From: Actinomycetota bacterium
GTDB taxonomy: Bacteria; Actinomycetota; Acidimicrobiia; Acidimicrobiales; BP-101
Length of the DNA: 47,759 nucleotides
Direction of reading: 5' to 3'
NCBI GenBank assembly: GCA_030838265.1
Contig: JAUTXA010000070.1
Span: 1-47,759 of the forward strand
Below the pieces are notes generated by a model. It had not been told where the DNA came from and did no database searches. It was given only the letters and a program-made list of their open reading frames with translations. Positions 1 through 47,759 of the stretch are shown one piece after another. The translations under genes and the position numbers were made by a program. How positions within the stretch are numbered: position 1 is the first letter of the stretch; the number at the start of each line of letters is the position of its first letter.

Positions 1-109
1 GGCCCCGGGGCCCGCAGTGTCAGCCGATGATGACAAAGACGCAGAAGGGAGAGAGAGATGGTGGCGGGTGGCCAGTGCTCTGCACCTGGCACCACCGGCT
101 GAGCGACCG

Positions 110-1561
110 CTACGAGGCGTTGCCGACCATGTCGGGGCCGGCGGCGCCGACGGGATCGGCGTTGGAGCCCGCCCAATCGCCGACCGGTGAGAGACCGGAT
201 GCGGCTCGGAGGTCGATGACCTCGCCGAAGCCGGCCAAGCTGTAGGCGCTCTTGTATCGGGTCGAGAAGTGGTGGGTGTTCCAGGCCACGTTGAGGTCGC
301 CATTGGCGCCGGTCGCGGTGAGGCCGTCGATCATCTGCTGGGTGGCAGAGGGGTCACCCTTGACGTAGCGATCGAACCAAAGCGCGCTGTAGTAATCGGC
401 CAACTTGGTGCCGTAGTTGGTGGCCGGCAGGATCCAAGGGATCTGGGTCCACTCGAGGTGAGTGCCGCCCCGGATGGTGAGCGAGAACGTGTCGAGGCCG
501 GCCGCCTTCCAGGCGTTGTGGGCCGCCAGGTGGCTGTTGGCATCCGGCGCGTTCGGGGCCGGCGTCGGGTTCAGGAAGTACCCGTCGGCCTGCTCGTTGA
601 GCCCGGGCACGGCGGGCTGTACCCCGGCCCCTCCTCCGAGGGCGTCCCACCCGATCACGGCCTTGATGGGGAACGACTGGCCCTCACAGAGCGCCAGGGT
701 CTTCCAGTAGTCCTTGGCGTCCGAGCAAGCCTGCACCGCCGACACGGCACCGGCGCCGAGCGAGTGGCCGGCGATGCCGAGGCGCGAGTGGTCGTAGGCG
801 GCCCACCCCGGGTTGACCCAGTCGAGGTGCTCCCCGGTCGTCGCCGCCGTGGTCTTGGCCGCGTCGACGTCGGCGGCCGTACGCGTGCCAGGGACGTAGG
901 GCTGGCCGGGGGTCGAGGCAAAGAACCGGAGGGCGTCGATCGTGCCTTGGTAGAAGTTGCCGTTCTGCTGGGAGGGAACCCCGTCGCCGTTGGGCGTGGT
1001 GTCGCCGAAGGCGTGACCGGTCGACTCGCTCTCGCCCTGGCCCTGCACGTCCCAGGTCATGACCTCGTAGCCCCGAGCCACGAGAGTGCGCGCCGCCCAC
1101 CAGTACATGTGCTCGGTGCCCTGGATGGAGCCGGTGGTGATCACGACGCCGGGCTTGGCCGTGCCGTCTGCGCCCCAGATCCGGCCCGAGAGCTTGGCTC
1201 CCGTGCGGGAGAGGAACTGGATCCGGATCGGCGTGAGGGCGTGGTACTGCCTGGGGTCGCCGACCGCCCCGCCGGGCAGGAGCTGACCCAAACCGCCATG
1301 CAGGCGCCCGCTGCGCAGATCGTTGATCTGGTTGGCCTGGGCCGTCAGCCACGTCTCGGCGGCGGTGAACTGGAAGGCCGAGCCGTACTCCGGGCTAGTG
1401 AACTCGCCAAACTGGCGCTCAGATGATCGGCTCACGTTGTCGGCGTCGTGGCGGGCGTACTCAGGGTCGGAGTAGTCGTTTCCGGCCCGAGCGATCGGGG
1501 CGAAAGCCAACAGGCCGCAGAGCGCGGCTACGGACGCGGCGATGAGGGAACGGGGGCGCAT
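110..1561 (-). CDS. secreted alpha/beta-fold serine hydrolase (esterase/lipase-like)
   Basis: 483-aa ORF. Signal peptide MRPRSLIAASVAALCGLLAFAPIARA. Nucleophile elbow GHSLGAG. GGAAGGAA Shine-Dalgarno-like sequence just upstream on the minus strand. Confidence 0.7.
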   Translation of the reverse strand: MRPRSLIAASVAALCGLLAFAPIARAGNDYSDPEYARHDADNVSRSSERQFGEFTSPEYGSAFQFTAAETWLTAQANQINDLRSGRLHGGLGQLLPGGAVGDPRQYHALTPIRIQFLSRTGAKLSGRIWGADGTAKPGVVITTGSIQGTEHMYWWAARTLVARGYEVMTWDVQGQGESESTGHAFGDTTPNGDGVPSQQNGNFYQGTIDALRFFASTPGQPYVPGTRTAADVDAAKTTAATTGEHLDWVNPGWAAYDHSRLGIAGHSLGAGAVSAVQACSDAKDYWKTLALCEGQSFPIKAVIGWDALGGGAGVQPAVPGLNEQADGYFLNPTPAPNAPDANSHLAAHNAWKAAGLDTFSLTIRGGTHLEWTQIPWILPATNYGTKLADYYSALWFDRYVKGDPSATQQMIDGLTATGANGDLNVAWNTHHFSTRYKSAYSLAGFGEVIDLRAASGLSPVGDWAGSNADPVGAAGPDMVGNAS

Positions 1562-1657
1562 CAGGTTCCTTCCGTCAGGGGCGAAGTGCGACCTTTGACA
1601 CTTCTGCCCGAGACGGCGGGATTCCTCCCCGTTCCCTCACATCGCGTGAGATTCGCT

Positions 1658-2611
1658 CTACGAGAGCAGACTCTTCGAGTTGAGGAAGTCCCTGGCGACG
1701 ACCGACGCGTCGGCCAGGTCGACATAGACCTTGGTGTCGAGGGCGATGAGCTCGTCGGTGGTGATCGACGCCGAGACCCGGTTGAGGATGGTCTTCACCT
1801 CGTCAGTCGCCTTGTCGGCCCGGATGGCGGGAACGATGTTGCCAGCGAGCTGGATCTTCTTGTCGTCGTCGAGCAGGACGTAGTGCTTGGTCTTGATGTC
1901 CGGGTCCGCGGAGAACAGTCGGGCCACCTGGACCGTGGTGTTGTCGAGCGCCGTCTTGGTGGTCTTGCCGCCGGCGTCGAGAGCCTTGAAGCTCTTGAAC
2001 TTGATCCCGTAGACCTCAGTCAGACCCTTGTAACAGGTGGTCCGGGTCTCGCATTCGGACGGCCCGCCCATCGTCAGGGTCCCACGGGGAACCTTGGTCG
2101 CCAGATCGGAGATCTTCTGGAGGCTGTATCGGTTGGCAGTGGCCAGGGTCACGGCAATGACATCACCGTCCGTCGCGTTGCTCGGCGTGAGGGCGATCGC
2201 CCCGTTGGCCTGTAGGGCGGTGTTGAGCTTGGTGGCCTGGGTGGCCACGTCGTCGCCCGCCGCCACTTGATCCTTGGCCAGGAAGTCGAGGGCGTTGCCC
2301 AGGTATTCGGGAATGAGGTCGACGTCCTTGTTCTTGAGCGCTGGTTCCACGATCTCACGCGTTCCCAGTTGCTTCTTGTAGCTGACGGTGTACCCGGCCT
2401 TGGCTAGCGCCTGCCCATACATCTGCGCCAGAACGTCGCTCTCGCCGAAGTTGAACGAGGCGATGACGAACGACGGCTTCGCCGCCGTCGAGGTCGTGGT
2501 GGCCCCGCCAGCGTTCTTGTTGGAGCTGCCACCCGACTTCCCGCACGCTCCTGCCAGCAGCAGAAGCGCCAGGATCATCGCCCCGGCAGCACCTTTACGG
2601 TGGATCCGCAT
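1658..2611 (-). CDS. glycine betaine/choline-type ABC transporter substrate-binding lipoprotein (OpuBC/OpuCC family)
   Basis: ORF 1658..2695 trimmed to the ATG of MRIHRKGAAGAMILALLLLAGACGK (lipobox LAGAC). GGAG-type RBS at about 2621-2630 on the minus strand. Body resembles OpuBC/OpuCC-type binding proteins and sits next to two permeases and a CBS-domain ATPase. Confidence 0.8.
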   Translation of the reverse strand: MRIHRKGAAGAMILALLLLAGACGKSGGSSNKNAGGATTTSTAAKPSFVIASFNFGESDVLAQMYGQALAKAGYTVSYKKQLGTREIVEPALKNKDVDLIPEYLGNALDFLAKDQVAAGDDVATQATKLNTALQANGAIALTPSNATDGDVIAVTLATANRYSLQKISDLATKVPRGTLTMGGPSECETRTTCYKGLTEVYGIKFKSFKALDAGGKTTKTALDNTTVQVARLFSADPDIKTKHYVLLDDDKKIQLAGNIVPAIRADKATDEVKTILNRVSASITTDELIALDTKVYVDLADASVVARDFLNSKSLLS

Positions 2612-2669
2612 TGGGTCTTTCTCCCTCTCTGTTGGTGTTGCAGTCGGGCAAGTCGCCCTAACCACATCT

Positions 2670-3389
2670 TTATGCCGTCGGAGCGGTGGCCGCACCTGCG
2701 ACCGGTGCGAGGTCGACCTTTGAGGCCTCGCCCCTCAGGCCTGGTGATGTAAAAGCCCTCTGCAGAAGGGCCAGCCCCAGCTCGGTGAGGACGGACAGGA
2801 GTGCCACCAACACCGCCCCGACGAAGAGCATGGGCTTGTTCTGCTGGGCCAGCCCATCGACGATGTACCGGCCCAAGCCACCCCAAGCGACAAGAGCCGC
2901 CAGGCTAGCGGTGGCCACCACGTTCACCGCTGACGTGCGGACCCCCGCCATGATGAGCGGGAAGGCGACCGGCAGCTCGACCCGAAGAAGCATCTGGCCG
3001 GCCGTCATGCCCATTCCCCGCCCTGCTTCGACAATGTCGGGATCGACCGACGTCATGCCCACGTACGTGTTGGTCATGACGGGTGGGATGGCAAGGGCGA
3101 CAAGAGCGGCAAAGGCCGGCTTGGCCCCAATCCCGAAGAGCTGGGCGCCGATGACGAGGATGGCGAACGACGGCACCGCTCGACCCACGTTCGAGATGTT
3201 CACGGCCAGCACACCACCCCGGCGCAAGTGGCCGAGGACGAGGCCGACGGGCAGGGCGAGCACCAGGGCCGTCACCACGGCGAGCAACGACATCACCATG
3301 TGCTCCTCGACCCGGTGGGGGATGCCAGCTGGGCCCCTCCAGTGGGCCCCGGTGGTCGCCCACTCGGCGGCCTGACGGAGAAAGCTCAC
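2670..3389 (-). CDS. compatible-solute ABC transporter permease (BPD_transp_1 type)
   Basis: C-terminal 239 aa of track ORF 2670..4082. GTG at 3389 overlaps the TGA of the upstream permease (GTGA). Polytopic, with the EAA-like segment IVEAGRGMGMTAGQMLLRVELP. Confidence 0.8.
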   Translation of the reverse strand: MSFLRQAAEWATTGAHWRGPAGIPHRVEEHMVMSLLAVVTALVLALPVGLVLGHLRRGGVLAVNISNVGRAVPSFAILVIGAQLFGIGAKPAFAALVALAIPPVMTNTYVGMTSVDPDIVEAGRGMGMTAGQMLLRVELPVAFPLIMAGVRTSAVNVVATASLAALVAWGGLGRYIVDGLAQQNKPMLFVGAVLVALLSVLTELGLALLQRAFTSPGLRGEASKVDLAPVAGAATAPTA

Positions 3390-4075
3390 GTCCGCCGCCT
3401 CGACCACGGCGTGACCAGCCACTGGATCCCAAGCAGGCCGAGGTCGGCTCCCGCCGCCAACGCGACGGATAGCACCGTGCCGATGACGAGCGGCGTGCGA
3501 AAGTCGCGCTCCAACCCATCGTAGATGAGGGTTCCTAGGCCGCCCTGGCCCAACAGGGCAGCGATGGTGACCAGGCCCACGGTGGTGACCGTGGCCACCC
3601 GGATTCCGGCCACGATCGCGGGCACGGCGAGGGGCAGCTCGACCCGCACGAGCTGGCGAGCGGGGCTGAAGCCCATCCCGCGCGCCGCCTCCCTGACCTC
3701 GTCTGGCACCGCGTCGAGGCCGATGAGGATGTTCCGAACCAGAATCAAGAGGGTGTAGCTCACCAACCCGATCTCGACCGTCGTTGTCGAGAGACCGGTG
3801 AAGGGGATCAGCAGGGCGAAGAGGGCGAGCGAGGGGATGGTGTAGAGCCCGCCGGTGATGGCAAAGGCTGGTCCCCGCAACCGCCGCCACCGCCAAGCCA
3901 GAAGCGCGATCGGAAAGGCAATCAACAGCCCAAGGCCCACCGCGATGGCAGTCATCTCGAGGTGCTGCCGGGTGGCATGGCCCACGACGCCGAGATGGCG
4001 ACGGACCCAGTCCCACCAGATCCACGACCTCGGGCCGTTCGCCCCGAGCACGGCCGTCCACGCCGGTTCGAGCAC
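3386..4075 (-). CDS. compatible-solute ABC transporter permease
   Basis: 229-aa polytopic ORF with EAA-like loop VREAARGMGFSPARQLVRVELP. GTG start at 4075. Confidence 0.85.
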   Translation of the reverse strand: MLEPAWTAVLGANGPRSWIWWDWVRRHLGVVGHATRQHLEMTAIAVGLGLLIAFPIALLAWRWRRLRGPAFAITGGLYTIPSLALFALLIPFTGLSTTTVEIGLVSYTLLILVRNILIGLDAVPDEVREAARGMGFSPARQLVRVELPLAVPAIVAGIRVATVTTVGLVTIAALLGQGGLGTLIYDGLERDFRTPLVIGTVLSVALAAGADLGLLGIQWLVTPWSRRRT

Positions 4076-4100
4076 GGCGCAACGCTAGCCTCGCCCCACC

Positions 4101-5207
4101 GTGATCCGTCTGGAATCGGTCACCAAGCGCTTCGGCAGCGGCGAGGTGGCGGTCGACAACCTGTCTCTCGAGGTGCCAGCGGGCGAGCTGTGCGTGCTCG
4201 TTGGGCCGTCGGGCTGTGGCAAGACGACCACGATGAAGATGATCAACCGGCTCATCGAGCCGACGTCAGGGCGCATCTTCCTCGGCGACGAGGAGGTCAC
4301 CCATGTCCCGGTCGTGCAGCTGCGGCGGCGCATCGGCTACGTCATCCAGCAGGTCGGTCTCTTCCCGCACCAGACCGTCGCTCAGAACGTGGCCACCGTC
4401 CCCCGGATGCTGGGGTGGGATCGCCACCGGGTCCAGGCGCGCGTCAACGAGCTCCTCGAGCTCGTCGGGCTCAGCCCGAACGACCACGCCAAGCGCTATC
4501 CACACCAGCTCTCGGGCGGGCAACGGCAGCGAGTCGGCGTGGCCCGGGCTTTGGCCGCCGACCCGCCCGTCCTGCTCATGGACGAGCCCTTCGGGGCCAT
4601 CGATCCCATCACCCGCGACCGTTTGCAGGGGGAGTTCCTCCGGCTGCAGGCCGAGCTCAAGAAGACCATCGTGTTCGTCACCCATGACATCGAAGAAGCG
4701 GTGCGCATGGGCGACCGAATCGCCATCCTGCGCGCCGGGGGGATGCTCGAGCAGTACGACTCCCCGGCTCAGATCCTGGGCAAGCCGGCCACCCCTTTCG
4801 TGGCCAGCTTCGTCGGCGCCGACCGGGGCCTGAAGCGGCTCAGCGTGACCGCCATCGACCGAGCCGATCTCGAGAAGCCGCCGGTCCTGCACATCGACGA
4901 CGACCTGGTCGAGGCCCGGGCCCGCCTGCAAGGAGAAGGCGCGGACTGGGCCGTCGTCCTCGACACCGATGAGCACCTCCACGGCTACATCGGCCAGGAC
5001 GACGTCGTCGGTGACGGCGTGGTGGGCGACCGGGCCAAGCGGATGGAGGCATGGGTGCCCGTCAACGGCACCCTGAAGCAGGCATTTTCGGAGATGCTTC
5101 AGCACGACGCGGCGTGGGTGGCCGTGCTCGACGGCGATCGCTACATCGGCGTGCTCACACCCGACTCATTACATCAGGCCTTGCGGCGCTCGATCAGCGA
5201 GGCGTGA
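4101..5207 (+). CDS. compatible-solute ABC transporter ATP-binding protein with C-terminal CBS pair (OpuBA/OpuCA/ProV-like)
   Basis: Walker A GPSGCGKTT, signature LSGGQRQR, Walker B LLMDEPFGA. About 110-aa C-terminal CBS-like region. GTG start. Confidence 0.9.
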   Translation: MIRLESVTKRFGSGEVAVDNLSLEVPAGELCVLVGPSGCGKTTTMKMINRLIEPTSGRIFLGDEEVTHVPVVQLRRRIGYVIQQVGLFPHQTVAQNVATVPRMLGWDRHRVQARVNELLELVGLSPNDHAKRYPHQLSGGQRQRVGVARALAADPPVLLMDEPFGAIDPITRDRLQGEFLRLQAELKKTIVFVTHDIEEAVRMGDRIAILRAGGMLEQYDSPAQILGKPATPFVASFVGADRGLKRLSVTAIDRADLEKPPVLHIDDDLVEARARLQGEGADWAVVLDTDEHLHGYIGQDDVVGDGVVGDRAKRMEAWVPVNGTLKQAFSEMLQHDAAWVAVLDGDRYIGVLTPDSLHQALRRSISEA

Positions 5208-6480
5208 TGCGCTCGATGCCCCGGGTGTAGGGCCGCAGGGCCTCGGGCACGACCACCGACCCGTCGGGCTGGCGGTTCGTCTCGATGATGGCGGCCAGGA
5301 CGCGCGGGACGGCGAGCGCCGAGCCGTTCAGGGTGTGGACGAATTCGATGGGCCCGCCATCGGCTCGGCGGAAGCGGATGTTGGCCCGGCGGGCCTGGTA
5401 GTCGGTGAACCACGAGACAGACGACGCCTCGAGCCAGAGGTCCGCGCCCGGCGCGTAGACCTCGATGTCGAACTGCTTGTGATGCGATTGGCCGAGGTCG
5501 CCGGTGCAGATCTCGAGGACGCGGTATGCCAGGCCGAAGGCCGCCACCGACCCGATGGCGCGCTCGAGGATCTCGTCCAGCATGGCGGGGGCCTGCTCCG
5601 GCGTCGTATAAGCGAGGGTTTCGACCTTGTCGAACTCGTGACTGCGAAGCAGGCCGCGCGTGTCGCGGCCGGCCGACCCCGCCTCTCGCCGGTAGCACGG
5701 CGTATAGGCCATGAGCCGCATCGGCAGGTCGGCCTCGTCGACGAGCTCGTCCCGTCCCAACGAGGTGAGTGGGACTTCGGCCGTCGGGATGAGCCAGAGG
5801 TCGTCCCGTTCGATGAAATAGGCGTCGTCGGCGAACTTCGGCAGCTGCCCGGTCGCTGTGAGCGTGTCGGTGGTGACCAGCGTCGGCGGCCGGATCTCCT
5901 CGTAGACGTCGGCGTTGCGGTCGAGGGCAAACTGGCACATGGCCCGGGCCATGGTCGCGCCCGGCCCCCGCAGCATGGCGAACATCGAGCCCGAGATCTT
6001 GGCCGCCCGCTCGTTGTCGAGGATGCCGAGGGCAGGGCCAACCTCCCAGTGCGGCACCCGCTGGTGCTCCTCGTATTGATCTGGGTCGTAGCCGACGGTG
6101 CGGACAATGGGGTTGTCCTCGTCGCCCGCCCCGTCGGTGACATCCGCGGCCGGAAAGTTGGGAATGCGCAGCAGGAGATCCCGCACCTGCTCCTGAAGGC
6201 CGTCAGCCTCGGCCTCGAGAGCCTGGACCTCGTCGCCCCGCAGCCGACTCTGCTCGCGGAGGCGCTCGCCCTTGGCCTTGTCGCCGGCCTTGAAGGCGGC
6301 GCCCACTTCCTTCGACAAGGTGTTGACCTCGGCTCGGAGCTCGTCGCGCGTGCTCGTCACCTCTCGCCATTTGGCGTCGAGGTCGCGCAGACGCTCGAGG
6401 TCGGCCCGATCGACCTTCTTACGAGCCAGCGAGGCCGCCGCGGCCTCGAAGTCGTCGCGGACGCGGCGAATGTCGATCAT
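5194..6480 (-). CDS. serS: seryl-tRNA synthetase
   Basis: Full-length class II SerRS: N-terminal coiled-coil arm (MIDIRRVRDDFEAAAASL...) and catalytic core (TAEVPL, YTPCYRREAGSAGRDTRGL, GSALAVPR). ATG at 6480 preferred over the in-frame GTG at 6492. Confidence 0.93.
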   Translation of the reverse strand: MIDIRRVRDDFEAAAASLARKKVDRADLERLRDLDAKWREVTSTRDELRAEVNTLSKEVGAAFKAGDKAKGERLREQSRLRGDEVQALEAEADGLQEQVRDLLLRIPNFPAADVTDGAGDEDNPIVRTVGYDPDQYEEHQRVPHWEVGPALGILDNERAAKISGSMFAMLRGPGATMARAMCQFALDRNADVYEEIRPPTLVTTDTLTATGQLPKFADDAYFIERDDLWLIPTAEVPLTSLGRDELVDEADLPMRLMAYTPCYRREAGSAGRDTRGLLRSHEFDKVETLAYTTPEQAPAMLDEILERAIGSVAAFGLAYRVLEICTGDLGQSHHKQFDIEVYAPGADLWLEASSVSWFTDYQARRANIRFRRADGGPIEFVHTLNGSALAVPRVLAAIIETNRQPDGSVVVPEALRPYTRGIERITPR

Positions 6481-6508
6481 GGTGGGGGTCACGGTAGCGT
6501 CCCCGCCG

Positions 6509-7480
6509 ATGCCGGCCGTGGTGGTTTCGGGACTGGTCGTGCGCTACGACGACGTGGTCGCCGTCGATGACCTGTCCTTCACGGCCGAGGCCGGCCAGAT
6601 CGTCGCCCTGCTCGGTCCCAACGGCGCCGGCAAGACGTCGACAGTCGAGACGCTCGAGGGCTACCGCCGGCCCACCGCGGGGACGGTGCGGGTGCTGGGT
6701 CTCGACCCGGTTGGCGACCACTCGAGCCTCGTCCCTCGCATCGGGGTCATGCTCCAGCGGGGCGGCATCTACCCGGCGATGTCCCCCGCCGAGGCCCTCG
6801 ATCTGTTCGCCGCCTACTACGCCAACCCGGCTGATCCGGCCGACCTCACCAGCCTCCTCGGCCTCGATGGCGTGGCCCGCACCCCGTGGCGTCGCCTGTC
6901 GGGCGGGGAGCAGCAGCGCCTCTCGCTGGCCCTGGCCCTCGTGGGCCGGCCCGAGGTGGCCTTCCTCGACGAGCCCACGGCTGGCGTCGACCCCCAGGGT
7001 CGGCTGGCCATTCGCCGGATCATCGCCTCGCAACGCGACGACGGCGTCTGCGTCCTGCTCACCACCCACGACCTCGAAGAGGCCGAGCGCCTGGCCGACC
7101 GCATCGTCATCGTCGACCACGGCAAGGTGGTGGCCGAGGGCTCGCCGGCCGAGCTCATGACCTCGGGCCGGAGCCACGAGATCCGCTTCGGCGCCCCCGC
7201 CGGCCTCGACCGCTCGAGCCTGGCCGCCGCGCTCGGGGCTTCCGTCGACGAGGAGCGGCCCGGCGAGTACCGGGTGGCGGCCGAGGCTTCGCCGGCCAAC
7301 GTCGCGGCCCTCACCGCCTGGCTCGCCCTGCACGACCTGCCCCTTGCCGACCTGCGGGCTGGTCGGCAGCGCCTCGAAGACGTCTTCCTGTCGCTCACCG
7401 CATCGGTCAGCACCGCCGCCGTCGAGCGCCAGCCCCGTCCCCGGCGGCGCTCCTCGTCGACCGGAGGCGCCGGCTCGTGA
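6509..7480 (+). CDS. ABC transporter ATP-binding protein (DrrA/ABC-2 exporter type)
   Basis: Track ORF 6272..7480 trimmed to MPAVVVSGLVVRYDD. The upstream part overlaps serS antisense. Walker A GPNGAGKTS, signature LSGGEQQR, Walker B AFLDEPTAG. Confidence 0.85.
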   Translation: MPAVVVSGLVVRYDDVVAVDDLSFTAEAGQIVALLGPNGAGKTSTVETLEGYRRPTAGTVRVLGLDPVGDHSSLVPRIGVMLQRGGIYPAMSPAEALDLFAAYYANPADPADLTSLLGLDGVARTPWRRLSGGEQQRLSLALALVGRPEVAFLDEPTAGVDPQGRLAIRRIIASQRDDGVCVLLTTHDLEEAERLADRIVIVDHGKVVAEGSPAELMTSGRSHEIRFGAPAGLDRSSLAAALGASVDEERPGEYRVAAEASPANVAALTAWLALHDLPLADLRAGRQRLEDVFLSLTASVSTAAVERQPRPRRRSSSTGGAGS

Positions 7481-8202
7481 AGGCGCTGCTGGCCCAAGCC
7501 CGCGCCGAGGTCGCCATGACCTTGCGCCGGGGCGAGTCCCTGCTGCTGGCCCTCGGGATCCCCGTGATCCTCCTGGTCTTCTTCTCGGTCGTCGACATCC
7601 TCCCCACCCCGGCCGGGACCAAGCGCGCCGTCGACTTCCTCGCTCCCGGGATCCTGGCCCTCGCCGTGATGTCGACGGGCATGGTCAGCCTCGGCATCGC
7701 CACTGCGTTCGAGCGTCAGTACCTCGTCCTCAAGCGGCTGGGCTCGACCCCGCTCGGTCGACCCGCTCTGCTGGCGGCCAAGACGGGAGCCGTCGTCGTC
7801 GTCGAGCTGGTGCAGGTGATCGCCCTCACCGCGGTCGCATTGGCGCTGGGGTGGCGCGCCCACCCCTCGGCGGCGACCGCGGTGGCGGCCGTCATCGTCG
7901 CCACCGTCGCGTTCAGCGGGCTCGGGCTGCTCATGGCCGGCACCCTGAAGGCCGAGCTGACTCTGGCCGCGGCCAACGGCCTCTACCTCGTGCTCCTGCT
8001 GCTCGGCGGCATGGTCGTCCCTTTGTCCCGGCTTCCCGGCGGGCTGCGCGCCCTGGCCCGCCTCCTTCCCGCCGCCGCCCTCTCGGACGTCCTCCGCCAA
8101 GGCTTGGGCGGACCGTCGGCTTACCGCGGGGCTTGGCTGGTGCTGGTCGCGTGGGCCGTCGTCGCCCCGGTGGCCGCCGCCCTCACGTTCCGCTGGGAGT
8201 GA
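7477..8202 (+). CDS. ABC-2 type transporter permease
   Basis: GTG at 7477 overlaps the ATPase TGA (GTGA). 241-aa, six-TM hydrophobic protein typical of ABC-2 permeases. Confidence 0.8.
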   Translation: MKALLAQARAEVAMTLRRGESLLLALGIPVILLVFFSVVDILPTPAGTKRAVDFLAPGILALAVMSTGMVSLGIATAFERQYLVLKRLGSTPLGRPALLAAKTGAVVVVELVQVIALTAVALALGWRAHPSAATAVAAVIVATVAFSGLGLLMAGTLKAELTLAAANGLYLVLLLLGGMVVPLSRLPGGLRALARLLPAAALSDVLRQGLGGPSAYRGAWLVLVAWAVVAPVAAALTFRWE

Positions 8203-8211
8203 CCGCGGCCG

Positions 8212-8694
8212 TCAGCGGGCTGACGCCAGCAGCGCGGCGAGATCCTTGGCGTGCAGCTCACCCAGATGCCGACCCGTCACCTTGCCGCTCGGCGAGATGA
8301 CCACGGTGACGGGAACGCCCTGGCCGATGCCGTAGGCCCGCAGCAGTCTGCCGCTCGGGTCCTTGAGGGCGGGCCAGGTGGCGTGCTCAGCCCGCATGAA
8401 GTCGGACGCCGGGACATCGCCGTCGCGGACGATGACCCCGAGCACGGCGACCGAGCCGTGATTGGCGGTCCGGAGCAGCGGGAACTCGCGCCGGCAGGGC
8501 TCGCACCACGAGGCCCAGAAGTTGAGCAAGACGGTCCGGCCCCGGTACCCGGCCAGCGCGACCCGTTTTCCGTCGAGGCTCTCGGCCACGAAGACGGGCG
8601 CGGGCTGGCCCACCGCCCCCGGGCTGGGCTTTGACGAGTCGGTGATGATGACGAGGCCGATGATGATGGCGATGGCCACCACCGCGCCGGCCAC
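8212..8694 (-). CDS. membrane-anchored TlpA/ResA-like thiol:disulfide oxidoreductase
   Basis: N-terminal TM (AGAVVAIAIIIGLVIIT). Thioredoxin fold with WASWCEPCRREFP (CxxC). Last gene of the oxidase operon. Confidence 0.8.
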   Translation of the reverse strand: MAGAVVAIAIIIGLVIITDSSKPSPGAVGQPAPVFVAESLDGKRVALAGYRGRTVLLNFWASWCEPCRREFPLLRTANHGSVAVLGVIVRDGDVPASDFMRAEHATWPALKDPSGRLLRAYGIGQGVPVTVVISPSGKVTGRHLGELHAKDLAALLASAR

Positions 8695-8711
8695 GGCGAC
8701 CAGGGTGCGCT

Positions 8712-9581
8712 TCAGGGGATCGGGTTCGTCTGGGCCAGCTCACGCTCGACGTCGGCCCAGGTAAGGGTGGCGGGGTCGCCCTGCTGCGACTGGCCGTACC
8801 ACTTGAAGAAGGTGATGAAGATGAGCGTCCAGAGGATGATCCCGCCGCCGACCTTCATCATGGCCCCCGCCAGCTGCTGATCATCGAGGACGCCGAGGGC
8901 GAACGGCCGCGGGACGTGGCCGTAGAACTTGTAGACGGGGTGCTCGGCGAAGGTGAGGAACGATGCCGGGACGGTGGGGATCAGCGACTGCAGGAAGAGG
9001 TACACCATCCGCATCGGGTACCCGAGCCGAGGCAGCTCGGGCAGGAGGTTGAAGACCGGCAACCACATGAGCATGGCGGTGCTGAACGACAGGAGGTGCA
9101 CACCGAAGTGGAGCGGCTCGCTGCGTAGGGCGGCGTCGACCAGGGCGGGCCAGTGGGTGAAGGCCAGGACCACGTTGAAGATGACGCCGGCCGCGATGGG
9201 GCGTCCCAGCCGGCGCACGACGGCGTAGACCCGGGGCGGGCGTACGACCAGCCACCGGACCAGCCAGTCCGGCGTGCCGCGGATGAGCAGCGGCGGCGCC
9301 ACGAGGGTCATGACCATGTGCTGGAACATGTGCACGCTGAACAGGTAGCGCTCGGCGATGTCGTGGATGGGCCACTCCGACACGGCCCAGAGGAGCACGA
9401 CGCCCGTGAGGAAGACCGCGACCTGACGCCGGGTTGCGATCGCCTCGCCGGGCCCGACGAGGCGGGTGCCCAGCCGCCGCAGGGCCGTGAAGTAGAGCCC
9501 GAGGACGGTGACGAAGAGGATGGCCACCTCGGGGTGAGCGTGCCAGGCCCAGGGGTCGACGGCCCGAGTGGCGGCCAGCAC
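8712..9581 (-). CDS. ctaG: cytochrome c oxidase assembly factor CtaG (Bacillus caa3_CtaG type)
   Basis: C-terminal 289 aa of track ORF 8712..10103. In-frame GTG at 9581, 2 nt after the subunit IV stop. Polytopic, with HMFQHMVMTLVAPPLL and HFGVHLL motifs typical of the family. Confidence 0.75.
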   Translation of the reverse strand: MLAATRAVDPWAWHAHPEVAILFVTVLGLYFTALRRLGTRLVGPGEAIATRRQVAVFLTGVVLLWAVSEWPIHDIAERYLFSVHMFQHMVMTLVAPPLLIRGTPDWLVRWLVVRPPRVYAVVRRLGRPIAAGVIFNVVLAFTHWPALVDAALRSEPLHFGVHLLSFSTAMLMWLPVFNLLPELPRLGYPMRMVYLFLQSLIPTVPASFLTFAEHPVYKFYGHVPRPFALGVLDDQQLAGAMMKVGGGIILWTLIFITFFKWYGQSQQGDPATLTWADVERELAQTNPIP

Positions 9582-9583
9582 GG

Positions 9584-9910
9584 CTAGAAGGCCAGGACGC
9601 CGAGGGTGAACATGACCGCGACGTAGACGGCGGCAGCCAGGATGATCCCGGTGACGAAGAAGCGGCGGAGGACCTTGTTGTCGAACTTGAGGTGCATGAA
9701 GAACATGGCGACCAAGGCGAACTTGGTGGCGGCCAGCACCAGCAACAACGGGTTGGCGGCGCTGCCCAAGCGGTGGGCGTATGAGACCGCCACCTCGATG
9801 GCGGTCAGCACGCCGAGGACGAGGGCGATGATGATGTAGCGGCTCTCGCTGGGGTGGGCGCCATGCTCGCCCGCGCCGTGGACGACCTCGGTGGTTTCGG
9901 TGGTCGTCAA
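9584..9910 (-). CDS. small cytochrome c oxidase subunit IV (prokaryotic COX4 family)
   Basis: C-terminal 108 aa of track ORF 9584..10672. TTG at 9910 overlaps the ctaE TGA (TTGA). Three TM helices and the FFMHLKFD motif. Confidence 0.7.
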   Translation of the reverse strand: MTTTETTEVVHGAGEHGAHPSESRYIIIALVLGVLTAIEVAVSYAHRLGSAANPLLLVLAATKFALVAMFFMHLKFDNKVLRRFFVTGIILAAAVYVAVMFTLGVLAF

Positions 9911-10554
9911 TGGACGTACCCGTGCGTCGGTGATGGGATGAGGTACACGACGGTGAAGAGGATGATCCAGACGACGTCGACGAAGTGCCAGTAAAGGCCC
10001 GCGATCTCGACGACCTCTGACTTCTCCTGCGGGAGCTTGCCGCGGATCGACAGGCTCCAGAGCGACAGCAGCATGACGATGCCGAGGGTGACGTGGACCC
10101 CATGGAAGCCGGTCAACACGAAGAAGCTGCTGCCGAACAGGTTGGTCTTGATGGTCAGCCCCTCGCGGATGAACGAGGTGAACTCGTAGACCTGTCCGGC
10201 AATGAACGACGAGCCCAGGAGGGCGGTCGCGAGGATCCACAACCGGAAGCGGCGGTGGTCGCCCCGCTGGATGGCGGCGAGGGCCAGCACCATGGTGAGC
10301 GAGCTCATGAGCAGCACGAACGAGCTCACTGAGGTGTAGGGGATGTTGTAGATGTCCTTCGGGTACGGGGGCACGACGCTGCGGCCCCGGTACAGGAAGT
10401 AGGTCGAGATCAGGGCCCCGAACAGGAGGCACTCGGACCCGAGGAAGGCCCACATGGCCATCTTCTCGTTGGAGACGCCCGTGTTGGTGACGTGACCGTG
10501 TTCGGGCCCAGGCGCGGCGTGCTCGTCGACGACGGTGGAGGCGTGCTCGGACAT
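9907..10554 (-). CDS. ctaE: cytochrome c oxidase subunit III
   Basis: 215 aa and 5 TM helices. Motifs FFVLTGFHGVHVTLG and GLYWHFVDVVW. GGAGGGGGAG RBS lies inside the ctaD 3' end. Confidence 0.9.
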   Translation of the reverse strand: MSEHASTVVDEHAAPGPEHGHVTNTGVSNEKMAMWAFLGSECLLFGALISTYFLYRGRSVVPPYPKDIYNIPYTSVSSFVLLMSSLTMVLALAAIQRGDHRRFRLWILATALLGSSFIAGQVYEFTSFIREGLTIKTNLFGSSFFVLTGFHGVHVTLGIVMLLSLWSLSIRGKLPQEKSEVVEIAGLYWHFVDVVWIILFTVVYLIPSPTHGYVH

Positions 10555-10556
10555 CG

Positions 10557-12593
10557 CTACTCCCCCTCCTGGCTCGGAGTGGCGTCGGTCGCCGTCGGTT
10601 CGGCCGGCTCGGCGTCGGGCCCGGGGCCCGCACCGAGAGCAGGTGCGGTCGCGCCGACCAGCTCGGCGGCATCGGCCGGGCCGTGATCGTCGTCAGGGTC
10701 GTGGGGCTCAGCCGAGGGTTCGAGGGCCCAGGCGTAGAGGCCGCCGAGGAGCCAGACGGCTCCGAAGATCGCCACCAGCCACACCCGGTAGGTCATGCCG
10801 TACGCCATGATCGGCAGGCCGGTAGCCGCCACCAGTGGGAAGTACGAGGGCGACGGCAGGTGGATGCTGTGGGGGTCGATGTCGCTGGGCGGCGCCTCGC
10901 TCACGGACAGCTTCACCAGGCGACCGCTGTCGTCCTCGGTGTACTTCTGATGCCAGAAGTCGTCGAGGGAGTGGACGACGGGAACCTCGAGGAAGTTGTA
11001 ATCGGGGACGGGCGACGGGAGGGTCCACTCGAGGGTGCGGCCGTCCCACGGGTCATTCGGCGCGCCGACGGGTTGGCGCCGGGTGACGACCAGAGCGTTG
11101 TAGAGGAAGACGAGGACCGAGACCATGATGATGAAGGCGCCGATGGTCGACATCATGTTGAGCCAACCGACCCCGAGGGCCTTGTCGTAGGTGTAGATGC
11201 GCCGGGGCATCCCCTGTAGGCCGATGAGGTGCATGGGGCCGAAGGTGAGGTTGAAGCCGATGAACCACAGCCAGAAGTGGATCTTGCCCAGCCCCTCGTC
11301 GAGCAGACGGCCGAAGACCTTGGGGTACCAGTAGTAGGTGCCGCCCATGATCCCGAACAGAGCGCCGCCGAACAGGACGTAATGGAAGTGGGCCACCACG
11401 TAGTAGGTGTCGGTCTGCTGGCGGTCGTGGGGGGAGACAGCGTGGGTGACGCCCGAGAGGCCGCCAATGGTGAACATGGCCACGAACCCGACCGCGAACA
11501 GCATGGCCGTCGTGAACTTGATCGAGCCGCCCCACATGGTGCCGATCCAGTTGAAGATCTTCACCCCCGTGGGCACGGCGATGAACATGGTCGAGATCGA
11601 GAAGGCCGAGACGGCAACAGGGCCGAGGCCGGTGGCGAACATGTGGTGCACCCACACGCCCCATCCCATGAAGCCGATGGCCACGCCCGAGATCACCATG
11701 ACCGGATACCCGAACAACGGCTTTCGGGAGAACACGGGGAGGATCTCCGAGACCATGCCCATGGCTGGCAGGATGAGGATGTACACCTCTGGGTGACCGA
11801 AGAGCCAGAACAGGTGCTGCCACAGCAACGGGTCACCGCCCGCCGCTGGGTTGAAGAAGTTGGCCCCGAAGAGACGGTCGAACATCAGCAGGAACAGGGC
11901 CACGGTGATGATCGGCATGGCGAACATCATCAGGAATGATGTGACAAGGGCCATCCAGATGAAGATCGGCATCTTCATCAACGTCATGCCCGGGGCCCGC
12001 ATGTTGAGGATGGTGATGATGAAGTTGATCGAGCCGACCGTCGAGGCGATGCCGAGGATCTGCAGCCCAAAGACCCAGAAGTCGATGTTGTGGCCGGGCG
12101 AGAAGGTGATGCTGGTGTTCGGGGCGTAGCCGAACCACCCACCGTTCGGTGCCCCGCCCAGGACGAAGCTCGAGTTGATGAACAAGGCGCCGCAGAGGAA
12201 AGTCCAGTAGCTGAATGCGTTCAGCCGAGGGAAGGCGACGTCGCGAGCGCCGATCATCAGCGGGATCAGGTAGTTGAAGAAGGCCGTGGTGATCGGCATG
12301 ACGACGAGGAAGATCATCGTCGTGCCGTGCATGGTGAAGACCTGGTTGTAGGCGTCGGCGGAAAGGATGGTGCCGTTGGGCTGGGCCAGCTGCAGCCGGA
12401 TGAGCAGGGCCTCGGAGCCGCCCACGAGGAAGAAGATGAAGGCGGTGACGCCGTAGAGGATGCCGATCTTCTTGTGGTCGACGGTCGTGACCCAGCCCCA
12501 GAACCCGGTTGTCGCCTTGGGCCGGCGCATGAGAGCCGGCTCGCGGGGCACGGGTGTCGCTTCGATGGTGGTGGGCTCGAGGACGGTTGCCAT
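10557..12593 (-). CDS. ctaD: cytochrome c oxidase subunit I (A-type), with a C-terminal two-TM and acidic tail extension
   Basis: All canonical ligand motifs present: TMHGTTMIF, WLFGHPEVYILILP, VWVHHMFATG, VAHFHYVLFGG, GMPRR. ATG start with GGAG RBS. Confidence 0.95.
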   Translation of the reverse strand: MATVLEPTTIEATPVPREPALMRRPKATTGFWGWVTTVDHKKIGILYGVTAFIFFLVGGSEALLIRLQLAQPNGTILSADAYNQVFTMHGTTMIFLVVMPITTAFFNYLIPLMIGARDVAFPRLNAFSYWTFLCGALFINSSFVLGGAPNGGWFGYAPNTSITFSPGHNIDFWVFGLQILGIASTVGSINFIITILNMRAPGMTLMKMPIFIWMALVTSFLMMFAMPIITVALFLLMFDRLFGANFFNPAAGGDPLLWQHLFWLFGHPEVYILILPAMGMVSEILPVFSRKPLFGYPVMVISGVAIGFMGWGVWVHHMFATGLGPVAVSAFSISTMFIAVPTGVKIFNWIGTMWGGSIKFTTAMLFAVGFVAMFTIGGLSGVTHAVSPHDRQQTDTYYVVAHFHYVLFGGALFGIMGGTYYWYPKVFGRLLDEGLGKIHFWLWFIGFNLTFGPMHLIGLQGMPRRIYTYDKALGVGWLNMMSTIGAFIIMVSVLVFLYNALVVTRRQPVGAPNDPWDGRTLEWTLPSPVPDYNFLEVPVVHSLDDFWHQKYTEDDSGRLVKLSVSEAPPSDIDPHSIHLPSPSYFPLVAATGLPIMAYGMTYRVWLVAIFGAVWLLGGLYAWALEPSAEPHDPDDDHGPADAAELVGATAPALGAGPGPDAEPAEPTATDATPSQEGE

Positions 12594-12610
12594 TCAGCGT
12601 TCTCCGTACA

Positions 12611-13651
12611 TCACTTGAGGCTGTCGAGGTAGGCGATGAGCTTGGTGATCTCGTCCTCGCTCAGGTGCAGATTCGGCATGCCCAGCCCCTTGTTGGGGTT
12701 CATCGGCTTCATGGCGGGCGGGTTGCGCAGCCACTTGCGGAGCATCTCGTCGTTGTTGTCGAAGATGTAACCGGCGAAGCGCGCTCGGGAGTTGAAATGG
12801 GTCAGGTTCGGGCCTACGAGACCGGCACTGTACCCGTCGACCGTGTGGCAGCCGCTGCAGCCCTTGGACCGGAACAGGGCGGCCCCGGCGGCGGCGTCAC
12901 CCGTCACCGGGAGAGCGGCTGCCGTGGTCTGGTCGGCCACCCATGTGTCGAAGTCGGCCTGGCTGTCGGCAATCACCCGAAGGCGCATGTTGGCGTGCGA
13001 CAGCCCGCAGAACTCGGCGCATTGGCCGAAGAAGTTCCCGGGGGCGTCGGCCTCGATGACCATGTGATTGGTGCGGCCGGGGATGACGTCGACCTTGCCC
13101 GCCAGCTTCGGAGGCCAGAAGGAGTGGATGACGTCGGTCGAGGTCATCTTGATGGCGACCTTCTTGCCCGCCGGGATGTGCAGCTCGTTGGCCGTGGTGA
13201 TCTTGTACTGGGGATACTTGAACTCCCACCACCACTGGTGGCCGATCACGTCGACCTGGACGACGTCGGGTCCCTTGGGCTGCTGGTCGAGGAAGAACAG
13301 GTTGGCCAGGGTGAAGATGCCGACGCCGAGCAGGAGGACGGCGGGGACGACCGTCCAGGTCAGCTCGAGCTTGGCGCTGCCGTGGACCTGCACCGGCGCC
13401 TCGTCGTCGGAGCGACGGCGGAAGCGGATGGCGGCGTAGATGACGAGGCCCTGCACCAGGACGAAGAAGAAGGCGGCGATGAGGAAGACGGGGTTGATCA
13501 GGTGCTCGAGCCGCCGGGCAATCGGTCCCTGAGGATGGCTGAGCACGTCCTGAGGCATCGTCTCCCGGGCGCAGCCCGTGGCGAGGAGCAACAGGGCGAG
13601 CACGGCGGCGCCGAGCCGGGCGCGGCGCGCGGGCGTGGGGGACAACCTCAT
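12611..13651 (-). CDS. ctaC: cytochrome c oxidase subunit II with fused C-terminal cytochrome c domain (caa3 type), lipoprotein
   Basis: C-terminal 346 aa of track ORF 12611..14407. Lipobox LLATGC. CuA motif HSFW...CAEFCGLSHANM. Heme c motif CSGCH. The ATG overlaps the stop of the upstream cupredoxin gene. Confidence 0.9.
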   Translation of the reverse strand: MRLSPTPARRARLGAAVLALLLLATGCARETMPQDVLSHPQGPIARRLEHLINPVFLIAAFFFVLVQGLVIYAAIRFRRRSDDEAPVQVHGSAKLELTWTVVPAVLLLGVGIFTLANLFFLDQQPKGPDVVQVDVIGHQWWWEFKYPQYKITTANELHIPAGKKVAIKMTSTDVIHSFWPPKLAGKVDVIPGRTNHMVIEADAPGNFFGQCAEFCGLSHANMRLRVIADSQADFDTWVADQTTAAALPVTGDAAAGAALFRSKGCSGCHTVDGYSAGLVGPNLTHFNSRARFAGYIFDNNDEMLRKWLRNPPAMKPMNPNKGLGMPNLHLSEDEITKLIAYLDSLK

Positions 13652-14655
13652 CGGATGACGAACTCGCCCTTCATCGAGGAGTGGAAGTCGCAGACGTACA
13701 CGTAGGTGCCGGGACCAGGCGTGGTGAAGCGATACACCGCCCGGCCGTGGTCGATGGGCCGGCCGTTGAAGATGGGCTTCCCCTTGGTGTCCTGGCTCGT
13801 GTACACGGCCCAGTTGTGGAATGTGCCGGTGTCCTTGTTGGTGAAGTCGACCTCGACCTGCTCGTCGGCGGCGAAGGTGATCACGGCGTCGCTGGGCACC
13901 ACGAAGGCCGTGTTCAGAGCGACGACATCCTGCTCCGGGGTCTCGACCTTGTGCTCGTTGACGATCTTGCGCTCGCCGGCGGCGGCGAAGCTCACTCCGG
14001 CCACGGCCACCACGACGAAGGCGGCGGCCGCGAAGCCCGTCAACGCCGCGGAGGTGAGGCGGGGTCGAGCCGCGATCACAAAGAAGGTGGTGAGGACCAG
14101 CGCGCCCACAACGATGAACGTCACCGTGGCGGCCTGTTCGGGGATGTGGAGCAGGACGCGGGAGACGCCGATGGCGATGAAGGCGGCGACGAGGAAGGCG
14201 CCGACCGGGAGGGCGACGGGGGCCACCAGGCGGTTGCCCACCGCAGCGCTGTTCCGAGGGGTGAAGCTGTGGTGCTCCCGCCAGGCCTGACCTGTCCAGC
14301 CCAGACCGGCGATGAAGGCGATGATGAGCCCGGCGATCAGGGCCGGAGCACCAACGACCGTCGTCACAGCCAGCACGGCGGCCGAGGCGGCGAGGACAAG
14401 GGGCCACGGGCTGGCGCCGGCCGCCGCGGTCGGAGACACCGGGCGACGGTCGGGGGGCGCATCGGCGGTGACGTAGGGCTCGAGGTCCTGGCCCGCCGTC
14501 GCCGTCACGGCCAAGGCGATCACCAGAGCACCGAGGGCCAGACCGAAGAAGATCAGCTCACCCTGTCGGTCGCCAGTCGTCGCCCGGTAGCCCAGGGCGG
14601 TCGCCAAAGCGAAGCCGGCGAGGGCGAAGTAGAGCTTGCTGGCGAGGCTGAACAA
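13648..14655 (-). CDS. polytopic (about 7 TM) membrane protein with C-terminal type-1 (blue) copper cupredoxin domain
   Basis: C-terminal 335 aa of track ORF 13648..15261. TTG at 14655 is preceded by GGGAG at 7 nt. Amicyanin/halocyanin-like ligand pattern FHNW ... YVCDFHSSMKGEFVI (H280, C322, H325, M328, numbered from the TTG). Confidence 0.7.
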   Translation of the reverse strand: MFSLASKLYFALAGFALATALGYRATTGDRQGELIFFGLALGALVIALAVTATAGQDLEPYVTADAPPDRRPVSPTAAAGASPWPLVLAASAAVLAVTTVVGAPALIAGLIIAFIAGLGWTGQAWREHHSFTPRNSAAVGNRLVAPVALPVGAFLVAAFIAIGVSRVLLHIPEQAATVTFIVVGALVLTTFFVIAARPRLTSAALTGFAAAAFVVVAVAGVSFAAAGERKIVNEHKVETPEQDVVALNTAFVVPSDAVITFAADEQVEVDFTNKDTGTFHNWAVYTSQDTKGKPIFNGRPIDHGRAVYRFTTPGPGTYVYVCDFHSSMKGEFVIR

Positions 14656-14666
14656 GGACCGGCTCC

Positions 14667-15251
14667 CTACTTGTGCTGGAAGACGTAGAGGGCGAAGAAG
14701 GCGAGGACGAAGCTGGCCACGACGAAGTGCCAATACCACGTGGCGGCCCGAGCCAGCTCGGGGTCGCCCGTCGTGACCTGATGGGCCAGCGTGCGGCTCA
14801 AGGCCACCACGATGACGATGAGGCCGATGAAGATGTGCACGCCCATGGCGATGAGCAGGGCCCAGAACATCGTCCCGTAGGCATGGGTCGCGGGGCCGAA
14901 GCCGAGGCGGTTGCCCACGTACCAGACGAGGTTGAGTGACGAGAGGGCGAACACGATCGTCAGCACCGAGCCCGTGATCGACTGGCTGCGGTTGCCCTTC
15001 GCCAGCGAGAACGCCGCCCACTCGGCCGTGAAGGCCGACATGAGCATGGTGACGACGAGCATGCTGCCCGGGTAGTTGTCGAGCTTGACGCCCTTCGGCG
15101 GCCACGTCTTGGCCAGGGCCCGGGCATCGAAGTAGACGGCGAACAGAGCGACGAAGGCGACCAGGCTTGCCGCGCCCAGGAGCAACATGGCCAGGTTCAC
15201 CAGGTTCCGGGGGCGATCGTGGCCGGCTGCCGGCAGCGCCAGCTGCGACAT
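14667..15251 (-). CDS. heme-copper oxidase subunit III-like paralog
   Basis: C-terminal 194 aa of track ORF 14667..15740. The ATG overlaps the stop of the upstream gene (ATGA). Five TM helices. Matches the CtaE in this window: FWALLIAMGVHIFIG versus FFVLTGFHGVHVTLG, and ATWYWHFVVASF versus GLYWHFVDVVW. Confidence 0.75.
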   Translation of the reverse strand: MSQLALPAAGHDRPRNLVNLAMLLLGAASLVAFVALFAVYFDARALAKTWPPKGVKLDNYPGSMLVVTMLMSAFTAEWAAFSLAKGNRSQSITGSVLTIVFALSSLNLVWYVGNRLGFGPATHAYGTMFWALLIAMGVHIFIGLIVIVVALSRTLAHQVTTGDPELARAATWYWHFVVASFVLAFFALYVFQHK

Positions 15252-16888
15252 CAGGCGGCACCTCCCGTCGGGGCCGAGCGCACGTCGAGCAGCGGTGTCT
15301 CCGACCGCACCTCGGGAATGAAGTCGAAGTTGTGGGCGGGCGGCGGCGACGAGGTTGCCCATTCGAGGGTCAGTCCCTCCCACGGGTCGTCCTCCGCGAC
15401 CTCGCCCCGGCCCATGGCCACGCTCGTCAGCAGGTTGACGAGGAAGAGCAGGGCTCCCACCGCGACGAGCACGCCACCCGCCGACGCCAGTCTCTCGAGG
15501 TTCACCCAGCCGCCCTTGGGCCCGGTGTCGGCCACGTGCCAGGGGGCGCCGTCGTAGCCCAGCAGGTAGGAGGCCAGACCCATGATCAGGAACCCGCCGA
15601 CGAGGGCCAAGGCCTGGAGGATGCCGATGCCCTGGTTGAGGTGGCGGCCCCAGAGCTTGGGGGCCCAGTGGTAGACGGCGGCGAAGGCCAACAAGGTGGG
15701 GGCGCCGAAGATGACCACGTGGAGGTGGCCGGTCGACCACGCCGTGCCGCCGTCGACCTTATTGATGGCGGCGACGGCAACGTTGGCCGCCCCGAAAAGG
15801 AGGAGAGCCAGGGCACACGCGACGTAGACGAGCGTGACGTGCAGCCGCACATCGCCGAAGCGCAGGGTGCCGAGCCAGACCAGTGCGATCACCGCCACCG
15901 GGAGCGCGACCAGGCCGGTGAGGCCGGAGTAGGTCGGCAGGACAACCGAGCTCTGGACGGACATGCCGGCCGCCAACGACCCCAGCGAGAGCACGGCGAA
16001 GGCGGCGATCGAGATGCGCACCGGCATCGAGGCCAACAGGCCACGCCGGGCGTGGGTCGTGACGATGTCGCTGGCCGCCCCGAGGGCCGGGAGCAGCAGC
16101 AAGAAGGCGTCGGGCCGCCCGAACAGCCAAAGCGTGTGCTGCCACGTGATCTGGGCGACCGGGTTGGTCGGGGCGAAGAACGATCCGCCGAAGTGCTGGT
16201 CGAGGTAGAGAAGGAGGAGCCCGGCCACGAACACCGGCGTGGTCAGGAGGCTGATGGTCGCCGTCCACAGGGTCGCCCACGTGAACAGGGGCAGGCGGCC
16301 GAACGTCATGCCTTCGGTGCGGAGCAAGGCGATGGTCACGATCAGGTTCGCCGAGGCCAGCAACGTGGCGATGGCGAGGATGATCAGCCCGGCGATCAGG
16401 AGGTTGGTGCCGTGGTTGGCCGGCCCCTGGGCGGTGATCGGAGTGCTGAGACCCAAGCCCATCCCGGCCGGCCGGTCGACGATGTAGGCGGCGACGACCA
16501 CGCCGCCGCCGGCCAGGAACGACCAAAAGGCGGCCGCCTGGAGGCGAGGCAGAGCCAGGCGGGGAGCCCCGATCTGCAACGGGACGAGATAGGTGGCCAG
16601 CCCGAGCCAGAGCGGCGAGAGGAAGAGCATGGTCATGACCGTGGCGTGCATCGACAGGATGCGGCCGTAGTCGTTGCCCACGATCTGGACGCCCTGCCCG
16701 GCCAGCTCGATGCGCATGACCACGCCAAGGGTCACGCCGACCAGCAGGAACACGATCGAGGCCCCCAGGTAGAGGAGGCCAACCCGCTTGTGGTCAGCGG
16801 TCGTCAGCCAGTTGCCACGGGCCACCGACTGGGGTGCACCGGGCGCCTGGTTCTCGATGTGGTCGGGACGCGTCTCGGTGAGCGTCAT
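15251..16888 (-). CDS. heme-copper oxidase subunit I-like paralog lacking the CuB ligands
   Basis: 545-aa, 12-TM ORF with ATG and AGGAAGG RBS. Aligns by eye with CtaD along its length (WLTTADHKRVGLLY, SMHATVM, WQHTLWLFGRPDAFLLLLP, GHLHVVIFG, DPWEGLTLEW). The canonical HPEVY is RPDAF, and no HH pair is present in helix VII. Confidence 0.8.
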   Translation of the reverse strand: MTLTETRPDHIENQAPGAPQSVARGNWLTTADHKRVGLLYLGASIVFLLVGVTLGVVMRIELAGQGVQIVGNDYGRILSMHATVMTMLFLSPLWLGLATYLVPLQIGAPRLALPRLQAAAFWSFLAGGGVVVAAYIVDRPAGMGLGLSTPITAQGPANHGTNLLIAGLIILAIATLLASANLIVTIALLRTEGMTFGRLPLFTWATLWTATISLLTTPVFVAGLLLLYLDQHFGGSFFAPTNPVAQITWQHTLWLFGRPDAFLLLLPALGAASDIVTTHARRGLLASMPVRISIAAFAVLSLGSLAAGMSVQSSVVLPTYSGLTGLVALPVAVIALVWLGTLRFGDVRLHVTLVYVACALALLLFGAANVAVAAINKVDGGTAWSTGHLHVVIFGAPTLLAFAAVYHWAPKLWGRHLNQGIGILQALALVGGFLIMGLASYLLGYDGAPWHVADTGPKGGWVNLERLASAGGVLVAVGALLFLVNLLTSVAMGRGEVAEDDPWEGLTLEWATSSPPPAHNFDFIPEVRSETPLLDVRSAPTGGAA

Positions 16889-16965
16889 CGGCCTTCCTGA
16901 AGAGGCGGACAGGGCGGCAGCACTCTAGACACCACCGGCGCTCGGTTTCGACTTCGCTCCGTGCC

Positions 16966-17853
16966 TCATCGGACGAGCTGGTCGACAGCCATGGCCGCGA
17001 AGAGCAGGGTCACGTACGAGATGGAGTAGCTGAAGAGGCGCATGGCCTGCTTCGGGGTGGCCGTGCGCTGGAGGCGAACGGCGTACAGGACGAAGATGGC
17101 GCCCAGGATCACAGCCGCTGACGTGTAGATCAGACCCATGCCCGCGATCGGGCTGAAGATCAGCGAGGTGGCCCACAGGATGACCGTGTAGATCACGATC
17201 TGGCGGGCGGTGCGGGCGAAGGTGGCCACCACCGGCAGCATGGGGACCTCGGCCGCCGCGTAGTCCTCGCGGTAGCGGATGGCCAGGGCCCAGAAGTGGG
17301 GCGGCGTCCAGACGAAGATGATGGCGAAGAGCACGAGTGGGGCCAGTGACAGCGAGTTGCGCACCGCGGCCCACCCCACGAGGACCGGTACGGCGCCGGC
17401 GGCGCCGCCGATGACGATGTTGTGGGTGGACGTGCGCTTGAGCCACAGGGTGTAGACGAACACGTAGAAGAGGGTGGCGCTGAGGGCGAGGATGGCGCTG
17501 AGGAAGTTCACGAGCAGCCAGAGCTCAACGAAGGCGGCGATTTCGAGGGCGATGGCGAACACCAACGCCGGTGTCGGCTCGAGTGCACCCGTCACGAGGG
17601 GCCGGCCCTGCGTCCGCTTCATGAGCTTGTCGATGTCGCGATCGACGTACATGTTGATGGCGTTGGCACCGCCCGCCGCGAGGGTGCCCCCGACGAGGGT
17701 GACGAGCATGAGCCACAGCGATGGCAGACCCCGCTTGGCCACGACCATGGTCGGCAGCGTGGTGACGAGCAGAAGCTCGATGATGCGGGGCTTGGTGAGC
17801 GCCACATAGGCCGACAGGCGGCTGGAGATCGCAGGCGCCGCGGTCTGAGACAT
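16966..17853 (-). CDS. ctaB: protoheme IX farnesyltransferase (heme O synthase)
   Basis: 295-aa UbiA-family polytopic protein. Motifs YVALTKPRIIELLLVTT, NMYVDRDIDKLMKRT and WTPPHFWALA. Confidence 0.9.
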   Translation of the reverse strand: MSQTAAPAISSRLSAYVALTKPRIIELLLVTTLPTMVVAKRGLPSLWLMLVTLVGGTLAAGGANAINMYVDRDIDKLMKRTQGRPLVTGALEPTPALVFAIALEIAAFVELWLLVNFLSAILALSATLFYVFVYTLWLKRTSTHNIVIGGAAGAVPVLVGWAAVRNSLSLAPLVLFAIIFVWTPPHFWALAIRYREDYAAAEVPMLPVVATFARTARQIVIYTVILWATSLIFSPIAGMGLIYTSAAVILGAIFVLYAVRLQRTATPKQAMRLFSYSISYVTLLFAAMAVDQLVR

Positions 17854-17900
17854 CGGCGCCGACTCTACGGCTGCCCACCCCCCGGAGCCAAAGCACTCCG

Positions 17901-18878
17901 ATGGCTGGTCAGCGGCGACCCGGCCGTAGCATCGGCGACGCCATGCCCACCCTGACGCCTTCCGCCTTCCGGCGCCTCACCCTGGCGGTCGTCGCCCTGG
18001 TGGCCGTGATCATCGTGACGGGGGCGGCGGTGCGTCTGACCGGCTCTGGTTTGGGGTGCCCCAACTGGCCCACGTGCGACGGTCATCACATCGTCGATCC
18101 AGCGGCCAGTCACAAAGGCATCGAATCGATCAACCGGGCCATCACCGGTCTGGTGTCGGTCGTGGTCATCCTCTCGGTGCTCGGGTCGCTCCGTCGCGTC
18201 CCCCGTCGGCGCGATCTCGTCTGGCTCTCGCTCGGCCTCGTCGCCGGGGTGGTGGCCCAGATCGTCCTGGGCGGACTCGTCGTGATCTTCCACCTCTATC
18301 CGCCGTTGGTGATGGGCCATCTGGTTCTGTCGATGCTGTTGCTGGCCGACGCCGTCGTCCTGCATCACCGAGCGCGGCTTCCTGATGACGAGCCGGTCGG
18401 CCCCGCCGTGGCGGGCGACGTGGCCACGTTGACCAAGCTCTTGGTCGGCTGGGCCGCCCTGGTCATCGTCCTGGGCACTGTCGTGACCGGCGCCGGACCC
18501 CATGCGGGCAGCAACAAGGACCGGCTGGTCGAGCGCCTGCCGATCGCAGTCCACGATGCGGCCCGCTTCCATGGCACCGCGGTCGTCCTCTTCCTGGTGT
18601 TCGTGCTGCTGACCATCTGGCGCCTGCGCGCCGAAGGGGCTCCCCGGTCGGTGCTGGGGCGGGCGGAGCTTCTCCTCGTCGCCCTGGTGACCCAGGCCGC
18701 GGTGGGCTACACGCAGTACTTCACGGGTGTCCCGGTCGTCTTGGTCGGCGTCCATGTGGCCGGCGCCGACGCCGTCTGGGCTGCGGTGCTCTGGCTGGCG
18801 CTGGGGACCAACCAGACGGTCGTGCCAGTGGCGTCGACGCAGGCGAGAGCGACCGGTGAGGTAGCAGTCGCGGGCTGA
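17901..18878 (+). CDS. ctaA: heme A synthase (COX15/CtaA family)
   Basis: Polytopic protein with RLTGSGLGCPNWPTCDG and paired His-containing helices. Divergent from ctaB. The start could instead be the ATG at 17943 (MPTLTPSAF). Confidence 0.85.
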   Translation: MAGQRRPGRSIGDAMPTLTPSAFRRLTLAVVALVAVIIVTGAAVRLTGSGLGCPNWPTCDGHHIVDPAASHKGIESINRAITGLVSVVVILSVLGSLRRVPRRRDLVWLSLGLVAGVVAQIVLGGLVVIFHLYPPLVMGHLVLSMLLLADAVVLHHRARLPDDEPVGPAVAGDVATLTKLLVGWAALVIVLGTVVTGAGPHAGSNKDRLVERLPIAVHDAARFHGTAVVLFLVFVLLTIWRLRAEGAPRSVLGRAELLLVALVTQAAVGYTQYFTGVPVVLVGVHVAGADAVWAAVLWLALGTNQTVVPVASTQARATGEVAVAG

Positions 18879-18893
18879 CAGACTGGCGGGGCC

Positions 18894-19187
18894 ATGACCG
18901 CGCCGATGCCCGTCGAGACCGAGCGCCCCGACGTCGACGAGGTCGTCGAGCCCGACCGGCCCTGGCTGGTCATCGTGTGGAACGACCCGATCAACCTCAT
19001 GTCGTACGTGGCCTTCGTGTTCCAGAAGCTGTTCGGTTACTCGAAGGAGAAGGCCAACAAGCTGATGATGGACGTCCACCTGAAGGGTCGGGCTGTGGTG
19101 TCGAGCGGGACGCGGGAGCGAGCCGAGCTCGACGTCTTCCGCCTCCATGAACACGGCCTCTGGGCGACGATGGAGCAGAGCTCGTGA
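18894..19187 (+). CDS. clpS: ATP-dependent Clp protease adaptor ClpS
   Basis: 97 aa. Diagnostic core [46 protein letters not shown]. Confidence 0.9.
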
Positions 19188-19251
19188 TGCGACCCAATAG
19201 TGCGGAGCAGAGCTCGTGATGCGACCCGATGAAGCAGAGCAGAGCTCATGA
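19172..19251 (+). repeat. 32-bp tandem repeat, about 2.5 copies, spanning the clpS stop and the DUF2017 start
   Basis: GGAGCAGAGCTCGTGATGCGACCC occurs identically at 19172-19195 and 19204-19227. A third partial copy, AGCAGAGCTCATGA, lies at 19238-19251. Period is 32 nt. Confidence 0.85.
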
Positions 19252-19712
19252 GCTTTGTCGGGCCCATCGGGCGGAACCGCGATGGGTCGTTCAAGCTGCG
19301 GCTGGGGCCACAGGAGCGCGAGCTGCTGCGGACACTGCCGGGCCAGCTCCTCGAGCTGTTCGGCAGCGCCGACCCCTCGCTGCGACGCCTCTTCCCACCC
19401 GCCTACACCGATGACGCCGAGCGGGAGGCCGAGTACCAGCGGTTCATGGCCGACGACCTCGAAGCCCGCCACCGGGCCGCCCTTGAGATCCTCGCCAACA
19501 CGGCTGACAACCCCCGCCTCGACGAGGAAGAGCTGACGGCGTGGATGGGCGCCCTCAACGACCTCCGGCTGGTGCTCGGCACCCGCATCGACGTGCAAGA
19601 GGACATGGTCGACATCGACGACGATGATCCCAACGCCCCCGCCCTCCATCTCTATGGGTATCTGACCTACCTGCAGAGCGAGGTCATCGATGCCCTCGCC
19701 AGCGGGCTCTGA
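19248..19712 (+). CDS. DUF2017-like protein (conserved actinobacterial clpS neighbour)
   Basis: 154-aa acidic protein directly after clpS. Sequence (LFPPAYTDDAEREAEYQRF..., WMGALNDLRLVLGTRIDV) matches my recollection of DUF2017. Not verified against a database. Confidence 0.65.
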   Translation: MSFVGPIGRNRDGSFKLRLGPQERELLRTLPGQLLELFGSADPSLRRLFPPAYTDDAEREAEYQRFMADDLEARHRAALEILANTADNPRLDEEELTAWMGALNDLRLVLGTRIDVQEDMVDIDDDDPNAPALHLYGYLTYLQSEVIDALASGL

Positions 19713-19731
19713 CCGGGTAAGGAGGCAAGCC

Positions 19732-21579
19732 ATGTCACGGACACGTCTCTCGTTGTTGGCCATGGCAGTCGTGGCCGCCACTGTTCTGCTACCGGTCGAG
19801 GCGGCCCGGGCGGTGCCGAAGCGGTCGGTGGCCACGAGCGGCTTCGTCCTCAACGGGCGCGGCCAGCTCACCCGGTACGCGGCGGGCGAGTCCACACCCC
19901 CCGGCGTCACCAACGCCCCAACGTGGGGATTCGACATCGCGCGGGGCATCGCTACCTACCAGTCGGGCACCGGCGGCGTCGTCCTCGACGGGTACGGCGG
20001 GGTCCACGGGTTCGGCTTCACCGGCACGGGCCGCGGCGCCGATGCCCGACGCACCCCCTACTGGAACGGCTGGGACATTGCGAGGGGGGTGGCGCTGCTG
20101 CCTGACGGCTCGGGCGGCTATGTCCTCGACGGTTACGGCGGGCTCCACCCCTTTGCCGTCGGCCCGAACGCCGTGCCGCCGCCAGCCAATGGCGGGGCCT
20201 ACTGGAGCGGTTGGGACATCGCCCGCGGCATCGCCCTGCTGCCTGACGGCTCGGGCGGCTATGTCCTCGACGGGTACGGCGGGCTGCACCCGTTCGGCGT
20301 CGGGACCCACGCTCCGGCACCCGCCGCCAGTGGTGGGGCCTACTGGAGTGGGTGGGACGTGGCGTCCGACATCACACTGCTGGCCGACGGCAGCGGCGGG
20401 TACATCCTCGATCGCTACGGGCCCCTCCACGGCTTTGCCACCACCAATCCGGTGGTCCCGGCATCACCCACGACGACCGGCTATCCCGCGGGTGATGCCC
20501 AAGGCGTGGCGACCTACGTCCACCCGACGGCAGCCGCCCCGTCGATCACCGTGACCTCGGCGGTGACAGGCCTCGACATCCCGTGGGATCTGGCCTTCGC
20601 CCCCGACGGCACCATGATCTTCACTGAGCGAGGCGGGCGCCTCAGCGCCCGGGTCGGCACCACCACTGTGATGATGGCCGACGCCCCCAACGTCTATGCC
20701 ACGGGAGAAGCCGGTCTGCTAGGCCTCGCCCTCGACCCCGACTACGCCACCAACCGCCTGCTCTACGCCTGCCAGAGCTACAGCAACGGCTCGACCAACG
20801 ATGTCCGGGTGCTCGTCTGGCACGTGGCCGACGACTATTCGTCGGCCACGGTCGTCACCAACCCACTGGTGGGCGGCCTGCCCCTCAACACCACGACCTT
20901 CCCCGGCCGCCACAGTGGTTGTCGGCCCCGCTTCGGACCCGACGGCTACCTGTGGATCGGCACCGGTGACACCGGCGTCGGCACCAACCCCCAGTCGCTG
21001 ACGTCGCTCGGCGGCAAGGTGCTGCGGGTGAGCAAGACCACAGGCGCGGCCGCGCCCGACAACCCCTTCTCGGGGGCGAGCGCCCGCATCTACAGCTACG
21101 GCCACCGCAACGTCCAGGGCATGGCGTGGCGGCCGGGGACGACACAGATGTTCAACGTCGAGCATGGCCCCGACATCGACGACGAGGTCAACCTCCAGGT
21201 GCGCGGGGCCAACTACGGATGGGACCCCATCCCTGGCTACAACGAGGGCGTCCCCATGACCGACTTCGCCAAGTTCCCCAGCGCGGTCGGCGCGGTCTGG
21301 AGCTCGGGCAGTCCCACGGTGGCCACGTCCGGCGGCACCTTCCTGTCGGGCTCGGCCTGGGGGGCTTGGAACGGCGCTCTCGCCGTGGCCTGCCTCAAGG
21401 GCAGCCAGCTCATGGTGTTCGGGCTCAATCCGGCCGGCACGGTGGTCACGCGGGAGGACAGCGTCATCAAGGACAAGGGCCGGCTGCGCACCCCGGTGCT
21501 CGGACCAGACGGGAATCTCTACATCGCGACCGGCAACGGTGGTGGCAACGACGTGATCTTGAAGGTCGTGCCCGGCTAG
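19732..21579 (+). CDS. secreted PQQ-dependent sugar (glucose/sorbosone) dehydrogenase-like beta-propeller with N-terminal 47-aa repeat array
   Basis: ATG at 19732 with strong AAGGAGG RBS at 19718-19725. Signal peptide MSRTRLSLLAMAVVAATVLLPVEAARA. C-terminal domain carries GSDH-type motifs (LDIPWDLAFAPDG, GEAGLLGLALDPDY, GGKVLRV, YSYGHRNVQGMAW, GPDIDDEVN, GANYGWDP). Confidence 0.8.
   Translation: MSRTRLSLLAMAVVAATVLLPVEAARAVPKRSVATSGFVLNGRGQLTRYAAGESTPPGVTNAPTWGFDIARGIATYQSGTGGVVLDGYGGVHGFGFTGTGRGADARRTPYWNGWDIARGVALLPDGSGGYVLDGYGGLHPFAVGPNAVPPPANGGAYWSGWDIARGIALLPDGSGGYVLDGYGGLHPFGVGTHAPAPAASGGAYWSGWDVASDITLLADGSGGYILDRYGPLHGFATTNPVVPASPTTTGYPAGDAQGVATYVHPTAAAPSITVTSAVTGLDIPWDLAFAPDGTMIFTERGGRLSARVGTTTVMMADAPNVYATGEAGLLGLALDPDYATNRLLYACQSYSNGSTNDVRVLVWHVADDYSSATVVTNPLVGGLPLNTTTFPGRHSGCRPRFGPDGYLWIGTGDTGVGTNPQSLTSLGGKVLRVSKTTGAAAPDNPFSGASARIYSYGHRNVQGMAWRPGTTQMFNVEHGPDIDDEVNLQVRGANYGWDPIPGYNEGVPMTDFAKFPSAVGAVWSSGSPTVATSGGTFLSGSAWGAWNGALAVACLKGSQLMVFGLNPAGTVVTREDSVIKDKGRLRTPVLGPDGNLYIATGNGGGNDVILKVVPG
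19924..20440 (+). repeat. in-frame 141-bp (47-aa) tandem coding repeats, about 4 copies
   Basis: Protein repeats W(N/S)GWD(I/V)A(R/S)(G/D)(I/V)(A/T)LL(P/A)DGSGGY(V/I)LD(G/R)YG(G/P)LH(P/G)F. The two central copies (about 20062-20202 and 20203-20343) are also near-identical at the DNA level. Confidence 0.8.
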
Positions 21580-21581
21580 AG

Positions 21582-22433
21582 GTGCCCGACGAGCGTCGCA
21601 TCCGCGGAGTGGGCGGCGTCGGGCTGGCGGTGCGCGTCTGGCCTGACGGGGCCGGTGCTCCATTCGTGCTCGTCCACGGCCTGGCCTCGAGCGCCCGGCT
21701 CTGGGACGGCGTGGCCGCTGAGCTCCAAGCCCTCGGCCATCCCGTGGCCGCCCTCGACCAGCGCGGCCACGGCCAATCCGACAAGCCGACCCGCGGCTAC
21801 GACTTCGCGACCGTCACCAGCGACCTGGTGGCCGTCATTGACGGCATCGGCTTCGACCGGCCCGTGCTCGCGGGCCAGTCATGGGGCGGGAACGTCGTCC
21901 TCGACCTGGCTTGGCGGCGGCCAGACCTGATGCGAGGGATCGTCTGTGTCGACGGTGGCACCATCGAGCTCAAGCGCCGGTTCCGGCGGTGGGGCACCGT
22001 GGCCCACGCCATGGCTCCGCCGACCCTCACCGGCACCACCCGACGAGAGCTCGAGGACCGCATCACCGCCCTGCACCCCGACTGGCCCGATGCCGGCATC
22101 GCGGGGGTGATGGCCTGCTTCGAGGACCTGCCCGACGGAACGGTCAGGGCTCGCCTCAGCCGCGACAACCACCTCGAGATCCTGCGCCACCTCTGGAAGC
22201 ACCGTCCGTCGAGGCTGTACGCCGACATCAAGGTGCCAGTGCTCCTCCTTCCTGCCGACGACGGCCACACCGACTGGGGTCCCGACAAGCGGGCCGGAGT
22301 CGACGCCGCGGCCGCGGCCATCCCTCACGCCCGGGTCCACTGGTTCACCGCCGACCACGACGTCCACGCCCAGCACCCCGATCAGGTCGCGGCGGTCATG
22401 CACGCCGCCACGGAAGACGGATTCCTGGCGTGA
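21582..22433 (+). CDS. alpha/beta-fold hydrolase
   Basis: In-frame GTG 2 nt after the dehydrogenase stop. HGLASS oxyanion region, nucleophile elbow GQSWGG, C-terminal His region DHDVHAQHP. Confidence 0.75.
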   Translation: MPDERRIRGVGGVGLAVRVWPDGAGAPFVLVHGLASSARLWDGVAAELQALGHPVAALDQRGHGQSDKPTRGYDFATVTSDLVAVIDGIGFDRPVLAGQSWGGNVVLDLAWRRPDLMRGIVCVDGGTIELKRRFRRWGTVAHAMAPPTLTGTTRRELEDRITALHPDWPDAGIAGVMACFEDLPDGTVRARLSRDNHLEILRHLWKHRPSRLYADIKVPVLLLPADDGHTDWGPDKRAGVDAAAAAIPHARVHWFTADHDVHAQHPDQVAAVMHAATEDGFLA

Positions 22434-23701
22434 CGGCGCTCCCCCGCCTCCTCGCCATCATGGGATCGGGCGAGACCAGCCCGACCATGGTGACGACGCA
22501 CCGCCGGCTGCTCTCGCGGCTCGGCGCTGCGCCCGTCCCCGCTGTTCTCCTCGACACGCCGTTCGGCTTCCAGGAGAACGCCAGCGAGCTGACGGCCAAG
22601 GCGGCGGCTTACTTCCACGACAGCGTCGGCCAACCCATCGAGGTGGCGTCGTACCGCTCGGCGGCGGCCAGCGCCCATGACATCGAGCTGGCGCTGAACC
22701 GGGTGCGCGACGCCCGCTACGTCTTCGCCGGGCCGGGGAGCCCCAGCTATGCCTTGCGCCAGTGGCAGTCGTCGCCCCTCCCCGACCTGCTTCGGGCCAA
22801 GCTCCAGACCGGCGGCTGCATCACCTTTGCCAGCGCCGCGGCGCTGACCATTGGCTTGGTCACCGTCCCGGTCTACGAGATCTACAAGGTCGGTGAGGAT
22901 CCTCACTGGCTGGCCGGACTCGACCTGCTGGCCGAGGCGGGTCTGAAGGCCGCCGTGATCCCTCACTACGACAATGCCGAAGGCGGCACCCACGACACCC
23001 GCTTCTGCTACCTCGGCGAGCCCCGCCTGGCCCGCCTCGAGGCCGAGCTACCCGACGATGCCTTCGTGCTCGGCGTCGACGAGCACACCGCGCTCATCCT
23101 GGACCTCGACGAGGGCACGGCCGAGATCGTGGGGCGGGGGAAGGTGACGGTGCGTCGCCACGGTCGCACGATCGAGCGAGCCGCGGGCACCACACTGGCG
23201 ATCGGCGACCTCGGCAGTGCTGACGGGACGACGAAGGCACGAGCCGGCGGCGATGAGCCGCAGGGCGCGAGCCTGGCCCAGGAGTCGGGCCGGCCGTCCC
23301 TGCTCGCCGCGGTGGCCGAGCACGAGGCCGCCTTCGACGCCGCCCTGGCGGCGGGCGACGCGCCCGGGGCGGCGGCGGCCATCCTGGCCGTCGAGGAGGA
23401 CATCCGGTCGTGGTCGGCCGACACCCTCCAGAGCGACGAAGGTGACCGAGCCCGCGCCACGTTGCGGTCGATGATCACCAGGCTCGGCCAGGTTGCCCAG
23501 CGCGGGGCTCAGGACCCGGCCACCGTGGTCGGGCCCTTCGTCGACGGGCTTCTGGCCAGCCGGGAGCGGGCCCGGACCGACAAGCGTTTCGCCGACGCCG
23601 ATGCCGTCCGCGACCTGTTGCTCGGGCTGGGAGTCGAAGTCAATGACGCTCCGGACGGCACAACGTGGCACCTACAATCGGACCGCTCAGCGCCGTCCTA
23701 G
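22430..23701 (+). CDS. fusion protein: peptidase S51/cyanophycinase-like (class I GATase-like) N-domain plus CysRS-like C-terminal (DALR-2/anticodon-binding-like) domain
   Basis: GTG overlaps the upstream TGA (GTGA). N-domain has LAIMGSGETSP ... FASAAALT ... LGVDEHTALILD, reminiscent of the S51 family. The C-terminal 170 aa (FDAALAAGDAPGAAAAILAVEE ... RERARTDKRFADADAVRDLLLGLGVEVNDAPDGTTW) resembles the C-terminus of cysteinyl-tRNA synthetase or MshC. Assigned by eye only. Confidence 0.55.
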   Translation: MTALPRLLAIMGSGETSPTMVTTHRRLLSRLGAAPVPAVLLDTPFGFQENASELTAKAAAYFHDSVGQPIEVASYRSAAASAHDIELALNRVRDARYVFAGPGSPSYALRQWQSSPLPDLLRAKLQTGGCITFASAAALTIGLVTVPVYEIYKVGEDPHWLAGLDLLAEAGLKAAVIPHYDNAEGGTHDTRFCYLGEPRLARLEAELPDDAFVLGVDEHTALILDLDEGTAEIVGRGKVTVRRHGRTIERAAGTTLAIGDLGSADGTTKARAGGDEPQGASLAQESGRPSLLAAVAEHEAAFDAALAAGDAPGAAAAILAVEEDIRSWSADTLQSDEGDRARATLRSMITRLGQVAQRGAQDPATVVGPFVDGLLASRERARTDKRFADADAVRDLLLGLGVEVNDAPDGTTWHLQSDRSAPS

Positions 23702-23776
23702 CCCCCATCGTCTAGCGGCCCAGGACACCGCCCTTTCAAGGCGGCAGCACGGGTTCGAATCCCGTTGGGGGTGCCA
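23701..23776 (+). tRNA. tRNA-Glu (anticodon TTC), CCA encoded
   Basis: Cloverleaf: acceptor GCCCCCA/TGGGGGT, anticodon stem CCGCC/GGCGG, loop CTTTCAA, T-arm ACGGG-TTCGAAT-CCCGT, then GCCA. Confidence 0.9.
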
Positions 23777-23779
23777 CGG
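23730..23779 (+). repeat. 50-bp direct repeat, copy 1 (3' half of tRNA-Glu; att-like)
   Basis: GCCCTTTCAAGGCGGCAGCACGGGTTCGAATCCCGTTGGGGGTGCCACGG is identical to 25946-25995. Confidence 0.9.
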
Positions 23780-23940
23780 CGAAAGCCCAGGTAAGCCCGG
23801 ATGCAGCTGCTGGCCCACACCCCTTCGCCACGAATTCCCTGACCAGAGGGGGTATCGCGTGTCACCCCTCTCCGGTAGGCTGGAAATCACAGCGGTGTAA
23901 GTCATCCACAGGCGGCACCGAGTTGCCTGTGGAAAACAGA

Positions 23941-23967
23941 AACGGCACCCGTACCAGGGGTGCCGTT
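23941..23967. other. perfect 10-bp stem / 7-nt loop hairpin inside the island leader
   Basis: AACGGCACCC-GTACCAG-GGGTGCCGTT. A second hairpin, CCACAGGC-N11-GCCTGTGG, lies at 23906-23932. CTGTGGAAAAC occurs twice (23927-23937 and 24071-24081). Confidence 0.4.
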
Positions 23968-24101
23968 CCATGGAGCGTTGATATGCGTACCAAGCATGAA
24001 CCTACTGGGCCGAGCAATGGTTAGCAAGCATTTCTTGCACACCACGCAACGCCGAGGCGCTCCCTGGCCCCTGTGGAAAACCCACGACCAGGAGATCAAT
24101 C

Positions 24102-24929
24102 ATGACATTGGCAATTGCCGTCGCTACTGGCGACGGCTTGGTAGTTGCGGCTGACAGCCGTACGACTCTGACCGGTGTGAACAGCCACCGGCGGGTGCTG
24201 AGCGATCACGCCCACAAGGTGTTCCAGGTCGGACAGCTGGCAGTGGCGACCTACGGATGGGGGATGCTTCTCGATCGCAATATCGCCGGTCACATCGGTG
24301 AGTTTGCTCGCTCATTTGGCGAAGATCCCCAATTCACCCCGGAGACCCTTGCCAGGGCGTTGGCGGCCTACTTCCAGGAGCTGATGAACAAACACATCGG
24401 CGCGGACTACGACAAGCTGCTGCCGGGCGTCGATGAGTTGGGCTTCATCGTCGCTGGATACGACGGGCAGAGCGGTGCGATCTGGGAAGTGGGCCTACCC
24501 AGCGGTACGGTCCAGCTGCAGAGCCAGACCCAGACGGGCGGGGCCCTGTGGCGCGGGCAGCCGGACGTCATCGTCCGGCTGGTCAAGGGCTACGACATCG
24601 TCGCGCTCAAGGGCCGGGTTGGTGCCGGGCCCGCTGAGACCACGAAGGCCTTGGATGCGCTAGAGCCCGACCTGCTGAGCCTCGAGTACGTGATCGACTT
24701 TCAGCGGATGAACCTGCAGGATGCGATCGACTTCGCCGTCCTGGGGATCCGGACGACGATTGACGTGCAGCGTCTCACCTTGGGCCGAGCCTGCGACACG
24801 GAGCTCTCTTGGCCTGGCGTCGGCGGCCCGATCGAAATAGCCGCCGTCACCCCGCGCGGCGGCTTCAAGTGGATCCAACGCACGAGCTTGCAGGGGGAGA
24901 GGCCGGCTGGGACGGCCGAACTCACCTAG
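24102..24929 (+). CDS. proteasome beta-subunit-like Ntn hydrolase (orphan, no propeptide)
   Basis: AGGAG RBS 7 nt upstream of the ATG. N-terminus is M-TLAIAVATGDGLVVAADSRTT, so Thr1 is exposed after Met removal, Asp17 lies in AAD, and Lys follows in HKVF. GFIVAGYDGQSGAIWEV matches the proteasome beta GxD..G..y motif. Confidence 0.65.
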   Translation: MTLAIAVATGDGLVVAADSRTTLTGVNSHRRVLSDHAHKVFQVGQLAVATYGWGMLLDRNIAGHIGEFARSFGEDPQFTPETLARALAAYFQELMNKHIGADYDKLLPGVDELGFIVAGYDGQSGAIWEVGLPSGTVQLQSQTQTGGALWRGQPDVIVRLVKGYDIVALKGRVGAGPAETTKALDALEPDLLSLEYVIDFQRMNLQDAIDFAVLGIRTTIDVQRLTLGRACDTELSWPGVGGPIEIAAVTPRGGFKWIQRTSLQGERPAGTAELT

Positions 24930-25223
24930 CGACTTGTGTTCCCGCCTGTCCTTCGCCCTGCGTTCTTTTCCGGCGGGACGTAGGTATCACGCCGCCTGTC
25001 CGCCTCAGTGACCCCGCGACTGCCGGGGTTCTGGGGTCGGGGCGGCGGCGGAGGTGTCGACGATGACGATGAAGGCACGACTCCACTTTGGCACGTCACG
25101 GTCCGGACCTGTAACCGCGACGCACCGGGCCTTCTTCAAGGATCGTCGACGCCGAGTCCACGCCCTGAATGTCACGCCGGCTGGGTACCGACCGGCGTCC
25201 AACCAACGAGGGGAGCTTCAACC

Positions 25224-25841
25224 GTGAGCGACGCATCTGGCGGGCCTGGCTGGTGGCAGGCGAGCGACGGCAAGTGGTACCCGCCGGAGCAAGCGGACCC
25301 AACGTCGGCCATGCCGGCCACAGAGGCGGCGGTCGTGGCCGCCGGGCGTCGCTGGAAGACCTGGCAGGTGGCACTCGTGGCCATTCTGGCGTTCATCATC
25401 GGAATCGCGGCCGGGAGTTCCACGAAGAAGACCGCAACGACCTCGGCCACCGGCACCACCGTGGCCGAGAACACCACGCTGGCCCCGACGACCACCGTCA
25501 CAACGGCAGCTCCCACAACCACGACAGCTCGACCCACGACGACCACGACGGCTCCACGAGGGCCGCGTCAGGTCGGCCAGTTCACGGGCTCGAGCAGCAA
25601 GCAGACGCCGACCTTCACCATCGACCCAGATGCCAAGTCGTGGACGATCGCCTGGAACATGACGGGGTCGGACAACAACAACATCACGCTGAAGCACCCG
25701 CCCGACGAGTACGACAAGCTCGTGGTGAACGAGATCGGGCCGACGAAGGACCAGTCGCAGTTCTATACGACCGGCACCTACTTCCTCGACGTCGGCGGCT
25801 CAGGGTCGTGGAGCATCACCGTGACGGAGTCGTTCACCTAA
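25224..25841 (+). CDS. single-pass membrane protein with Trp-rich N-terminal motif, Thr/Pro-rich linker and small extracytoplasmic domain
   Basis: GTG at 25224 with GGGGAG 8 nt upstream. GWWQASDGKWYPPE motif, TM WQVALVAILAFIIGIAAG, linker TTTVTTAAPTTTTARPTTTTTAP. No recognisable catalytic motif. Confidence 0.5.
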   Translation: MSDASGGPGWWQASDGKWYPPEQADPTSAMPATEAAVVAAGRRWKTWQVALVAILAFIIGIAAGSSTKKTATTSATGTTVAENTTLAPTTTVTTAAPTTTTARPTTTTTAPRGPRQVGQFTGSSSKQTPTFTIDPDAKSWTIAWNMTGSDNNNITLKHPPDEYDKLVVNEIGPTKDQSQFYTTGTYFLDVGGSGSWSITVTESFT

Positions 25842-25945
25842 ACGAGTGTCATCTCTCTGTCATCACGGTTGACGGACGCAGGCACCGTCAGACGGACGAG
25901 CCGTGGCATAGACAAGGCGACTACGCGTGAGGAAAACCGAGGGCT

Positions 25946-25995
25946 GCCCTTTCAAGGCGGCAGCACGGGTTCGAATCCCGTTGGGGGTGCCACGG
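25946..25995 (+). repeat. 50-bp direct repeat, copy 2 (tRNA-Glu 3'-half fragment; att-like)
   Basis: Identical to 23730-23779. It lacks the 5' half of the tRNA, so it is a fragment rather than a gene. Confidence 0.9.
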
Positions 25996-26007
25996 AGGCG
26001 TTTACTC

Positions 26008-26037
26008 GGTCTGCGCGACAGAGGGGCCCCGAGGGGC
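26008..26037. terminator. GC-rich perfect hairpin between the island end and the 3' end of the S8 protease gene
   Basis: GACAGAGGGGCC-CCGAGG-GGCCCCTCTGTC, a 12-bp stem. No clear U-tract on either strand. Confidence 0.45.
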
Positions 26038-26065
26038 CCCTCTGTCAGCGTCTTCGTGGTTCGGC

Positions 26066-28945
26066 TCAGATTTGCACGATGGTGGCGCTGGCCGACCTGA
26101 CGTTGCCGGCCTGGTCGTAGCCAGAGGCCTTGATCGTGTAGGTGCCGGGCAGCAGGTTGGTGGGCCCGCTGATGGTCCACGTGGCGGACGGAGTGCCACA
26201 GCCCGTGCAGGTCGCCGTCCCGTTGAAGACCTGCTTGTTGGTGACGTCGTACAGCTTGACGACCACCGAGCTGACCTGCCGGTTGTCGGTCGCCGCACCG
26301 GAGATGGTGAGGGCGTCACCCGGCAAGAACACGGAGTTCGTCTTGGGCTGACTGATGGTCACGTACACGCCGGCGGCATCGACATCGAAGGTGACCGGGG
26401 CCGAGGCCAGGCTCACGTTTCCTGCCGCGTCAGTCGCCGTCGCCGTGACGGTGTGGAGGCCCTCGGTCATGTTGGCGGCCGTGAACCATCTGCCGTCGGT
26501 CCCGGTCGTGGCGGTTGCCACGAGGTTCGCATCCTCAAGCACCCTGACGGACGACCCGACTTCCGCCGTGCCGCCGAGGATCGGCCGATATGCGTTCAGC
26601 GATCCGGACGACGGGGTGAGGATCACCGGTGCGTCGGGGGCGGTCACGTCGACCGTCTCCGGGACCACGACGGTCCGGATCACGTTCTCGCGGTGGACGC
26701 CGTCGAGGTAGAGCTTGGCCCGGACCGTGTACGTCCCCGCCGGCTTCGACGAGAAGTCGATGTCGCCGCTCCAGGTCCAGCTGGTGCCCGATCCGGAGAC
26801 GGTGGCGGGGAGGTCGGGCCCACCATTGACGGTGAGTGAGACGGCCGGCGCCTCGCCGGTCGTGCTGTAGTGGAACCCGTAGGGAGCGGCCTGCTGCGGG
26901 TTGCTCAGATAGGTCGCACCCAGGCCGCCCGGGGCGACGTCGGCGATGGTGCCGATCAGCGACGTGACAACCGCGTTGTGGGCCAGGCTATGGCCAGCGC
27001 CGCCGACGTAGGCCGAGTAGGGCACGAGGAAGTCGACGGTGTTGTTCGTCGCATCGACGTGCACGTCGGTCGCCGGAGCCTGATTCGTGGTGCTGGCGGC
27101 CGATGCCGTGGCGTGGGCGCCGGGCGCCACCAGCACGTTCGTCCACGCCTCGTTGCCGTTGACGTTCTGGTTGATGCGGAGCGTCACATTGGTATTGGGG
27201 CTGCCGGTGTCGGACACGTTGCGGACACCGATCGTGTAGCGCACGCCCGTCGGCTCCTCGCCGACGGTGAGGCCCGAGATGTCAGCGGCGCCGGGGCCGT
27301 TGTAGTCGCCGGCGTCGCCGGAGATGATCTGCCGGGAGGCCTCAGTGGTGTCGGCCGTGCCGGTGAAGGTCGTGGGACCTGACACCTCCGTGCCGGCCGA
27401 CGGGGAGTCGATGGCGATGCTCAGGGGCGAGATGCTGAAGCTGTTGGCGTGGTCGCCGCCCAGGGCGTCGATGGCGGCCTGCACGTCGGCCAGACCAGCG
27501 CCCTTGTCGAACGACGATGTCGAGCCCGGGTTCTGCGGGTCATCGACGTACGCACCGGGGTTGGCCGCGACCACCGGGATCTTGTGGGCCGTGGCCTGGA
27601 TCAAGGACTCGACCTGGGCGGGCGTGAGCAGCGGATTCTGCTGCAGGATCAGGGCCACGATGCCGGCCACGTGCGGCGTGGCCATCGAGGTGCCGCTCAA
27701 GCTGGCGTAGTAAGGCGACCATGCCGGCGCGGGACCGGTGCTGCAGATGGGCGTGGCGTGGTTGCACGTGGAGGTGATGAACGAACCAGGCGCCGCCACG
27801 TCGGGCCAGGTGGTGGCGTCGCTGGCCAGGCCGCGGCTCGAGCTGCTGTCGAGGACGCTGTCGCGTGCGCCGTAGGTGAGGTCGTCGTAGTTGGCGACCG
27901 CGATCACGCCCGGCGTGGGGTTCTTGGCGTCGCCGCTCATCGTGTCATTGCTGCCCTCGTTGAGGCTGTCGCCTGTCACCGCGTCGGAACCACCGTCGTT
28001 GCCGGCGGCGAAGAGCACCGTGATGCCCTTGCTCACGGCCTTGTCGACCAGCTTGGTGACCAGGCTCGAGGGATCGAAGGCGCAGCCGCCCGGGCAACCC
28101 CATGAGTTGGTGATGACCCGGATGTTCGGGGTGACCTTGTCCCAGTTGTCGATGACCCACTGGAACGACGAGACGGCCTGCTGGGTGATGATGCTGTCGC
28201 CCTCACCCGTGCCGAAGCCGTAGAGGCCGGCCTCGGGGGCAACGCCCTTGAAGTAGCCGTTCGAGGCTGAGCCGTCACCAGCGACGATGCCGGCGACATG
28301 GGTGCCGTGGCCGCTCGAGGTGTCGCTGTCCTGGGTCTCCTGGAAGGTGACCTGGTAGCACTGGTCAGCTTTGTCGCCGGAGCTGTTGACCAGCACCGGC
28401 GTGGCGCACACGACCTTGAAGTTCTTGACGACATGGTTCTTGAGGTCGGGGTGGGTGCCGTCGATGCCGGAGTCGATCTCGGCCACGCCGATGCCCTTGC
28501 CCGTGAGGATCTGGTTGCTGGCGTCGCGGTAGCGCCCGCCATAGACCGGGCTCTGGAGGGCCTCGACGCGCGTGGCGTAGCGGCTGTTGTCGAACATCTT
28601 GTAGGTGCGGTTGGGCTCGATGTAGCTCACCGCCCCGTCATGCTGCAGGGCCTTGAACTGGGCGGCGGTGCCCACCGCAAAGGCGGCGTCGACGTCAGAG
28701 AAGTCCTGGGTCAGCTTGAGGCCGTGGGCGGCGAGGACTGATGCCGGGCTGGCGCCGTGCACCACGTTGACGAAGGCGCCGATCGTGGCGCCGGGCTTGG
28801 CCTTGGCCAGCTGGGCGGCCAGGCTGCCTTCGACCCGCGGGCCGGGCTTGGCGGGCTGCGGTCCGGTCAGGGCGTGAGCACCAGTGATGCCCACCATGGT
28901 CAGGGCCGCCAGGGCGGCGGCCGCGATCGATCGGCGTCTGAGCAC
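26066..28945 (-). CDS. secreted subtilisin-family (S8) serine protease with C-terminal Ig-like domain array
   Basis: Track ORF trimmed to the GTG at 28945 (AGGAG 5 nt upstream). Signal peptide VLRRRSIAAAALAALTMVGITGAHA. Catalytic triad motifs VAEIDSGID (Asp), HGTHVAGIVAG (His) and GTSMATPHVAGIVAL (Ser). About 450 aa of beta-rich repeat domains follow. Confidence 0.85.
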   Translation of the reverse strand: MLRRRSIAAAALAALTMVGITGAHALTGPQPAKPGPRVEGSLAAQLAKAKPGATIGAFVNVVHGASPASVLAAHGLKLTQDFSDVDAAFAVGTAAQFKALQHDGAVSYIEPNRTYKMFDNSRYATRVEALQSPVYGGRYRDASNQILTGKGIGVAEIDSGIDGTHPDLKNHVVKNFKVVCATPVLVNSSGDKADQCYQVTFQETQDSDTSSGHGTHVAGIVAGDGSASNGYFKGVAPEAGLYGFGTGEGDSIITQQAVSSFQWVIDNWDKVTPNIRVITNSWGCPGGCAFDPSSLVTKLVDKAVSKGITVLFAAGNDGGSDAVTGDSLNEGSNDTMSGDAKNPTPGVIAVANYDDLTYGARDSVLDSSSSRGLASDATTWPDVAAPGSFITSTCNHATPICSTGPAPAWSPYYASLSGTSMATPHVAGIVALILQQNPLLTPAQVESLIQATAHKIPVVAANPGAYVDDPQNPGSTSSFDKGAGLADVQAAIDALGGDHANSFSISPLSIAIDSPSAGTEVSGPTTFTGTADTTEASRQIISGDAGDYNGPGAADISGLTVGEEPTGVRYTIGVRNVSDTGSPNTNVTLRINQNVNGNEAWTNVLVAPGAHATASAASTTNQAPATDVHVDATNNTVDFLVPYSAYVGGAGHSLAHNAVVTSLIGTIADVAPGGLGATYLSNPQQAAPYGFHYSTTGEAPAVSLTVNGGPDLPATVSGSGTSWTWSGDIDFSSKPAGTYTVRAKLYLDGVHRENVIRTVVVPETVDVTAPDAPVILTPSSGSLNAYRPILGGTAEVGSSVRVLEDANLVATATTGTDGRWFTAANMTEGLHTVTATATDAAGNVSLASAPVTFDVDAAGVYVTISQPKTNSVFLPGDALTISGAATDNRQVSSVVVKLYDVTNKQVFNGTATCTGCGTPSATWTISGPTNLLPGTYTIKASGYDQAGNVRSASATIVQI

Positions 28946-29138
28946 CGTCGCTCCTCTCGTTGTGTCCTTCTCCGTTGAAGGGGCACAGCGTCGGAGTCTT
29001 CGACCCCCCGATCCTTTCGCCCCCAGCACCTCTGGAGTTCGACAGCGCTTGACCGTTTCCTTCTTTTTGTTCTCTCACGCCGAGCCGACGCCTGGGAGGG
29101 CCCGACGGCAGGCCCGCTACACTCCGCAGGTCCACATT

Positions 29139-29213
29139 GGTCCTGTGGTGCAGTTTGGAGTGCACGCCGGCCTGTCAAGCCGGAGGTCGCGGGTTCAAAT
29201 CCCGTCAGGACCG
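29139..29213 (+). tRNA. tRNA-Asp (anticodon GTC)
   Basis: Acceptor GGTCCTG/CAGGACC, anticodon stem CCGGC/GCCGG, loop CTGTCAA, T-loop TTCAAAT. No encoded CCA. Confidence 0.85.
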
Positions 29214-29237
29214 CGCAGTAGCCTCACCGCTGCACAC

Positions 29238-29310
29238 GGTCGGGTAGCTCAGTCGGCAGAGCACGCGCCTGAAAAGCGCGGGGTCACCGGATCGACGCCG
29301 GTCCCGACCA
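29238..29310 (+). tRNA. tRNA-Phe (anticodon GAA)
   Basis: Acceptor GGTCGGG/CCCGACC, D-arm GCTCAGTCGGCAGAGC, anticodon stem CGCGC/GCGCG, loop CTGAAAA. The T-loop reads ATCGACG, which is atypical. Confidence 0.8.
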
Positions 29311-29318
29311 CTCACGTT

Positions 29319-30047
29319 TCACAATCCGATGCCCAGCACCCCTGCCAGCTGCGAGTGGTGGCTGATGACGTGATGGCCCTCGGGCTCGGGCTGGGTGTCG
29401 TCGTCGGAGATGCCGGTGTACCGCACAGCCACCATCCCCATCCCCAGGGCTCCAGCGATATCGGTGCGGCGGATGTCGCCGACGTGGGCCACCCGCTCGG
29501 GCACGGGGCCGCCGAGACCGGCGAGGGCGTGCTCGAAGATCACGGGTGAGGGCTTGAAGGCGCCGACCTCGTCGGAGAAGGACCAATGATCGAAGAGCGG
29601 CAAGATCTCTTGCTTGATGAGGTGCTCTCGAAGGACGGTCGACGGGGTGAACCCGACATCGCAGATGATGCCGATGCGCAGCCCGGCGTCCCTGAGGGTC
29701 TCGAGGCAGTCGACAATGCCCTCGGCCAGCCGCAGCTCGGCGTCACGGCCGGCGTGAGCGAAGGCATCGATCAAGTCGGCCTTGAGGTCGAGGGGGACCT
29801 GAAAGCCGAGCGCTTCGAGGGCATGCTCGGCCGCCTGGGCCGCTAGGAACTGCTGGTTCGCCGTCCACGACTCGACGAAGCGCTTCCAGGTCACGTCAAA
29901 GGCCGCCTCGAGCTGCGAGCGCTCGGCCGCGAAGCCGGCATCCTCGAGCAGCCCGGCCCAAGCATCCAACCGGCGCCCCCGTTGATGGCCGACCTCCTCG
30001 GACATCAACGTGTTCCAGAAGTCGAACGTCACCGCCTCGACCGCCAT
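29319..30047 (-). CDS. HAD-superfamily hydrolase (haloacid dehalogenase-like subfamily)
   Basis: Track ORF trimmed to MAVEAVTFDFWNTL (motif I DxWxT). Motif III is FKPSP and motif IV is HVGDIRRTDIAGA. Confidence 0.75.
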   Translation of the reverse strand: MAVEAVTFDFWNTLMSEEVGHQRGRRLDAWAGLLEDAGFAAERSQLEAAFDVTWKRFVESWTANQQFLAAQAAEHALEALGFQVPLDLKADLIDAFAHAGRDAELRLAEGIVDCLETLRDAGLRIGIICDVGFTPSTVLREHLIKQEILPLFDHWSFSDEVGAFKPSPVIFEHALAGLGGPVPERVAHVGDIRRTDIAGALGMGMVAVRYTGISDDDTQPEPEGHHVISHHSQLAGVLGIGL

Positions 30048-30058
30048 GTGGGCCTCGG

Positions 30059-31480
30059 TCACGGGGCGACGTGGGTGTGGGGAGCGCGGATCACGCCGTC
30101 GGCGTGAGCAGCGGCCGCCACTGCGGTCGCCACCAGCTCGACGACCTTCCGGTTGAAGACGCTCGGGATCACGTAGCCCGGCGACAGCTCGTCGTCGGGC
30201 ACGGCGTCGGCAATGGCAGCGGCCGCAGCCAGCTTCATGCCCTCGGTGATCTGGGTGGCGCCGGCGTCGAGGGCGCCGCGGAAGATGCCCGGGAAGCACA
30301 GGACGTTGTTGATTTGGTTGGCGTAGTCGCTTCGGCCCGTAGCCACCACCGCGGCCATGCCCTCAGCCTCCTCCGGGAGGATCTCGGGGACGGGGTTGGC
30401 CAAGGCGAACACGATGGGGTCGCGGTGCATGGCCCGCAGGTCGTCGCGCACGAGCAGGCCCGGCCCGCTGACCCCGACGAACACGTCAGCCCCGGGCATC
30501 ACCTCGTGCAGGGCGCCCTTGCGCTGCTCGGGGTTGGTGTTCTCGGCGTACCACCGCTTCGACGCGTCGAGGTTCTCCCGGCCGGAGTAGATCGCGCCCT
30601 TGCGATCGACGCCGATGACGTTCGGGACACCGGCCTCCATCAGGATCTTGGTGATGGCCACGCCGGCGGCGCCGACGCCGGCCACGACGATCTTGAGGTC
30701 CTCCATCCGTTTGTCGACGACCTTGAGGGCATTCCAAAGGGCAGCCAGCACGACGACGGCGGTGCCGTGCTGGTCGTCGTGGAAGACGGGGATGCCCAAC
30801 GACGACTTGAGCCGCTCCTCGACCTCGAAGCAGCGGGGGGCGGCAATGTCCTCGAGGTTGATGCCACCGAAGACGGGCTCGAGGCGCTCGACCGTCTCGA
30901 CCAGCTCGTCGGCGTCGTCGATCTTGAGGCAGATCGGGAAGGCGTCGATGCCCGCGAACTCCTTGAAGAGCATGGCCTTGCCCTCCATCACGGGGAGGCT
31001 GGCCTCGGGCCCGATGTTGCCGAGGCCCAGCACGGCGGTGCCGTCGGTCACGATGGCGACGGTGTTCTTCTTCACCGTGTACTTGTGCACCTCGGGCGGG
31101 TTGGCGGCGATGGCCAGGCAGACGCGGGCCACACCCGGCGTGTAGGCCATCGAGAGGTCGTCCCGGTTGGCGAGGGGCACCTTCGACCGAACCTCGATCT
31201 TGCCGCCCTCGTGCATGAGGAAGGTGCGATCGCTGGCGTCGACGACGGTGACGCTCTCGATGGCCTCGACCGCTTTGCGGATCTGGTCGACGTGGGCCTC
31301 GTCGACCGCGAACACGGTGATGTCGCGCGTGATCGAGTCGTGGGTGGCCTCGACGATGTCGAGGGCCGAGATGTCACCGCCGGCCTGTCCGATGGCCGTC
31401 GTCACCCGGCCCAGCATCCCCGGCTGGTTCGAGATCTCGAGGCGCAGGCGGACGGAATAGGAGGCGTTCGGGGTGGGCAT
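30059..31480 (-). CDS. NAD(P)-dependent malic enzyme with N-terminal ACT domain
   Basis: ATG at 31480 (MPTPNASYSVRLRLE). ACT-like segment NQPGMLGRVTTAIGQAGGDISALDIV. Malic-enzyme core has MAYTPGVARVC and the Rossmann motif VVAGVGAAGVAITKIL. Confidence 0.9.
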   Translation of the reverse strand: MPTPNASYSVRLRLEISNQPGMLGRVTTAIGQAGGDISALDIVEATHDSITRDITVFAVDEAHVDQIRKAVEAIESVTVVDASDRTFLMHEGGKIEVRSKVPLANRDDLSMAYTPGVARVCLAIAANPPEVHKYTVKKNTVAIVTDGTAVLGLGNIGPEASLPVMEGKAMLFKEFAGIDAFPICLKIDDADELVETVERLEPVFGGINLEDIAAPRCFEVEERLKSSLGIPVFHDDQHGTAVVVLAALWNALKVVDKRMEDLKIVVAGVGAAGVAITKILMEAGVPNVIGVDRKGAIYSGRENLDASKRWYAENTNPEQRKGALHEVMPGADVFVGVSGPGLLVRDDLRAMHRDPIVFALANPVPEILPEEAEGMAAVVATGRSDYANQINNVLCFPGIFRGALDAGATQITEGMKLAAAAAIADAVPDDELSPGYVIPSVFNRKVVELVATAVAAAAHADGVIRAPHTHVAP

Positions 31481-31637
31481 GTCGGTCTGCAACCTACCGG
31501 CGGCCGGGCCACTTTCCTCAACCGACGGCGGCGGCGTTTGCCCAGCGAGCAAGCGCGCGCCAGCCCGGCCTCGAAAGGCCGGGCTGGGGATGCGCGCTGG
31601 TCGTCGGTCCCCCGATGAGCCGACGACGGCAGGTGAG

Positions 31638-31835
31638 CTACAGGACTTCGTGCTCCATCTGTTCGAGGCAGCGACGGATCTCCGATGCCCTGAACCGACG
31701 ATGACCTCCGAGGGTGCGGATGGCGGTGATCTTGCCAGCGCGGGCCCAGCGGGTAACGGTCTTCGGGTTCACCCGAAAGAGGGCTGCGACCTCTGCGGGA
31801 GTTAGGAGTTGCTCTGGTGCGTTCTGTTCTGCCAT
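31638..31835 (-). CDS. bldC: BldC-like small MerR/excisionase-type HTH DNA-binding protein
   Basis: 65 aa from the ATG at 31835 (AAGGGA RBS). LLTPAEVAALFRVNPKTVTRWARAGKITAIRTLGGHRRFR closely matches Streptomyces BldC as I recall it. Confidence 0.8.
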   Translation of the reverse strand: MAEQNAPEQLLTPAEVAALFRVNPKTVTRWARAGKITAIRTLGGHRRFRASEIRRCLEQMEHEVL

Positions 31836-32016
31836 GGGTTGTCCCTTCGGTGTGTCCCTTTCGTCCGTCAAGGTAAGTCAGACCCTTATCGCCGTCGATA
31901 GCCCTCTGGGGTCATTTCTTCCCCCCGATCGGACTAGTCATGCCCTGTTCAGGCACAGATGCGGACAGCGAGGGGGCCGGGGGCGGCCGGCCAACCCGCC
32001 CGGTAACCTCGAAAAC

Positions 32017-33093
32017 GTGCAGCTCTTCGATCGACTGGCGGCCGACGACTACGAGCAGGTTGTCTTCTGCCAGGACAACGGGACCGGCCTGCGGGCCATC
32101 ATCGCCATCCACGACACCACCCTGGGCCCCGCGCTCGGGGGCACCCGTTTCTTCCCGTACGGCTCCGACGACGAGGCCCTCGACGACGTGCTGCGCCTGG
32201 CCAAGGGCATGTCCTACAAGTCGGCTGCCGCCGGGCTCGACTTGGGCGGGGGCAAGGCGGTCATCGTGGGCGACCCGGCCAAGGTGAAGACCGAGTCCCT
32301 GCTGCGGGCCTATGGCCGCTTCGTCGACGCCCTCGGGGGCCGCTACATCACGGCCGAAGACGTGGGCACGACGCAGGCCGACATGGATCTCATCCGCCGC
32401 GAGACGCGCTGCGTCACCGGCGTGAGCCGGTCGCTGGGCGGGTCGGGCGACCCCTCGGCCGCCACCGCCTACGGCGTGATGCACGGCATGAAGGCGGTGG
32501 CGAGCAAGCTTTGGGGCGACACCAGCCTGGCCGGCCGCCACGTGGTGGTGAGCGGTGTCGGCAAGGTCGGGTACAGCCTCGTCCGCCATCTGGTCGAGGA
32601 GCGAGCCCGCGTCACGGTCACCGATGTCGTGCCCGCCGCCGTCGAGCGAGCCGTGAAGGACTTCGGCATCGAGGCGACACCCGTCGACAGCGCCCACCAG
32701 GTGGCGTGCGACATCTACTCCCCGTGTGCGATGGGCAAGGCCCTGAGCCCGGTCACCATCCCCGAGCTGGCCTGCACGGCGGTCGTGGGCAGTGCCAACA
32801 ACCAGCTGGCGGACGAGACGTGTGCTCCTCTTCTCGAGGACAAGGTCGTGGTCTATGCCCCCGACTACATCGTCAACGCCGGCGGGGTGATCAACATCGC
32901 CGAGGAGCTCGTCGGCTACCACCGAGAGCGGGCCTACTCCAACGTCCGGCGCATCTTCGACACCACCCTCGCCGTGCTCGATACCGCCGAGAACGAGGGC
33001 ATCACGACCGCCCTCGCCGCCGACCGGGTAGCCGAACGACGCATGGTTGAGCTGGCCCGCATCCACCAGATCCGCACGTTCCACGAGAGGTGA
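32017..33093 (+). CDS. leucine/valine dehydrogenase (Glu/Leu/Phe/Val dehydrogenase family)
   Basis: GTG at 32017 (VQLFDRLAADDYEQVVF). Motifs GPALGGTRFFPY, LDLGGGKAVI (catalytic Lys) and NAD-binding VSGVGKVG. Confidence 0.85.
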   Translation: MQLFDRLAADDYEQVVFCQDNGTGLRAIIAIHDTTLGPALGGTRFFPYGSDDEALDDVLRLAKGMSYKSAAAGLDLGGGKAVIVGDPAKVKTESLLRAYGRFVDALGGRYITAEDVGTTQADMDLIRRETRCVTGVSRSLGGSGDPSAATAYGVMHGMKAVASKLWGDTSLAGRHVVVSGVGKVGYSLVRHLVEERARVTVTDVVPAAVERAVKDFGIEATPVDSAHQVACDIYSPCAMGKALSPVTIPELACTAVVGSANNQLADETCAPLLEDKVVVYAPDYIVNAGGVINIAEELVGYHRERAYSNVRRIFDTTLAVLDTAENEGITTALAADRVAERRMVELARIHQIRTFHER

Positions 33094-35246
33094 CAACGGT
33101 GTCACGCACGGTCGAAGACCAAGGCCCTGACGCCGCCGAGGGCGAGGACTCGCTCTACCGGGGGGTCTCCCGCCACGAGCTGGTCGAGGACTTCCGGTTG
33201 GCCTGCATCTCGCGGGCCCTCGACGACCGGGAGATCATGCTGCAGAAGCAGAGCCGGGTGTTCTTCCAGATCTCGGGGGCGGGCCACGAGGCGCTGCTCC
33301 TCGGTCTGGCTCGGAGCCTGCGTCCGGGCTACGACTGGTTCTTCCCGTACTACCGCGACCGGGCTCTCGTCCTGGGTCTCGGCGTGACCCCCGAGGAGAT
33401 CCTGTTCCAGGCCGTCGGGTCGGTCGAGGACCCGTCGTCATCGGGCCGCCAGATGCCGTGCCACTGGGGGTCGAAGGCCCTGAACATCGTCACCCAGTCG
33501 AGCCCGACCGGCAGCCAGTGCATTCCGGCCGTGGGCTGCGCCGAGGCCGCCCGCTACATCTCCCGCCGTCCCGACCTGCCCGGCTGCGTAGCTCACGGCG
33601 ACGAGGTCACCTACGTGTCGCTCGGCGAGGGCGCCACGTCCGAGGGCGAGTTCTGGGAGAGCCTGAACACGGCCTGCACCCAGCACCTCCCGGTGGTCTT
33701 CGTCGTGGCTGACAACGGCTTCGCCATCTCTGTTCCGTCGGCCGACCAGTCGCCCGCACCCATCTCCGAGCTGGTCCGGGGGTTCCGGGGGCTGCAGATC
33801 CACAAGATCGACGGGCGCGACTACTTCCAGGTGCGCAAGAAGGGCGCCAAGGCCATCGAGGAGGTGCGGGCGGGCATAGGGCCGGCCCTCATCCACGCCA
33901 CCGTGACCCGTCCCTACTCGCATTCCGCGGCCGACACCCAGAGCAAGTACCGCCCGGCCGAGGAGCTGGCCGACGAGGCCGAGCACGACCCCATCCTCCA
34001 ACTCGAGCGGGCCCTGGTGAAGGGCAAGATCCTGACCGCCGACGAGGTTGCCGACATCCGCGACGAGGCCAAGCAGACCGTGGCGGCGGCCGCTCGCAAG
34101 GCGCTGGCCGGGGCCAGGCCGGACCCAGCGACCATCACCGAGCAGGTCTACGTCTTGCCCGACATCGCCCTCAACGAGGTCATCGACGACGCCAGCCGGG
34201 ACAGCGGCGAGAAGGGCCTGGGCGACCGCGTCCCCTTTGGCGAAGCCATCAAGCAGACGCTGCACGAGGTCATGGAGCACGACGAGCGGGTCCGCGTCTT
34301 CGGTGAAGACGTGGCCGACGCCCGCGAGGCGGTCCTGGCCAACGTCGAAGGCAAGGGCGGTGTCTTCGGCACCACCCTCGGCCTGCATCGCAAGTACGGC
34401 TTCGCCCGCTGCTTCAACACCCCGCTCTCCGAAGCCAACATCGTGGGCCGGGCCGTCGGCCAGGCCATCCGCGGGCTGCGGCCGGCGCCGGAGGTGCAGT
34501 TCTTCGACTACATCTGGCCCGCCATGCAGCAGATCAAGAGTGAGGCGGCCACCATCCGGTGGCGCTCGAACGGGACCTTCACCTGTCCCATGGTGCTGCG
34601 CATCCCCATCGGTGGCTACCTCACGGGTGGTTCGATCTGGCACAGCCAGAGCGGTGAGTCGATCTTCACCCACATCCCCGGCCTGCTCATCGCCTTCCCG
34701 TCGCGCTCGCGCGATGCGGTCGGGCTCCTGCGCTACGCCTTCCAGTGCGAGGACCCGGTGCTGTTCCTCGAGCACAAGCGTCTGTACCGCCAGCCCTACA
34801 CGGCCGATCCCTTCCCGCCCGCCGAGCACATCATCCCGTTCGGCAAGGCGACCTACCGGACGAGGGGCGACGACCTCACGATTGTCACCTACGGCTACAC
34901 CGTCGAGCTGGCTCGTCAGGCCGCGGCCGTGCTGGCCGACGACGGTGGGGCGACGGTCGAGGTCATCGACCTGCGCTCGCTCGTGCCGTGGGACAAGGAG
35001 ATGGTCGCCGAGTCGGTGGCCAAGACCGGCCGGCTCCTGGTGGTGCACGAGGACATCGTCACCTCAGGTTTCGGCGCCGAGATCGCGGCGTGGGTCGCCG
35101 AGCACCGGTTCTGCGATCTCGACGCCCCCGTCCGCCGGGTCGGCGCCCTCGACACCCACGTGGCCTATGAGCCGACGCTCGAGCAGGCCATCCTCCCGCA
35201 AGTCGACGACATCGTCGCCGCCTCCCGCGAGACCCTGGCCTTCTAG
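33090..35246 (+). CDS. branched-chain 2-oxoacid dehydrogenase E1 component, fused alpha-beta subunits (ThDP-dependent)
   Basis: GTG overlaps the dehydrogenase TGA (GTGA). The alpha part has the ThDP motif LGEGATSEGEFWESLN. The beta/transketolase-like part has FGEDVAD...GGVF and the C-terminal domain. Confidence 0.85.
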   Translation: MTTVSRTVEDQGPDAAEGEDSLYRGVSRHELVEDFRLACISRALDDREIMLQKQSRVFFQISGAGHEALLLGLARSLRPGYDWFFPYYRDRALVLGLGVTPEEILFQAVGSVEDPSSSGRQMPCHWGSKALNIVTQSSPTGSQCIPAVGCAEAARYISRRPDLPGCVAHGDEVTYVSLGEGATSEGEFWESLNTACTQHLPVVFVVADNGFAISVPSADQSPAPISELVRGFRGLQIHKIDGRDYFQVRKKGAKAIEEVRAGIGPALIHATVTRPYSHSAADTQSKYRPAEELADEAEHDPILQLERALVKGKILTADEVADIRDEAKQTVAAAARKALAGARPDPATITEQVYVLPDIALNEVIDDASRDSGEKGLGDRVPFGEAIKQTLHEVMEHDERVRVFGEDVADAREAVLANVEGKGGVFGTTLGLHRKYGFARCFNTPLSEANIVGRAVGQAIRGLRPAPEVQFFDYIWPAMQQIKSEAATIRWRSNGTFTCPMVLRIPIGGYLTGGSIWHSQSGESIFTHIPGLLIAFPSRSRDAVGLLRYAFQCEDPVLFLEHKRLYRQPYTADPFPPAEHIIPFGKATYRTRGDDLTIVTYGYTVELARQAAAVLADDGGATVEVIDLRSLVPWDKEMVAESVAKTGRLLVVHEDIVTSGFGAEIAAWVAEHRFCDLDAPVRRVGALDTHVAYEPTLEQAILPQVDDIVAASRETLAF

Positions 35247-35262
35247 CCCTTCATCGAGTGGG

Positions 35263-35601
35263 CTAGCCCTGCTCGTCGGGCTCGCTGGGCTCGACGAGGG
35301 GATCGCCCTCGTCGATCTCGTCGACCCGCTCGCGGAGATTGGCCGCCGCCTCCGGGTCGGTGGCCAGGCGCTCGGCCAGGCCGGCCGCCGTCTCGTCCAT
35401 GAAGTTCGGATCGATCACTGCCACTGCGGTTCGCTGGCCCAAGAGGTAGGCGCCGTTGGCCAAGCCGTCCTCGTCGGCGATGGCGTCGAGGATCTCGGTC
35501 GGCGTGTGGCCCGTCCGCCGGACGTACTCATGCAGAGCCGCATTGCGCTCGGCCAGCTTGGCCTCGAGGTCGATCTCCATCCCCATACCTAACCCCATCA
35601 C
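35263..35601 (-). CDS. hypothetical small acidic protein
   Basis: 112-aa ORF in the gap between well-supported genes, with coding-like composition. No recognisable motif and an uncertain start. Confidence 0.35.
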   Translation of the reverse strand: MMGLGMGMEIDLEAKLAERNAALHEYVRRTGHTPTEILDAIADEDGLANGAYLLGQRTAVAVIDPNFMDETAAGLAERLATDPEAAANLRERVDEIDEGDPLVEPSEPDEQG

Positions 35602-35640
35602 CGGCCCCAGGCCAAGGGCCAGGACGCGGGCCGCCAGGGC

Positions 35641-36195
35641 CTACGACGCGCCGCCTTCATACGGGAACCCCAGGTCGAGGGCCGTCACGAGGGCCGCGAA
35701 GGGCACGCCGAGCTCGGCGGCGAGGGCCTCGCCCGTCCCGCCGCGATCGACCATCGTGAGCACCAACACGGGCTCGGCGCCGACATCGCGCACGGCAGCA
35801 ATGGCCTCGACCGCCGAGGTGCCCCGGGTGGCGGCGTCTTCGGTGATGACGACCTTGTCGCCGGGCTCCAAGGCCCCGGCGATGCGGCCGCCGCCGCCGT
35901 GATCCTTGACCTCCTTGCGGACGCTGAAGGACCGAAGCGGGCGACCCCGGGTAGCGGCAATGGCGGCTACCCCGAAAGCGACGGCATCGGCGCCCATCGT
36001 CAGCCCGCCGATGGCGGTCGCCTCGGAGGGGATGACCTCGAGGGCCAGGTCGGCGATGAGCAGCATCCCCTCGGGTCGGCACGACGTCTGCTTGGCGTCG
36101 ATGAACCACGAGCTCTTCTGGCCTGACTTCAGGGTGAAGTCACCTCGCTGCACCGAGTGCTTGAGAAGGTGGTCGACGAGATCCTGTTTGCTCAC
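35641..36195 (-). CDS. pyrE: orotate phosphoribosyltransferase
   Basis: 184 aa. GDFTLKSGQKSSWFID, and the PRPP-binding motif KVVITEDAATRGTS. Confidence 0.9.
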   Translation of the reverse strand: MSKQDLVDHLLKHSVQRGDFTLKSGQKSSWFIDAKQTSCRPEGMLLIADLALEVIPSEATAIGGLTMGADAVAFGVAAIAATRGRPLRSFSVRKEVKDHGGGGRIAGALEPGDKVVITEDAATRGTSAVEAIAAVRDVGAEPVLVLTMVDRGGTGEALAAELGVPFAALVTALDLGFPYEGGAS

Positions 36196-36204
36196 GTCGT
36201 CAAT

Positions 36205-36636
36205 CTACGGCGTGGGCGACGACCCGTTGGTGAGGCGGGCGATGGTGGCCTCGCGGTGGGCGTCGAGCGTCGTCTCGTCGAAGCCGACGATGCGGCCGAT
36301 GAGCTCGCTGAGCTCGACTGGGCTGAAGGGCTTGGTCACGTAGTCGGCGGCCCCGAGCTCGAGGGCACGCGCCACGTCGCGGGCCGACGACTTGGCCGAC
36401 ACCACCACGACCCGGGGCTTTTCGGTCTCGCCAGACAGACCTTGCAGGACCCCCCACCCGTCCATGACCGGCATCATCACGTCGAGCAGGACGATGTCAA
36501 AGTGCTCTTCGGAGATGCGACGAAGCGCGGTCTCGCCATCGGCGGCGAGGGCTGTCTCGTAGCCGTCGGCCTCGAGATTCACTCGGAGCATCAGCAAGAT
36601 GTCGGGCTCGTCGTCGACGATCAAGACCCGGGTCAC
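36205..36636 (-). CDS. response regulator, receiver domain only (no DNA-binding output)
   Basis: GTG at 36636 (VTRVLIVDDEPD). Phospho-acceptor region IVLLDVMMPVMDG, then SAKS and YVTKPF. Short C-terminal tail. Confidence 0.8.
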   Translation of the reverse strand: MTRVLIVDDEPDILLMLRVNLEADGYETALAADGETALRRISEEHFDIVLLDVMMPVMDGWGVLQGLSGETEKPRVVVVSAKSSARDVARALELGAADYVTKPFSPVELSELIGRIVGFDETTLDAHREATIARLTNGSSPTP

Positions 36637-36652
36637 GTTCCCAACCGATTTC

Positions 36653-38107
36653 CTATCGCACGGGCACAGCGTTGAGGGTGGGGAGCCGGACCGAGAAGTC
36701 GGCGCCACCCCCCGGCCGTGCGCTGACCGTCACAGTACCGCCCTGTGCCTCGGCCAGCATCCGGGCCAGGTAGAGGCCGAGCCCGGCTCCAGGTGCGCCG
36801 CCCGCGTCGAGACGGCGGAACGGATCGAAGACGGCAGCCACCGCCTCGGGCGGGACGCCCTGGCCCCGATCGAGCACCGAGAGGCAAACCTCTTCGCCGA
36901 GGACTGAGCCGTGGACCTCGACCGTCCCCCACGCGTGGGTGAAGGCGTTGTCGACGAAGTTGAACAGGATCTGCTCGATGGCCGTCGGGTCGGCGTTGGC
37001 CATGAGGGGGCCGCTGACGTCGACCTCGACCGGGCGGCCCGCCATCCGCGACAGGCGGGCCACCTGGTAGACGATCTGGGCCAGGTCGATCGGGGCGCAG
37101 GCGATGTCGGCTCCCACCTCGGCCTTCTTCACTTCGAGCACCTCTTCGACCAGCTTGTTGAGACGGCCGGACTGCTCCTCAATGAGCTCGAGCAGGCGCT
37201 CGACGTGGTGCGGGGGGACGTCGCTGCGCTGCAGGGTGCGGGTGGCGCCGATGATCGAAGCCAGCGGCGCCCGCAGCTCATGGCTCACCATGGCCACGAA
37301 CGACGACTTCAGGTGGTTCAGCTCGAGCAGCTCGGCCACGTGGTCGCGCTCGGCCTCGTAGAGCGACGCGTTGGCCACCGCCGAGGCGGCGTGCTCGGCG
37401 AAGAGCGTCAGGACCCGCTGGTCGTACTCGACGAAGCGAGCCGGCGGACGGCTGCGGACCAGCAAGGCGCCCAACACGTTGCCCCGGCTGACGAGCGGGA
37501 CGCACAGCACCGATCCCTCGTCCTCGTGCAGCAGCCGCGGGACGCGTGAGGTGACGACCGTCCCCACGGTGCCCTCGCCCAGCTCGACCCGCTCGTCCTG
37601 GCTGTAGCCGCTCTCGCCGCGGGACGACACGACGCGGACCTTCTCGTCACCCTCAGCGAGCAGGACGGCGCCGGCATCGGCATCGAGCAGCTCGAGGGCG
37701 CTCCCCAGGATGATGTCGAGGGTCTCCTCGAGGGCCAGCACCGAGTTCATGGCCTGGCCGGCCGCGCTGAGGGCAGCCATCTCCCGCACCCGGTTCGACA
37801 GCGCCGTGCTTATCACCCGCTCGTCGACCAGCAGTCGGCTGAGGCGGCGGAGGTGGACTTCCTTGTCGACCACGTAGAGCCCGAAGGCGATGGTCAGCCC
37901 GAACATGGCAAAGCGCACCCCGCCCAGGCTGATGAGGCTGTGGGCCTTCAGAAAGTCGGGCGAGAGAGAGAGCAGCACGGCGCCGGCGGCGAGGCCGGCC
38001 ATGACCAAGAGGGCCACGGCCCAGAGCTGGCTGCGCCGGCGCTCGACGGCGGCCAGCGACGGGGTTTCGACCCCGCGCAGACCGACCACGCGCGCCTCGC
38101 GCGCCAT
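36653..38107 (-). CDS. membrane-anchored GAF-domain sensor histidine kinase
   Basis: ATG at 38107 (MAREARVVGL). Two TM segments and a GAF-like region. H-box SHELRAPLASIIG, N-box FNFVDNAFTHA, G1 DRGQGVP, G2 GAGLGLYLAR. Confidence 0.8.
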   Translation of the reverse strand: MAREARVVGLRGVETPSLAAVERRRSQLWAVALLVMAGLAAGAVLLSLSPDFLKAHSLISLGGVRFAMFGLTIAFGLYVVDKEVHLRRLSRLLVDERVISTALSNRVREMAALSAAGQAMNSVLALEETLDIILGSALELLDADAGAVLLAEGDEKVRVVSSRGESGYSQDERVELGEGTVGTVVTSRVPRLLHEDEGSVLCVPLVSRGNVLGALLVRSRPPARFVEYDQRVLTLFAEHAASAVANASLYEAERDHVAELLELNHLKSSFVAMVSHELRAPLASIIGATRTLQRSDVPPHHVERLLELIEEQSGRLNKLVEEVLEVKKAEVGADIACAPIDLAQIVYQVARLSRMAGRPVEVDVSGPLMANADPTAIEQILFNFVDNAFTHAWGTVEVHGSVLGEEVCLSVLDRGQGVPPEAVAAVFDPFRRLDAGGAPGAGLGLYLARMLAEAQGGTVTVSARPGGGADFSVRLPTLNAVPVR

Positions 38108-38210
38108 TTGCTCCCGTTCGACACCTGAGCCCACATCGTCTCTTCGGCCGGTGCGGGGCTCTTGTTGAACGAAAGACGCGACCAAGCGGCTGATCGGTCG
38201 CCGATCGTGC

Positions 38211-39266
38211 CTAGGACAGGTGGACCTGGCCGCTTCCGGGTGTGACGGAGCCGATGTCGACGGCCCGCTGGCCGTGGCTCCGGAGCACGTCGAGAGCGCG
38301 CAGCACGTCGCCCTTGGGCACGACCGCCACCATCCCGATGCCCAAGTTGAAGACTCGGGCCATCTCGGCATCGCTCACGCCGCCCGCGTGCTGGATCTCG
38401 GCGAAGATCCGGGGGGACTCCCAGCTGCGGCGGTTCACCTCGGCGTCGGCATGTCGAGGGAGCACCCGCGAGAGGTTCCCGGCGATGCCGCCGCCCGTGA
38501 TGTGGGCGACGGCCCGCACGTCGACCGATCGCAGCAGGGCGGCGATGGCGGGCGCGTAGATCACCGATGGCTCGAGGAGCTCGTCGGCCAGGGTGTGGTG
38601 GGCGCCCTCGTAGGCGGGTCCGTCGAGCGAGCGCCCGGCATGCTCGAGCAGGACGCGCCGGGCCAGCGAGTAGCCGTTGCTGCGCAGCCCCGGCGACGGT
38701 AGGCCGATGAGGACGTCGCCCGGCGCCACGTGCTCGCCGGTCACCAGGCGGTCGCGCTCGGCCACGCCGACGGCCATGCCGACCAGGTCGAACTCGTCGG
38801 GCTCCATGGCTCCGGGGTGCTCGGCCATCTCGCCCCCGATCAGCGCACATCCGGCCTGGCGGCAACCCAGGGCGACGCCCGCCACCAACTGCTCGATGTG
38901 GTCGGGGTCGAGGCGTCCGACCGAGATGTAGTCGAGGAAGAACAAGGGCTCGGCGCCCTGGCACACAAGGTCGTCGACGCACATGGCCACCAGGTCGATG
39001 CCGATGGTGTCGAACCGCCCGGTGGCCCGGGCGATCATCGCCTTGGTGCCGACGCCGTCGGTCGAGGCCACGAGGATCGGCTGGCGGAACCGGTCCTGGG
39101 GGAAGGCGAAGAGGCCCCCGAAGCCACCGATGTCGCCGACGACCTCGGGACGGAAGGTCGAGCGGACGTGGCGCTTGATGCGCTCGACGGCCTCCTCACC
39201 GGCGGAGATGTCGACCCCAGCGTCGGCGTAGGTGAACCCCGCGCCTTCGGCGCCGCCCTCAGCCAC
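38211..39266 (-). CDS. purM: phosphoribosylformylglycinamidine cyclo-ligase (AIR synthetase)
   Basis: YADAGVDISAGEEAVERIK, DIGGFGGLF, STDGVGTK, GGEMAEHPG. GTG at 39266 overlaps the purF end by 8 nt. Confidence 0.9.
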   Translation of the reverse strand: MAEGGAEGAGFTYADAGVDISAGEEAVERIKRHVRSTFRPEVVGDIGGFGGLFAFPQDRFRQPILVASTDGVGTKAMIARATGRFDTIGIDLVAMCVDDLVCQGAEPLFFLDYISVGRLDPDHIEQLVAGVALGCRQAGCALIGGEMAEHPGAMEPDEFDLVGMAVGVAERDRLVTGEHVAPGDVLIGLPSPGLRSNGYSLARRVLLEHAGRSLDGPAYEGAHHTLADELLEPSVIYAPAIAALLRSVDVRAVAHITGGGIAGNLSRVLPRHADAEVNRRSWESPRIFAEIQHAGGVSDAEMARVFNLGIGMVAVVPKGDVLRALDVLRSHGQRAVDIGSVTPGSGQVHLS

Positions 39267-40761
39267 GGACCGGTTGGACCTCGAGGACGTGCTTCGACAG
39301 CGCGTCATCGACCTCGGTCGGGTACTCGCCGCTGAGGCAGGCGGTGCAGAAGCCGGCTCCGGGGGCGCCGATGGCGGTGACGAGGTTGTCGAGGCTGAGG
39401 TAGGCCACCGAGTCGGCGTTGAGATACTTGGTGATCTCTTCGAGGCTCATGTTGGCGGCCAGCAGCTCGGCGCGCGTGCCGAAGTCCATGCCGTAGAAGC
39501 AGGGCCACTTGAGGGGCGGCGACGAGATGCGCAGGTGCACCTCGCTGGCGCCGGCCTCGCGCAGCATGCGGACCATCTGGCGCGTCGTGGTGCCCCGCAC
39601 GATGGAGTCGTCGACGACCACCAGGCGCTTGCCGTTGATGTTGGCCCGGAGCGGGTTCAGCTTGCGGCGCACGCCCCGGTCGCGCATGCGCTGGTCGGGG
39701 AGGATGAACGTGCGCCCGATGTAGCGGTTCTTCACCAGACCCTGGCCGTACGGGATGCCGCTGTGGCGGGCGTACCCCTCGGCGGCGGGGACGCCGGACT
39801 CGGGGACACCCATCACCATGTCCGCGGGCACCGGGGCCTGCCGGGCCAGGAGCTCGCCCATGCGCTGCCGAGCGCTGTGGACCTCCTGGTTGTAGAGGAC
39901 GCTGTCGGGACGGGACATGTAGACGAACTCAAAGATGCACAGGGTGGGATTCACCCGCTCCGGGGGGAACGGCCGCACCGACCGGTAGCCGTTGGCGTCG
40001 ACGACGATCATCTCGCCCGGATCGAGCTCGCGCACGAAGTGGGCGCCAATGACATCGAGGGCCGGGGTCTCGGAGGCCAGCACCCAGCCCGCATCGAGCT
40101 TGCCGAGGCAGAGGGGCCGGAAGCCGTGCGGGTCGCGCACCCCGATGACGTGGGCCGCGTCCATCAAGACGAACGAGAAGGCGCCTTCGAGGCGAGGGAG
40201 CACCTTGAGGAGCGCCCGCTCGAGGTCGCGTCCGTCGCTGCTCATGGCCTCGTCGCTGGGGAACTCCCGGGCGATGAGCTCGCCCACCAGGTCGCTGTCG
40301 CTGGTGACGGTGCCGGGCAACATGCCGGCTTCGTCGGCCAGGGTCGGCGTGTTGGTGAGGTTGCCGTTGTGACCCAGCGCGAACCCCGACTCACCCGGCT
40401 CGCGGTAGACGGGCTGGGCGTTGTGCCAGGTGCTCGAGCCGGTCGTGGAGTAGCGGGTGTGGCCGATGGCCAGATGGCCTTGCAAGGCGGCCAGCTTGTA
40501 GTCATCGAACGCGTTGCTGACGAGACCCATGCTCTTCTCGACGAAGATGCGCTCGCCGTCGCTCACCGCCATGCCGGCTGACTCCTGACCCCGGTGTTGC
40601 AGGGCGAACAAACCGTCGAAGGTCAGGTGGGAGACGGGCTGGCCCGGGGCGTACACACCGAAGACCCCGCACGCTTCGTGGATGGTGTCGCCCTCACCAT
40701 CTCCGGACCCAGCGCCTCGAGACTCGAAGGCCTCGGGGGGCGGCGAGGGAGCGCTCGTCAC
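39259..40761 (-). CDS. purF: amidophosphoribosyltransferase
   Basis: Ntn-type CGVFGVY after a propeptide, LQHRGQESAGMA, PRT motif LVVVDDSIVRGTT, and Fe-S Cys residues near the C-terminus (CFYGMD, FCTAC). Confidence 0.95.
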   Translation of the reverse strand: MTSAPSPPPEAFESRGAGSGDGEGDTIHEACGVFGVYAPGQPVSHLTFDGLFALQHRGQESAGMAVSDGERIFVEKSMGLVSNAFDDYKLAALQGHLAIGHTRYSTTGSSTWHNAQPVYREPGESGFALGHNGNLTNTPTLADEAGMLPGTVTSDSDLVGELIAREFPSDEAMSSDGRDLERALLKVLPRLEGAFSFVLMDAAHVIGVRDPHGFRPLCLGKLDAGWVLASETPALDVIGAHFVRELDPGEMIVVDANGYRSVRPFPPERVNPTLCIFEFVYMSRPDSVLYNQEVHSARQRMGELLARQAPVPADMVMGVPESGVPAAEGYARHSGIPYGQGLVKNRYIGRTFILPDQRMRDRGVRRKLNPLRANINGKRLVVVDDSIVRGTTTRQMVRMLREAGASEVHLRISSPPLKWPCFYGMDFGTRAELLAANMSLEEITKYLNADSVAYLSLDNLVTAIGAPGAGFCTACLSGEYPTEVDDALSKHVLEVQPVRG

Positions 40762-40817
40762 CCCTCTATCCTCCCACAGGCCATCGGCCTACCCCATGAG
40801 GCTCGGCCTCGGGATCG

Positions 40818-41927
40818 TCAGTGCTGGAGCAGGTTGTCGACGGTATCGGCCACGCCGTTGACGACCTTGCTCAGGTCAACCGGCTCGGGCTTGGCCGGCC
40901 CAGCCTCGGCCGCGGGCGTCGGCGGACTGATCGACGTCGTCGACGGAAGGGTCCGGGCGATCGGCGCCGTGCGCGGGGCGTTGCTGGTGAAGTCGGACGA
41001 CGTGGGCACGCCGCTCGGCGACGGCAGCACGTCAGGCTTGGCCGGGCCGGGCACGGCGACCGGTGCCGCCGGGAGACCGGAGCCGGCCTGCGGTGCGGAC
41101 CTGGGGGCCGGCGCCACGGACAAGCTCAGGGCGAGCAGACCGGCCGCGGCCGACGCCGCTACCTTCTCCGATGCGCCCGACACACCAGGAGTGGCGATGA
41201 GGGCGGCCGCCATCGAGCTGGCCGCGGCGTGCACGGCGTGGGCGGCGGCCGAGGCCAACCGGCTCAGGGGGTTGTCGGTCGATGCCACGGTGGTCGTCAG
41301 GCCGGCGGCCGCCGCGCTCGACAGCGTCGTCAGGGTGGCCGTGCCCGCGTCGTTGGACGCGCTTTGCACCGACGACGCCAGGCGGCGGCGAGCCCGCAGC
41401 AAGAGCGAGTCCACCGCACCGAGCGAGAGCCCGAGGGCGGCGGCGATCTCAGGAGGACGCCGGTCCTCGAGGTGACGAGCGATCACGACTTCGCGCTGGC
41501 GCACAGGGAGGGTGGCCAGCGCCTTGTGCACCTGGCGGCGCTGCTCGTCAGCGAGGAGCGACTCTTCAGGGAGGCCGACGGTGGTCGGGTCGGTCCGGCC
41601 CTCGTAGGGGTCTTCCTCGGGGGTGGTGCGGGTGCGGGCCCGGATGGAGTCGATGCACATGCGAGCGGCGATCACCTGCACCCACGGTCCGAAGCGGTGC
41701 TCGCCGCCGCAGAGCTCGATGCGCTCGAGGGCCCGCACGAAGGCGGCCTGGGCCACCTCATCGGCGTCGACCAGGCTGCCCAAACGGCGGGCGCAGACCC
41801 GGCGGACCGGCGCGTAGTGGCGGCGGAACAACTCGGCGAAGGCCTCCTGGTCACCCGCCTGGGCGGCGAGGACGAGGTTGGCGTCGTCTTCGAGGTCTCG
41901 GATGGATGCGACCACAGGAACCCCCAT
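40818..41927 (-). CDS. ECF (group IV) sigma-70 factor with about 185-aa C-terminal extension containing a putative TM segment
   Basis: Region 2 (LAAQAGDQEAFAELFRRHYAPVRRVC; DEVAQAAFVRAL). Region 4 (LPVRQREVVIARHLEDRRPPEIAAALGLSLGAVDSLLLRARRRL). An Ala/Ser/Pro-rich extension follows, with hydrophobic stretch AASAAAGLLALSLSVAPA. Confidence 0.8.
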   Translation of the reverse strand: MGVPVVASIRDLEDDANLVLAAQAGDQEAFAELFRRHYAPVRRVCARRLGSLVDADEVAQAAFVRALERIELCGGEHRFGPWVQVIAARMCIDSIRARTRTTPEEDPYEGRTDPTTVGLPEESLLADEQRRQVHKALATLPVRQREVVIARHLEDRRPPEIAAALGLSLGAVDSLLLRARRRLASSVQSASNDAGTATLTTLSSAAAAGLTTTVASTDNPLSRLASAAAHAVHAAASSMAAALIATPGVSGASEKVAASAAAGLLALSLSVAPAPRSAPQAGSGLPAAPVAVPGPAKPDVLPSPSGVPTSSDFTSNAPRTAPIARTLPSTTSISPPTPAAEAGPAKPEPVDLSKVVNGVADTVDNLLQH

Positions 41928-41940
41928 TCAGCCAGGTTCG

Positions 41941-41958
41941 AAAGGTTCCCCAACCTTT
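41941..41958. promoter_or_regulatory. perfect palindrome in the 5' leader of the ECF sigma gene
   Basis: AAAGGTT-CCCC-AACCTTT, located 14-31 nt upstream of the sigma start codon at 41927. Confidence 0.3.
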
Positions 41959-42131
41959 GTGTGTGATGCCCTGCTTTTGCGGCCTGAGCGTGCCCGGAAT
42001 CCAGCCCCTACGGTACATGGTTCGTCACATCTGCCCAGACTCCTCCCTATTCTTCCGACTTCGCTGCTGACCACCAATTCTTCCTGGCGGCGGGCCCTGC
42101 CGGAGCAGCAGCCGGGTGCGATGATCTCGGC

Positions 42132-42953
42132 GTGGAGAGCGGACCCGACATCGAAGCGAGGTGGGTCCCAGTGGCCGTCTCGATCCTCCGCCACACGGTC
42201 TGGCGCTGCCCGGCAAAGCTCCGGCGAGCTGCCCTGCGCCTCGCTCCCGTCCGGCGAGCGCGGCGCGCCCTCTACCGGCCGTTCGGCGTGCGGTCGCTTC
42301 CAGTTCCGGGCCTCGGCTACCGGATGCGGGTCGATCTCGAGAAGTTCGACCAACGGGCTCAGCTGCGCGTGCCCTATCCCGAGCAGTACGTCGTCGACCA
42401 CCTGCGCTCCGTCCTCCGTCCCGGGGCGTGCGGGCTCGACGTCGGCGCCTACTGCGGCTACTTCACCCTGCTGATGGCCCGAGGCGCCGGCCCCTCGGGG
42501 CGGGTGTTCGCCTTCGAGCCCGTGCCACCAAACGCCGCAGCCCTGCGGGCCACCCTCGCCCTCAACGAGCTGCCGAACGTGGCCGTGGTCGAGGCGGCGG
42601 TCACCGACACGCCAGGCACGGTCACCATCCGGGTGGCGGGGCCCGCCAGCTCGGTCGTCGGCGAGCGGGGCGATCCCGTCGTGGTCGAGGCCGTCACCAT
42701 CGATGGGTGGGCGGAGGCGAGCGGTTTGTCGGCCGTCGACGTGGTCAAGCTCGACGTCGAAGGCGCGGAGCTGGCCGCCCTGCGAGGCATGGCCTCGACG
42801 CTACGAATCCACCGACCGCAGCTGGTGGTCGAGGTCAACGACTCGACCACGCAGAGGGAGGTCGAGGCGTGGCTGGGCGAGGCCGGCTACGGCACGAAGA
42901 TCATCGGGCGGGCGTACCACGGCGCCCACCTGGCGGCATGGCCCCTGACCTGA
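42132..42953 (+). CDS. FkbM-family SAM-dependent methyltransferase
   Basis: GLDVGAYCGYFTLLMAR...RVFAFEPVPPNAAAL and VVKLDVEGAELAAL, both typical of the FkbM family. GTG start is uncertain. Confidence 0.7.
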   Translation: MESGPDIEARWVPVAVSILRHTVWRCPAKLRRAALRLAPVRRARRALYRPFGVRSLPVPGLGYRMRVDLEKFDQRAQLRVPYPEQYVVDHLRSVLRPGACGLDVGAYCGYFTLLMARGAGPSGRVFAFEPVPPNAAALRATLALNELPNVAVVEAAVTDTPGTVTIRVAGPASSVVGERGDPVVVEAVTIDGWAEASGLSAVDVVKLDVEGAELAALRGMASTLRIHRPQLVVEVNDSTTQREVEAWLGEAGYGTKIIGRAYHGAHLAAWPLT

Positions 42954-43093
42954 GCTCGAAGCGTCCGCTTTTTCCGTAGACAGGCAGGAAAGCGCGCTCC
43001 AGGGGACGAATCTACGACCCAGACAGAACGGATGGGCCGACCCTACGGTCCGCCGCTCGGGGCAACGATGCAGCTGGGAAAGGGTTGGGGATC

Positions 43094-44386
43094 ATGACAC
43101 TCACGACGACACAGATCGTCCCCACGCCGGGCCGCCGGGCACGAGCTTCGGCCACGCACAAGATCATCGTGCTGGTGGTGGCCCTGATCGGGTCGCTCGT
43201 CGGGGGAGGCGCCATCGCCCCGGCTCAGGCCAGCGCCGTCTCGCAGCCGTTCACGGCCGCAGGGACAGTGTCAAACGCCAACGCGTCGATCGAGCCCGGG
43301 AACGTCGAGGCCGCCAACGCCGCCTTCGTCCTCAACCCGGTGACCGAGTCCTCGGGCAGCACGTACAAGTACTACGGCGCCGACGGATCGCTCAAGATCT
43401 ACGCCACGCCCAACACGAACTACTACCTGCAAGACGTCGAGGGTAACTACCACCGCTCCGACTACGCCCACGTCGTGGTCCAGGGCCTTCCCGTGCGGGT
43501 CAACGGCGACCGGTACACGGAGAAGACCGGCGTCGAGCACTTCGTCGCCAACTCGGTGTTCAACCCGCCCCCGCCTCCCTCGACGGCGACGGGAGGCAGC
43601 CGCGTCCCCACCTGCGGCAGCGACACCAACCCCTTCCACAACCGCGTTGGCAACTTCGCCCTGGTCGCCAGCATCACGTCGCTGACCGCCCACTACCCCT
43701 GCACCACGACCCCGAAGTACCCGGGCGGCATCGTCCTCGGCAACTTCCAGACGTCGCTGGCCCCGCTCGTCGCCCAGGGCGTCAACGCCTACGGCGGCAG
43801 CAACCTCGAGGTGTACCACACGCCTGCGACGAAGTTCATCTTCGGCGACAAGACCTCGGACTACAACCACGTCGTCAAGCGCGGCCAGCAGGTCTTCGTG
43901 ACCGGCACGTACACCCATGAGTTCGGCAGCTGGCTCTTCTACGCCAAGATCATCTGGACTCCCGGACCTCCCCCCGCCCCGACGGCCACGACCTACTACA
44001 CCGACAGGACCGACATTCGGGCCGCCGCCACCACGGACGGGGCTTGGCAAGGTACGTCGACCACGGCCGACGGACACTTCCCCAACGGCCAGTTCCAGTC
44101 GAACCTGGTGTGGAGCCAGAACGGGACGGACTGGACGGTCAGCGGCACGTGGGTGATCTTCGACGGGAACGGCAACGCCCTGCGCGGCAATCTCACCGGC
44201 TACACCAGTGGCACCTTTCTCGACATGACCTTCGAGATCACCAGTGGTGAGGGCACGCAGATCAACGCCCAAGGTGGTGGCGACCTCAGCGGCACGGTGA
44301 ACCCGAGCCCGCCAGGCATCGCCCCGAGCGCCTTCGAGGGCAAGGCCGTGCTCCAGGAGATCTTCCCGGCCCAAGCCAACGGCTGA
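43094..44386 (+). CDS. secreted or anchored hypothetical protein with internally duplicated domain and poly-Pro linkers
   Basis: ATG at 43094. N-terminal hydrophobic segment HKIIVLVVALIGSLVGGGAIAPAQA. Two related modules, each ending in a PPPPP/PGPPP linker. No catalytic motif recognised. Confidence 0.5.
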   Translation: MTLTTTQIVPTPGRRARASATHKIIVLVVALIGSLVGGGAIAPAQASAVSQPFTAAGTVSNANASIEPGNVEAANAAFVLNPVTESSGSTYKYYGADGSLKIYATPNTNYYLQDVEGNYHRSDYAHVVVQGLPVRVNGDRYTEKTGVEHFVANSVFNPPPPPSTATGGSRVPTCGSDTNPFHNRVGNFALVASITSLTAHYPCTTTPKYPGGIVLGNFQTSLAPLVAQGVNAYGGSNLEVYHTPATKFIFGDKTSDYNHVVKRGQQVFVTGTYTHEFGSWLFYAKIIWTPGPPPAPTATTYYTDRTDIRAAATTDGAWQGTSTTADGHFPNGQFQSNLVWSQNGTDWTVSGTWVIFDGNGNALRGNLTGYTSGTFLDMTFEITSGEGTQINAQGGGDLSGTVNPSPPGIAPSAFEGKAVLQEIFPAQANG

Positions 44387-44398
44387 CCCGAGCTGGCC

Positions 44399-45619
44399 TC
44401 AGCCCGCTCCCTCTGACTCTGCCCAACTGGCCGCCAGCTCGGCGGCCAGTTGCGCGAGCGAGAACCGCTCCTCGACCCGCTTCCTGGCGGCCCGTCCCAT
44501 GACCAGCAGCTCGGCCTCCGGTAGACGGGACACGGTCAAGAGTGCGTCGGCCAAGGCGGCCGGGTCGCGGGTGGGGACGAGGCGGCCGACCTCGGCGTCG
44601 ACCATCTCGGGGTTGCCCACCTCGTCGGTGACCACGCACGGGATCTCCATGGCCAGGGCCTCCTTGACGACGACGGGCTGGGAGTCGAGGTCGCCGTTCG
44701 AGGCCACGACGCACGGAAGGCAGAAGACCGAGGCCTCCTCGAGGACTTCTCGGATCTCGTCCTGCGTCATGGCGCCCTCGAGGGTCACCAGGGCGCCGAG
44801 GTCGAGCTCGGCGATGAGACGCTCGAGCAGGGGCCGCTGGGTGCCTTCACCGATGATGCGGCACCGGAAGGCGAGGCCCCCATCGCGGAGGCGGGCGCAG
44901 GCCCGGACCAAGTCGTCGAAGGCCTTCTTCTCCTCGAGACGGCTCACCCCCACGATGGTGAAGGGGTCGCGTCGGTAGGGATGGTGGCGTCGGAACCGAT
45001 CGACCTGGACACCACACGGAATGACGACCAGCCGGCGGGCCAGGCCCGGCCACTGGGCCTCGATGCGGCGGCGGTTGTACTGGCAGACCGTCACCACCAG
45101 GTCGGCCCGCTGGAGCTTGCGCTCGACGTCGAACGGACCCTGGAAGATGTCATTGGCGTGGGCCGTGAACGAGAACCGGCACCGCAACCCGGCCGCGGCC
45201 AGCAACGCCGTCGAGGCCGACGCCCGGGCGAAGTGAGCGTGCAGGCGGGCCGGGGGTGAGCTTCCGAGGGCGTCGATGAGGACGATGGCGCGGCCGAGGG
45301 CGTGGAGCTGGAGGCGGCTGGGCCGACGCAGGGCAAGGGCGATCGTCCGTCCCAGGCCGCCAGGACGCCGGCGGGCCACTCGCGCCGCGGCCCGGATGAA
45401 GGCGCCCGGATGCTTGGTCGGCGAGAGGAGTCGGGTGAAGGCCAGGTCGCCGGCTGAGGCATCGAGGCCAGTCGGGTCGTAGAGGCTGAAGACATGGGGC
45501 CGGATGCCCAGCCTGGCCAGCTCGCGCAGCTCGTTCTGGATGAACGTCTGCGACAAGACCGGGAAGCCGTCGACGACGTAGGCGATGGAGCGAGACTCGT
45601 CATCGGGACGGCTCGTCAA
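44399..45619 (-). CDS. GT4-family glycosyltransferase (WcaL-like)
   Basis: N-terminus IAYVVDGFPVLSQTFIQNEL. C-terminal GT-B motif with EGTQRP..., CLPCVVASNGDLDSQPVVVKEALAMEIPCV. TTG at 45619 overlaps the upstream TGA (TTGA) and is preferred over the TTG at 45652. Confidence 0.8.
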   Translation of the reverse strand: MTSRPDDESRSIAYVVDGFPVLSQTFIQNELRELARLGIRPHVFSLYDPTGLDASAGDLAFTRLLSPTKHPGAFIRAAARVARRRPGGLGRTIALALRRPSRLQLHALGRAIVLIDALGSSPPARLHAHFARASASTALLAAAGLRCRFSFTAHANDIFQGPFDVERKLQRADLVVTVCQYNRRRIEAQWPGLARRLVVIPCGVQVDRFRRHHPYRRDPFTIVGVSRLEEKKAFDDLVRACARLRDGGLAFRCRIIGEGTQRPLLERLIAELDLGALVTLEGAMTQDEIREVLEEASVFCLPCVVASNGDLDSQPVVVKEALAMEIPCVVTDEVGNPEMVDAEVGRLVPTRDPAALADALLTVSRLPEAELLVMGRAARKRVEERFSLAQLAAELAASWAESEGAG

Positions 45620-47759
45620 CGCACGACCGCCAGGATCGACGACGATGCGCAAGACACGACGAGCCGGTCGCCCACCGCGACGAGCGACGTCGGCCCACTT
45701 CCCGCCGGGAGGTCGACCCGGCGCTTGACGCCCGTCTCATCGATGCCGACGACGGCATCGAGGTCGAACAGCGCGGCCCACAGCAAGCCGTCGGGCCCGA
45801 AGGCCAGACCGAACGGCGTGCCGGGAAGCTCGAGGGTGACCGTCCCCCGATCGGGGTCGTCGAGCGACAGCCGGCTGACCAGCGGCTGCACGAAGTGGCC
45901 GAGCCACAGGTGCAGCCCGTCGGGCGAGACCACGGCCGTCCGGACCCGGCCAGCCGTGGGGAACACCCGGTCGCCACTGGACCCGCCCACGCGCGCCAGC
46001 ACCGGGCGGCCGATGTCGGTGACCCATAGGCAGCCGCGGCCGTCGGCCACGACAGTGTCGGGGCGCAGCATGCCGTCGGGCAGGTCGCGGGCAAGGGTGC
46101 CATCGTCAACCCGCCACAGCCTCCGATGCCACGAGTCGACGACCCATGCCGCGCCCTGATCCCAGGTCGCACCCAACAGCTCGCGAGTGCGGGGGAGGCG
46201 AACCCGACTCGTCGCCCCGGACTCGGGGTCGACCACCGCCACCTTGCTGGCCAGCGTCAGCGCCACCCACGCCCGCCCGCGGTCGTCGCACCCCACGATG
46301 TGAGGCCACAACGGAAGACGCCACGTGCGCCACTCACCGGTCGTCAGGTCATGCCAAGCCAGCGTGGAGGAATCCCGGATGGTCAACCAGAGACGCTCGC
46401 CGCCGGCTGCCGTCAGCCAGAACGGGAAGACGCCCGGTACCGCTATCTGATCTTCGACCACCTGGCGCCGCGGGAGGACGCCGACCGGCCACCCTGCCGC
46501 CTCATCGGCGCCGGCCGTCACCGAGGGCGCGGCGGTGGCCAAGCTGGCCGCCTCGTCGGGAACCGGCGGCGACACACCGGGACCAGGGCGGCGAACCTTC
46601 CGAATCAGATCGAGAATGAACCGGCGGTCGACGGCGACGACGGCGATGACCGAGAGGACGACGTCGGCCCCGACCAAGGCAAGGAATCCGACGATGGTGC
46701 GGGGAGCGCCCACGGCGTGACGCAAGCCGTAGGCGGCGGCCGCTGCGACCGATCCGGCCGCGACCTCACGCCATGTGTCTCGCAGCAAGTTCATGCCGGG
46801 GAAGAGGCGATGGATCGGGATCTGCCGGGTGACGATGGCGATGATCCCGAGGCTGCCAATGGCCCACGCCGCGCCATTCAGACCGAACAGGACCACGGCG
46901 GGGAGGAGGACGAGGAAGACCCAGAGCTCGTTGACGATCGACCAGGCCAAGGTGGGCTTGGTGCGGCCCCGGGCCCGGAAGAAGATGTCCCACGAAAAGC
47001 CGATGCTGCCGAGAACGATGGCGATGCCCTGCATCCGCAGGAGGAAGACGGCCGGCGCCCACTTCGGGCCGAGGATGAGGTGGGCGAGATCGCCGGCGAA
47101 GATGGCCAGGCCGAACCCGATGGGTCCTGACCACATGGCGGTGACACGGTTGGTGGCCACGAATGCCCGGCGCTGGCCCTCGACGTCGTCGGGGACTCGG
47201 CAGAGGGCGGGGAAGAGCGTCTGGGCCACCATGGCATCGAGCCGGAAGGCCCTCGCGGCCAGGCCCTGGGCCACGCTGAAGAAGCCGAGGGCGGCCAAAC
47301 CGAGGGACTTGGAGATGACGAGGGTCCCGGCGACGGTCGTCGACAGGCCAAGGAGCCGACTGACCCAGAGCGGCCAGCCGTAGGCCACGAACCGGCGGGC
47401 GACGGGGCCGTCCATCTTCACTCGGGGCCGCATCGGGGTCGCCCATGCCACCGCCACGGCCGAGACCACGAGGGCGGCGACCGACCCGTCGACGAGCGCC
47501 CAGATGCCGTAGCCGGCATAGGCAAGCGGGATGGTCACGACGAAGCCGACGACCGGGCCCAACGCGCTGATGATGTTCTGCTTCAGGTAGTCGAGTCCCC
47601 GCATGTACAGGGCGCTGGGCAGGCCCAAGAAGGCGTTGGTGTAGACGGTCAGAGCCAGGACAGCGACGATCGGCACCAGGTTGGAGCGGTGGTAGTAGGC
47701 GGCGATGAGGGGAGAAAGAGCGAGCACCATGACGAACAGCGCGGTCGAGAGGATGAGCT
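45616..47759 (-). CDS. Wzx/MOP-type polysaccharide flippase fused to a C-terminal beta-propeller-like domain (5' end outside the window)
   Basis: The reading frame stays open to the window edge upstream of the first ATG (LILSTALFV-MVLAL...). About 10 TM helices of Polysacc_synt_C type are visible. The last 275 aa or so carry about 40-aa repeats with G..LW(V/L) blades. Confidence 0.7.
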   Translation of the reverse strand, partial: LILSTALFVMVLALSPLIAAYYHRSNLVPIVAVLALTVYTNAFLGLPSALYMRGLDYLKQNIISALGPVVGFVVTIPLAYAGYGIWALVDGSVAALVVSAVAVAWATPMRPRVKMDGPVARRFVAYGWPLWVSRLLGLSTTVAGTLVISKSLGLAALGFFSVAQGLAARAFRLDAMVAQTLFPALCRVPDDVEGQRRAFVATNRVTAMWSGPIGFGLAIFAGDLAHLILGPKWAPAVFLLRMQGIAIVLGSIGFSWDIFFRARGRTKPTLAWSIVNELWVFLVLLPAVVLFGLNGAAWAIGSLGIIAIVTRQIPIHRLFPGMNLLRDTWREVAAGSVAAAAAYGLRHAVGAPRTIVGFLALVGADVVLSVIAVVAVDRRFILDLIRKVRRPGPGVSPPVPDEAASLATAAPSVTAGADEAAGWPVGVLPRRQVVEDQIAVPGVFPFWLTAAGGERLWLTIRDSSTLAWHDLTTGEWRTWRLPLWPHIVGCDDRGRAWVALTLASKVAVVDPESGATSRVRLPRTRELLGATWDQGAAWVVDSWHRRLWRVDDGTLARDLPDGMLRPDTVVADGRGCLWVTDIGRPVLARVGGSSGDRVFPTAGRVRTAVVSPDGLHLWLGHFVQPLVSRLSLDDPDRGTVTLELPGTPFGLAFGPDGLLWAALFDLDAVVGIDETGVKRRVDLPAGSGPTSLVAVGDRLVVSCASSSILAVVR

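Follow-up and report, generated by a model that had tools for sequence, protein, structure and literature searches.

What is a second set of oxidase-like genes doing immediately upstream of a normal caa3 operon in the genome of a member of the Acidimicrobiia? The window, i.e., the whole stretch of 47,759 nucleotides that was analysed (Actinomycetota bacterium; GCA_030838265.1 JAUTXA010000070.1:1-47759), carries three such genes, whose products resemble subunit I (I-like), subunit III (III-like), and a polytopic membrane protein ending in a cupredoxin domain. The preliminary description of this DNA had proposed them as a parallel subunit set, and all three are indeed intact open reading frames on the minus strand, with the coordinates given there. 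On that strand the order is ctaB, I-like, III-like and polytopic gene, followed by the complete caa3 set ctaC-ctaD-ctaE-subunit IV-ctaG-tlpA. The features are as follows.

17901-18878, plus strand: ctaA (heme A synthase), divergent; synteny conserved in relatives
16966-17853, minus strand: ctaB (heme O synthase), by family match; adjoins the trio in all loci
15251-16888, minus strand: pseudo-subunit I (CtaD-like), 545 aa, intact open reading frame, PF00115 COX1
14667-15251, minus strand: subunit III-like (CtaE-like), 194 aa, intact open reading frame, five-helix short form, PF00510 COX3
13648-14655, minus strand: polytopic cupredoxin gene, 335 aa, intact open reading frame, TTG start
14251-14655, minus strand: N-terminal four helices of the polytopic protein (~residues 1-135), weakly CtaF-like
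13966-14250, minus strand: helices 5-7 of the polytopic protein, with family-invariant motifs
13648-13935, minus strand: C-terminal cupredoxin domain of the polytopic protein, predicted type-1 copper site, ligands H280/C322/H325/M328
12611-13651, minus strand: ctaC, caa3-type subunit II with CuA site and fused cytochrome c domain
10557-12593, minus strand: ctaD, canonical catalytic subunit I with all six His; TIGR02891 725 bits, above the cut-off
9907-10554, minus strand: ctaE, the real subunit III
9584-9910, minus strand: subunit IV, COX4_pro (Bacillus) type
8712-9581, minus strand: ctaG, caa3-type copper insertion factor
8212-8694, minus strand: TlpA/ResA-like thiol-disulfide oxidoreductase

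The I-like protein matches COX1 (PF00115) over profile positions 1-435 of 436 (E value 3.7e-72), and its model keeps the 12-TM heme-copper oxidase fold (AF2 pLDDT 82.6, pTM 0.88). The eight best Foldseek matches to this model are CtaD chains of actinobacterial supercomplexes (TM 0.87-0.88; 0.87 for CtaD of M. smegmatis), and by sequence the best PDB chains are again actinobacterial CtaD, at 299-306 bits, with QoxB of B. subtilis at 260. The heme His residues, H81 in helix II and both H388 and H390 of the HxH in helix X, are all present. Alignment to the window CtaD places R258, A307, and G308 at the positions of the CuB His residues, the substitutions being GHPEVY to GRPDAF and HH to AG; F262 stands in place of the cross-link Tyr, and the Asp of the D channel, the Lys of the K channel, and the propionate Arg (RR) pair are gone. 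The lack of CuB that had been described for the window thus holds, and it extends to the relatives, where no His occurs at any of the three positions in the 61 loci scored, the residues found being R, A/S, and G/D. A catalytic CtaD/CoxA can be rejected: although the fold and the heme His are kept, the CuB His, the Tyr, and both proton channels are missing, and the score against TIGR02891 (357 bits) does not reach the equivalog cut-off of 670.75. The NOR-type oxidases (cNOR, qNOR, eNOR, sNOR, gNOR, and nNOR) are members of the same superfamily that, like the I-like protein, lack the cross-linked Tyr and do not reduce O2 (PMC11214002). They are defined, however, by a three-residue FeB/CuB-type site (His3 or His2Asp) together with a high-spin heme His (PMC11214002), and are enzymes that keep both, whereas the I-like protein has ligand-capable residues at none of the three metal positions and a variable heme ligand; this assignment was rejected as well.

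The III-like protein passes the PF00510 COX3 cut-off (E value 1.3e-16; 61.7 bits against 23.8) and lies under every NCBIfam equivalog cut-off, the best match being aa3_CtaE_Actin with 55.9 bits against 190. It shares 25% identity with the real CtaE of the window, and its top PDB sequences are the CtaE of M. tuberculosis and M. smegmatis. On the evidence of residues and profiles, the trio is a set of oxidase subunit paralogs that would be unable to reduce O2.

The third protein is predicted to cross the membrane with seven TM helices and ends in a beta-sandwich (AF2 pLDDT > 90 for this domain). Its match to Cupredoxin_1 is sub-threshold (22.8 bits against 27), while Foldseek relates the domain to amicyanin and auracyanin, and the profile of the polytopic family finds auracyanin A as its best PDB match (E value 3.2e-13). 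The putative type-1 copper ligands are H280, C322, H325, and M328, the last three in a short C-x2-H-x2-M loop; among 42 orthologs these three are invariant and H280 is nearly so. Fold and ligand order both predict that the domain is a type-1 (blue) copper domain, and the topology prediction places it outside the membrane, beside the cytochrome c domain of CtaC. The preliminary description was therefore right about the presence of a cupredoxin domain, but the protein is no equivalent of the CuA subunit II; it bears an auracyanin/amicyanin-like domain on a 7-TM protein. Subunit II (CtaC/CoxB) also carries an outer-face cupredoxin domain after a helical hairpin. With hhalign, the likeness to CtaC is confined to the cupredoxin core (probability 54%), the helices being without similarity, and H280/C322/H325/M328 are paired with the CuA residues H176/C211/H219/M222. 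In contrast to the C-x-E-x-C loop of CuA, the polytopic site has one Cys and would be mononuclear; the motif H...C-x-E-x-C-x3-H-x2-M is absent, PF00116 is not matched, and identity with CuA subunit II was rejected. Auracyanin, amicyanin, and sulfocyanin share the cupredoxin fold and the H/C/H/M ligands with the trio domain, whose short loop is amicyanin-like. Auracyanin and sulfocyanin connect a quinol-oxidising complex with a terminal oxidase. Whereas a lipid or one helix tethers these carriers, the trio domain is anchored by seven helices of an oxidase-like protein and, unlike them, is dispensable in about one quarter of the orthologs.

The first four helices of the polytopic protein weakly resemble the actinobacterial subunit IV, CtaF. 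PF12270 (CtaF) is the top Pfam match of the window segment (13.5 bits; E value 0.075) and is matched by eight of ten ortholog segments, ranking first in seven, although all matches are sub-threshold, the best (E value 1.3e-5; profile positions 5-126 of 132) reaching 25.7 bits against a cut-off of 26.9. Searched against the PDB, the family profile finds just three membrane-protein chains, all of them CtaF (E value 0.11-0.17). Helices 5-7 matched no known family; they contain the invariant P146, P150, S165-R166-x-L-L, and G227-E228-R229, which are retained also in orthologs without the cupredoxin domain.

The nearest solved relatives of the trio are thus the CtaD/CtaE/CtaF core of the bcc-aa3 III2IV2 oxidases of M. 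smegmatis, M. tuberculosis, and C. glutamicum. In the actinobacterial aa3 enzyme two proteins, CtaE with five helices and a separate CtaF, together correspond to subunit III, the same kind of split as in the trio (PMC8361435). In M. smegmatis the main contacts with complex III are made by CtaE and CtaF (PMC8361435). Compared with that enzyme, the trio lacks the CuB ligands, the proton channels, and a CuA subunit, its heme ligands are not kept by every family member, its CtaF-like unit carries three extra helices and the type-1 copper domain, and it is encoded beside a second, complete caa3 oxidase. Since the CtaF likeness is sub-threshold, and since the two-helix C-terminal extension of the window CtaD is likewise a CtaF-like hairpin, an actinobacterial aa3 origin is suggestive, and a neighbour-joining tree does not resolve it. 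No account of such a trio was found in the literature searched, and a dead oxidase set beside a caa3 oxidase has apparently not been described before.

The junctions of the window are tight. A 77-nt gap separates ctaB from the I-like gene; the I-like and III-like genes overlap by 1 nt (TGATG), and not by the 4-nt ATGA given previously; an 11-nt gap with GGAG precedes the polytopic gene, whose stop overlaps the start of ctaC (ATGA). Downstream follow gaps of 17 nt (ctaC to ctaD) and 2 nt (ctaD to ctaE), a TTGA overlap (ctaE to subunit IV), and gaps of 2 nt (subunit IV to ctaG) and 17 nt (ctaG to tlpA), so that every other junction claimed for the trio and the caa3 operon is as described. The series from the I-like gene to ctaC gives the appearance of stoichiometric coupling. 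Most relatives have a thioredoxin-like (TlpA-like) gene between the trio and ctaC, so the close coupling of the window trio to ctaC is not shared by all of them. Between positions 7800 and 18200 no promoter-like or terminator-like sites were found; shuffled sequence yields 3.3 terminators. The proposal of a nine-gene unit flanked by ctaB and ctaA agrees with the lack of an internal terminator, but ctaA is divergent and ctaB is co-directional, so that the unit may comprise ten genes, with ctaB probably the first.

Against the possibility that the trio is absent from relatives, it was found in ~65 independent loci with intact reading frames spanning 35-85% identity, a recurrence that makes the arrangement more than chance. 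All loci long enough to show it have the order ctaB, I-like, III-like, polytopic, [tlpA], ctaC, ctaD, ctaE, cox4, ctaG, even where the identity of the I-like protein is only 36-41%. In none of the loci was a qcr gene present within 10 kb. Between the window and one 85%-identical relative, dN/dS is 0.15 for I-like, 0.135 for III-like, and 0.32 for polytopic, compared with 0.21 for ctaC, 0.14 for ctaG, and 0.25 for subunit IV; the trio is under purifying selection like that of bona fide subunits. Because it is dead with respect to O2 on the residues present, conserved, selected, and fixed in position before ctaC, the accessory, non-respiratory role first put forward for it is a sensible reading.

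The redox sites vary among lineages. The high-spin heme position (H388) is H in 23 of 57 loci, Q in 22, and N in 9. The low-spin heme His residues are retained in 47/52 and 52/57 loci at the two positions, and five lineages (L086, L087, L110, L132, and L136) are without both, L136 having no redox ligand whatsoever. The copper site is kept in 24 of 34 complete polytopic genes; nine lack the cupredoxin domain, and in those loci no separate cupredoxin gene was found as a replacement. These sites are, then, dispensable in sister lineages. Electron entry or storage, one of the roles initially suggested, is weakened as the conserved function because there are syntenic orthologs in which either the heme ligands or the cupredoxin domain, and in some cases both, have disappeared. 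Most lineages nevertheless keep the low-spin heme pair and the copper site, and redox activity may therefore be the main function where these sites are present.

We propose, with about an even chance of being right, that the trio is a 'pseudo-oxidase', itself non-catalytic, which acts as a structural partner of the caa3 oxidase and has an optional copper/heme relay. It would be a degenerate paralogous copy of the actinobacterial aa3-type membrane core (CtaD-like, CtaE-like, and CtaF-like), in which an auracyanin-like blue-copper domain fused to the CtaF-like protein stands in for the CuA subunit. Presumably co-transcribed with the genes of the real caa3 oxidase, the three genes would most likely give rise to a stable membrane subcomplex, which could pair with the oxidase in a dimer or supercomplex or offer it a docking platform. 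As the window lineage retains heme and type-1 copper sites, an outer-face relay is possible, in which the putative heme(s) and one type-1 copper may pass electrons to the cytochrome c domain of CtaC. We infer the single complex, its binding to the caa3 or the bc complex, and the relay; the partners are assigned from gene order. The location of the trio between the genes for heme A synthesis and the structural genes suits an assembly role equally well.

Such a role, in which a surrogate oxidase would handle heme A and/or copper or mature CtaC/CtaD before insertion into the real enzyme, seems to us unlikely as the explanation of the family. It would account for the position between ctaA/ctaB and the structural genes, for the TlpA-like redoxin that directly follows the trio in most loci and the ctaG and further redoxin at the end of the cluster, and for the bis-His heme site of the I-like protein and the copper site of the cupredoxin in most lineages. 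Three large membrane proteins totalling ~1070 aa with equimolar-type translational coupling would, however, be unusual for a chaperone, the copper site is of a classical electron-transfer type nearest to auracyanin/amicyanin and is not a known chaperone motif, and the module persists in lineages without heme ligands, without cupredoxin, or without either. This persistence, with no replacement cupredoxin gene, bears also on a dedicated electron-transfer module, which we consider doubtful: blue copper and the I-like low-spin heme would form a wire that feeds caa3 or links it to another donor or acceptor, in the manner of auracyanin or sulfocyanin, and the membrane part would do more than anchor it. 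The four type-1 copper ligands and three heme His of the window, the near-invariance of the copper ligands in 42 orthologs, the predicted position beside the CtaC cytochrome c domain, and the auracyanin match all argue for it. Against it, the cupredoxin domain is missing in 9/34 syntenic orthologs and the heme ligands in five lineages, and no acceptor site is seen past the heme: CuB is missing, and residues of a bo3-type quinol site were not seen in an alignment judged by eye with E. coli numbering.

Progressive loss of every cofactor ligand, lineage by lineage, is what a functionless relic of an old duplication of the oxidase operon would display. That reading is strongly disfavoured, and highly improbable, given intact frames in ~65 loci at 35-85% identity, dN/dS of 0.14-0.32 equal to bona fide subunits, fixed gene order, and many invariant residues specific to the I-like family, of which R258, H407, and W384 are examples. 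An unconventional enzyme with a heme-only pocket, one that for instance senses a gas or reacts with NO or peroxide, would make use of the high-spin proximal His of the window lineage and the invariant Arg258 at the CuB location. We regard this, too, as very improbable, as the proximal position holds His in no more than 23/57 loci (Q in 22, N in 9), some lineages have no heme ligand at all, and both the proton channels and the NOR-defining metal ligands (definitions in PMC11214002) are absent.

The structural partnership of the pseudo-oxidase with caa3 might also take a more elaborate form, which we offer as speculative and rather unlikely. As a 'pseudo-complex IV' adaptor, the trio would keep the CtaE/CtaF-type surface by which actinobacterial oxidases dock to the bcc complex, and use it to bind the menaquinol:cytochrome c reductase and hold caa3 alongside, and the blue copper, where present, would pass electrons from the QcrC diheme to the CtaC cytochrome c domain. 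If this adaptor reading were true, these bacteria would possess a supercomplex of three parts with a catalytically dead paralog of an oxidase at its centre, and the trio would be the first case of a respiratory terminal oxidase in pseudoenzyme form.

The oxidase genes of the window, as read from gene calls and family matches, form ten co-directional genes running from 17853 to 8212 on the minus strand, with ctaA divergent from them.

Genes of the oxidase cluster (window coordinates, strand, product)
17901-18878, plus strand: ctaA, divergent from the ten-gene run
16966-17853, minus strand: ctaB
15251-16888, minus strand: subunit I-like protein
14667-15251, minus strand: subunit III-like protein
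13648-14655, minus strand: polytopic protein, 335 aa
12611-13651, minus strand: ctaC, CuA domain with fused cytochrome c
10557-12593, minus strand: ctaD
9907-10554, minus strand: ctaE
9584-9910, minus strand: subunit IV, COX4_pro type
8712-9581, minus strand: ctaG
8212-8694, minus strand: TlpA/ResA-like redoxin

The short overlaps and gaps listed for these genes in the preliminary description were recovered at every junction except that between the I-like and III-like genes, where the stop and start codons share one base (TGATG) and not four. A scan of the unit for promoters and terminators found nothing, including no terminator-like site inside the ten genes (shuffled sequence yields 3.3), and a single transcript is neither proved nor disproved by it. 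The cluster is surrounded by housekeeping genes (ClpS, DUF2017, serS, an ABC transporter, malic enzyme and purF/purM) on a MAG contig labelled Actinomycetota; the named relatives are all Acidimicrobiales, taxonomy being taken from the source names. A 694-aa ORF at 17865-19949 on the minus strand, antisense to ctaA, ClpS and DUF2017 and without a family match, is most likely spurious, one of the long chance ORFs often met in DNA of 68% G+C. At 19690-21579 a glucose/sorbosone dehydrogenase family protein (PF07995) is encoded, with an N-terminal extension of about 290 aa that has no Pfam match.

Few membrane enzymes have been studied as thoroughly as the heme-copper oxidases. The product of the subunit I-like gene matches their PF00115 family from end to end, but attains only half of the CtaD equivalog cut-off, and has 32% identity to the CtaD of the same window. 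In the alignment of these two proteins the helix II His and the H-x-H of helix X are kept. The CuB ligands are substituted (GHPEVY to GRPDAF and HH to AG), as are the K-channel Lys, the D-channel Asp and both heme-propionate Arg residues. The preliminary description of a subunit I-like gene lacking CuB was thus borne out, both by this alignment and by a ligand census of 61 loci. A 12-helix fold is predicted confidently by AlphaFold (pLDDT 82.6, pTM 0.88), with the lowest confidence at about residues 301-330, the former His-His site, and the top eight structural matches are CtaD chains from mycobacterial and corynebacterial III2IV2 supercomplexes (TM 0.87-0.88). Judged by alignment and predicted structure, the protein is a folded but apparently dead oxidase subunit. 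A quinol oxidase was considered and rejected on a by-eye check of the I-like/CtaD alignment, in which the bo3 quinol-site positions (R71, D75, H98 and Q101 in E. coli) are not conserved; a NOR-type enzyme is ruled out by the metal ligands. In a neighbour-joining tree the I-like clade and L074, a related locus, stand apart from every canonical A-type sequence, and no donor lineage is resolved. The N-terminal peptide MTLTETRP (the first eight codons, 16865-16888) is nearly invariant in 29 orthologs, falls within a stretch predicted to be disordered (AlphaFold pLDDT about 42), and might act as a short motif for interaction or targeting.

The III-like protein belongs to the short, five-helix form of subunit III (PF00510). 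Among NCBIfam models and PDB chains alike it matches actinobacterial CtaE best, with only 24 bits to QoxC of B. subtilis, whereas the real CtaE of the window has the opposite preference, matching QoxC at 137 bits. Seven helices are predicted for the polytopic protein, and its C-terminal beta-sandwich is predicted with confidence. For helices 1-4 the top Pfam match, below threshold, is the actinobacterial subunit IV, CtaF (PF12270). This family is matched by 8 of 10 ortholog segments and ranks first in seven of them, the matches being collinear across nearly the whole model and always just below threshold. Three CtaF chains (E value 0.11-0.17) are the sole PDB membrane proteins to which the family profile has a match, and helices 5-7 match nothing known. 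The C-terminal domain is a type-1 copper cupredoxin, nearest to auracyanin A (E value 3.2e-13) and amicyanin, with its ligands in a short C-x2-H-x2-M loop; among 42 orthologs H280 is nearly invariant, and C322, H325 and M328 are invariant. Homology to subunit II was rejected, since hhalign to CtaC shows only generic cupredoxin-core similarity and the Foldseek alignment is confined to the cupredoxin domain; the likeness being generic, the domain is not a CuA site. The C-terminal 135 or so residues of the real CtaD (10557-10960) form a two-helix extension matching the C-terminal half of PF12270 (E value 0.004) and followed by an acidic, Pro/Ala-rich tail, and the same weak match was recorded for CtaD of a related locus, L143. 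At another, L082, a stand-alone 173-aa lipoprotein-like cupredoxin (19493-20014), whose linker is long and Thr/Ser-rich and whose ligands are H...C-x2-H-x2-M, comes just after the cta cluster; it has no counterpart in the window.

Word-indexed searching placed the I-like protein in a family of more than 120 clusters at 50-85% identity. Gene context was drawn from the contigs of ten related proteins (I-like 36-85% identical to that of the window), two species-genome loci, and 52 metagenome loci retrieved by a pattern that matches specifically a helix VI with the Arg substitution. Canonical CtaD overwhelmed the species-genome scan, for which the whole I-like alignment was used, and only L001 and L074 emerged as true relatives; the pattern LEWAT[STA]SPP is common to I-like proteins and to real actinobacterial and Chloroflexota oxidases. 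A helix VI sub-alignment, which avoids this problem, was used for the metagenome scan. Every sufficiently long locus has DUF2017, ClpS and ctaA on one strand and, on the other, ctaB, the I-like, III-like and polytopic genes, [tlpA], ctaC, ctaD, ctaE, cox4 and ctaG, so that the position upstream of ctaC, for which a check in relatives had been suggested, is the same throughout; the trio was seen at no other position in any locus examined. The ClpS and DUF2017 genes (18894-19712 in the window) adjoin ctaA in every locus examined, so that they and the cta cluster make up one conserved block. A deep-branching I-like sub-lineage, 39% identical (L074, 6371-8068, and the family representatives P0179, P0184 and P0187), has Tyr or Thr, not Arg, at the first CuB position (FWFAAYPTLW), with unchanged gene order and an intact blue-copper domain. 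Measured against one relative, with 85% identity in the I-like protein, dN/dS is 0.15 for the I-like gene, 0.135 for the III-like gene and 0.32 for the polytopic gene, with 0.105 for ctaD, 0.21 for ctaC, 0.14 for ctaG and 0.25 for subunit IV. By this measure the trio consists of functional genes, not pseudogenes. Selection maintains it, and a working caa3 oxidase with its biogenesis genes is always encoded alongside.

No other result narrows the mechanism as much as this one: across the family the redox sites are optional. No locus among the 61 has a His at any CuB position of the I-like protein, the first being Arg in 59. At the high-spin heme position His occurs in 23 of 57 loci, Gln in 22 and Asn in 9; the low-spin pair is retained in most loci (47/52 and 52/57), with both residues gone in five lineages (L086, L087, L110, L132 and L136). 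All four copper ligands are found in 24 of 34 complete polytopic genes. Nine lack the cupredoxin domain and end shortly past helix 7, with no separate cupredoxin gene in the fetched flanks; the remaining one, from L136, has the domain with its ligands replaced by R/D/N/D. In the I-like protein of L136, H81 is replaced by Ser, H388 by Asn and H390 by Thr. This locus (Ga0247719_1000341, 6503-9743), syntenic and with all reading frames intact, therefore encodes a trio without a single redox ligand. An exhaustive HMMER search extended the census to 125 full-column representatives of 50%-identity clusters near the query: 58 lack all CuB histidines, and 30 of these also lack both low-spin heme histidines, ligand calls in distant representatives resting on the multiple alignment, with pairwise verification for P0176, P0183 and P0329. 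What is conserved everywhere in the family is the protein scaffold, not the cofactors. A different ligand-less oxidase pair occurs in another actinobacterial class (L145, JGI 3300047110, 1845-4498), in a cluster of 62 members at 90% identity that includes HWO49381.1 from Solirubrobacterales. There, a 606-aa COX1-like protein without any heme or CuB histidines is directly preceded by a COX2-like protein with Ser/Ser/Tyr for the CuA Cys/Cys/His, and ctaB follows.

On sequence grounds, the trio amounts to a full membrane core of paralogs (I, III and IV-like) that cannot catalyse O2 or NO reduction. Because they are homologous to subunits that do so and are translationally coupled, the three proteins probably assemble into one subcomplex, whose likeliest role is that of a structural partner of the real oxidase. 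In M. smegmatis, CtaE and CtaF supply the main contacts between complexes IV and III (PMC8361435). Since both of these subunit types are retained in the trio, with the CtaF likeness below threshold, a role as adaptor toward the bc complex is an attractive, if speculative, possibility. In lineages resembling that of the window, a further route for electrons, leading to CtaC's cytochrome c domain, may be provided by the heme together with the outward-facing copper domain.

A platform for oxidase assembly would suit the position of the trio between ctaA/ctaB and the structural genes, as well as the adjacent redoxin, but we consider it unlikely. A dedicated Cu-heme relay fits the trio of the window but not the ligand-less orthologs, and seems quite improbable. 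The variability of the proximal ligand contradicts an unconventional heme enzyme, and selection and synteny contradict a decaying relic; we give either reading very little credence. Structural partnership with the real oxidase is the reading we favour, at about even odds.

The trio proteins belong to known superfamilies, and we file the trio as a pseudoenzyme version of complex IV. Membership of the heme-copper oxidase superfamily has been defined in surveys by six histidines that bind the metals (PMC3084760). Subunit I-like proteins that lack these ligands form an extensive and conserved radiation near the query, and ligand-less members have matching subunit III- and IV-like partners. The recently described non-O2 families of heme-copper oxidases all keep a metal site (PMC11214002), unlike the I-like protein, which lacks the CuB histidines. 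No description of the trio as a system was found in the full-text literature searched, which mostly excludes subscription journals, and this may be because the standard classifier explicitly discarded sequences without six histidines (PMC3084760). In public databases the I-like genes are annotated, misleadingly, as 'cytochrome c oxidase subunit I' or 'cbb3-type subunit I', and metagenomic surveys overcount oxidases as a result. Soil, freshwater and marine metagenomes are rich in Acidimicrobiia. Should the trio proteins prove to be structural partners, they would illustrate how dead paralogs come to be recruited into respiratory complexes, and would offer a way into the question of how a cytochrome c-fused oxidase is connected to the quinol oxidase in Acidimicrobiia.

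Follow-up and report, generated by a model that had tools for sequence, protein, structure and literature searches.

A CuB-less heme-copper oxidase subunit I paralogue within a conserved three-gene module of actinobacterial caa3 operons

Why would a bacterium keep, beside a complete cytochrome oxidase operon, an intact second subunit I that has lost the ligands of its copper site? The question is raised by a gene in a 47,759-nucleotide contig (JAUTXA010000070.1, assembly GCA_030838265.1), the whole of which is here called the window. Its product, here designated COX1′, had been described in an initial annotation as a paralogue of the canonical CtaD; paralogy stands, but the gene does not occur alone and belongs to a conserved module of three genes inside a caa3 operon. 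The features concerned are as follows.

8212–8694, minus strand: Redoxin/TlpA-like gene (Pfam Redoxin)
8712 to about 9580, minus strand: ctaG (Pfam Caa3_CtaG; start approximate)
about 9584–9910, minus strand: ctaF, COX4_pro type (Pfam COX4_pro; start approximate)
9907–10554, minus strand: ctaE (frame translation)
10557–12593, minus strand: ctaD, canonical A-family subunit I of 678 aa (COX1, E=1.7e-163)
12611–13651, minus strand: ctaC, caa3-type subunit II with fused cytochrome c (COX2_TM, COX2, Cytochrom_C; lipobox read)
13648–14655, minus strand: cupredoxin partner, a membrane protein of 335 aa with a TTG start
14667–15251, minus strand: COX3′, a short, 5-helix-type subunit III-like protein of 194 aa, its start overlapping the COX1′ stop
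15251–16888, minus strand: COX1′, a CuB-less, channel-less heme-copper oxidase subunit I paralogue of 545 aa with an ATG start
16966–17853, minus strand: ctaB, heme O synthase (UbiA, E=6.7e-65), immediately upstream of COX1′
17901–18878, plus strand: ctaA, heme A synthase (COX15-CtaA, E=7.4e-25), divergent from ctaB

Re-reading of the sequence bore out the full-length 545-aa ORF claimed previously at 15251–16888, with its ATG and an AGGAAGG ribosome-binding site 4 nt upstream of the start codon. The junction with the next gene, earlier given as ATGA, is in fact TGATG, a 1-nt overlap at 15249–15253. GC3 of COX1′ is 0.92, as expected for genuine genes here (window GC 68.7%). Translation of the same interval on the plus strand gives nonsense, which places the gene on the minus strand. 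Two entries in the mechanical ORF list were rejected as shadow or mis-framed readings: a high-GC 537-aa ORF (13648–15261), where the real genes are COX3′ and the 335-aa partner, and a 694-aa ORF (17865–19949), where they are ctaA, ClpS and DUF2017 on the opposite strand. An hmmscan search against Pfam COX1 (PF00115), which had been suggested as a check, returned a full-length match (E=3.7e-72, profile positions 1–435 of 436). Together with an AF2 model of good confidence (pLDDT 85.8, pTM 0.89), whose top Foldseek match is the actinobacterial CtaD 7q21_D (TM 0.87), this profile match places COX1′ within the 12-helix subunit I fold.

Individual residues were placed by BLASTP against the neighbouring CtaD (10557–12593, minus strand), which lies 2.7 kb downstream in the same operon as previously stated, and by phmmer alignments to solved actinobacterial CtaD structures. 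In helix VI, CtaD reads WLFGHPEVY and COX1′ WLFGRPDAF (R258, D260, F262), such that the position of the bovine CuB ligand His240 is occupied by Arg258 and that of the cross-linked Tyr244 by Phe262. In helix VII, VWVHHMFA of CtaD corresponds to LAAGMSVQ, the His290/291 pair being replaced by Ala and Gly, and the heme-propionate motif GLQGMPRR has become GYDGAPWH, with Trp and His in place of the Arg pair. Other parts of the cofactor environment are retained: H81 in helix II (SMHATVM versus TMHGTTM), H388 and H390 in helix X (GHLHVV versus AHFHYV) and the C-terminal motif (DDPWEGLTLEW versus NDPWDGRTLEW). The register of all these motifs had originally been set by eye and agrees throughout with the BLASTP and structure-based alignments; a proper alignment might have put histidines at the CuB positions, but it puts none there, only Arg, Ala and Gly. 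Of the six histidines expected of a heme-copper oxidase (two for the low-spin heme, one for the high-spin heme and three for CuB or FeB), COX1′ thus has just H81, H388 and H390. Further losses, additional to those in the initial annotation, affect the proton pathways and the GW..Y.P motif. In the D channel bovine D91 is Arg110 and E242 is D260, in the K channel T316 is Val and K319 is Ile, so that, with F262, neither the cross-linked Tyr nor the D- and K-channel residues of the A family are present, and both the Trp (bovine W126) and the Tyr of GW..Y.P are gone.

Nitric oxide reductases offer no better fit. The cNOR, qNOR, eNOR, sNOR, gNOR, bNOR and nNOR families carry a three-residue metal site beside the high-spin heme, composed of three His or, in gNOR, of His/His/Asp (Murali et al. 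2024, PMC11214002), whereas COX1′ has Arg, Ala and Gly at this non-heme site, fixed in its clade, a combination unable to ligate FeB or CuB. With these residues, COX1′ can neither build a heme-CuB or heme-FeB centre nor reduce O2 or NO by any known heme-copper mechanism. With the metal ligands absent and both proton pathways missing, it is therefore neither an O2 reductase nor a NOR of any known type, in line with the original interpretation.

How far these features extend was assessed among the 120 closest homologues. Arg occupies the CuB-His240 position in 120/120, a His290/291-type pair occurs in 0/120, and conservation reaches at least 97% in 57 columns. H390 is retained in all 120 and H81 in 119, the sole exception being an alignment gap in a partial sequence, while R59 (bovine R38, the Arg that contacts the heme A formyl group) is found in 96 of 119 full-length members, all 119 of which have both H81 and H390. 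The heme a3 His is less constant, being retained in 85/120 (71%) and replaced by Gln, Asn or others in 35. Beyond this branch the picture changes: the syntenic orthologue P0137 (locus L086) lacks all heme-ligand histidines, and in the P0192 branch Arg replaces the helix-II His in 77/120 and Ser the heme a His in 70/120, the equivalents of H81, H390 and R59 being lost together. Of 51 canonically conserved columns, 31 are kept in both branches; these are mainly Pro, Gly, Trp and Arg, and do not include the cofactor ligands. The earlier statement that the heme histidines are kept consequently holds for H81 and H390 in the COX1′ branch, is incomplete for the heme a3 His even there, and fails for the P0137/L086 and P0192 branches. 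Because syntenic orthologues in other branches have lost the heme histidines, heme binding is not the common denominator of the family.

The two genes that follow COX1′ are also oxidase-like. COX3′ matches Pfam COX3 (PF00510, E=1.3e-16, profile positions 76–256), but its best NCBIfam match, aa3_CtaE_Actin, scores 55.9 bits, far under the cut-off of 190. A COX3-like gene occupies the same place in all related loci. The partner combines four N-terminal helices resembling actinobacterial subunit IV, three more helices and a C-terminal cupredoxin of blue-copper (type 1-like) character, an arrangement echoed by a low-confidence AF2 model (pLDDT 54) of seven helices and a beta-sandwich. The cupredoxin matches Pfam Cupredoxin_1 at E=9.5e-5; across the partner family, Cupredoxin_1 (PF13473) is matched by 13/15 members, Copper-bind (PF00127) by 9/15 and Cyt_c_ox_IV (PF12270) by 8/15 (best E=3e-6, residues about 7–120), with a faint SoxE (PF06525) match in one member. 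No NCBIfam match was found for the partner. Its candidate copper ligands are H280, C322, H325 and M328 (FH280N...C322DFH325SSM328), that is, the type 1 pattern of His...Cys-x2-His-x2-Met with Asn after the first His within a cupredoxin fold, and the protein is accordingly predicted from its sequence to bind copper. This H/C/H/M set is invariant in partner alignment A2 and present in 7/8 syntenic orthologues, including that at L086, whose COX1′ lacks heme ligands; the cupredoxin is absent from one major branch (L087, L089). When compared by hhalign with the CuA domain of CtaC, the cupredoxin aligned at 79% (E=1.6e-5) with its His, Cys, His and Met in register. Two other assignments were rejected by hhalign: the 7-helix domain as a degenerate CtaG (Caa3_CtaG) paralogue (probability 0.2%) and the partner as a COX4_pro-type CtaF (0.8%), PF12270 actinobacterial subunit IV matching instead.

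Outside the window, the order COX1′–COX3′–partner recurs in ten fetched loci, which represent nine related contigs; L003 repeats L002 on a short contig, and L089 and L090 are two records of one MAG sequence. In all related loci with enough flank, the three genes sit between ctaB and ctaC-ctaD-ctaE-ctaF-ctaG. An intact caa3 ctaD lies just downstream on 8/9 contigs and in the window, being fragmented in L001, and the divergent ctaA–ctaB pair is seen wherever upstream flank exists, L088 starting inside COX1′. The module can thus be recognised as a CuB-less COX1 fold encoded in a Bacillus-like cta operon between its ctaB and ctaC genes and followed by COX3-like and subunit-IV-like polytopic genes, and it is fixed at this position across a large Acidimicrobiales/Actinomycetota clade. 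In the window, starts and stops overlap at COX1′/COX3′ (TGATG) and at partner/ctaC (ATGA, 13648–13651), and no terminator-like site was found across 8000–19000. The neighbouring CtaD retains the six histidines, the Tyr and the D- and K-channel residues, and exceeds the cut-off of TIGR02891 (725 bits against 670.75).

COX1′ itself falls far short of the same CtaD_CoxA model (357.4 bits) and of NF050116 (cyt_aa3_Actin; 355.6 bits, cut-off 880), and no Pfam or NCBIfam subfamily naming its family was found. No description of it came up in searches of the literature for heme-copper oxidases that are CuB-less, COX1-like or pseudo-enzymes, only a precedent from Acetobacter (see below) and the rule by which a standard classifier explicitly drops sequences without six histidines (Sousa et al. 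2011, PMC3084760). The suspicion that no named family applies was therefore well founded. In a neighbour-joining tree of 138 near-full-length representatives at 50% identity, an analysis that had likewise been suggested, about 70 formed a single clade of COX1′-type proteins, and two homologue searches returned 485 sequences at E≤1e-20 and 914 at E≤1e-40. COX1′ is a member of a large, unnamed and selectively maintained ‘dead oxidase’ family in caa3 operons of Acidimicrobiales-type Actinomycetota. When a genome collection was scanned with the family alignment, canonical CtaD swamped the result because of the common LEWAT..SPP motif and L005 was the only family member, for which reason no cultured carrier was identified.

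The module appears, from sequence comparisons, to descend from an actinobacterial aa3-type oxidase. COX1′ is 36–39% identical to Acidimicrobiales aa3-type CtaD and 32–33% to the adjacent CtaD, and its closest solved structures are Mycobacterium and Corynebacterium CtaD. With the bcc-aa3 enzymes of these genera (6adq, 6hwh, 7q21) it shares the 12-helix fold at about 30–33% identity (Foldseek), the DPW..LEW motif, the low-spin heme His pair, the heme a3 His, and subunit III-like and actinobacterial subunit IV-like partners; it differs in lacking the CuB ligands, the cross-linked Tyr, the D and K channels, the propionate Arg pair and the W126 equivalent, and the cupredoxin of the module has a mononuclear H/C/H/M site rather than CuA. 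Tandem duplication of the adjacent caa3 genes is not favoured: besides the identity pattern and the best match of COX3′, the subunit IV types differ, the partner's N-terminus being of PF12270 type and the caa3 operon's own subunit IV of PF03626 type.

We consider it somewhat better than an even bet (probability roughly 0.55) that COX1′ is the non-catalytic chassis of a dead paralogous oxidase-like module, composed of COX1′, COX3′ and the subunit-IV-like blue-copper protein, that is associated with caa3. Its genes would share a transcript, and in places translational coupling, with ctaB and the caa3 oxidase genes. The three products may assemble like oxidase subunits I, III and IV/II, and would then function alongside the caa3 oxidase as an accessory or structural complex that has no catalysis of its own and presents a membrane-tethered blue-copper electron carrier at the outer face; their putative physical association with caa3 is suggested by operon structure. 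Since both axial histidines and the formyl-contacting Arg are kept, COX1′ in its branch may bind one low-spin bis-His heme, probably heme A, which could serve as a structural cofactor or as a short electron relay or buffer beside the copper site. This heme remains putative because COX1′ lacks the propionate Arg pair and the W126 equivalent, and because 29% of its close relatives also lack the heme a3 His. A scaffold-like role family-wide is suggested by the orthologues in other branches that manage without heme ligands, and since the cupredoxin is missing in the L087/L089 branch, a chassis that bears a copper carrier cannot describe what every member does.

An alternative in which COX1′ is a decaying duplicate, a functionless pseudogene in progress, might draw on the loss of all its catalytic residues and on its rate of change, which is about twice that of the adjacent CtaD (35–59% versus 64–76% identity across the same genome pairs). 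It is effectively refuted. Against the closest orthologue with DNA (L088), dN/dS is 0.149 for COX1′, compared with 0.105 for CtaD, 0.135 for COX3′ and 0.32 for the cupredoxin partner, and the ORF is intact and full length in 10/10 loci with DNA, although frameshifts or stops would be expected to be common in a decaying lineage. COX1′ is under purifying selection, as the initial annotation had argued for a live gene, and the many highly conserved columns, the translationally coupled start, the hundreds of distinct homologues and the deep monophyletic clade with conserved synteny all speak against decay. A role in biogenesis is rather unlikely, but has more in its favour. Here COX1′, as a stand-in for subunit I, would take up and hold heme A from CtaA/CtaB and the partner would hold copper, both to be passed to CtaD/CtaC in the manner of Surf1/Sco-like factors. 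Such a scaffold or chaperone would suit the position of COX1′, which directly follows ctaB and faces ctaA wherever upstream flank exists, the presence of ctaG and the Redoxin/TlpA-like gene in the operon, and the low-spin heme ligands and heme-A-formyl Arg retained in its branch, and the Acetobacter case links a ligand-less COX1-like gene with ctaB (PMC10715153). It sits poorly with orthologues in other branches that lack any heme ligand, and in some cases the cupredoxin, and so cannot hold cofactors canonically, yet keep the module; nor would a chaperone have an obvious need for its own subunit III and IV equivalents.

We regard as very unlikely a new redox enzyme or electron-transfer complex, in which electrons would pass from blue copper through the low-spin heme to a copper-free high-spin heme with Arg258 distal, for chemistry other than that of O2 or NO (e.g. 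on an anionic substrate or peroxide) or for sideways transfer to a neighbouring complex. The invariance of Arg258, H390 and, apart from the one gap, H81, the presence of H388 in COX1′ and the invariant type 1 ligands of the partner would fit such an enzyme, and because the cupredoxin aligns in register with the CuA domain of CtaC its copper could sit above the heme as CuA does. However, the heme a3 His is replaced in more than a quarter of close relatives (35/120), the propionate-binding Arg pair is lost, protons could not reach the buried site by known routes because both channels are gone, and sister branches without any of the ligands still retain the genes. A further reading, also unlikely, would make the module a working copper-plus-heme device for electron transfer, derived from a dead aa3 oxidase, in which the tethered blue copper and low-spin heme A act as a wire or adaptor that docks the Bacillus-like caa3 to the actinobacterial bcc complex or another donor in place of a soluble carrier; if true, a pseudo-enzyme would here help to build a respiratory supercomplex in a manner not known before.

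The non-catalytic chassis that we favour has partial parallels. According to the account of Degli Esposti et al. 2023 (PMC10715153), citing Matsutani et al. [quoted passage not shown] This alphaproteobacterial protein, said to lack any ligand, is there regarded as a relic of a lost cytochrome c oxidase in an organism that changed over to a quinol oxidase. Compared by description only, both it and COX1′ are intact, ligand-depleted subunit I homologues adjoining ctaB. Unlike it as so described, COX1′ lies beside a complete, apparently functional caa3 oxidase, has its own subunit III and IV-cupredoxin partners, belongs to a large and diversified actinobacterial clade and retains heme histidines in its branch, all ligands being lost only in syntenic orthologues such as P0137.

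A second parallel concerns the copper protein. Sulfocyanin (SoxE) of the Sulfolobus SoxM supercomplex is a membrane-anchored blue-copper donor with a single anchor helix, encoded with terminal oxidase genes. As the partner would likewise be a membrane-anchored blue-copper cupredoxin encoded with oxidase genes, SoxE, like other blue-copper donors tethered to the membrane near terminal oxidases, offers a model, by analogy, for how it could feed or bridge electrons; unlike the partner, SoxE is not known to accompany a dead subunit I/III chassis.

Selection has kept a whole dead paralogue (I′, III′ and IV′-cupredoxin) within a live oxidase's operon, which makes it a clear example of a membrane pseudo-enzyme complex. 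The clade stayed invisible because heme-copper oxidase surveys filter on six histidines; its proteins are annotated, without distinction, as ‘cytochrome c oxidase subunit I’ or ‘cbb3-type subunit I’, and what is inferred from metagenomes on aerobic respiration or oxidase copy number is therefore inflated for Acidimicrobiales-type Actinomycetota. The family forms a natural series with stepwise loss of CuB, heme a3, heme a and the copper domain, useful for asking what the COX1 fold needs cofactors for and which non-catalytic roles are open to oxidase subunits, for example in assembly, supercomplex architecture or carrier tethering. Within the COX1′ branch, the absolute conservation of both Arg258 and Arg110 is a hint of a specific function that a pure scaffold leaves unexplained.

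The CuB-less subunit I paralogue (COX1') lies within a caa3 oxidase operon, directly followed by a subunit III-like gene (COX3') and a gene for a cupredoxin-bearing membrane protein (the partner), with which it forms a three-gene module:

17901–19712, plus strand, divergent: ctaA, ClpS and DUF2017 genes
16966–17853, minus strand: ctaB
15251–16888, minus strand: COX1', 545 aa, ATG start, Pfam COX1
14667–15251, minus strand: COX3', 194 aa, COX3-like
13648–14655, minus strand: partner, 335 aa
12611–13651, minus strand: ctaC with fused cytochrome c, in ATGA overlap with the partner stop
10557–12593, minus strand: canonical ctaD, 2.7 kb downstream of COX1'
beyond ctaD, minus strand: ctaE, ctaF, ctaG and a Redoxin gene

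No terminator-like sites were found across window positions 8000–19000. The initial annotation described a full-length ORF with an ATG start, an AGGAAGG ribosome-binding site and an ATGA overlap with the next gene; all of this stands (AGGAAGG lies 4 nt 5' of the ATG) except the overlap, which is TGATG. GC3 of COX1' is 0.92 and window GC is 68.7%. Mechanical ORF listing is misleading in this high-GC DNA because of shadow frames: a 537-aa ORF (13648–15261, minus) is an artefact fusing an out-of-frame stretch over COX3' to the real partner, and a 694-aa ORF (17865–19949, minus) is a shadow frame antisense to ctaA, ClpS and DUF2017.

Pfam COX1 matches COX1' end to end (E = 3.7e-72), and 32 family sequences gave a confident AlphaFold2 model (pLDDT 85.8, pTM 0.89), with actinobacterial CtaD chains as top structural matches (TM 0.87). 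Residue assignments originally made by eye were all upheld by BLASTP against the canonical CtaD (32% identity) and independently by phmmer alignments to solved CtaD structures. Relative to bovine numbering, CuB ligand His240 is replaced by R258, the His290/His291 pair by Ala/Gly, the cross-linked Tyr244 by F262 and the propionate Arg pair by Trp/His, while the heme histidines H81, H388 and H390 and the DPW..LEW motif are present. Among proton pathway residues, D91 is R110, E242 is D260 and T316/K319 are Val/Ile, and the GW..Y.P motif lacks its Trp and Tyr; COX1' has no known proton path. The earlier conclusion that the protein can build no binuclear centre, and is neither an O2 reductase nor a NOR, is sound; together with the missing proton path, it excludes every known heme-copper route to reducing O2 or NO.

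A homolog search of 5.8 billion proteins returned 485 matches at E ≤ 1e-20, of which the best 120 were aligned (50–100% identity to COX1'; all named sources are Actinomycetota or Acidimicrobiales MAGs). The His240 column is Arg in 120/120 of these and the His pair occurs in none (0/120). H390 is present in 120/120 and H81 in 119/120, one partial sequence being gapped at this column; only 85 retain the heme a3 His (Gln in 21, Asn in 11), and the Tyr244 column is Tyr in all but 13 (107), which have Phe. Measured against L088, the closest ortholog with DNA, dN/dS is 0.149 for COX1', 0.135 for COX3', 0.32 for the partner and 0.105 for the adjacent CtaD. A decaying duplicate is effectively refuted by this constraint and the fixed Arg, in keeping with the live gene first proposed, and the COX1' ORF is intact in 10/10 loci with DNA.

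The arrangement ctaA<>ctaB-COX1'-COX3'-partner-(Redoxin)-ctaC-ctaD-ctaE-ctaF-ctaG recurs in related loci wherever the flank permits (L001, L002 and its duplicate L003, L004, L005, L085, L086, L087, L088 and L089/L090). Three of these were reached via very divergent COX1-like representatives (P0133, P0137 and P0192; 36–41% identity to the query), and the shared arrangement identifies even these as orthologs by position. When 1.84 billion cluster representatives (50% identity) were searched exhaustively with HMMER, the best 150 matches supplied 138 near-full-length sequences for a rough neighbour-joining tree without bootstrap; about 70 degenerate COX1-like sequences form one clade apart from the canonical ones. 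This clade of dead oxidases (COX1 fold without CuB ligands) is deep and fast-evolving; across the same genome pairs, identity is 35–59% for COX1' versus 64–76% for CtaD.

Ligand loss is graded within the family. P0137 (locus L086) has zero heme ligands, yet the copper ligands persist in its partner. For the branch of P0192, a search gave 914 matches at E ≤ 1e-40; among the best 120 of 914, Arg replaces the helix-II His in 77, Ser the heme a His in 70 and Val the heme a3 His in 77. His240 is Gln or Thr in this branch, and its partner lacks the cupredoxin (L087, L089). Canonical sequences have 51 columns with conservation of 90% or more; both branches keep 31 of them, mostly Pro, Gly, Trp and Arg. 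Bovine R38 contacts the heme a formyl, and its equivalent, R59, is kept together with H81 and H390 in the query branch, while all three are lost together in the P0192 branch. This joint behaviour is the best available argument for continued low-spin heme binding by query-branch COX1', with heme A the probable cofactor, although the absence of the propionate Arg pair and W126 calls for caution. The heme binding initially suggested is thus plausible for the query branch but is not a family property.

Seven helices are predicted in the partner, whose C-terminal domain is a cupredoxin with a putative type 1 copper site (H280 followed by Asn, C322-x2-H325-x2-M328), recognised from sequence; the ligands of this site are invariant in the partner alignment. 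Among 15 partner members, Cupredoxin_1 was matched in 13, PF00127 (plastocyanin/azurin) in 9 and PF12270 (actinobacterial oxidase subunit IV; residues about 7–120) in 8, one of them above the gathering score. By profile comparison, the cupredoxin lines up in register with CtaC's CuA domain (79% probability, E = 1.6e-5), with a 5-residue gap removing the second Cys; such register is expected of cupredoxins generally and is no proof of subunit II descent. Profile comparisons were negative for kinship with CtaG and with COX4_pro-type CtaF. In origin, the module resembles an offshoot of the actinobacterial aa3 oxidase more than a tandem duplicate of the caa3 genes beside it, since the best PDB matches of COX1' are mycobacterial and corynebacterial CtaD, its identity is 36–39% to Acidimicrobiales aa3-type CtaD (L023, L041, L078) versus 32–33% to the adjacent CtaD, the top match of COX3' is aa3_CtaE_Actin, and the partner carries PF12270, unlike the subunit IV that belongs to the caa3 operon itself, which is of PF03626 type.

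[quoted passage not shown] We favour, at roughly 55%, a model in which an oxidase-like, non-catalytic complex built on COX1' as chassis would partner the caa3 oxidase and bear a tethered blue-copper domain; in the query branch, COX1' would keep a low-spin heme, used structurally or as a short relay. A scaffold for heme A or copper biogenesis would suit the ctaA/ctaB/ctaG/Redoxin neighbourhood and has a precedent in Acetobacter, but ligand-less orthologs exist and we regard it as rather unlikely. More doubtful still is a new redox enzyme with a copper-free, Arg-lined heme site, since the heme a3 His varies and proton paths are missing. The Acetobacter case, a ligand-less COX1-like gene retained with ctaB as summarised in PMC10715153 (citing Matsutani et al. 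2014), is by that description the nearest published analogue. The initial annotation knew of no named family, and NCBIfam likewise assigns none (357 bits against a TIGR02891 cut-off of 670.75), nor does it match the partner. One heme-copper oxidase classifier dropped sequences without six His (PMC3084760); the new NOR families surveyed all keep a three-residue metal site (PMC11214002), in contrast to R258, Ala and Gly at the CuB positions of COX1'. The literature collection searched held no description of the actinobacterial family or its three-gene module.

The ClpS/DUF2017 pair adjoins ctaA in every related locus and all family branches, a stable neighbourhood that has no evident connection with oxidase biogenesis. 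The Redoxin/TlpA-like thioredoxin-fold gene (8212–8694, minus) accompanies the operon but varies in position, lying after ctaG in the window and L088, between partner and ctaC in L001, L085 and L086, and in both positions, one copy each, in L002. Just past DUF2017, a 629-aa protein (19690–21579, plus) whose C-terminal domain is a glucose/sorbosone dehydrogenase of PQQ type (GSDH, E = 1.2e-74) is not conserved at the equivalent position in other loci, and a gene-like 433-aa ORF (43085–44386, plus; GC3 0.89) has no Pfam match at E ≤ 1e-4. Further partly degenerate COX1-like lineages fall outside the large clade, and in the tree they are interspersed with canonical sequences or adjoin them (P0238, P0267, P0268, P0224, P0259, P0262; P0153, P0215, P0146; P0184, P0185; P0251, P0176, P0210; P0243, P0255); one such group carries Gln in place of His290 and either Asn or Gly in place of the D-channel Asp. 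In L001 (15605–16273; ENA ERZ25039489 contig_48917), the canonical caa3 ctaD is broken, with GHPEVY in a 223-codon ORF and no ctaD called, and the COX1' upstream is intact, reflecting either real loss of the live oxidase with the dead one kept or assembly indel errors.

Follow-up and report, generated by a model that had tools for sequence, protein, structure and literature searches.

An integrase-less two-gene island between perfect att-type repeats at a tRNA-Glu gene of an uncultured Acidimicrobiia bacterium

The DNA at positions 23780-25945 (2,166 bp) of the window, a 47,759-nt stretch of contig JAUTXA010000070.1 from an Acidimicrobiia assembly (GCA_030838265.1), is very probably foreign material that entered by site-specific recombination and is now stranded there as the CIME-like remnant, or a hitch-hiker, of an integrative element. 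Integration into the tRNA gene had been proposed from the att-type repeat in a sequence-only reading, which listed an imperfect repeat, synteny in all relatives and a composition like that of the flanks as findings that would speak against it. All three were examined: the two 50-nt copies are perfect, no synteny was seen in relatives of the same order, and the computed composition of the island differs from both the flanks and the genome. The proposal is therefore supported.

Results

Repeat and target site

The repeat search returned a single family of direct repeats, composed of two 50-nt copies that are 100% identical and lie 2216 bp apart (Table 1). The earlier description of this duplication, as 47 nt from the 3' part of tRNA-Glu plus 3 nt, was reproduced at 50 of 50 nt on re-checking. 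The block begins within the 5' arm of the anticodon stem, at tRNA position 30, and continues through CCA to the 3 following nucleotides, and the element-side half of attL corresponds to the 3' 47 nt of tRNA-Glu(TTC). Identity ends sharply at both borders, with no similarity in the flanks, and a perfect 50-mer repeat cannot have arisen by chance. At the distal copy no tRNA is called by ARAGORN and the Rfam tRNA model scores just 22.5 bits, so that this copy is regarded as an orphan. The Rfam search gave no match to an RNA family other than tRNA.

Table 1. Coordinates of the features in and around the island (window positions)
Feature	Position	Strand	Basis or remarks
tRNA-Glu(TTC), intact	23701..23776	+	ARAGORN; Rfam tRNA 61.5 bits
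attL core, 50-nt identity block	23730..23779	+	Repeat search, 100%; sharp identity borders
Left non-coding arm, 322 bp, GC 0.596, three strong hairpins	23780..24101	+	GC; RNA fold z = -3.6 vs shuffles
CCTGTGGAAAAC, 12-mer inverted pair	23901..23937	.	23901-23912 minus, 2 mismatches; 23926-23937 plus, exact
Terminator-like hairpin, 12 pairs, T-run on minus strand	23939..23969	-	Promoter/terminator scan
CCTGTGGAAAAC, third copy, exact	24070..24081	+	~20 bp 5' of ORF1 ribosome-binding site
ORF1, 275 aa, proteasome-like Ntn (Thr1) hydrolase	24102..24929	+	Profile, fold, catalytic residues
ORF2, 205 aa, GTG start	25224..25841	+	Translation
CGTGAGGAAAAC, fourth 12-mer copy, 2 mismatches	25926..25937	+	9 bp 5' of attR
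attR core, orphan tRNA-Glu 3' half	25946..25995	+	Repeat search; original downstream flank then follows
S8 subtilase with Ig-like domains	26066..29029	-	Pfam; GC3 0.90, native composition
tRNA-Asp + tRNA-Phe, downstream partners in ancestral Glu-Asp-Phe cluster	29139..29311	+	ARAGORN; relatives

Composition and contents of the island

The lower GC content claimed for the enclosed DNA was borne out by the GC and GC3 check. The island has a GC content of 0.642, compared with 0.699±0.019 for 2166-bp windows of the genome, which places it at the 0.1 percentile. ORF1 falls below the 1st percentile in overall GC and, with a GC3 of 0.81, at the 7th percentile of long genes. The island is single-copy in the genome. 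It contains two plausible genes, each with a Shine-Dalgarno-like sequence upstream, and its non-coding arms total ~720 bp.

The left arm is unusually structured when compared with shuffled sequences. Four matches to the 12-mer CCTGTGGAAAAC with at most 2 mismatches are found in the window, all within the non-coding ends of the island; the inverted pair is a candidate protein-binding or arm-type site, and the copies may represent retained arm sites. The terminator-like hairpin on the minus strand has no minus-strand gene leading into it and is possibly the relic of a lost leftward gene. When the sequences preceding the hydrolase gene were compared across loci, a shared DNA or RNA element was seen only among the Solirubrobacteraceae copies (L041, L044 and L039) and not in the window.

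HMM searches in six frames, run over the entire assembly, identified no Phage_integrase domain (PF00589) in the contig and no Resolvase domain (PF00239) anywhere in the assembly, and the island holds no such gene beside the att site in any of the six frames. The only tyrosine recombinases of the genome, from an assembly that is 70% complete, are XerC/XerD-like. A deleted integrase has left no scar that could be detected, the orphan minus-strand terminator being the sole possible trace. Neither island ORF is a relaxase, a T4SS component or a recombinase, and phage structural, replication and lysis genes are all absent from positions 23780-25945. These searches agree with the prior claim that the segment encodes two proteins only and no recombinase. 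The 2.2-kb DNA gave no match when compared with phage and plasmid collections, and the databases searched yielded no parent element, the nearest relative of the element having ~55% protein identity. As judged from its sequence, the present element is non-autonomous, consisting of two att cores that look intact, arms, and two cargo genes in the absence of a recombinase.

ORF1 is a proteasome-like hydrolase

ORF1 carries no propeptide and starts Met-Thr. Residues T2, D18 and K39, which match Thr1, Asp17 and Lys33 of the proteasome beta chain, are invariant across 29 homologs, and a profile comparison with the PDB returned proteasome beta (E = 6e-4) with Thr1/Asp17/Arg19/Lys33 aligned. The AF2 model (pLDDT 84, pTM 0.83) predicts an alpha-beta-beta-alpha Ntn fold. 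A Foldseek search with this model retrieved 20S subunits and Anbu with probability 1.0 and TM scores of 0.44-0.61, and comparison with a phage 'proteasome beta' gave TM 0.61/0.75. In the model, a helical insertion (helices 166-192) is placed between H3 (154-162) and H4 (205-226). The match to Pfam PF00227 is 15.3 bits, below the gathering cut-off of 22.4; ORF1 is a distant member of the proteasome superfamily that lies outside the curated model. The assignment as a proteasome-like Ntn hydrolase, first made in the sequence-only reading, is confirmed by profile search, fold search and catalytic residues.

Uncharacterised proteasome homologs of prokaryotes and phages comprise 22 groups, among them PMI, AAH, DAH and PPH (Fuchs, Alva and Lupas 2021, PMC8665760). 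Like ORF1, these homologs include Thr1 proteins that lack a propeptide and have the Thr1/Asp17/Lys33 triad, and some of the groups are phage-borne (PMC8665760). The PMI groups have an insertion between H3 and H4 (PMC8665760) as in the ORF1 model, a likeness that refers to the published description only. AAH was reported in no actinobacterial phage (PMC8665760), whereas close homologs of ORF1 do occur in Actinomycetota phage-like contigs. PADLOC-DB 2.0 yielded no match for ORF1 and contains no model for either island protein. Our best guess, drawn only from neighbouring genes (TIR, kinase, a Shedu remnant and restriction genes) and the prophage moron position, is that this cargo is a phage-exclusion or defence protease expressed by the lysogen or the island; the defence-type function suggested beforehand has the same basis. 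Against such a role stands, besides the missing PADLOC match, one clade of the family in which the gene is chromosomally stable and has housekeeping-type neighbours.

ORF2

ORF2 is composed of an N-terminal WWxxxDGxWYPPE motif, one TM helix, a Thr/Pro-rich linker and a small beta-rich C-terminal domain, in keeping with the small membrane protein noted previously. It had no significant match in Pfam, NCBIfam or PADLOC, and its weak PADLOC match covers the low-complexity region only. The Pfam links of ORF2 homologs to New_glue and Ltp were rejected, as other domains or the low-complexity linker account for them. A role as conserved partner of ORF1 was likewise rejected, since ORF2 is missing from every other hydrolase locus.

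The hydrolase family at other loci

At 50% identity, the Thr1 hydrolase family to which ORF1 belongs falls into more than 1,000 clusters; it is uncharacterised and outside Pfam. Its other loci in genome contigs were found by profile search, a single-protein query having returned 0. Two of them are integrase-less, repeat-flanked islets in which the hydrolase homolog lies ~330-360 bp from the att repeat: a 4.2-kb islet at tRNA-Ile (L041), which also holds an IS and a Shedu remnant, and a 4.3-kb islet at the 3' end of an acyl-CoA dehydrogenase gene (L005), which also carries TIR and kinase genes. The arrangement of a tRNA, ~330 bp and then the hydrolase gene is seen in the window, L041 and L044. 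A further homolog occurs in a serine-recombinase island at tRNA-Asp (L042), and others are found on phage contigs with a terminase (L074) or with tail genes and a resolvase (L075). In Firmicute-type prophages, distant homologs come last, directly behind the holin and endolysin genes at the prophage end, which is the 'moron' position. The neighbours of homologs in mobile contexts are often TIR, kinase, Shedu or restriction genes.

Some 23 syntenic chromosomal copies show no mobility signs and have housekeeping-type neighbours, with no AAA+ unfoldase partner seen beside them. In the tree these copies form one clade (100/100) within a grade of copies from mobile contexts, and the ORF1 of the window belongs to the grade. 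The family is mostly carried by mobile elements.

The locus in relatives and in an independent contig

The ORF1 hydrolase is present in 0 of 40 same-order genomes, most of which have a tight tRNA Glu-Asp-Phe cluster (~230-290 bp, or Glu-Asp gaps of ~70-130 bp). This comparison of the tRNA-Glu locus in relatives had been suggested beforehand and revealed no synteny for the island. The S51/CysS_C gene upstream is common to the window and to G010, G002 and G028. In the same order, tyrosine integrases adjoin islands at tRNA-Glu(CTC) and tRNA-Phe (L063 and L071), and in another genome (L070) a tRNA-Glu 3' half stands as an orphan whose crossover region is that seen in the window; both observations favour an integrase-type origin. 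The ORF beside that orphan was considered as an integrase and rejected, as it is a DJ-1/PfpI protein. The case shows the tRNA Glu-Asp spacer to be a hot spot for insertions within the order.

The S8 subtilase gene also lies within the ancestral Glu-Asp spacer and has no att remnant. Its interpretation as a second att-bounded island was rejected, because no third, degenerate att copy above shuffled controls could be found between attR and tRNA-Asp. The gene is outside the 2.2-kb element and is probably an older or separate insertion.

A JGI metagenome contig of 7410 bp (L090) is 99.96% identical to window positions 19676-27082 and contains the island together with both repeats. Because it differs from the window by 3 SNPs in the flank, the two are separate sequence records, and the identical structure in an independent contig indicates that the island is not an assembly artefact. 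When metagenome contigs were scanned for exact occurrences of the attR/empty-site junction, 0 matches were obtained, and even L090, which holds the junction, was missed; a search for island-free contigs by exact-protein look-up of the upstream flank gene returned L090 only.

Discussion

The arrangement is best explained by integration of an element whose attP contained a 50-bp copy of the tRNA-Glu(TTC) 3' half. Recombination with the chromosomal gene would have left the element-derived copy to complete the working tRNA (attL), with the original chromosomal 3' half displaced 2.2 kb downstream as the orphan (attR). A crossover in the anticodon stem/loop with an identity block of this size is the product of tyrosine integrases of phages and islands, and the combination of an anticodon-region crossover with a 3'-half identity block is reportedly typical of these enzymes. 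As the enzyme itself is absent, we infer the tyrosine-integrase step from the crossover position and the block size. Renewed movement would be possible only through a tRNA-Glu-specific integrase supplied in trans or through CIME-type accretion, in which an incoming element would integrate into an att core of the island and excise together with it.

As to how the island reached its present size, reduction of a temperate phage or integrative island, with retention of its att-proximal 'moron' genes, is slightly more likely than a naturally miniature element. The latter would be a still active, non-autonomous cargo cassette with working attL, attR and arm sites that never had an integrase and was routinely moved by the tRNA-specific integrases of co-resident phages or islands. 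Such an origin would account for three independent integrase-less, repeat-flanked islets with similar spacing of the hydrolase from one att (window, L041 and L005), for the clustering of CCTGTGGAAAAC in both arms, for the lack of a detectable integrase pseudogene, and for window repeats that are perfect even though the orphan copy is free of tRNA selection. However, the targets of these islets are unrelated (tRNA-Glu, tRNA-Ile and the 3' end of a protein gene) and their arms have no DNA in common, so that they do not represent one element family. Moreover, the IS and Shedu remnant of L041 are signs of decay, other homologs reside in full phages and in one recombinase-bearing island, and neither a second copy nor a circular form was found. 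We consider a miniature origin conceivable but doubtful.

The remaining explanations carry far less weight. The orphan could be what is left of a tandem tRNA-Glu duplication whose 5' half was deleted, the genes having been inserted by a route other than site-specific integration. Tandem tRNA genes are common in bacteria and the Glu-Asp spacer is variable in this order, but a second tRNA-Glu(TTC) gene in the cluster was seen in none of the relatives examined. The identity, furthermore, starts exactly in the anticodon stem and stops 3 nt past CCA between dissimilar flanks, the interior is foreign in composition, and at other loci, too, members of this cargo family lie between repeats of the target gene's 3' end; a duplication is accordingly very unlikely. 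Even less credible is a chimeric join across the 50-bp repeat that brought DNA of another organism into the MAG contig. The MAG is fragmented (301 contigs, 70% complete) and the GC content of the island atypical, yet the independently assembled L090 has the same arrangement through both junctions, and a chimera would not yield a second tRNA half followed by the correct downstream flank. Finally, the att-adjacent position of the proteasome-like protein would be explained if it were the mobility enzyme of the islets, and its gene does occupy the usual place of an integrase in the window, L041 and L044, which is positional evidence only. With the fold and catalytic residues of a peptidase, no DNA-binding domain, chromosomal homologs devoid of mobility signs, a Firmicute-type prophage homolog in the post-lysis moron slot and a serine recombinase encoded by the L042 island itself, this possibility is close to negligible.

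The favoured reading, site-specific integration followed by stranding, brings the island near to several known systems. It resembles CIMEs in having two att cores that appear intact at the sequence level, cargo, and no integration or transfer genes. CIMEs, in contrast, are derivatives of ICEs in Firmicutes whose mobilisation by accretion has been shown by experiment; the island has no ICE relative, is known from sequence alone, has phages among its likely parents, and resides in an uncultured member of the Acidimicrobiia. Decayed tRNA islands and prophage remnants, including the degenerated elements and scattered partial tRNAs of tycheposon islands, share with the island borders that are marked by partial tRNA copies. 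Repeated or old integration events leave behind tRNA fragments and cargo that lack a functional integrase (10.1101/2020.12.28.424599). The island differs from tycheposon islands in its unusually small size of 2.2 kb, in the perfection of both repeats and in having no integrase fragment, whereas fragmented integrases are usually still visible in tycheposons. Prophage morons, or lysogenic-conversion genes, provide a further parallel, in that distant homologs are the last gene at the prophage end and ORF1 abuts attL; in the window, however, no phage gene is left and ORF1 reads from attL into the island instead of out to the element end.

A broader proposition, which we put forward as speculation and consider improbable as it stands, is that propeptide-less Thr1 hydrolases are mobile phage-exclusion or anti-defence proteases that travel next to the att site of temperate phages and islands. 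Minimal cassettes flanked by att sites, such as the present one, would then constitute a selected, recurrent hitch-hiking route, with re-mobilisation by tRNA-specific integrases in trans or by accretion.

The island is of a textbook type and is therefore one more example rather than a new principle. It is nonetheless a very clean minimal case, with perfect att cores, two genes and no recombinase, from an uncultured lineage of the Acidimicrobiia. It also draws attention to a large unnamed family of proteasome-like peptidases that recurs at att ends, both of phages and of islets, and the two-gene cassette is a handy starting point for expression and phage-challenge work.

A duplicated tRNA-Glu 3' half bounds a foreign two-gene segment

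ARAGORN identified three tRNA genes in the window, and a repeat search returned one outstanding direct repeat, the two 50-nt copies of which are 100% identical and lie 2216 bp apart, exactly as the sequence-only reading had described. The first copy comprises positions 30–76 of tRNA-Glu with 3 further nucleotides, and thus extends from the 5' arm of the anticodon stem to just past the encoded CCA. Aligned with their flanks, the two copies show abrupt borders of identity at either end. The second copy is not recognized as a tRNA by ARAGORN and scores just 22.5 bits (E = 0.15) with the Rfam tRNA model. Within the whole assembly the 50-mer is present at these two sites only, and a third match (91% identical) corresponds to the tRNA-Glu(CTC) gene on a different contig. 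The features are summarized in the table.

Features of the tRNA-Glu island and its surroundings
Feature	Position	Strand	Size	Remarks
tRNA-Glu(TTC)	23701–23776			ARAGORN
Repeat copy 1 (attL)	23730–23779		50 nt	
Terminator-like hairpin	23939–23969	minus		strong, with T-run
ORF1	24102–24929		275 aa	starts Met-Thr
ORF2	25224–25841		205 aa	
Repeat copy 2 (attR)	25946–25995		50 nt	
S8 subtilase	26066–29029	minus	987 aa	several Ig-like domains; inside ancestral Glu|Asp spacer
tRNA-Asp	29139–29214			ARAGORN
tRNA-Phe	29238–29311			ARAGORN

Since the source MAG is fragmented (2.5 Mb in 301 contigs) and 70% complete, an assembly artefact had to be weighed. A homolog search with ORF2 returned a protein of 100% identity encoded on a JGI metagenome contig of 7,410 bp (L090), which matches positions 19676–27082 of the window with 99.96% identity and three SNPs, all in the left flank. 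This contig holds the whole island and both 50-mers, so that the same junctions are found in two independent assemblies, and an artefact is thereby ruled out as the origin of the structure.

Between the repeats (2,166 bp) the GC content is 0.642, versus 0.699 (sd 0.019) for all 2,166-bp windows of the genome, which corresponds to the 0.1 percentile. The GC3 of ORF1 (0.81) is at the 7th percentile of long genes and its overall GC below the 1st. ORF1 and ORF2 are the only genes of the segment, in which no Phage_integrase or Resolvase signal was observed. When the whole assembly was searched in six frames, Phage_integrase matched two genes only, both on other contigs and with the length and motifs of XerC/XerD, and Resolvase matched none. 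Among 40 same-order genomes, none encodes a homolog of ORF1, in a comparison at order level in which the MAG is the sole member of its family; the tRNA cluster is tight in many of these genomes. The segment is foreign, bounded by a duplicated tRNA 3' half with the tRNA left intact, and without a recombinase. Site-specific integration into a tRNA gene, a less GC-biased interior and a two-gene, recombinase-free cargo had been proposed from the sequence alone, and this reading is supported by the duplication, the composition and the absence from the same-order genomes.

The Glu|Asp spacer is a variable site

The same 40 genomes were searched with the three tRNAs of the window for the ancestral site. 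The Glu-Asp-Phe trio lies within 232–290 bp in six of them, and the Glu-Asp gap is approximately 70–120 bp in four others; comparison of these loci shows the compact cluster as the apparent ancestral arrangement. The gene upstream of tRNA-Glu in three genomes is an ortholog of the S51/CysS_C gene of the window, and hence the left flank is conserved and the Glu|Asp spacer variable. Six same-order genomes carry 1.6–9.9 kb of unrelated genes within this spacer, which is a variable hot spot in the order.

In the window the spacer measures 5.4 kb and is composed of the 2.2-kb island and the S8 subtilase gene, with a native-like GC3 of 0.90. No third, degenerate att copy was found between attR and tRNA-Asp; the subtilase is therefore an insertion apart from the island, and probably an older one. 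In another genome of the order, G031, tRNA-Asp-Phe is preceded at a distance of 14.6 kb by an orphan tRNA-Glu 3' half (L070, 15623–15665; 98% identical, beginning near tRNA position 33). The crossover region appears to be the same, which points to recurrent use of the tRNA-Glu att site.

The cargo encodes a proteasome-like hydrolase

The Pfam Proteasome match of ORF1 is sub-threshold (15.3 bits versus a cut-off of 22.4). In the PDB, a profile built from 29 homologs matched beta chains of the proteasome (E = 6e-4), with the invariant T2, D18, R20 and K39 of the family aligned onto beta-subunit Thr1, Asp17, Arg19 and Lys33. The AlphaFold model (pLDDT 84, pTM 0.83) is an Ntn sandwich with additional helices between H3 and H4, for which Foldseek returned 20S subunits and Anbu (probability 1.0) and a phage 'proteasome beta type-2 subunit' (TM 0.61/0.75). 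Together these matches and residues uphold the earlier assignment as a proteasome-like Ntn hydrolase. Removal of Met1 would expose the threonine as Thr1, so that autoprocessing is not needed. An H3/H4 insertion may block double-ring stacking in proteasome homologs (Fuchs et al., PMC8665760).

This unnamed family is large, with 1,176 clusters at 50% identity in a profile search (E ≤ 1e-10), nearly all of 260–280 aa and matched from residue 1; almost no member has a Pfam annotation. PADLOC has no model for ORF1. We infer that ORF1 is a peptidase, or a connectase-like ligase, with a specific target.

ORF2 has an N-terminal WWxxxDGxWYPPE motif, common to many Acidimicrobiia proteins, followed by a single TM helix, a linker rich in Thr and Pro, and a C-terminal domain of small size that matched no family. 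It is missing at every other hydrolase-bearing locus and is thus not a conserved partner of the hydrolase.

Resident and mobile copies of the hydrolase

The hydrolase profile identified 51 loci in species-representative genomes and 14 in IMG/VR. In approximately 23 high-GC genomes of the Acidimicrobiales, the gene has a host-like GC3 (~0.95) and occupies one and the same conserved place in the chromosome, between an upstream aminoglycoside-phosphotransferase-like kinase and a downstream membrane metallophosphoesterase (both assigned by eye), and with no AAA+ partner nearby. These resident copies form a single clade (100/100) within a grade of variable-context copies, where the protein of the window sits on a long branch. 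The clade suggests that a mobile gene was domesticated once.

Two further islets have the geometry of the island. In L041 (Solirubrobacterales), tRNA-Ile is followed after 360 bp by the hydrolase, and a second copy of the tRNA 3' half, 100% identical over 41 nt, lies 4.2 kb downstream; the islet has no integrase, and its other contents are an IS256-type transposase, a DUF2442 gene and a remnant of Shedu SduA_C (a sub-threshold match, E = 5e-5). Its attR copy (13788–13861) has an internal 17-bp tandem duplication (GAAGAGGTCCCTGGTTC). L044 has the same tRNA-Ile geometry, with the contig ending before any possible second repeat. In L005, 84-nt repeats (89% identical) of an acyl-CoA dehydrogenase gene 3' end enclose 4.3 kb in which ~340 bp separate the hydrolase from the orphan copy; a TIR protein, a Ser/Thr kinase and a 132-aa ORF are also encoded there, and again no integrase.

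L042 (3240–16360, Solirubrobacterales MAG) is a tRNA-Asp island of ~11 kb that encodes, besides the hydrolase, a large serine recombinase, a Replic_Relax protein and an IS110-like transposase (by eye). The C-terminal coding end of the recombinase gene overlaps the tRNA, and truncated copies of recombinase C-terminus plus tRNA fragment (3260–3563 and 5030–5332) are marks of earlier integrations. The hydrolase, a Prok-JAB peptidase and a ubiquitin-like beta-grasp protein make up a suggestive trio, with the IS110-like insertion between them.

Elsewhere the hydrolase adjoins a CAP12-type TIR protein and an integrase fragment (L073), shares a contig with terminase and an Mrr nuclease (L074), is flanked by tail/tape-measure genes and a resolvase (L075), or lies near rve, HTH_17 and a restriction-modification pair (L008/L013). 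In this last locus (L013, 2005–8011), a ~46-nt imperfect palindrome (…GGAGATTGTTGGTGTCGGAGAGCCGAC…) occurs in at least 3 copies 1.3–2.1 kb apart that bracket single genes, the hydrolase among them, resembling an integron attC-like or REP-like cassette array. Near the hydrolase locus L043 of a Conexibacteraceae MAG, a 43-bp unit is repeated in tandem 6–7 times without spacers (331–630). On five Firmicute-type prophage contigs of IMG/VR, a distant homolog (24–30% identity, Met-Thr start kept) follows holin and endolysin as the final gene, 200–900 bp from the contig end, the classical moron position.

Origin of the island

Integration of the island would have been catalysed by a tyrosine integrase, for which a crossover in the anticodon stem/loop and an identity block of ~50 bp are reportedly typical. 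Such an origin is supported by L063 and L071, where tyrosine integrases accompany same-order islands at tRNA-Glu(CTC) and tRNA-Phe, and by the orphan half in G031. L063 (G011) is an example of an island en route to integrase loss: a mutator-type (IS256-like) transposase, assigned by eye, interrupts the integrase by tRNA-Glu(CTC) (3208–5458), and a tRNA fragment (positions 29–76) lies 4 kb away.

The recombinase-free state could have arisen by internal deletion that left only the accessory genes nearest att of a phage or island parent; alternatively, the element could be a naturally non-autonomous hitch-hiker. The recurrence of integrase-less islets with att at both ends and the perfect preservation of the orphan tRNA copy argue for the hitch-hiker, as does the clustering of the 12-mer CCTGTGGAAAAC in the non-coding ends of the island, which hold all four of its matches in the window (≤2 mismatches), one of them 9 bp from attR; these copies could be arm-type or regulator binding sites. 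Reduction is favoured, however, by the full-size phages and the recombinase-bearing island in which members of this gene family lie close to the ends, by the signs of decay in L041 (the IS and the Shedu remnant), and by the three islets sharing neither targets nor arm sequences. A reduced remnant of a phage or island parent is slightly ahead; the databases searched yielded no parent element, and neither an empty site nor a circular form was found. The left arm (322 nt) has more structure than shuffled controls (z = -3.6). The minus-strand hairpin has no minus-strand gene upstream of it and may be left over from a leftward gene since lost.

By either route the island falls within the published definition of a CIME (cis-mobilizable element), and it resembles the degenerated-element remnants and scattered partial tRNAs of tycheposon islands (10.1101/2020.12.28.424599). 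It is an integrase-less, att-bounded islet in a tRNA gene, of a type already known. The most notable by-product is the cargo hydrolase family, recurrently placed at att ends; by association with its genomic contexts, one might guess at a role in phage exclusion, in defence or in service to phage.
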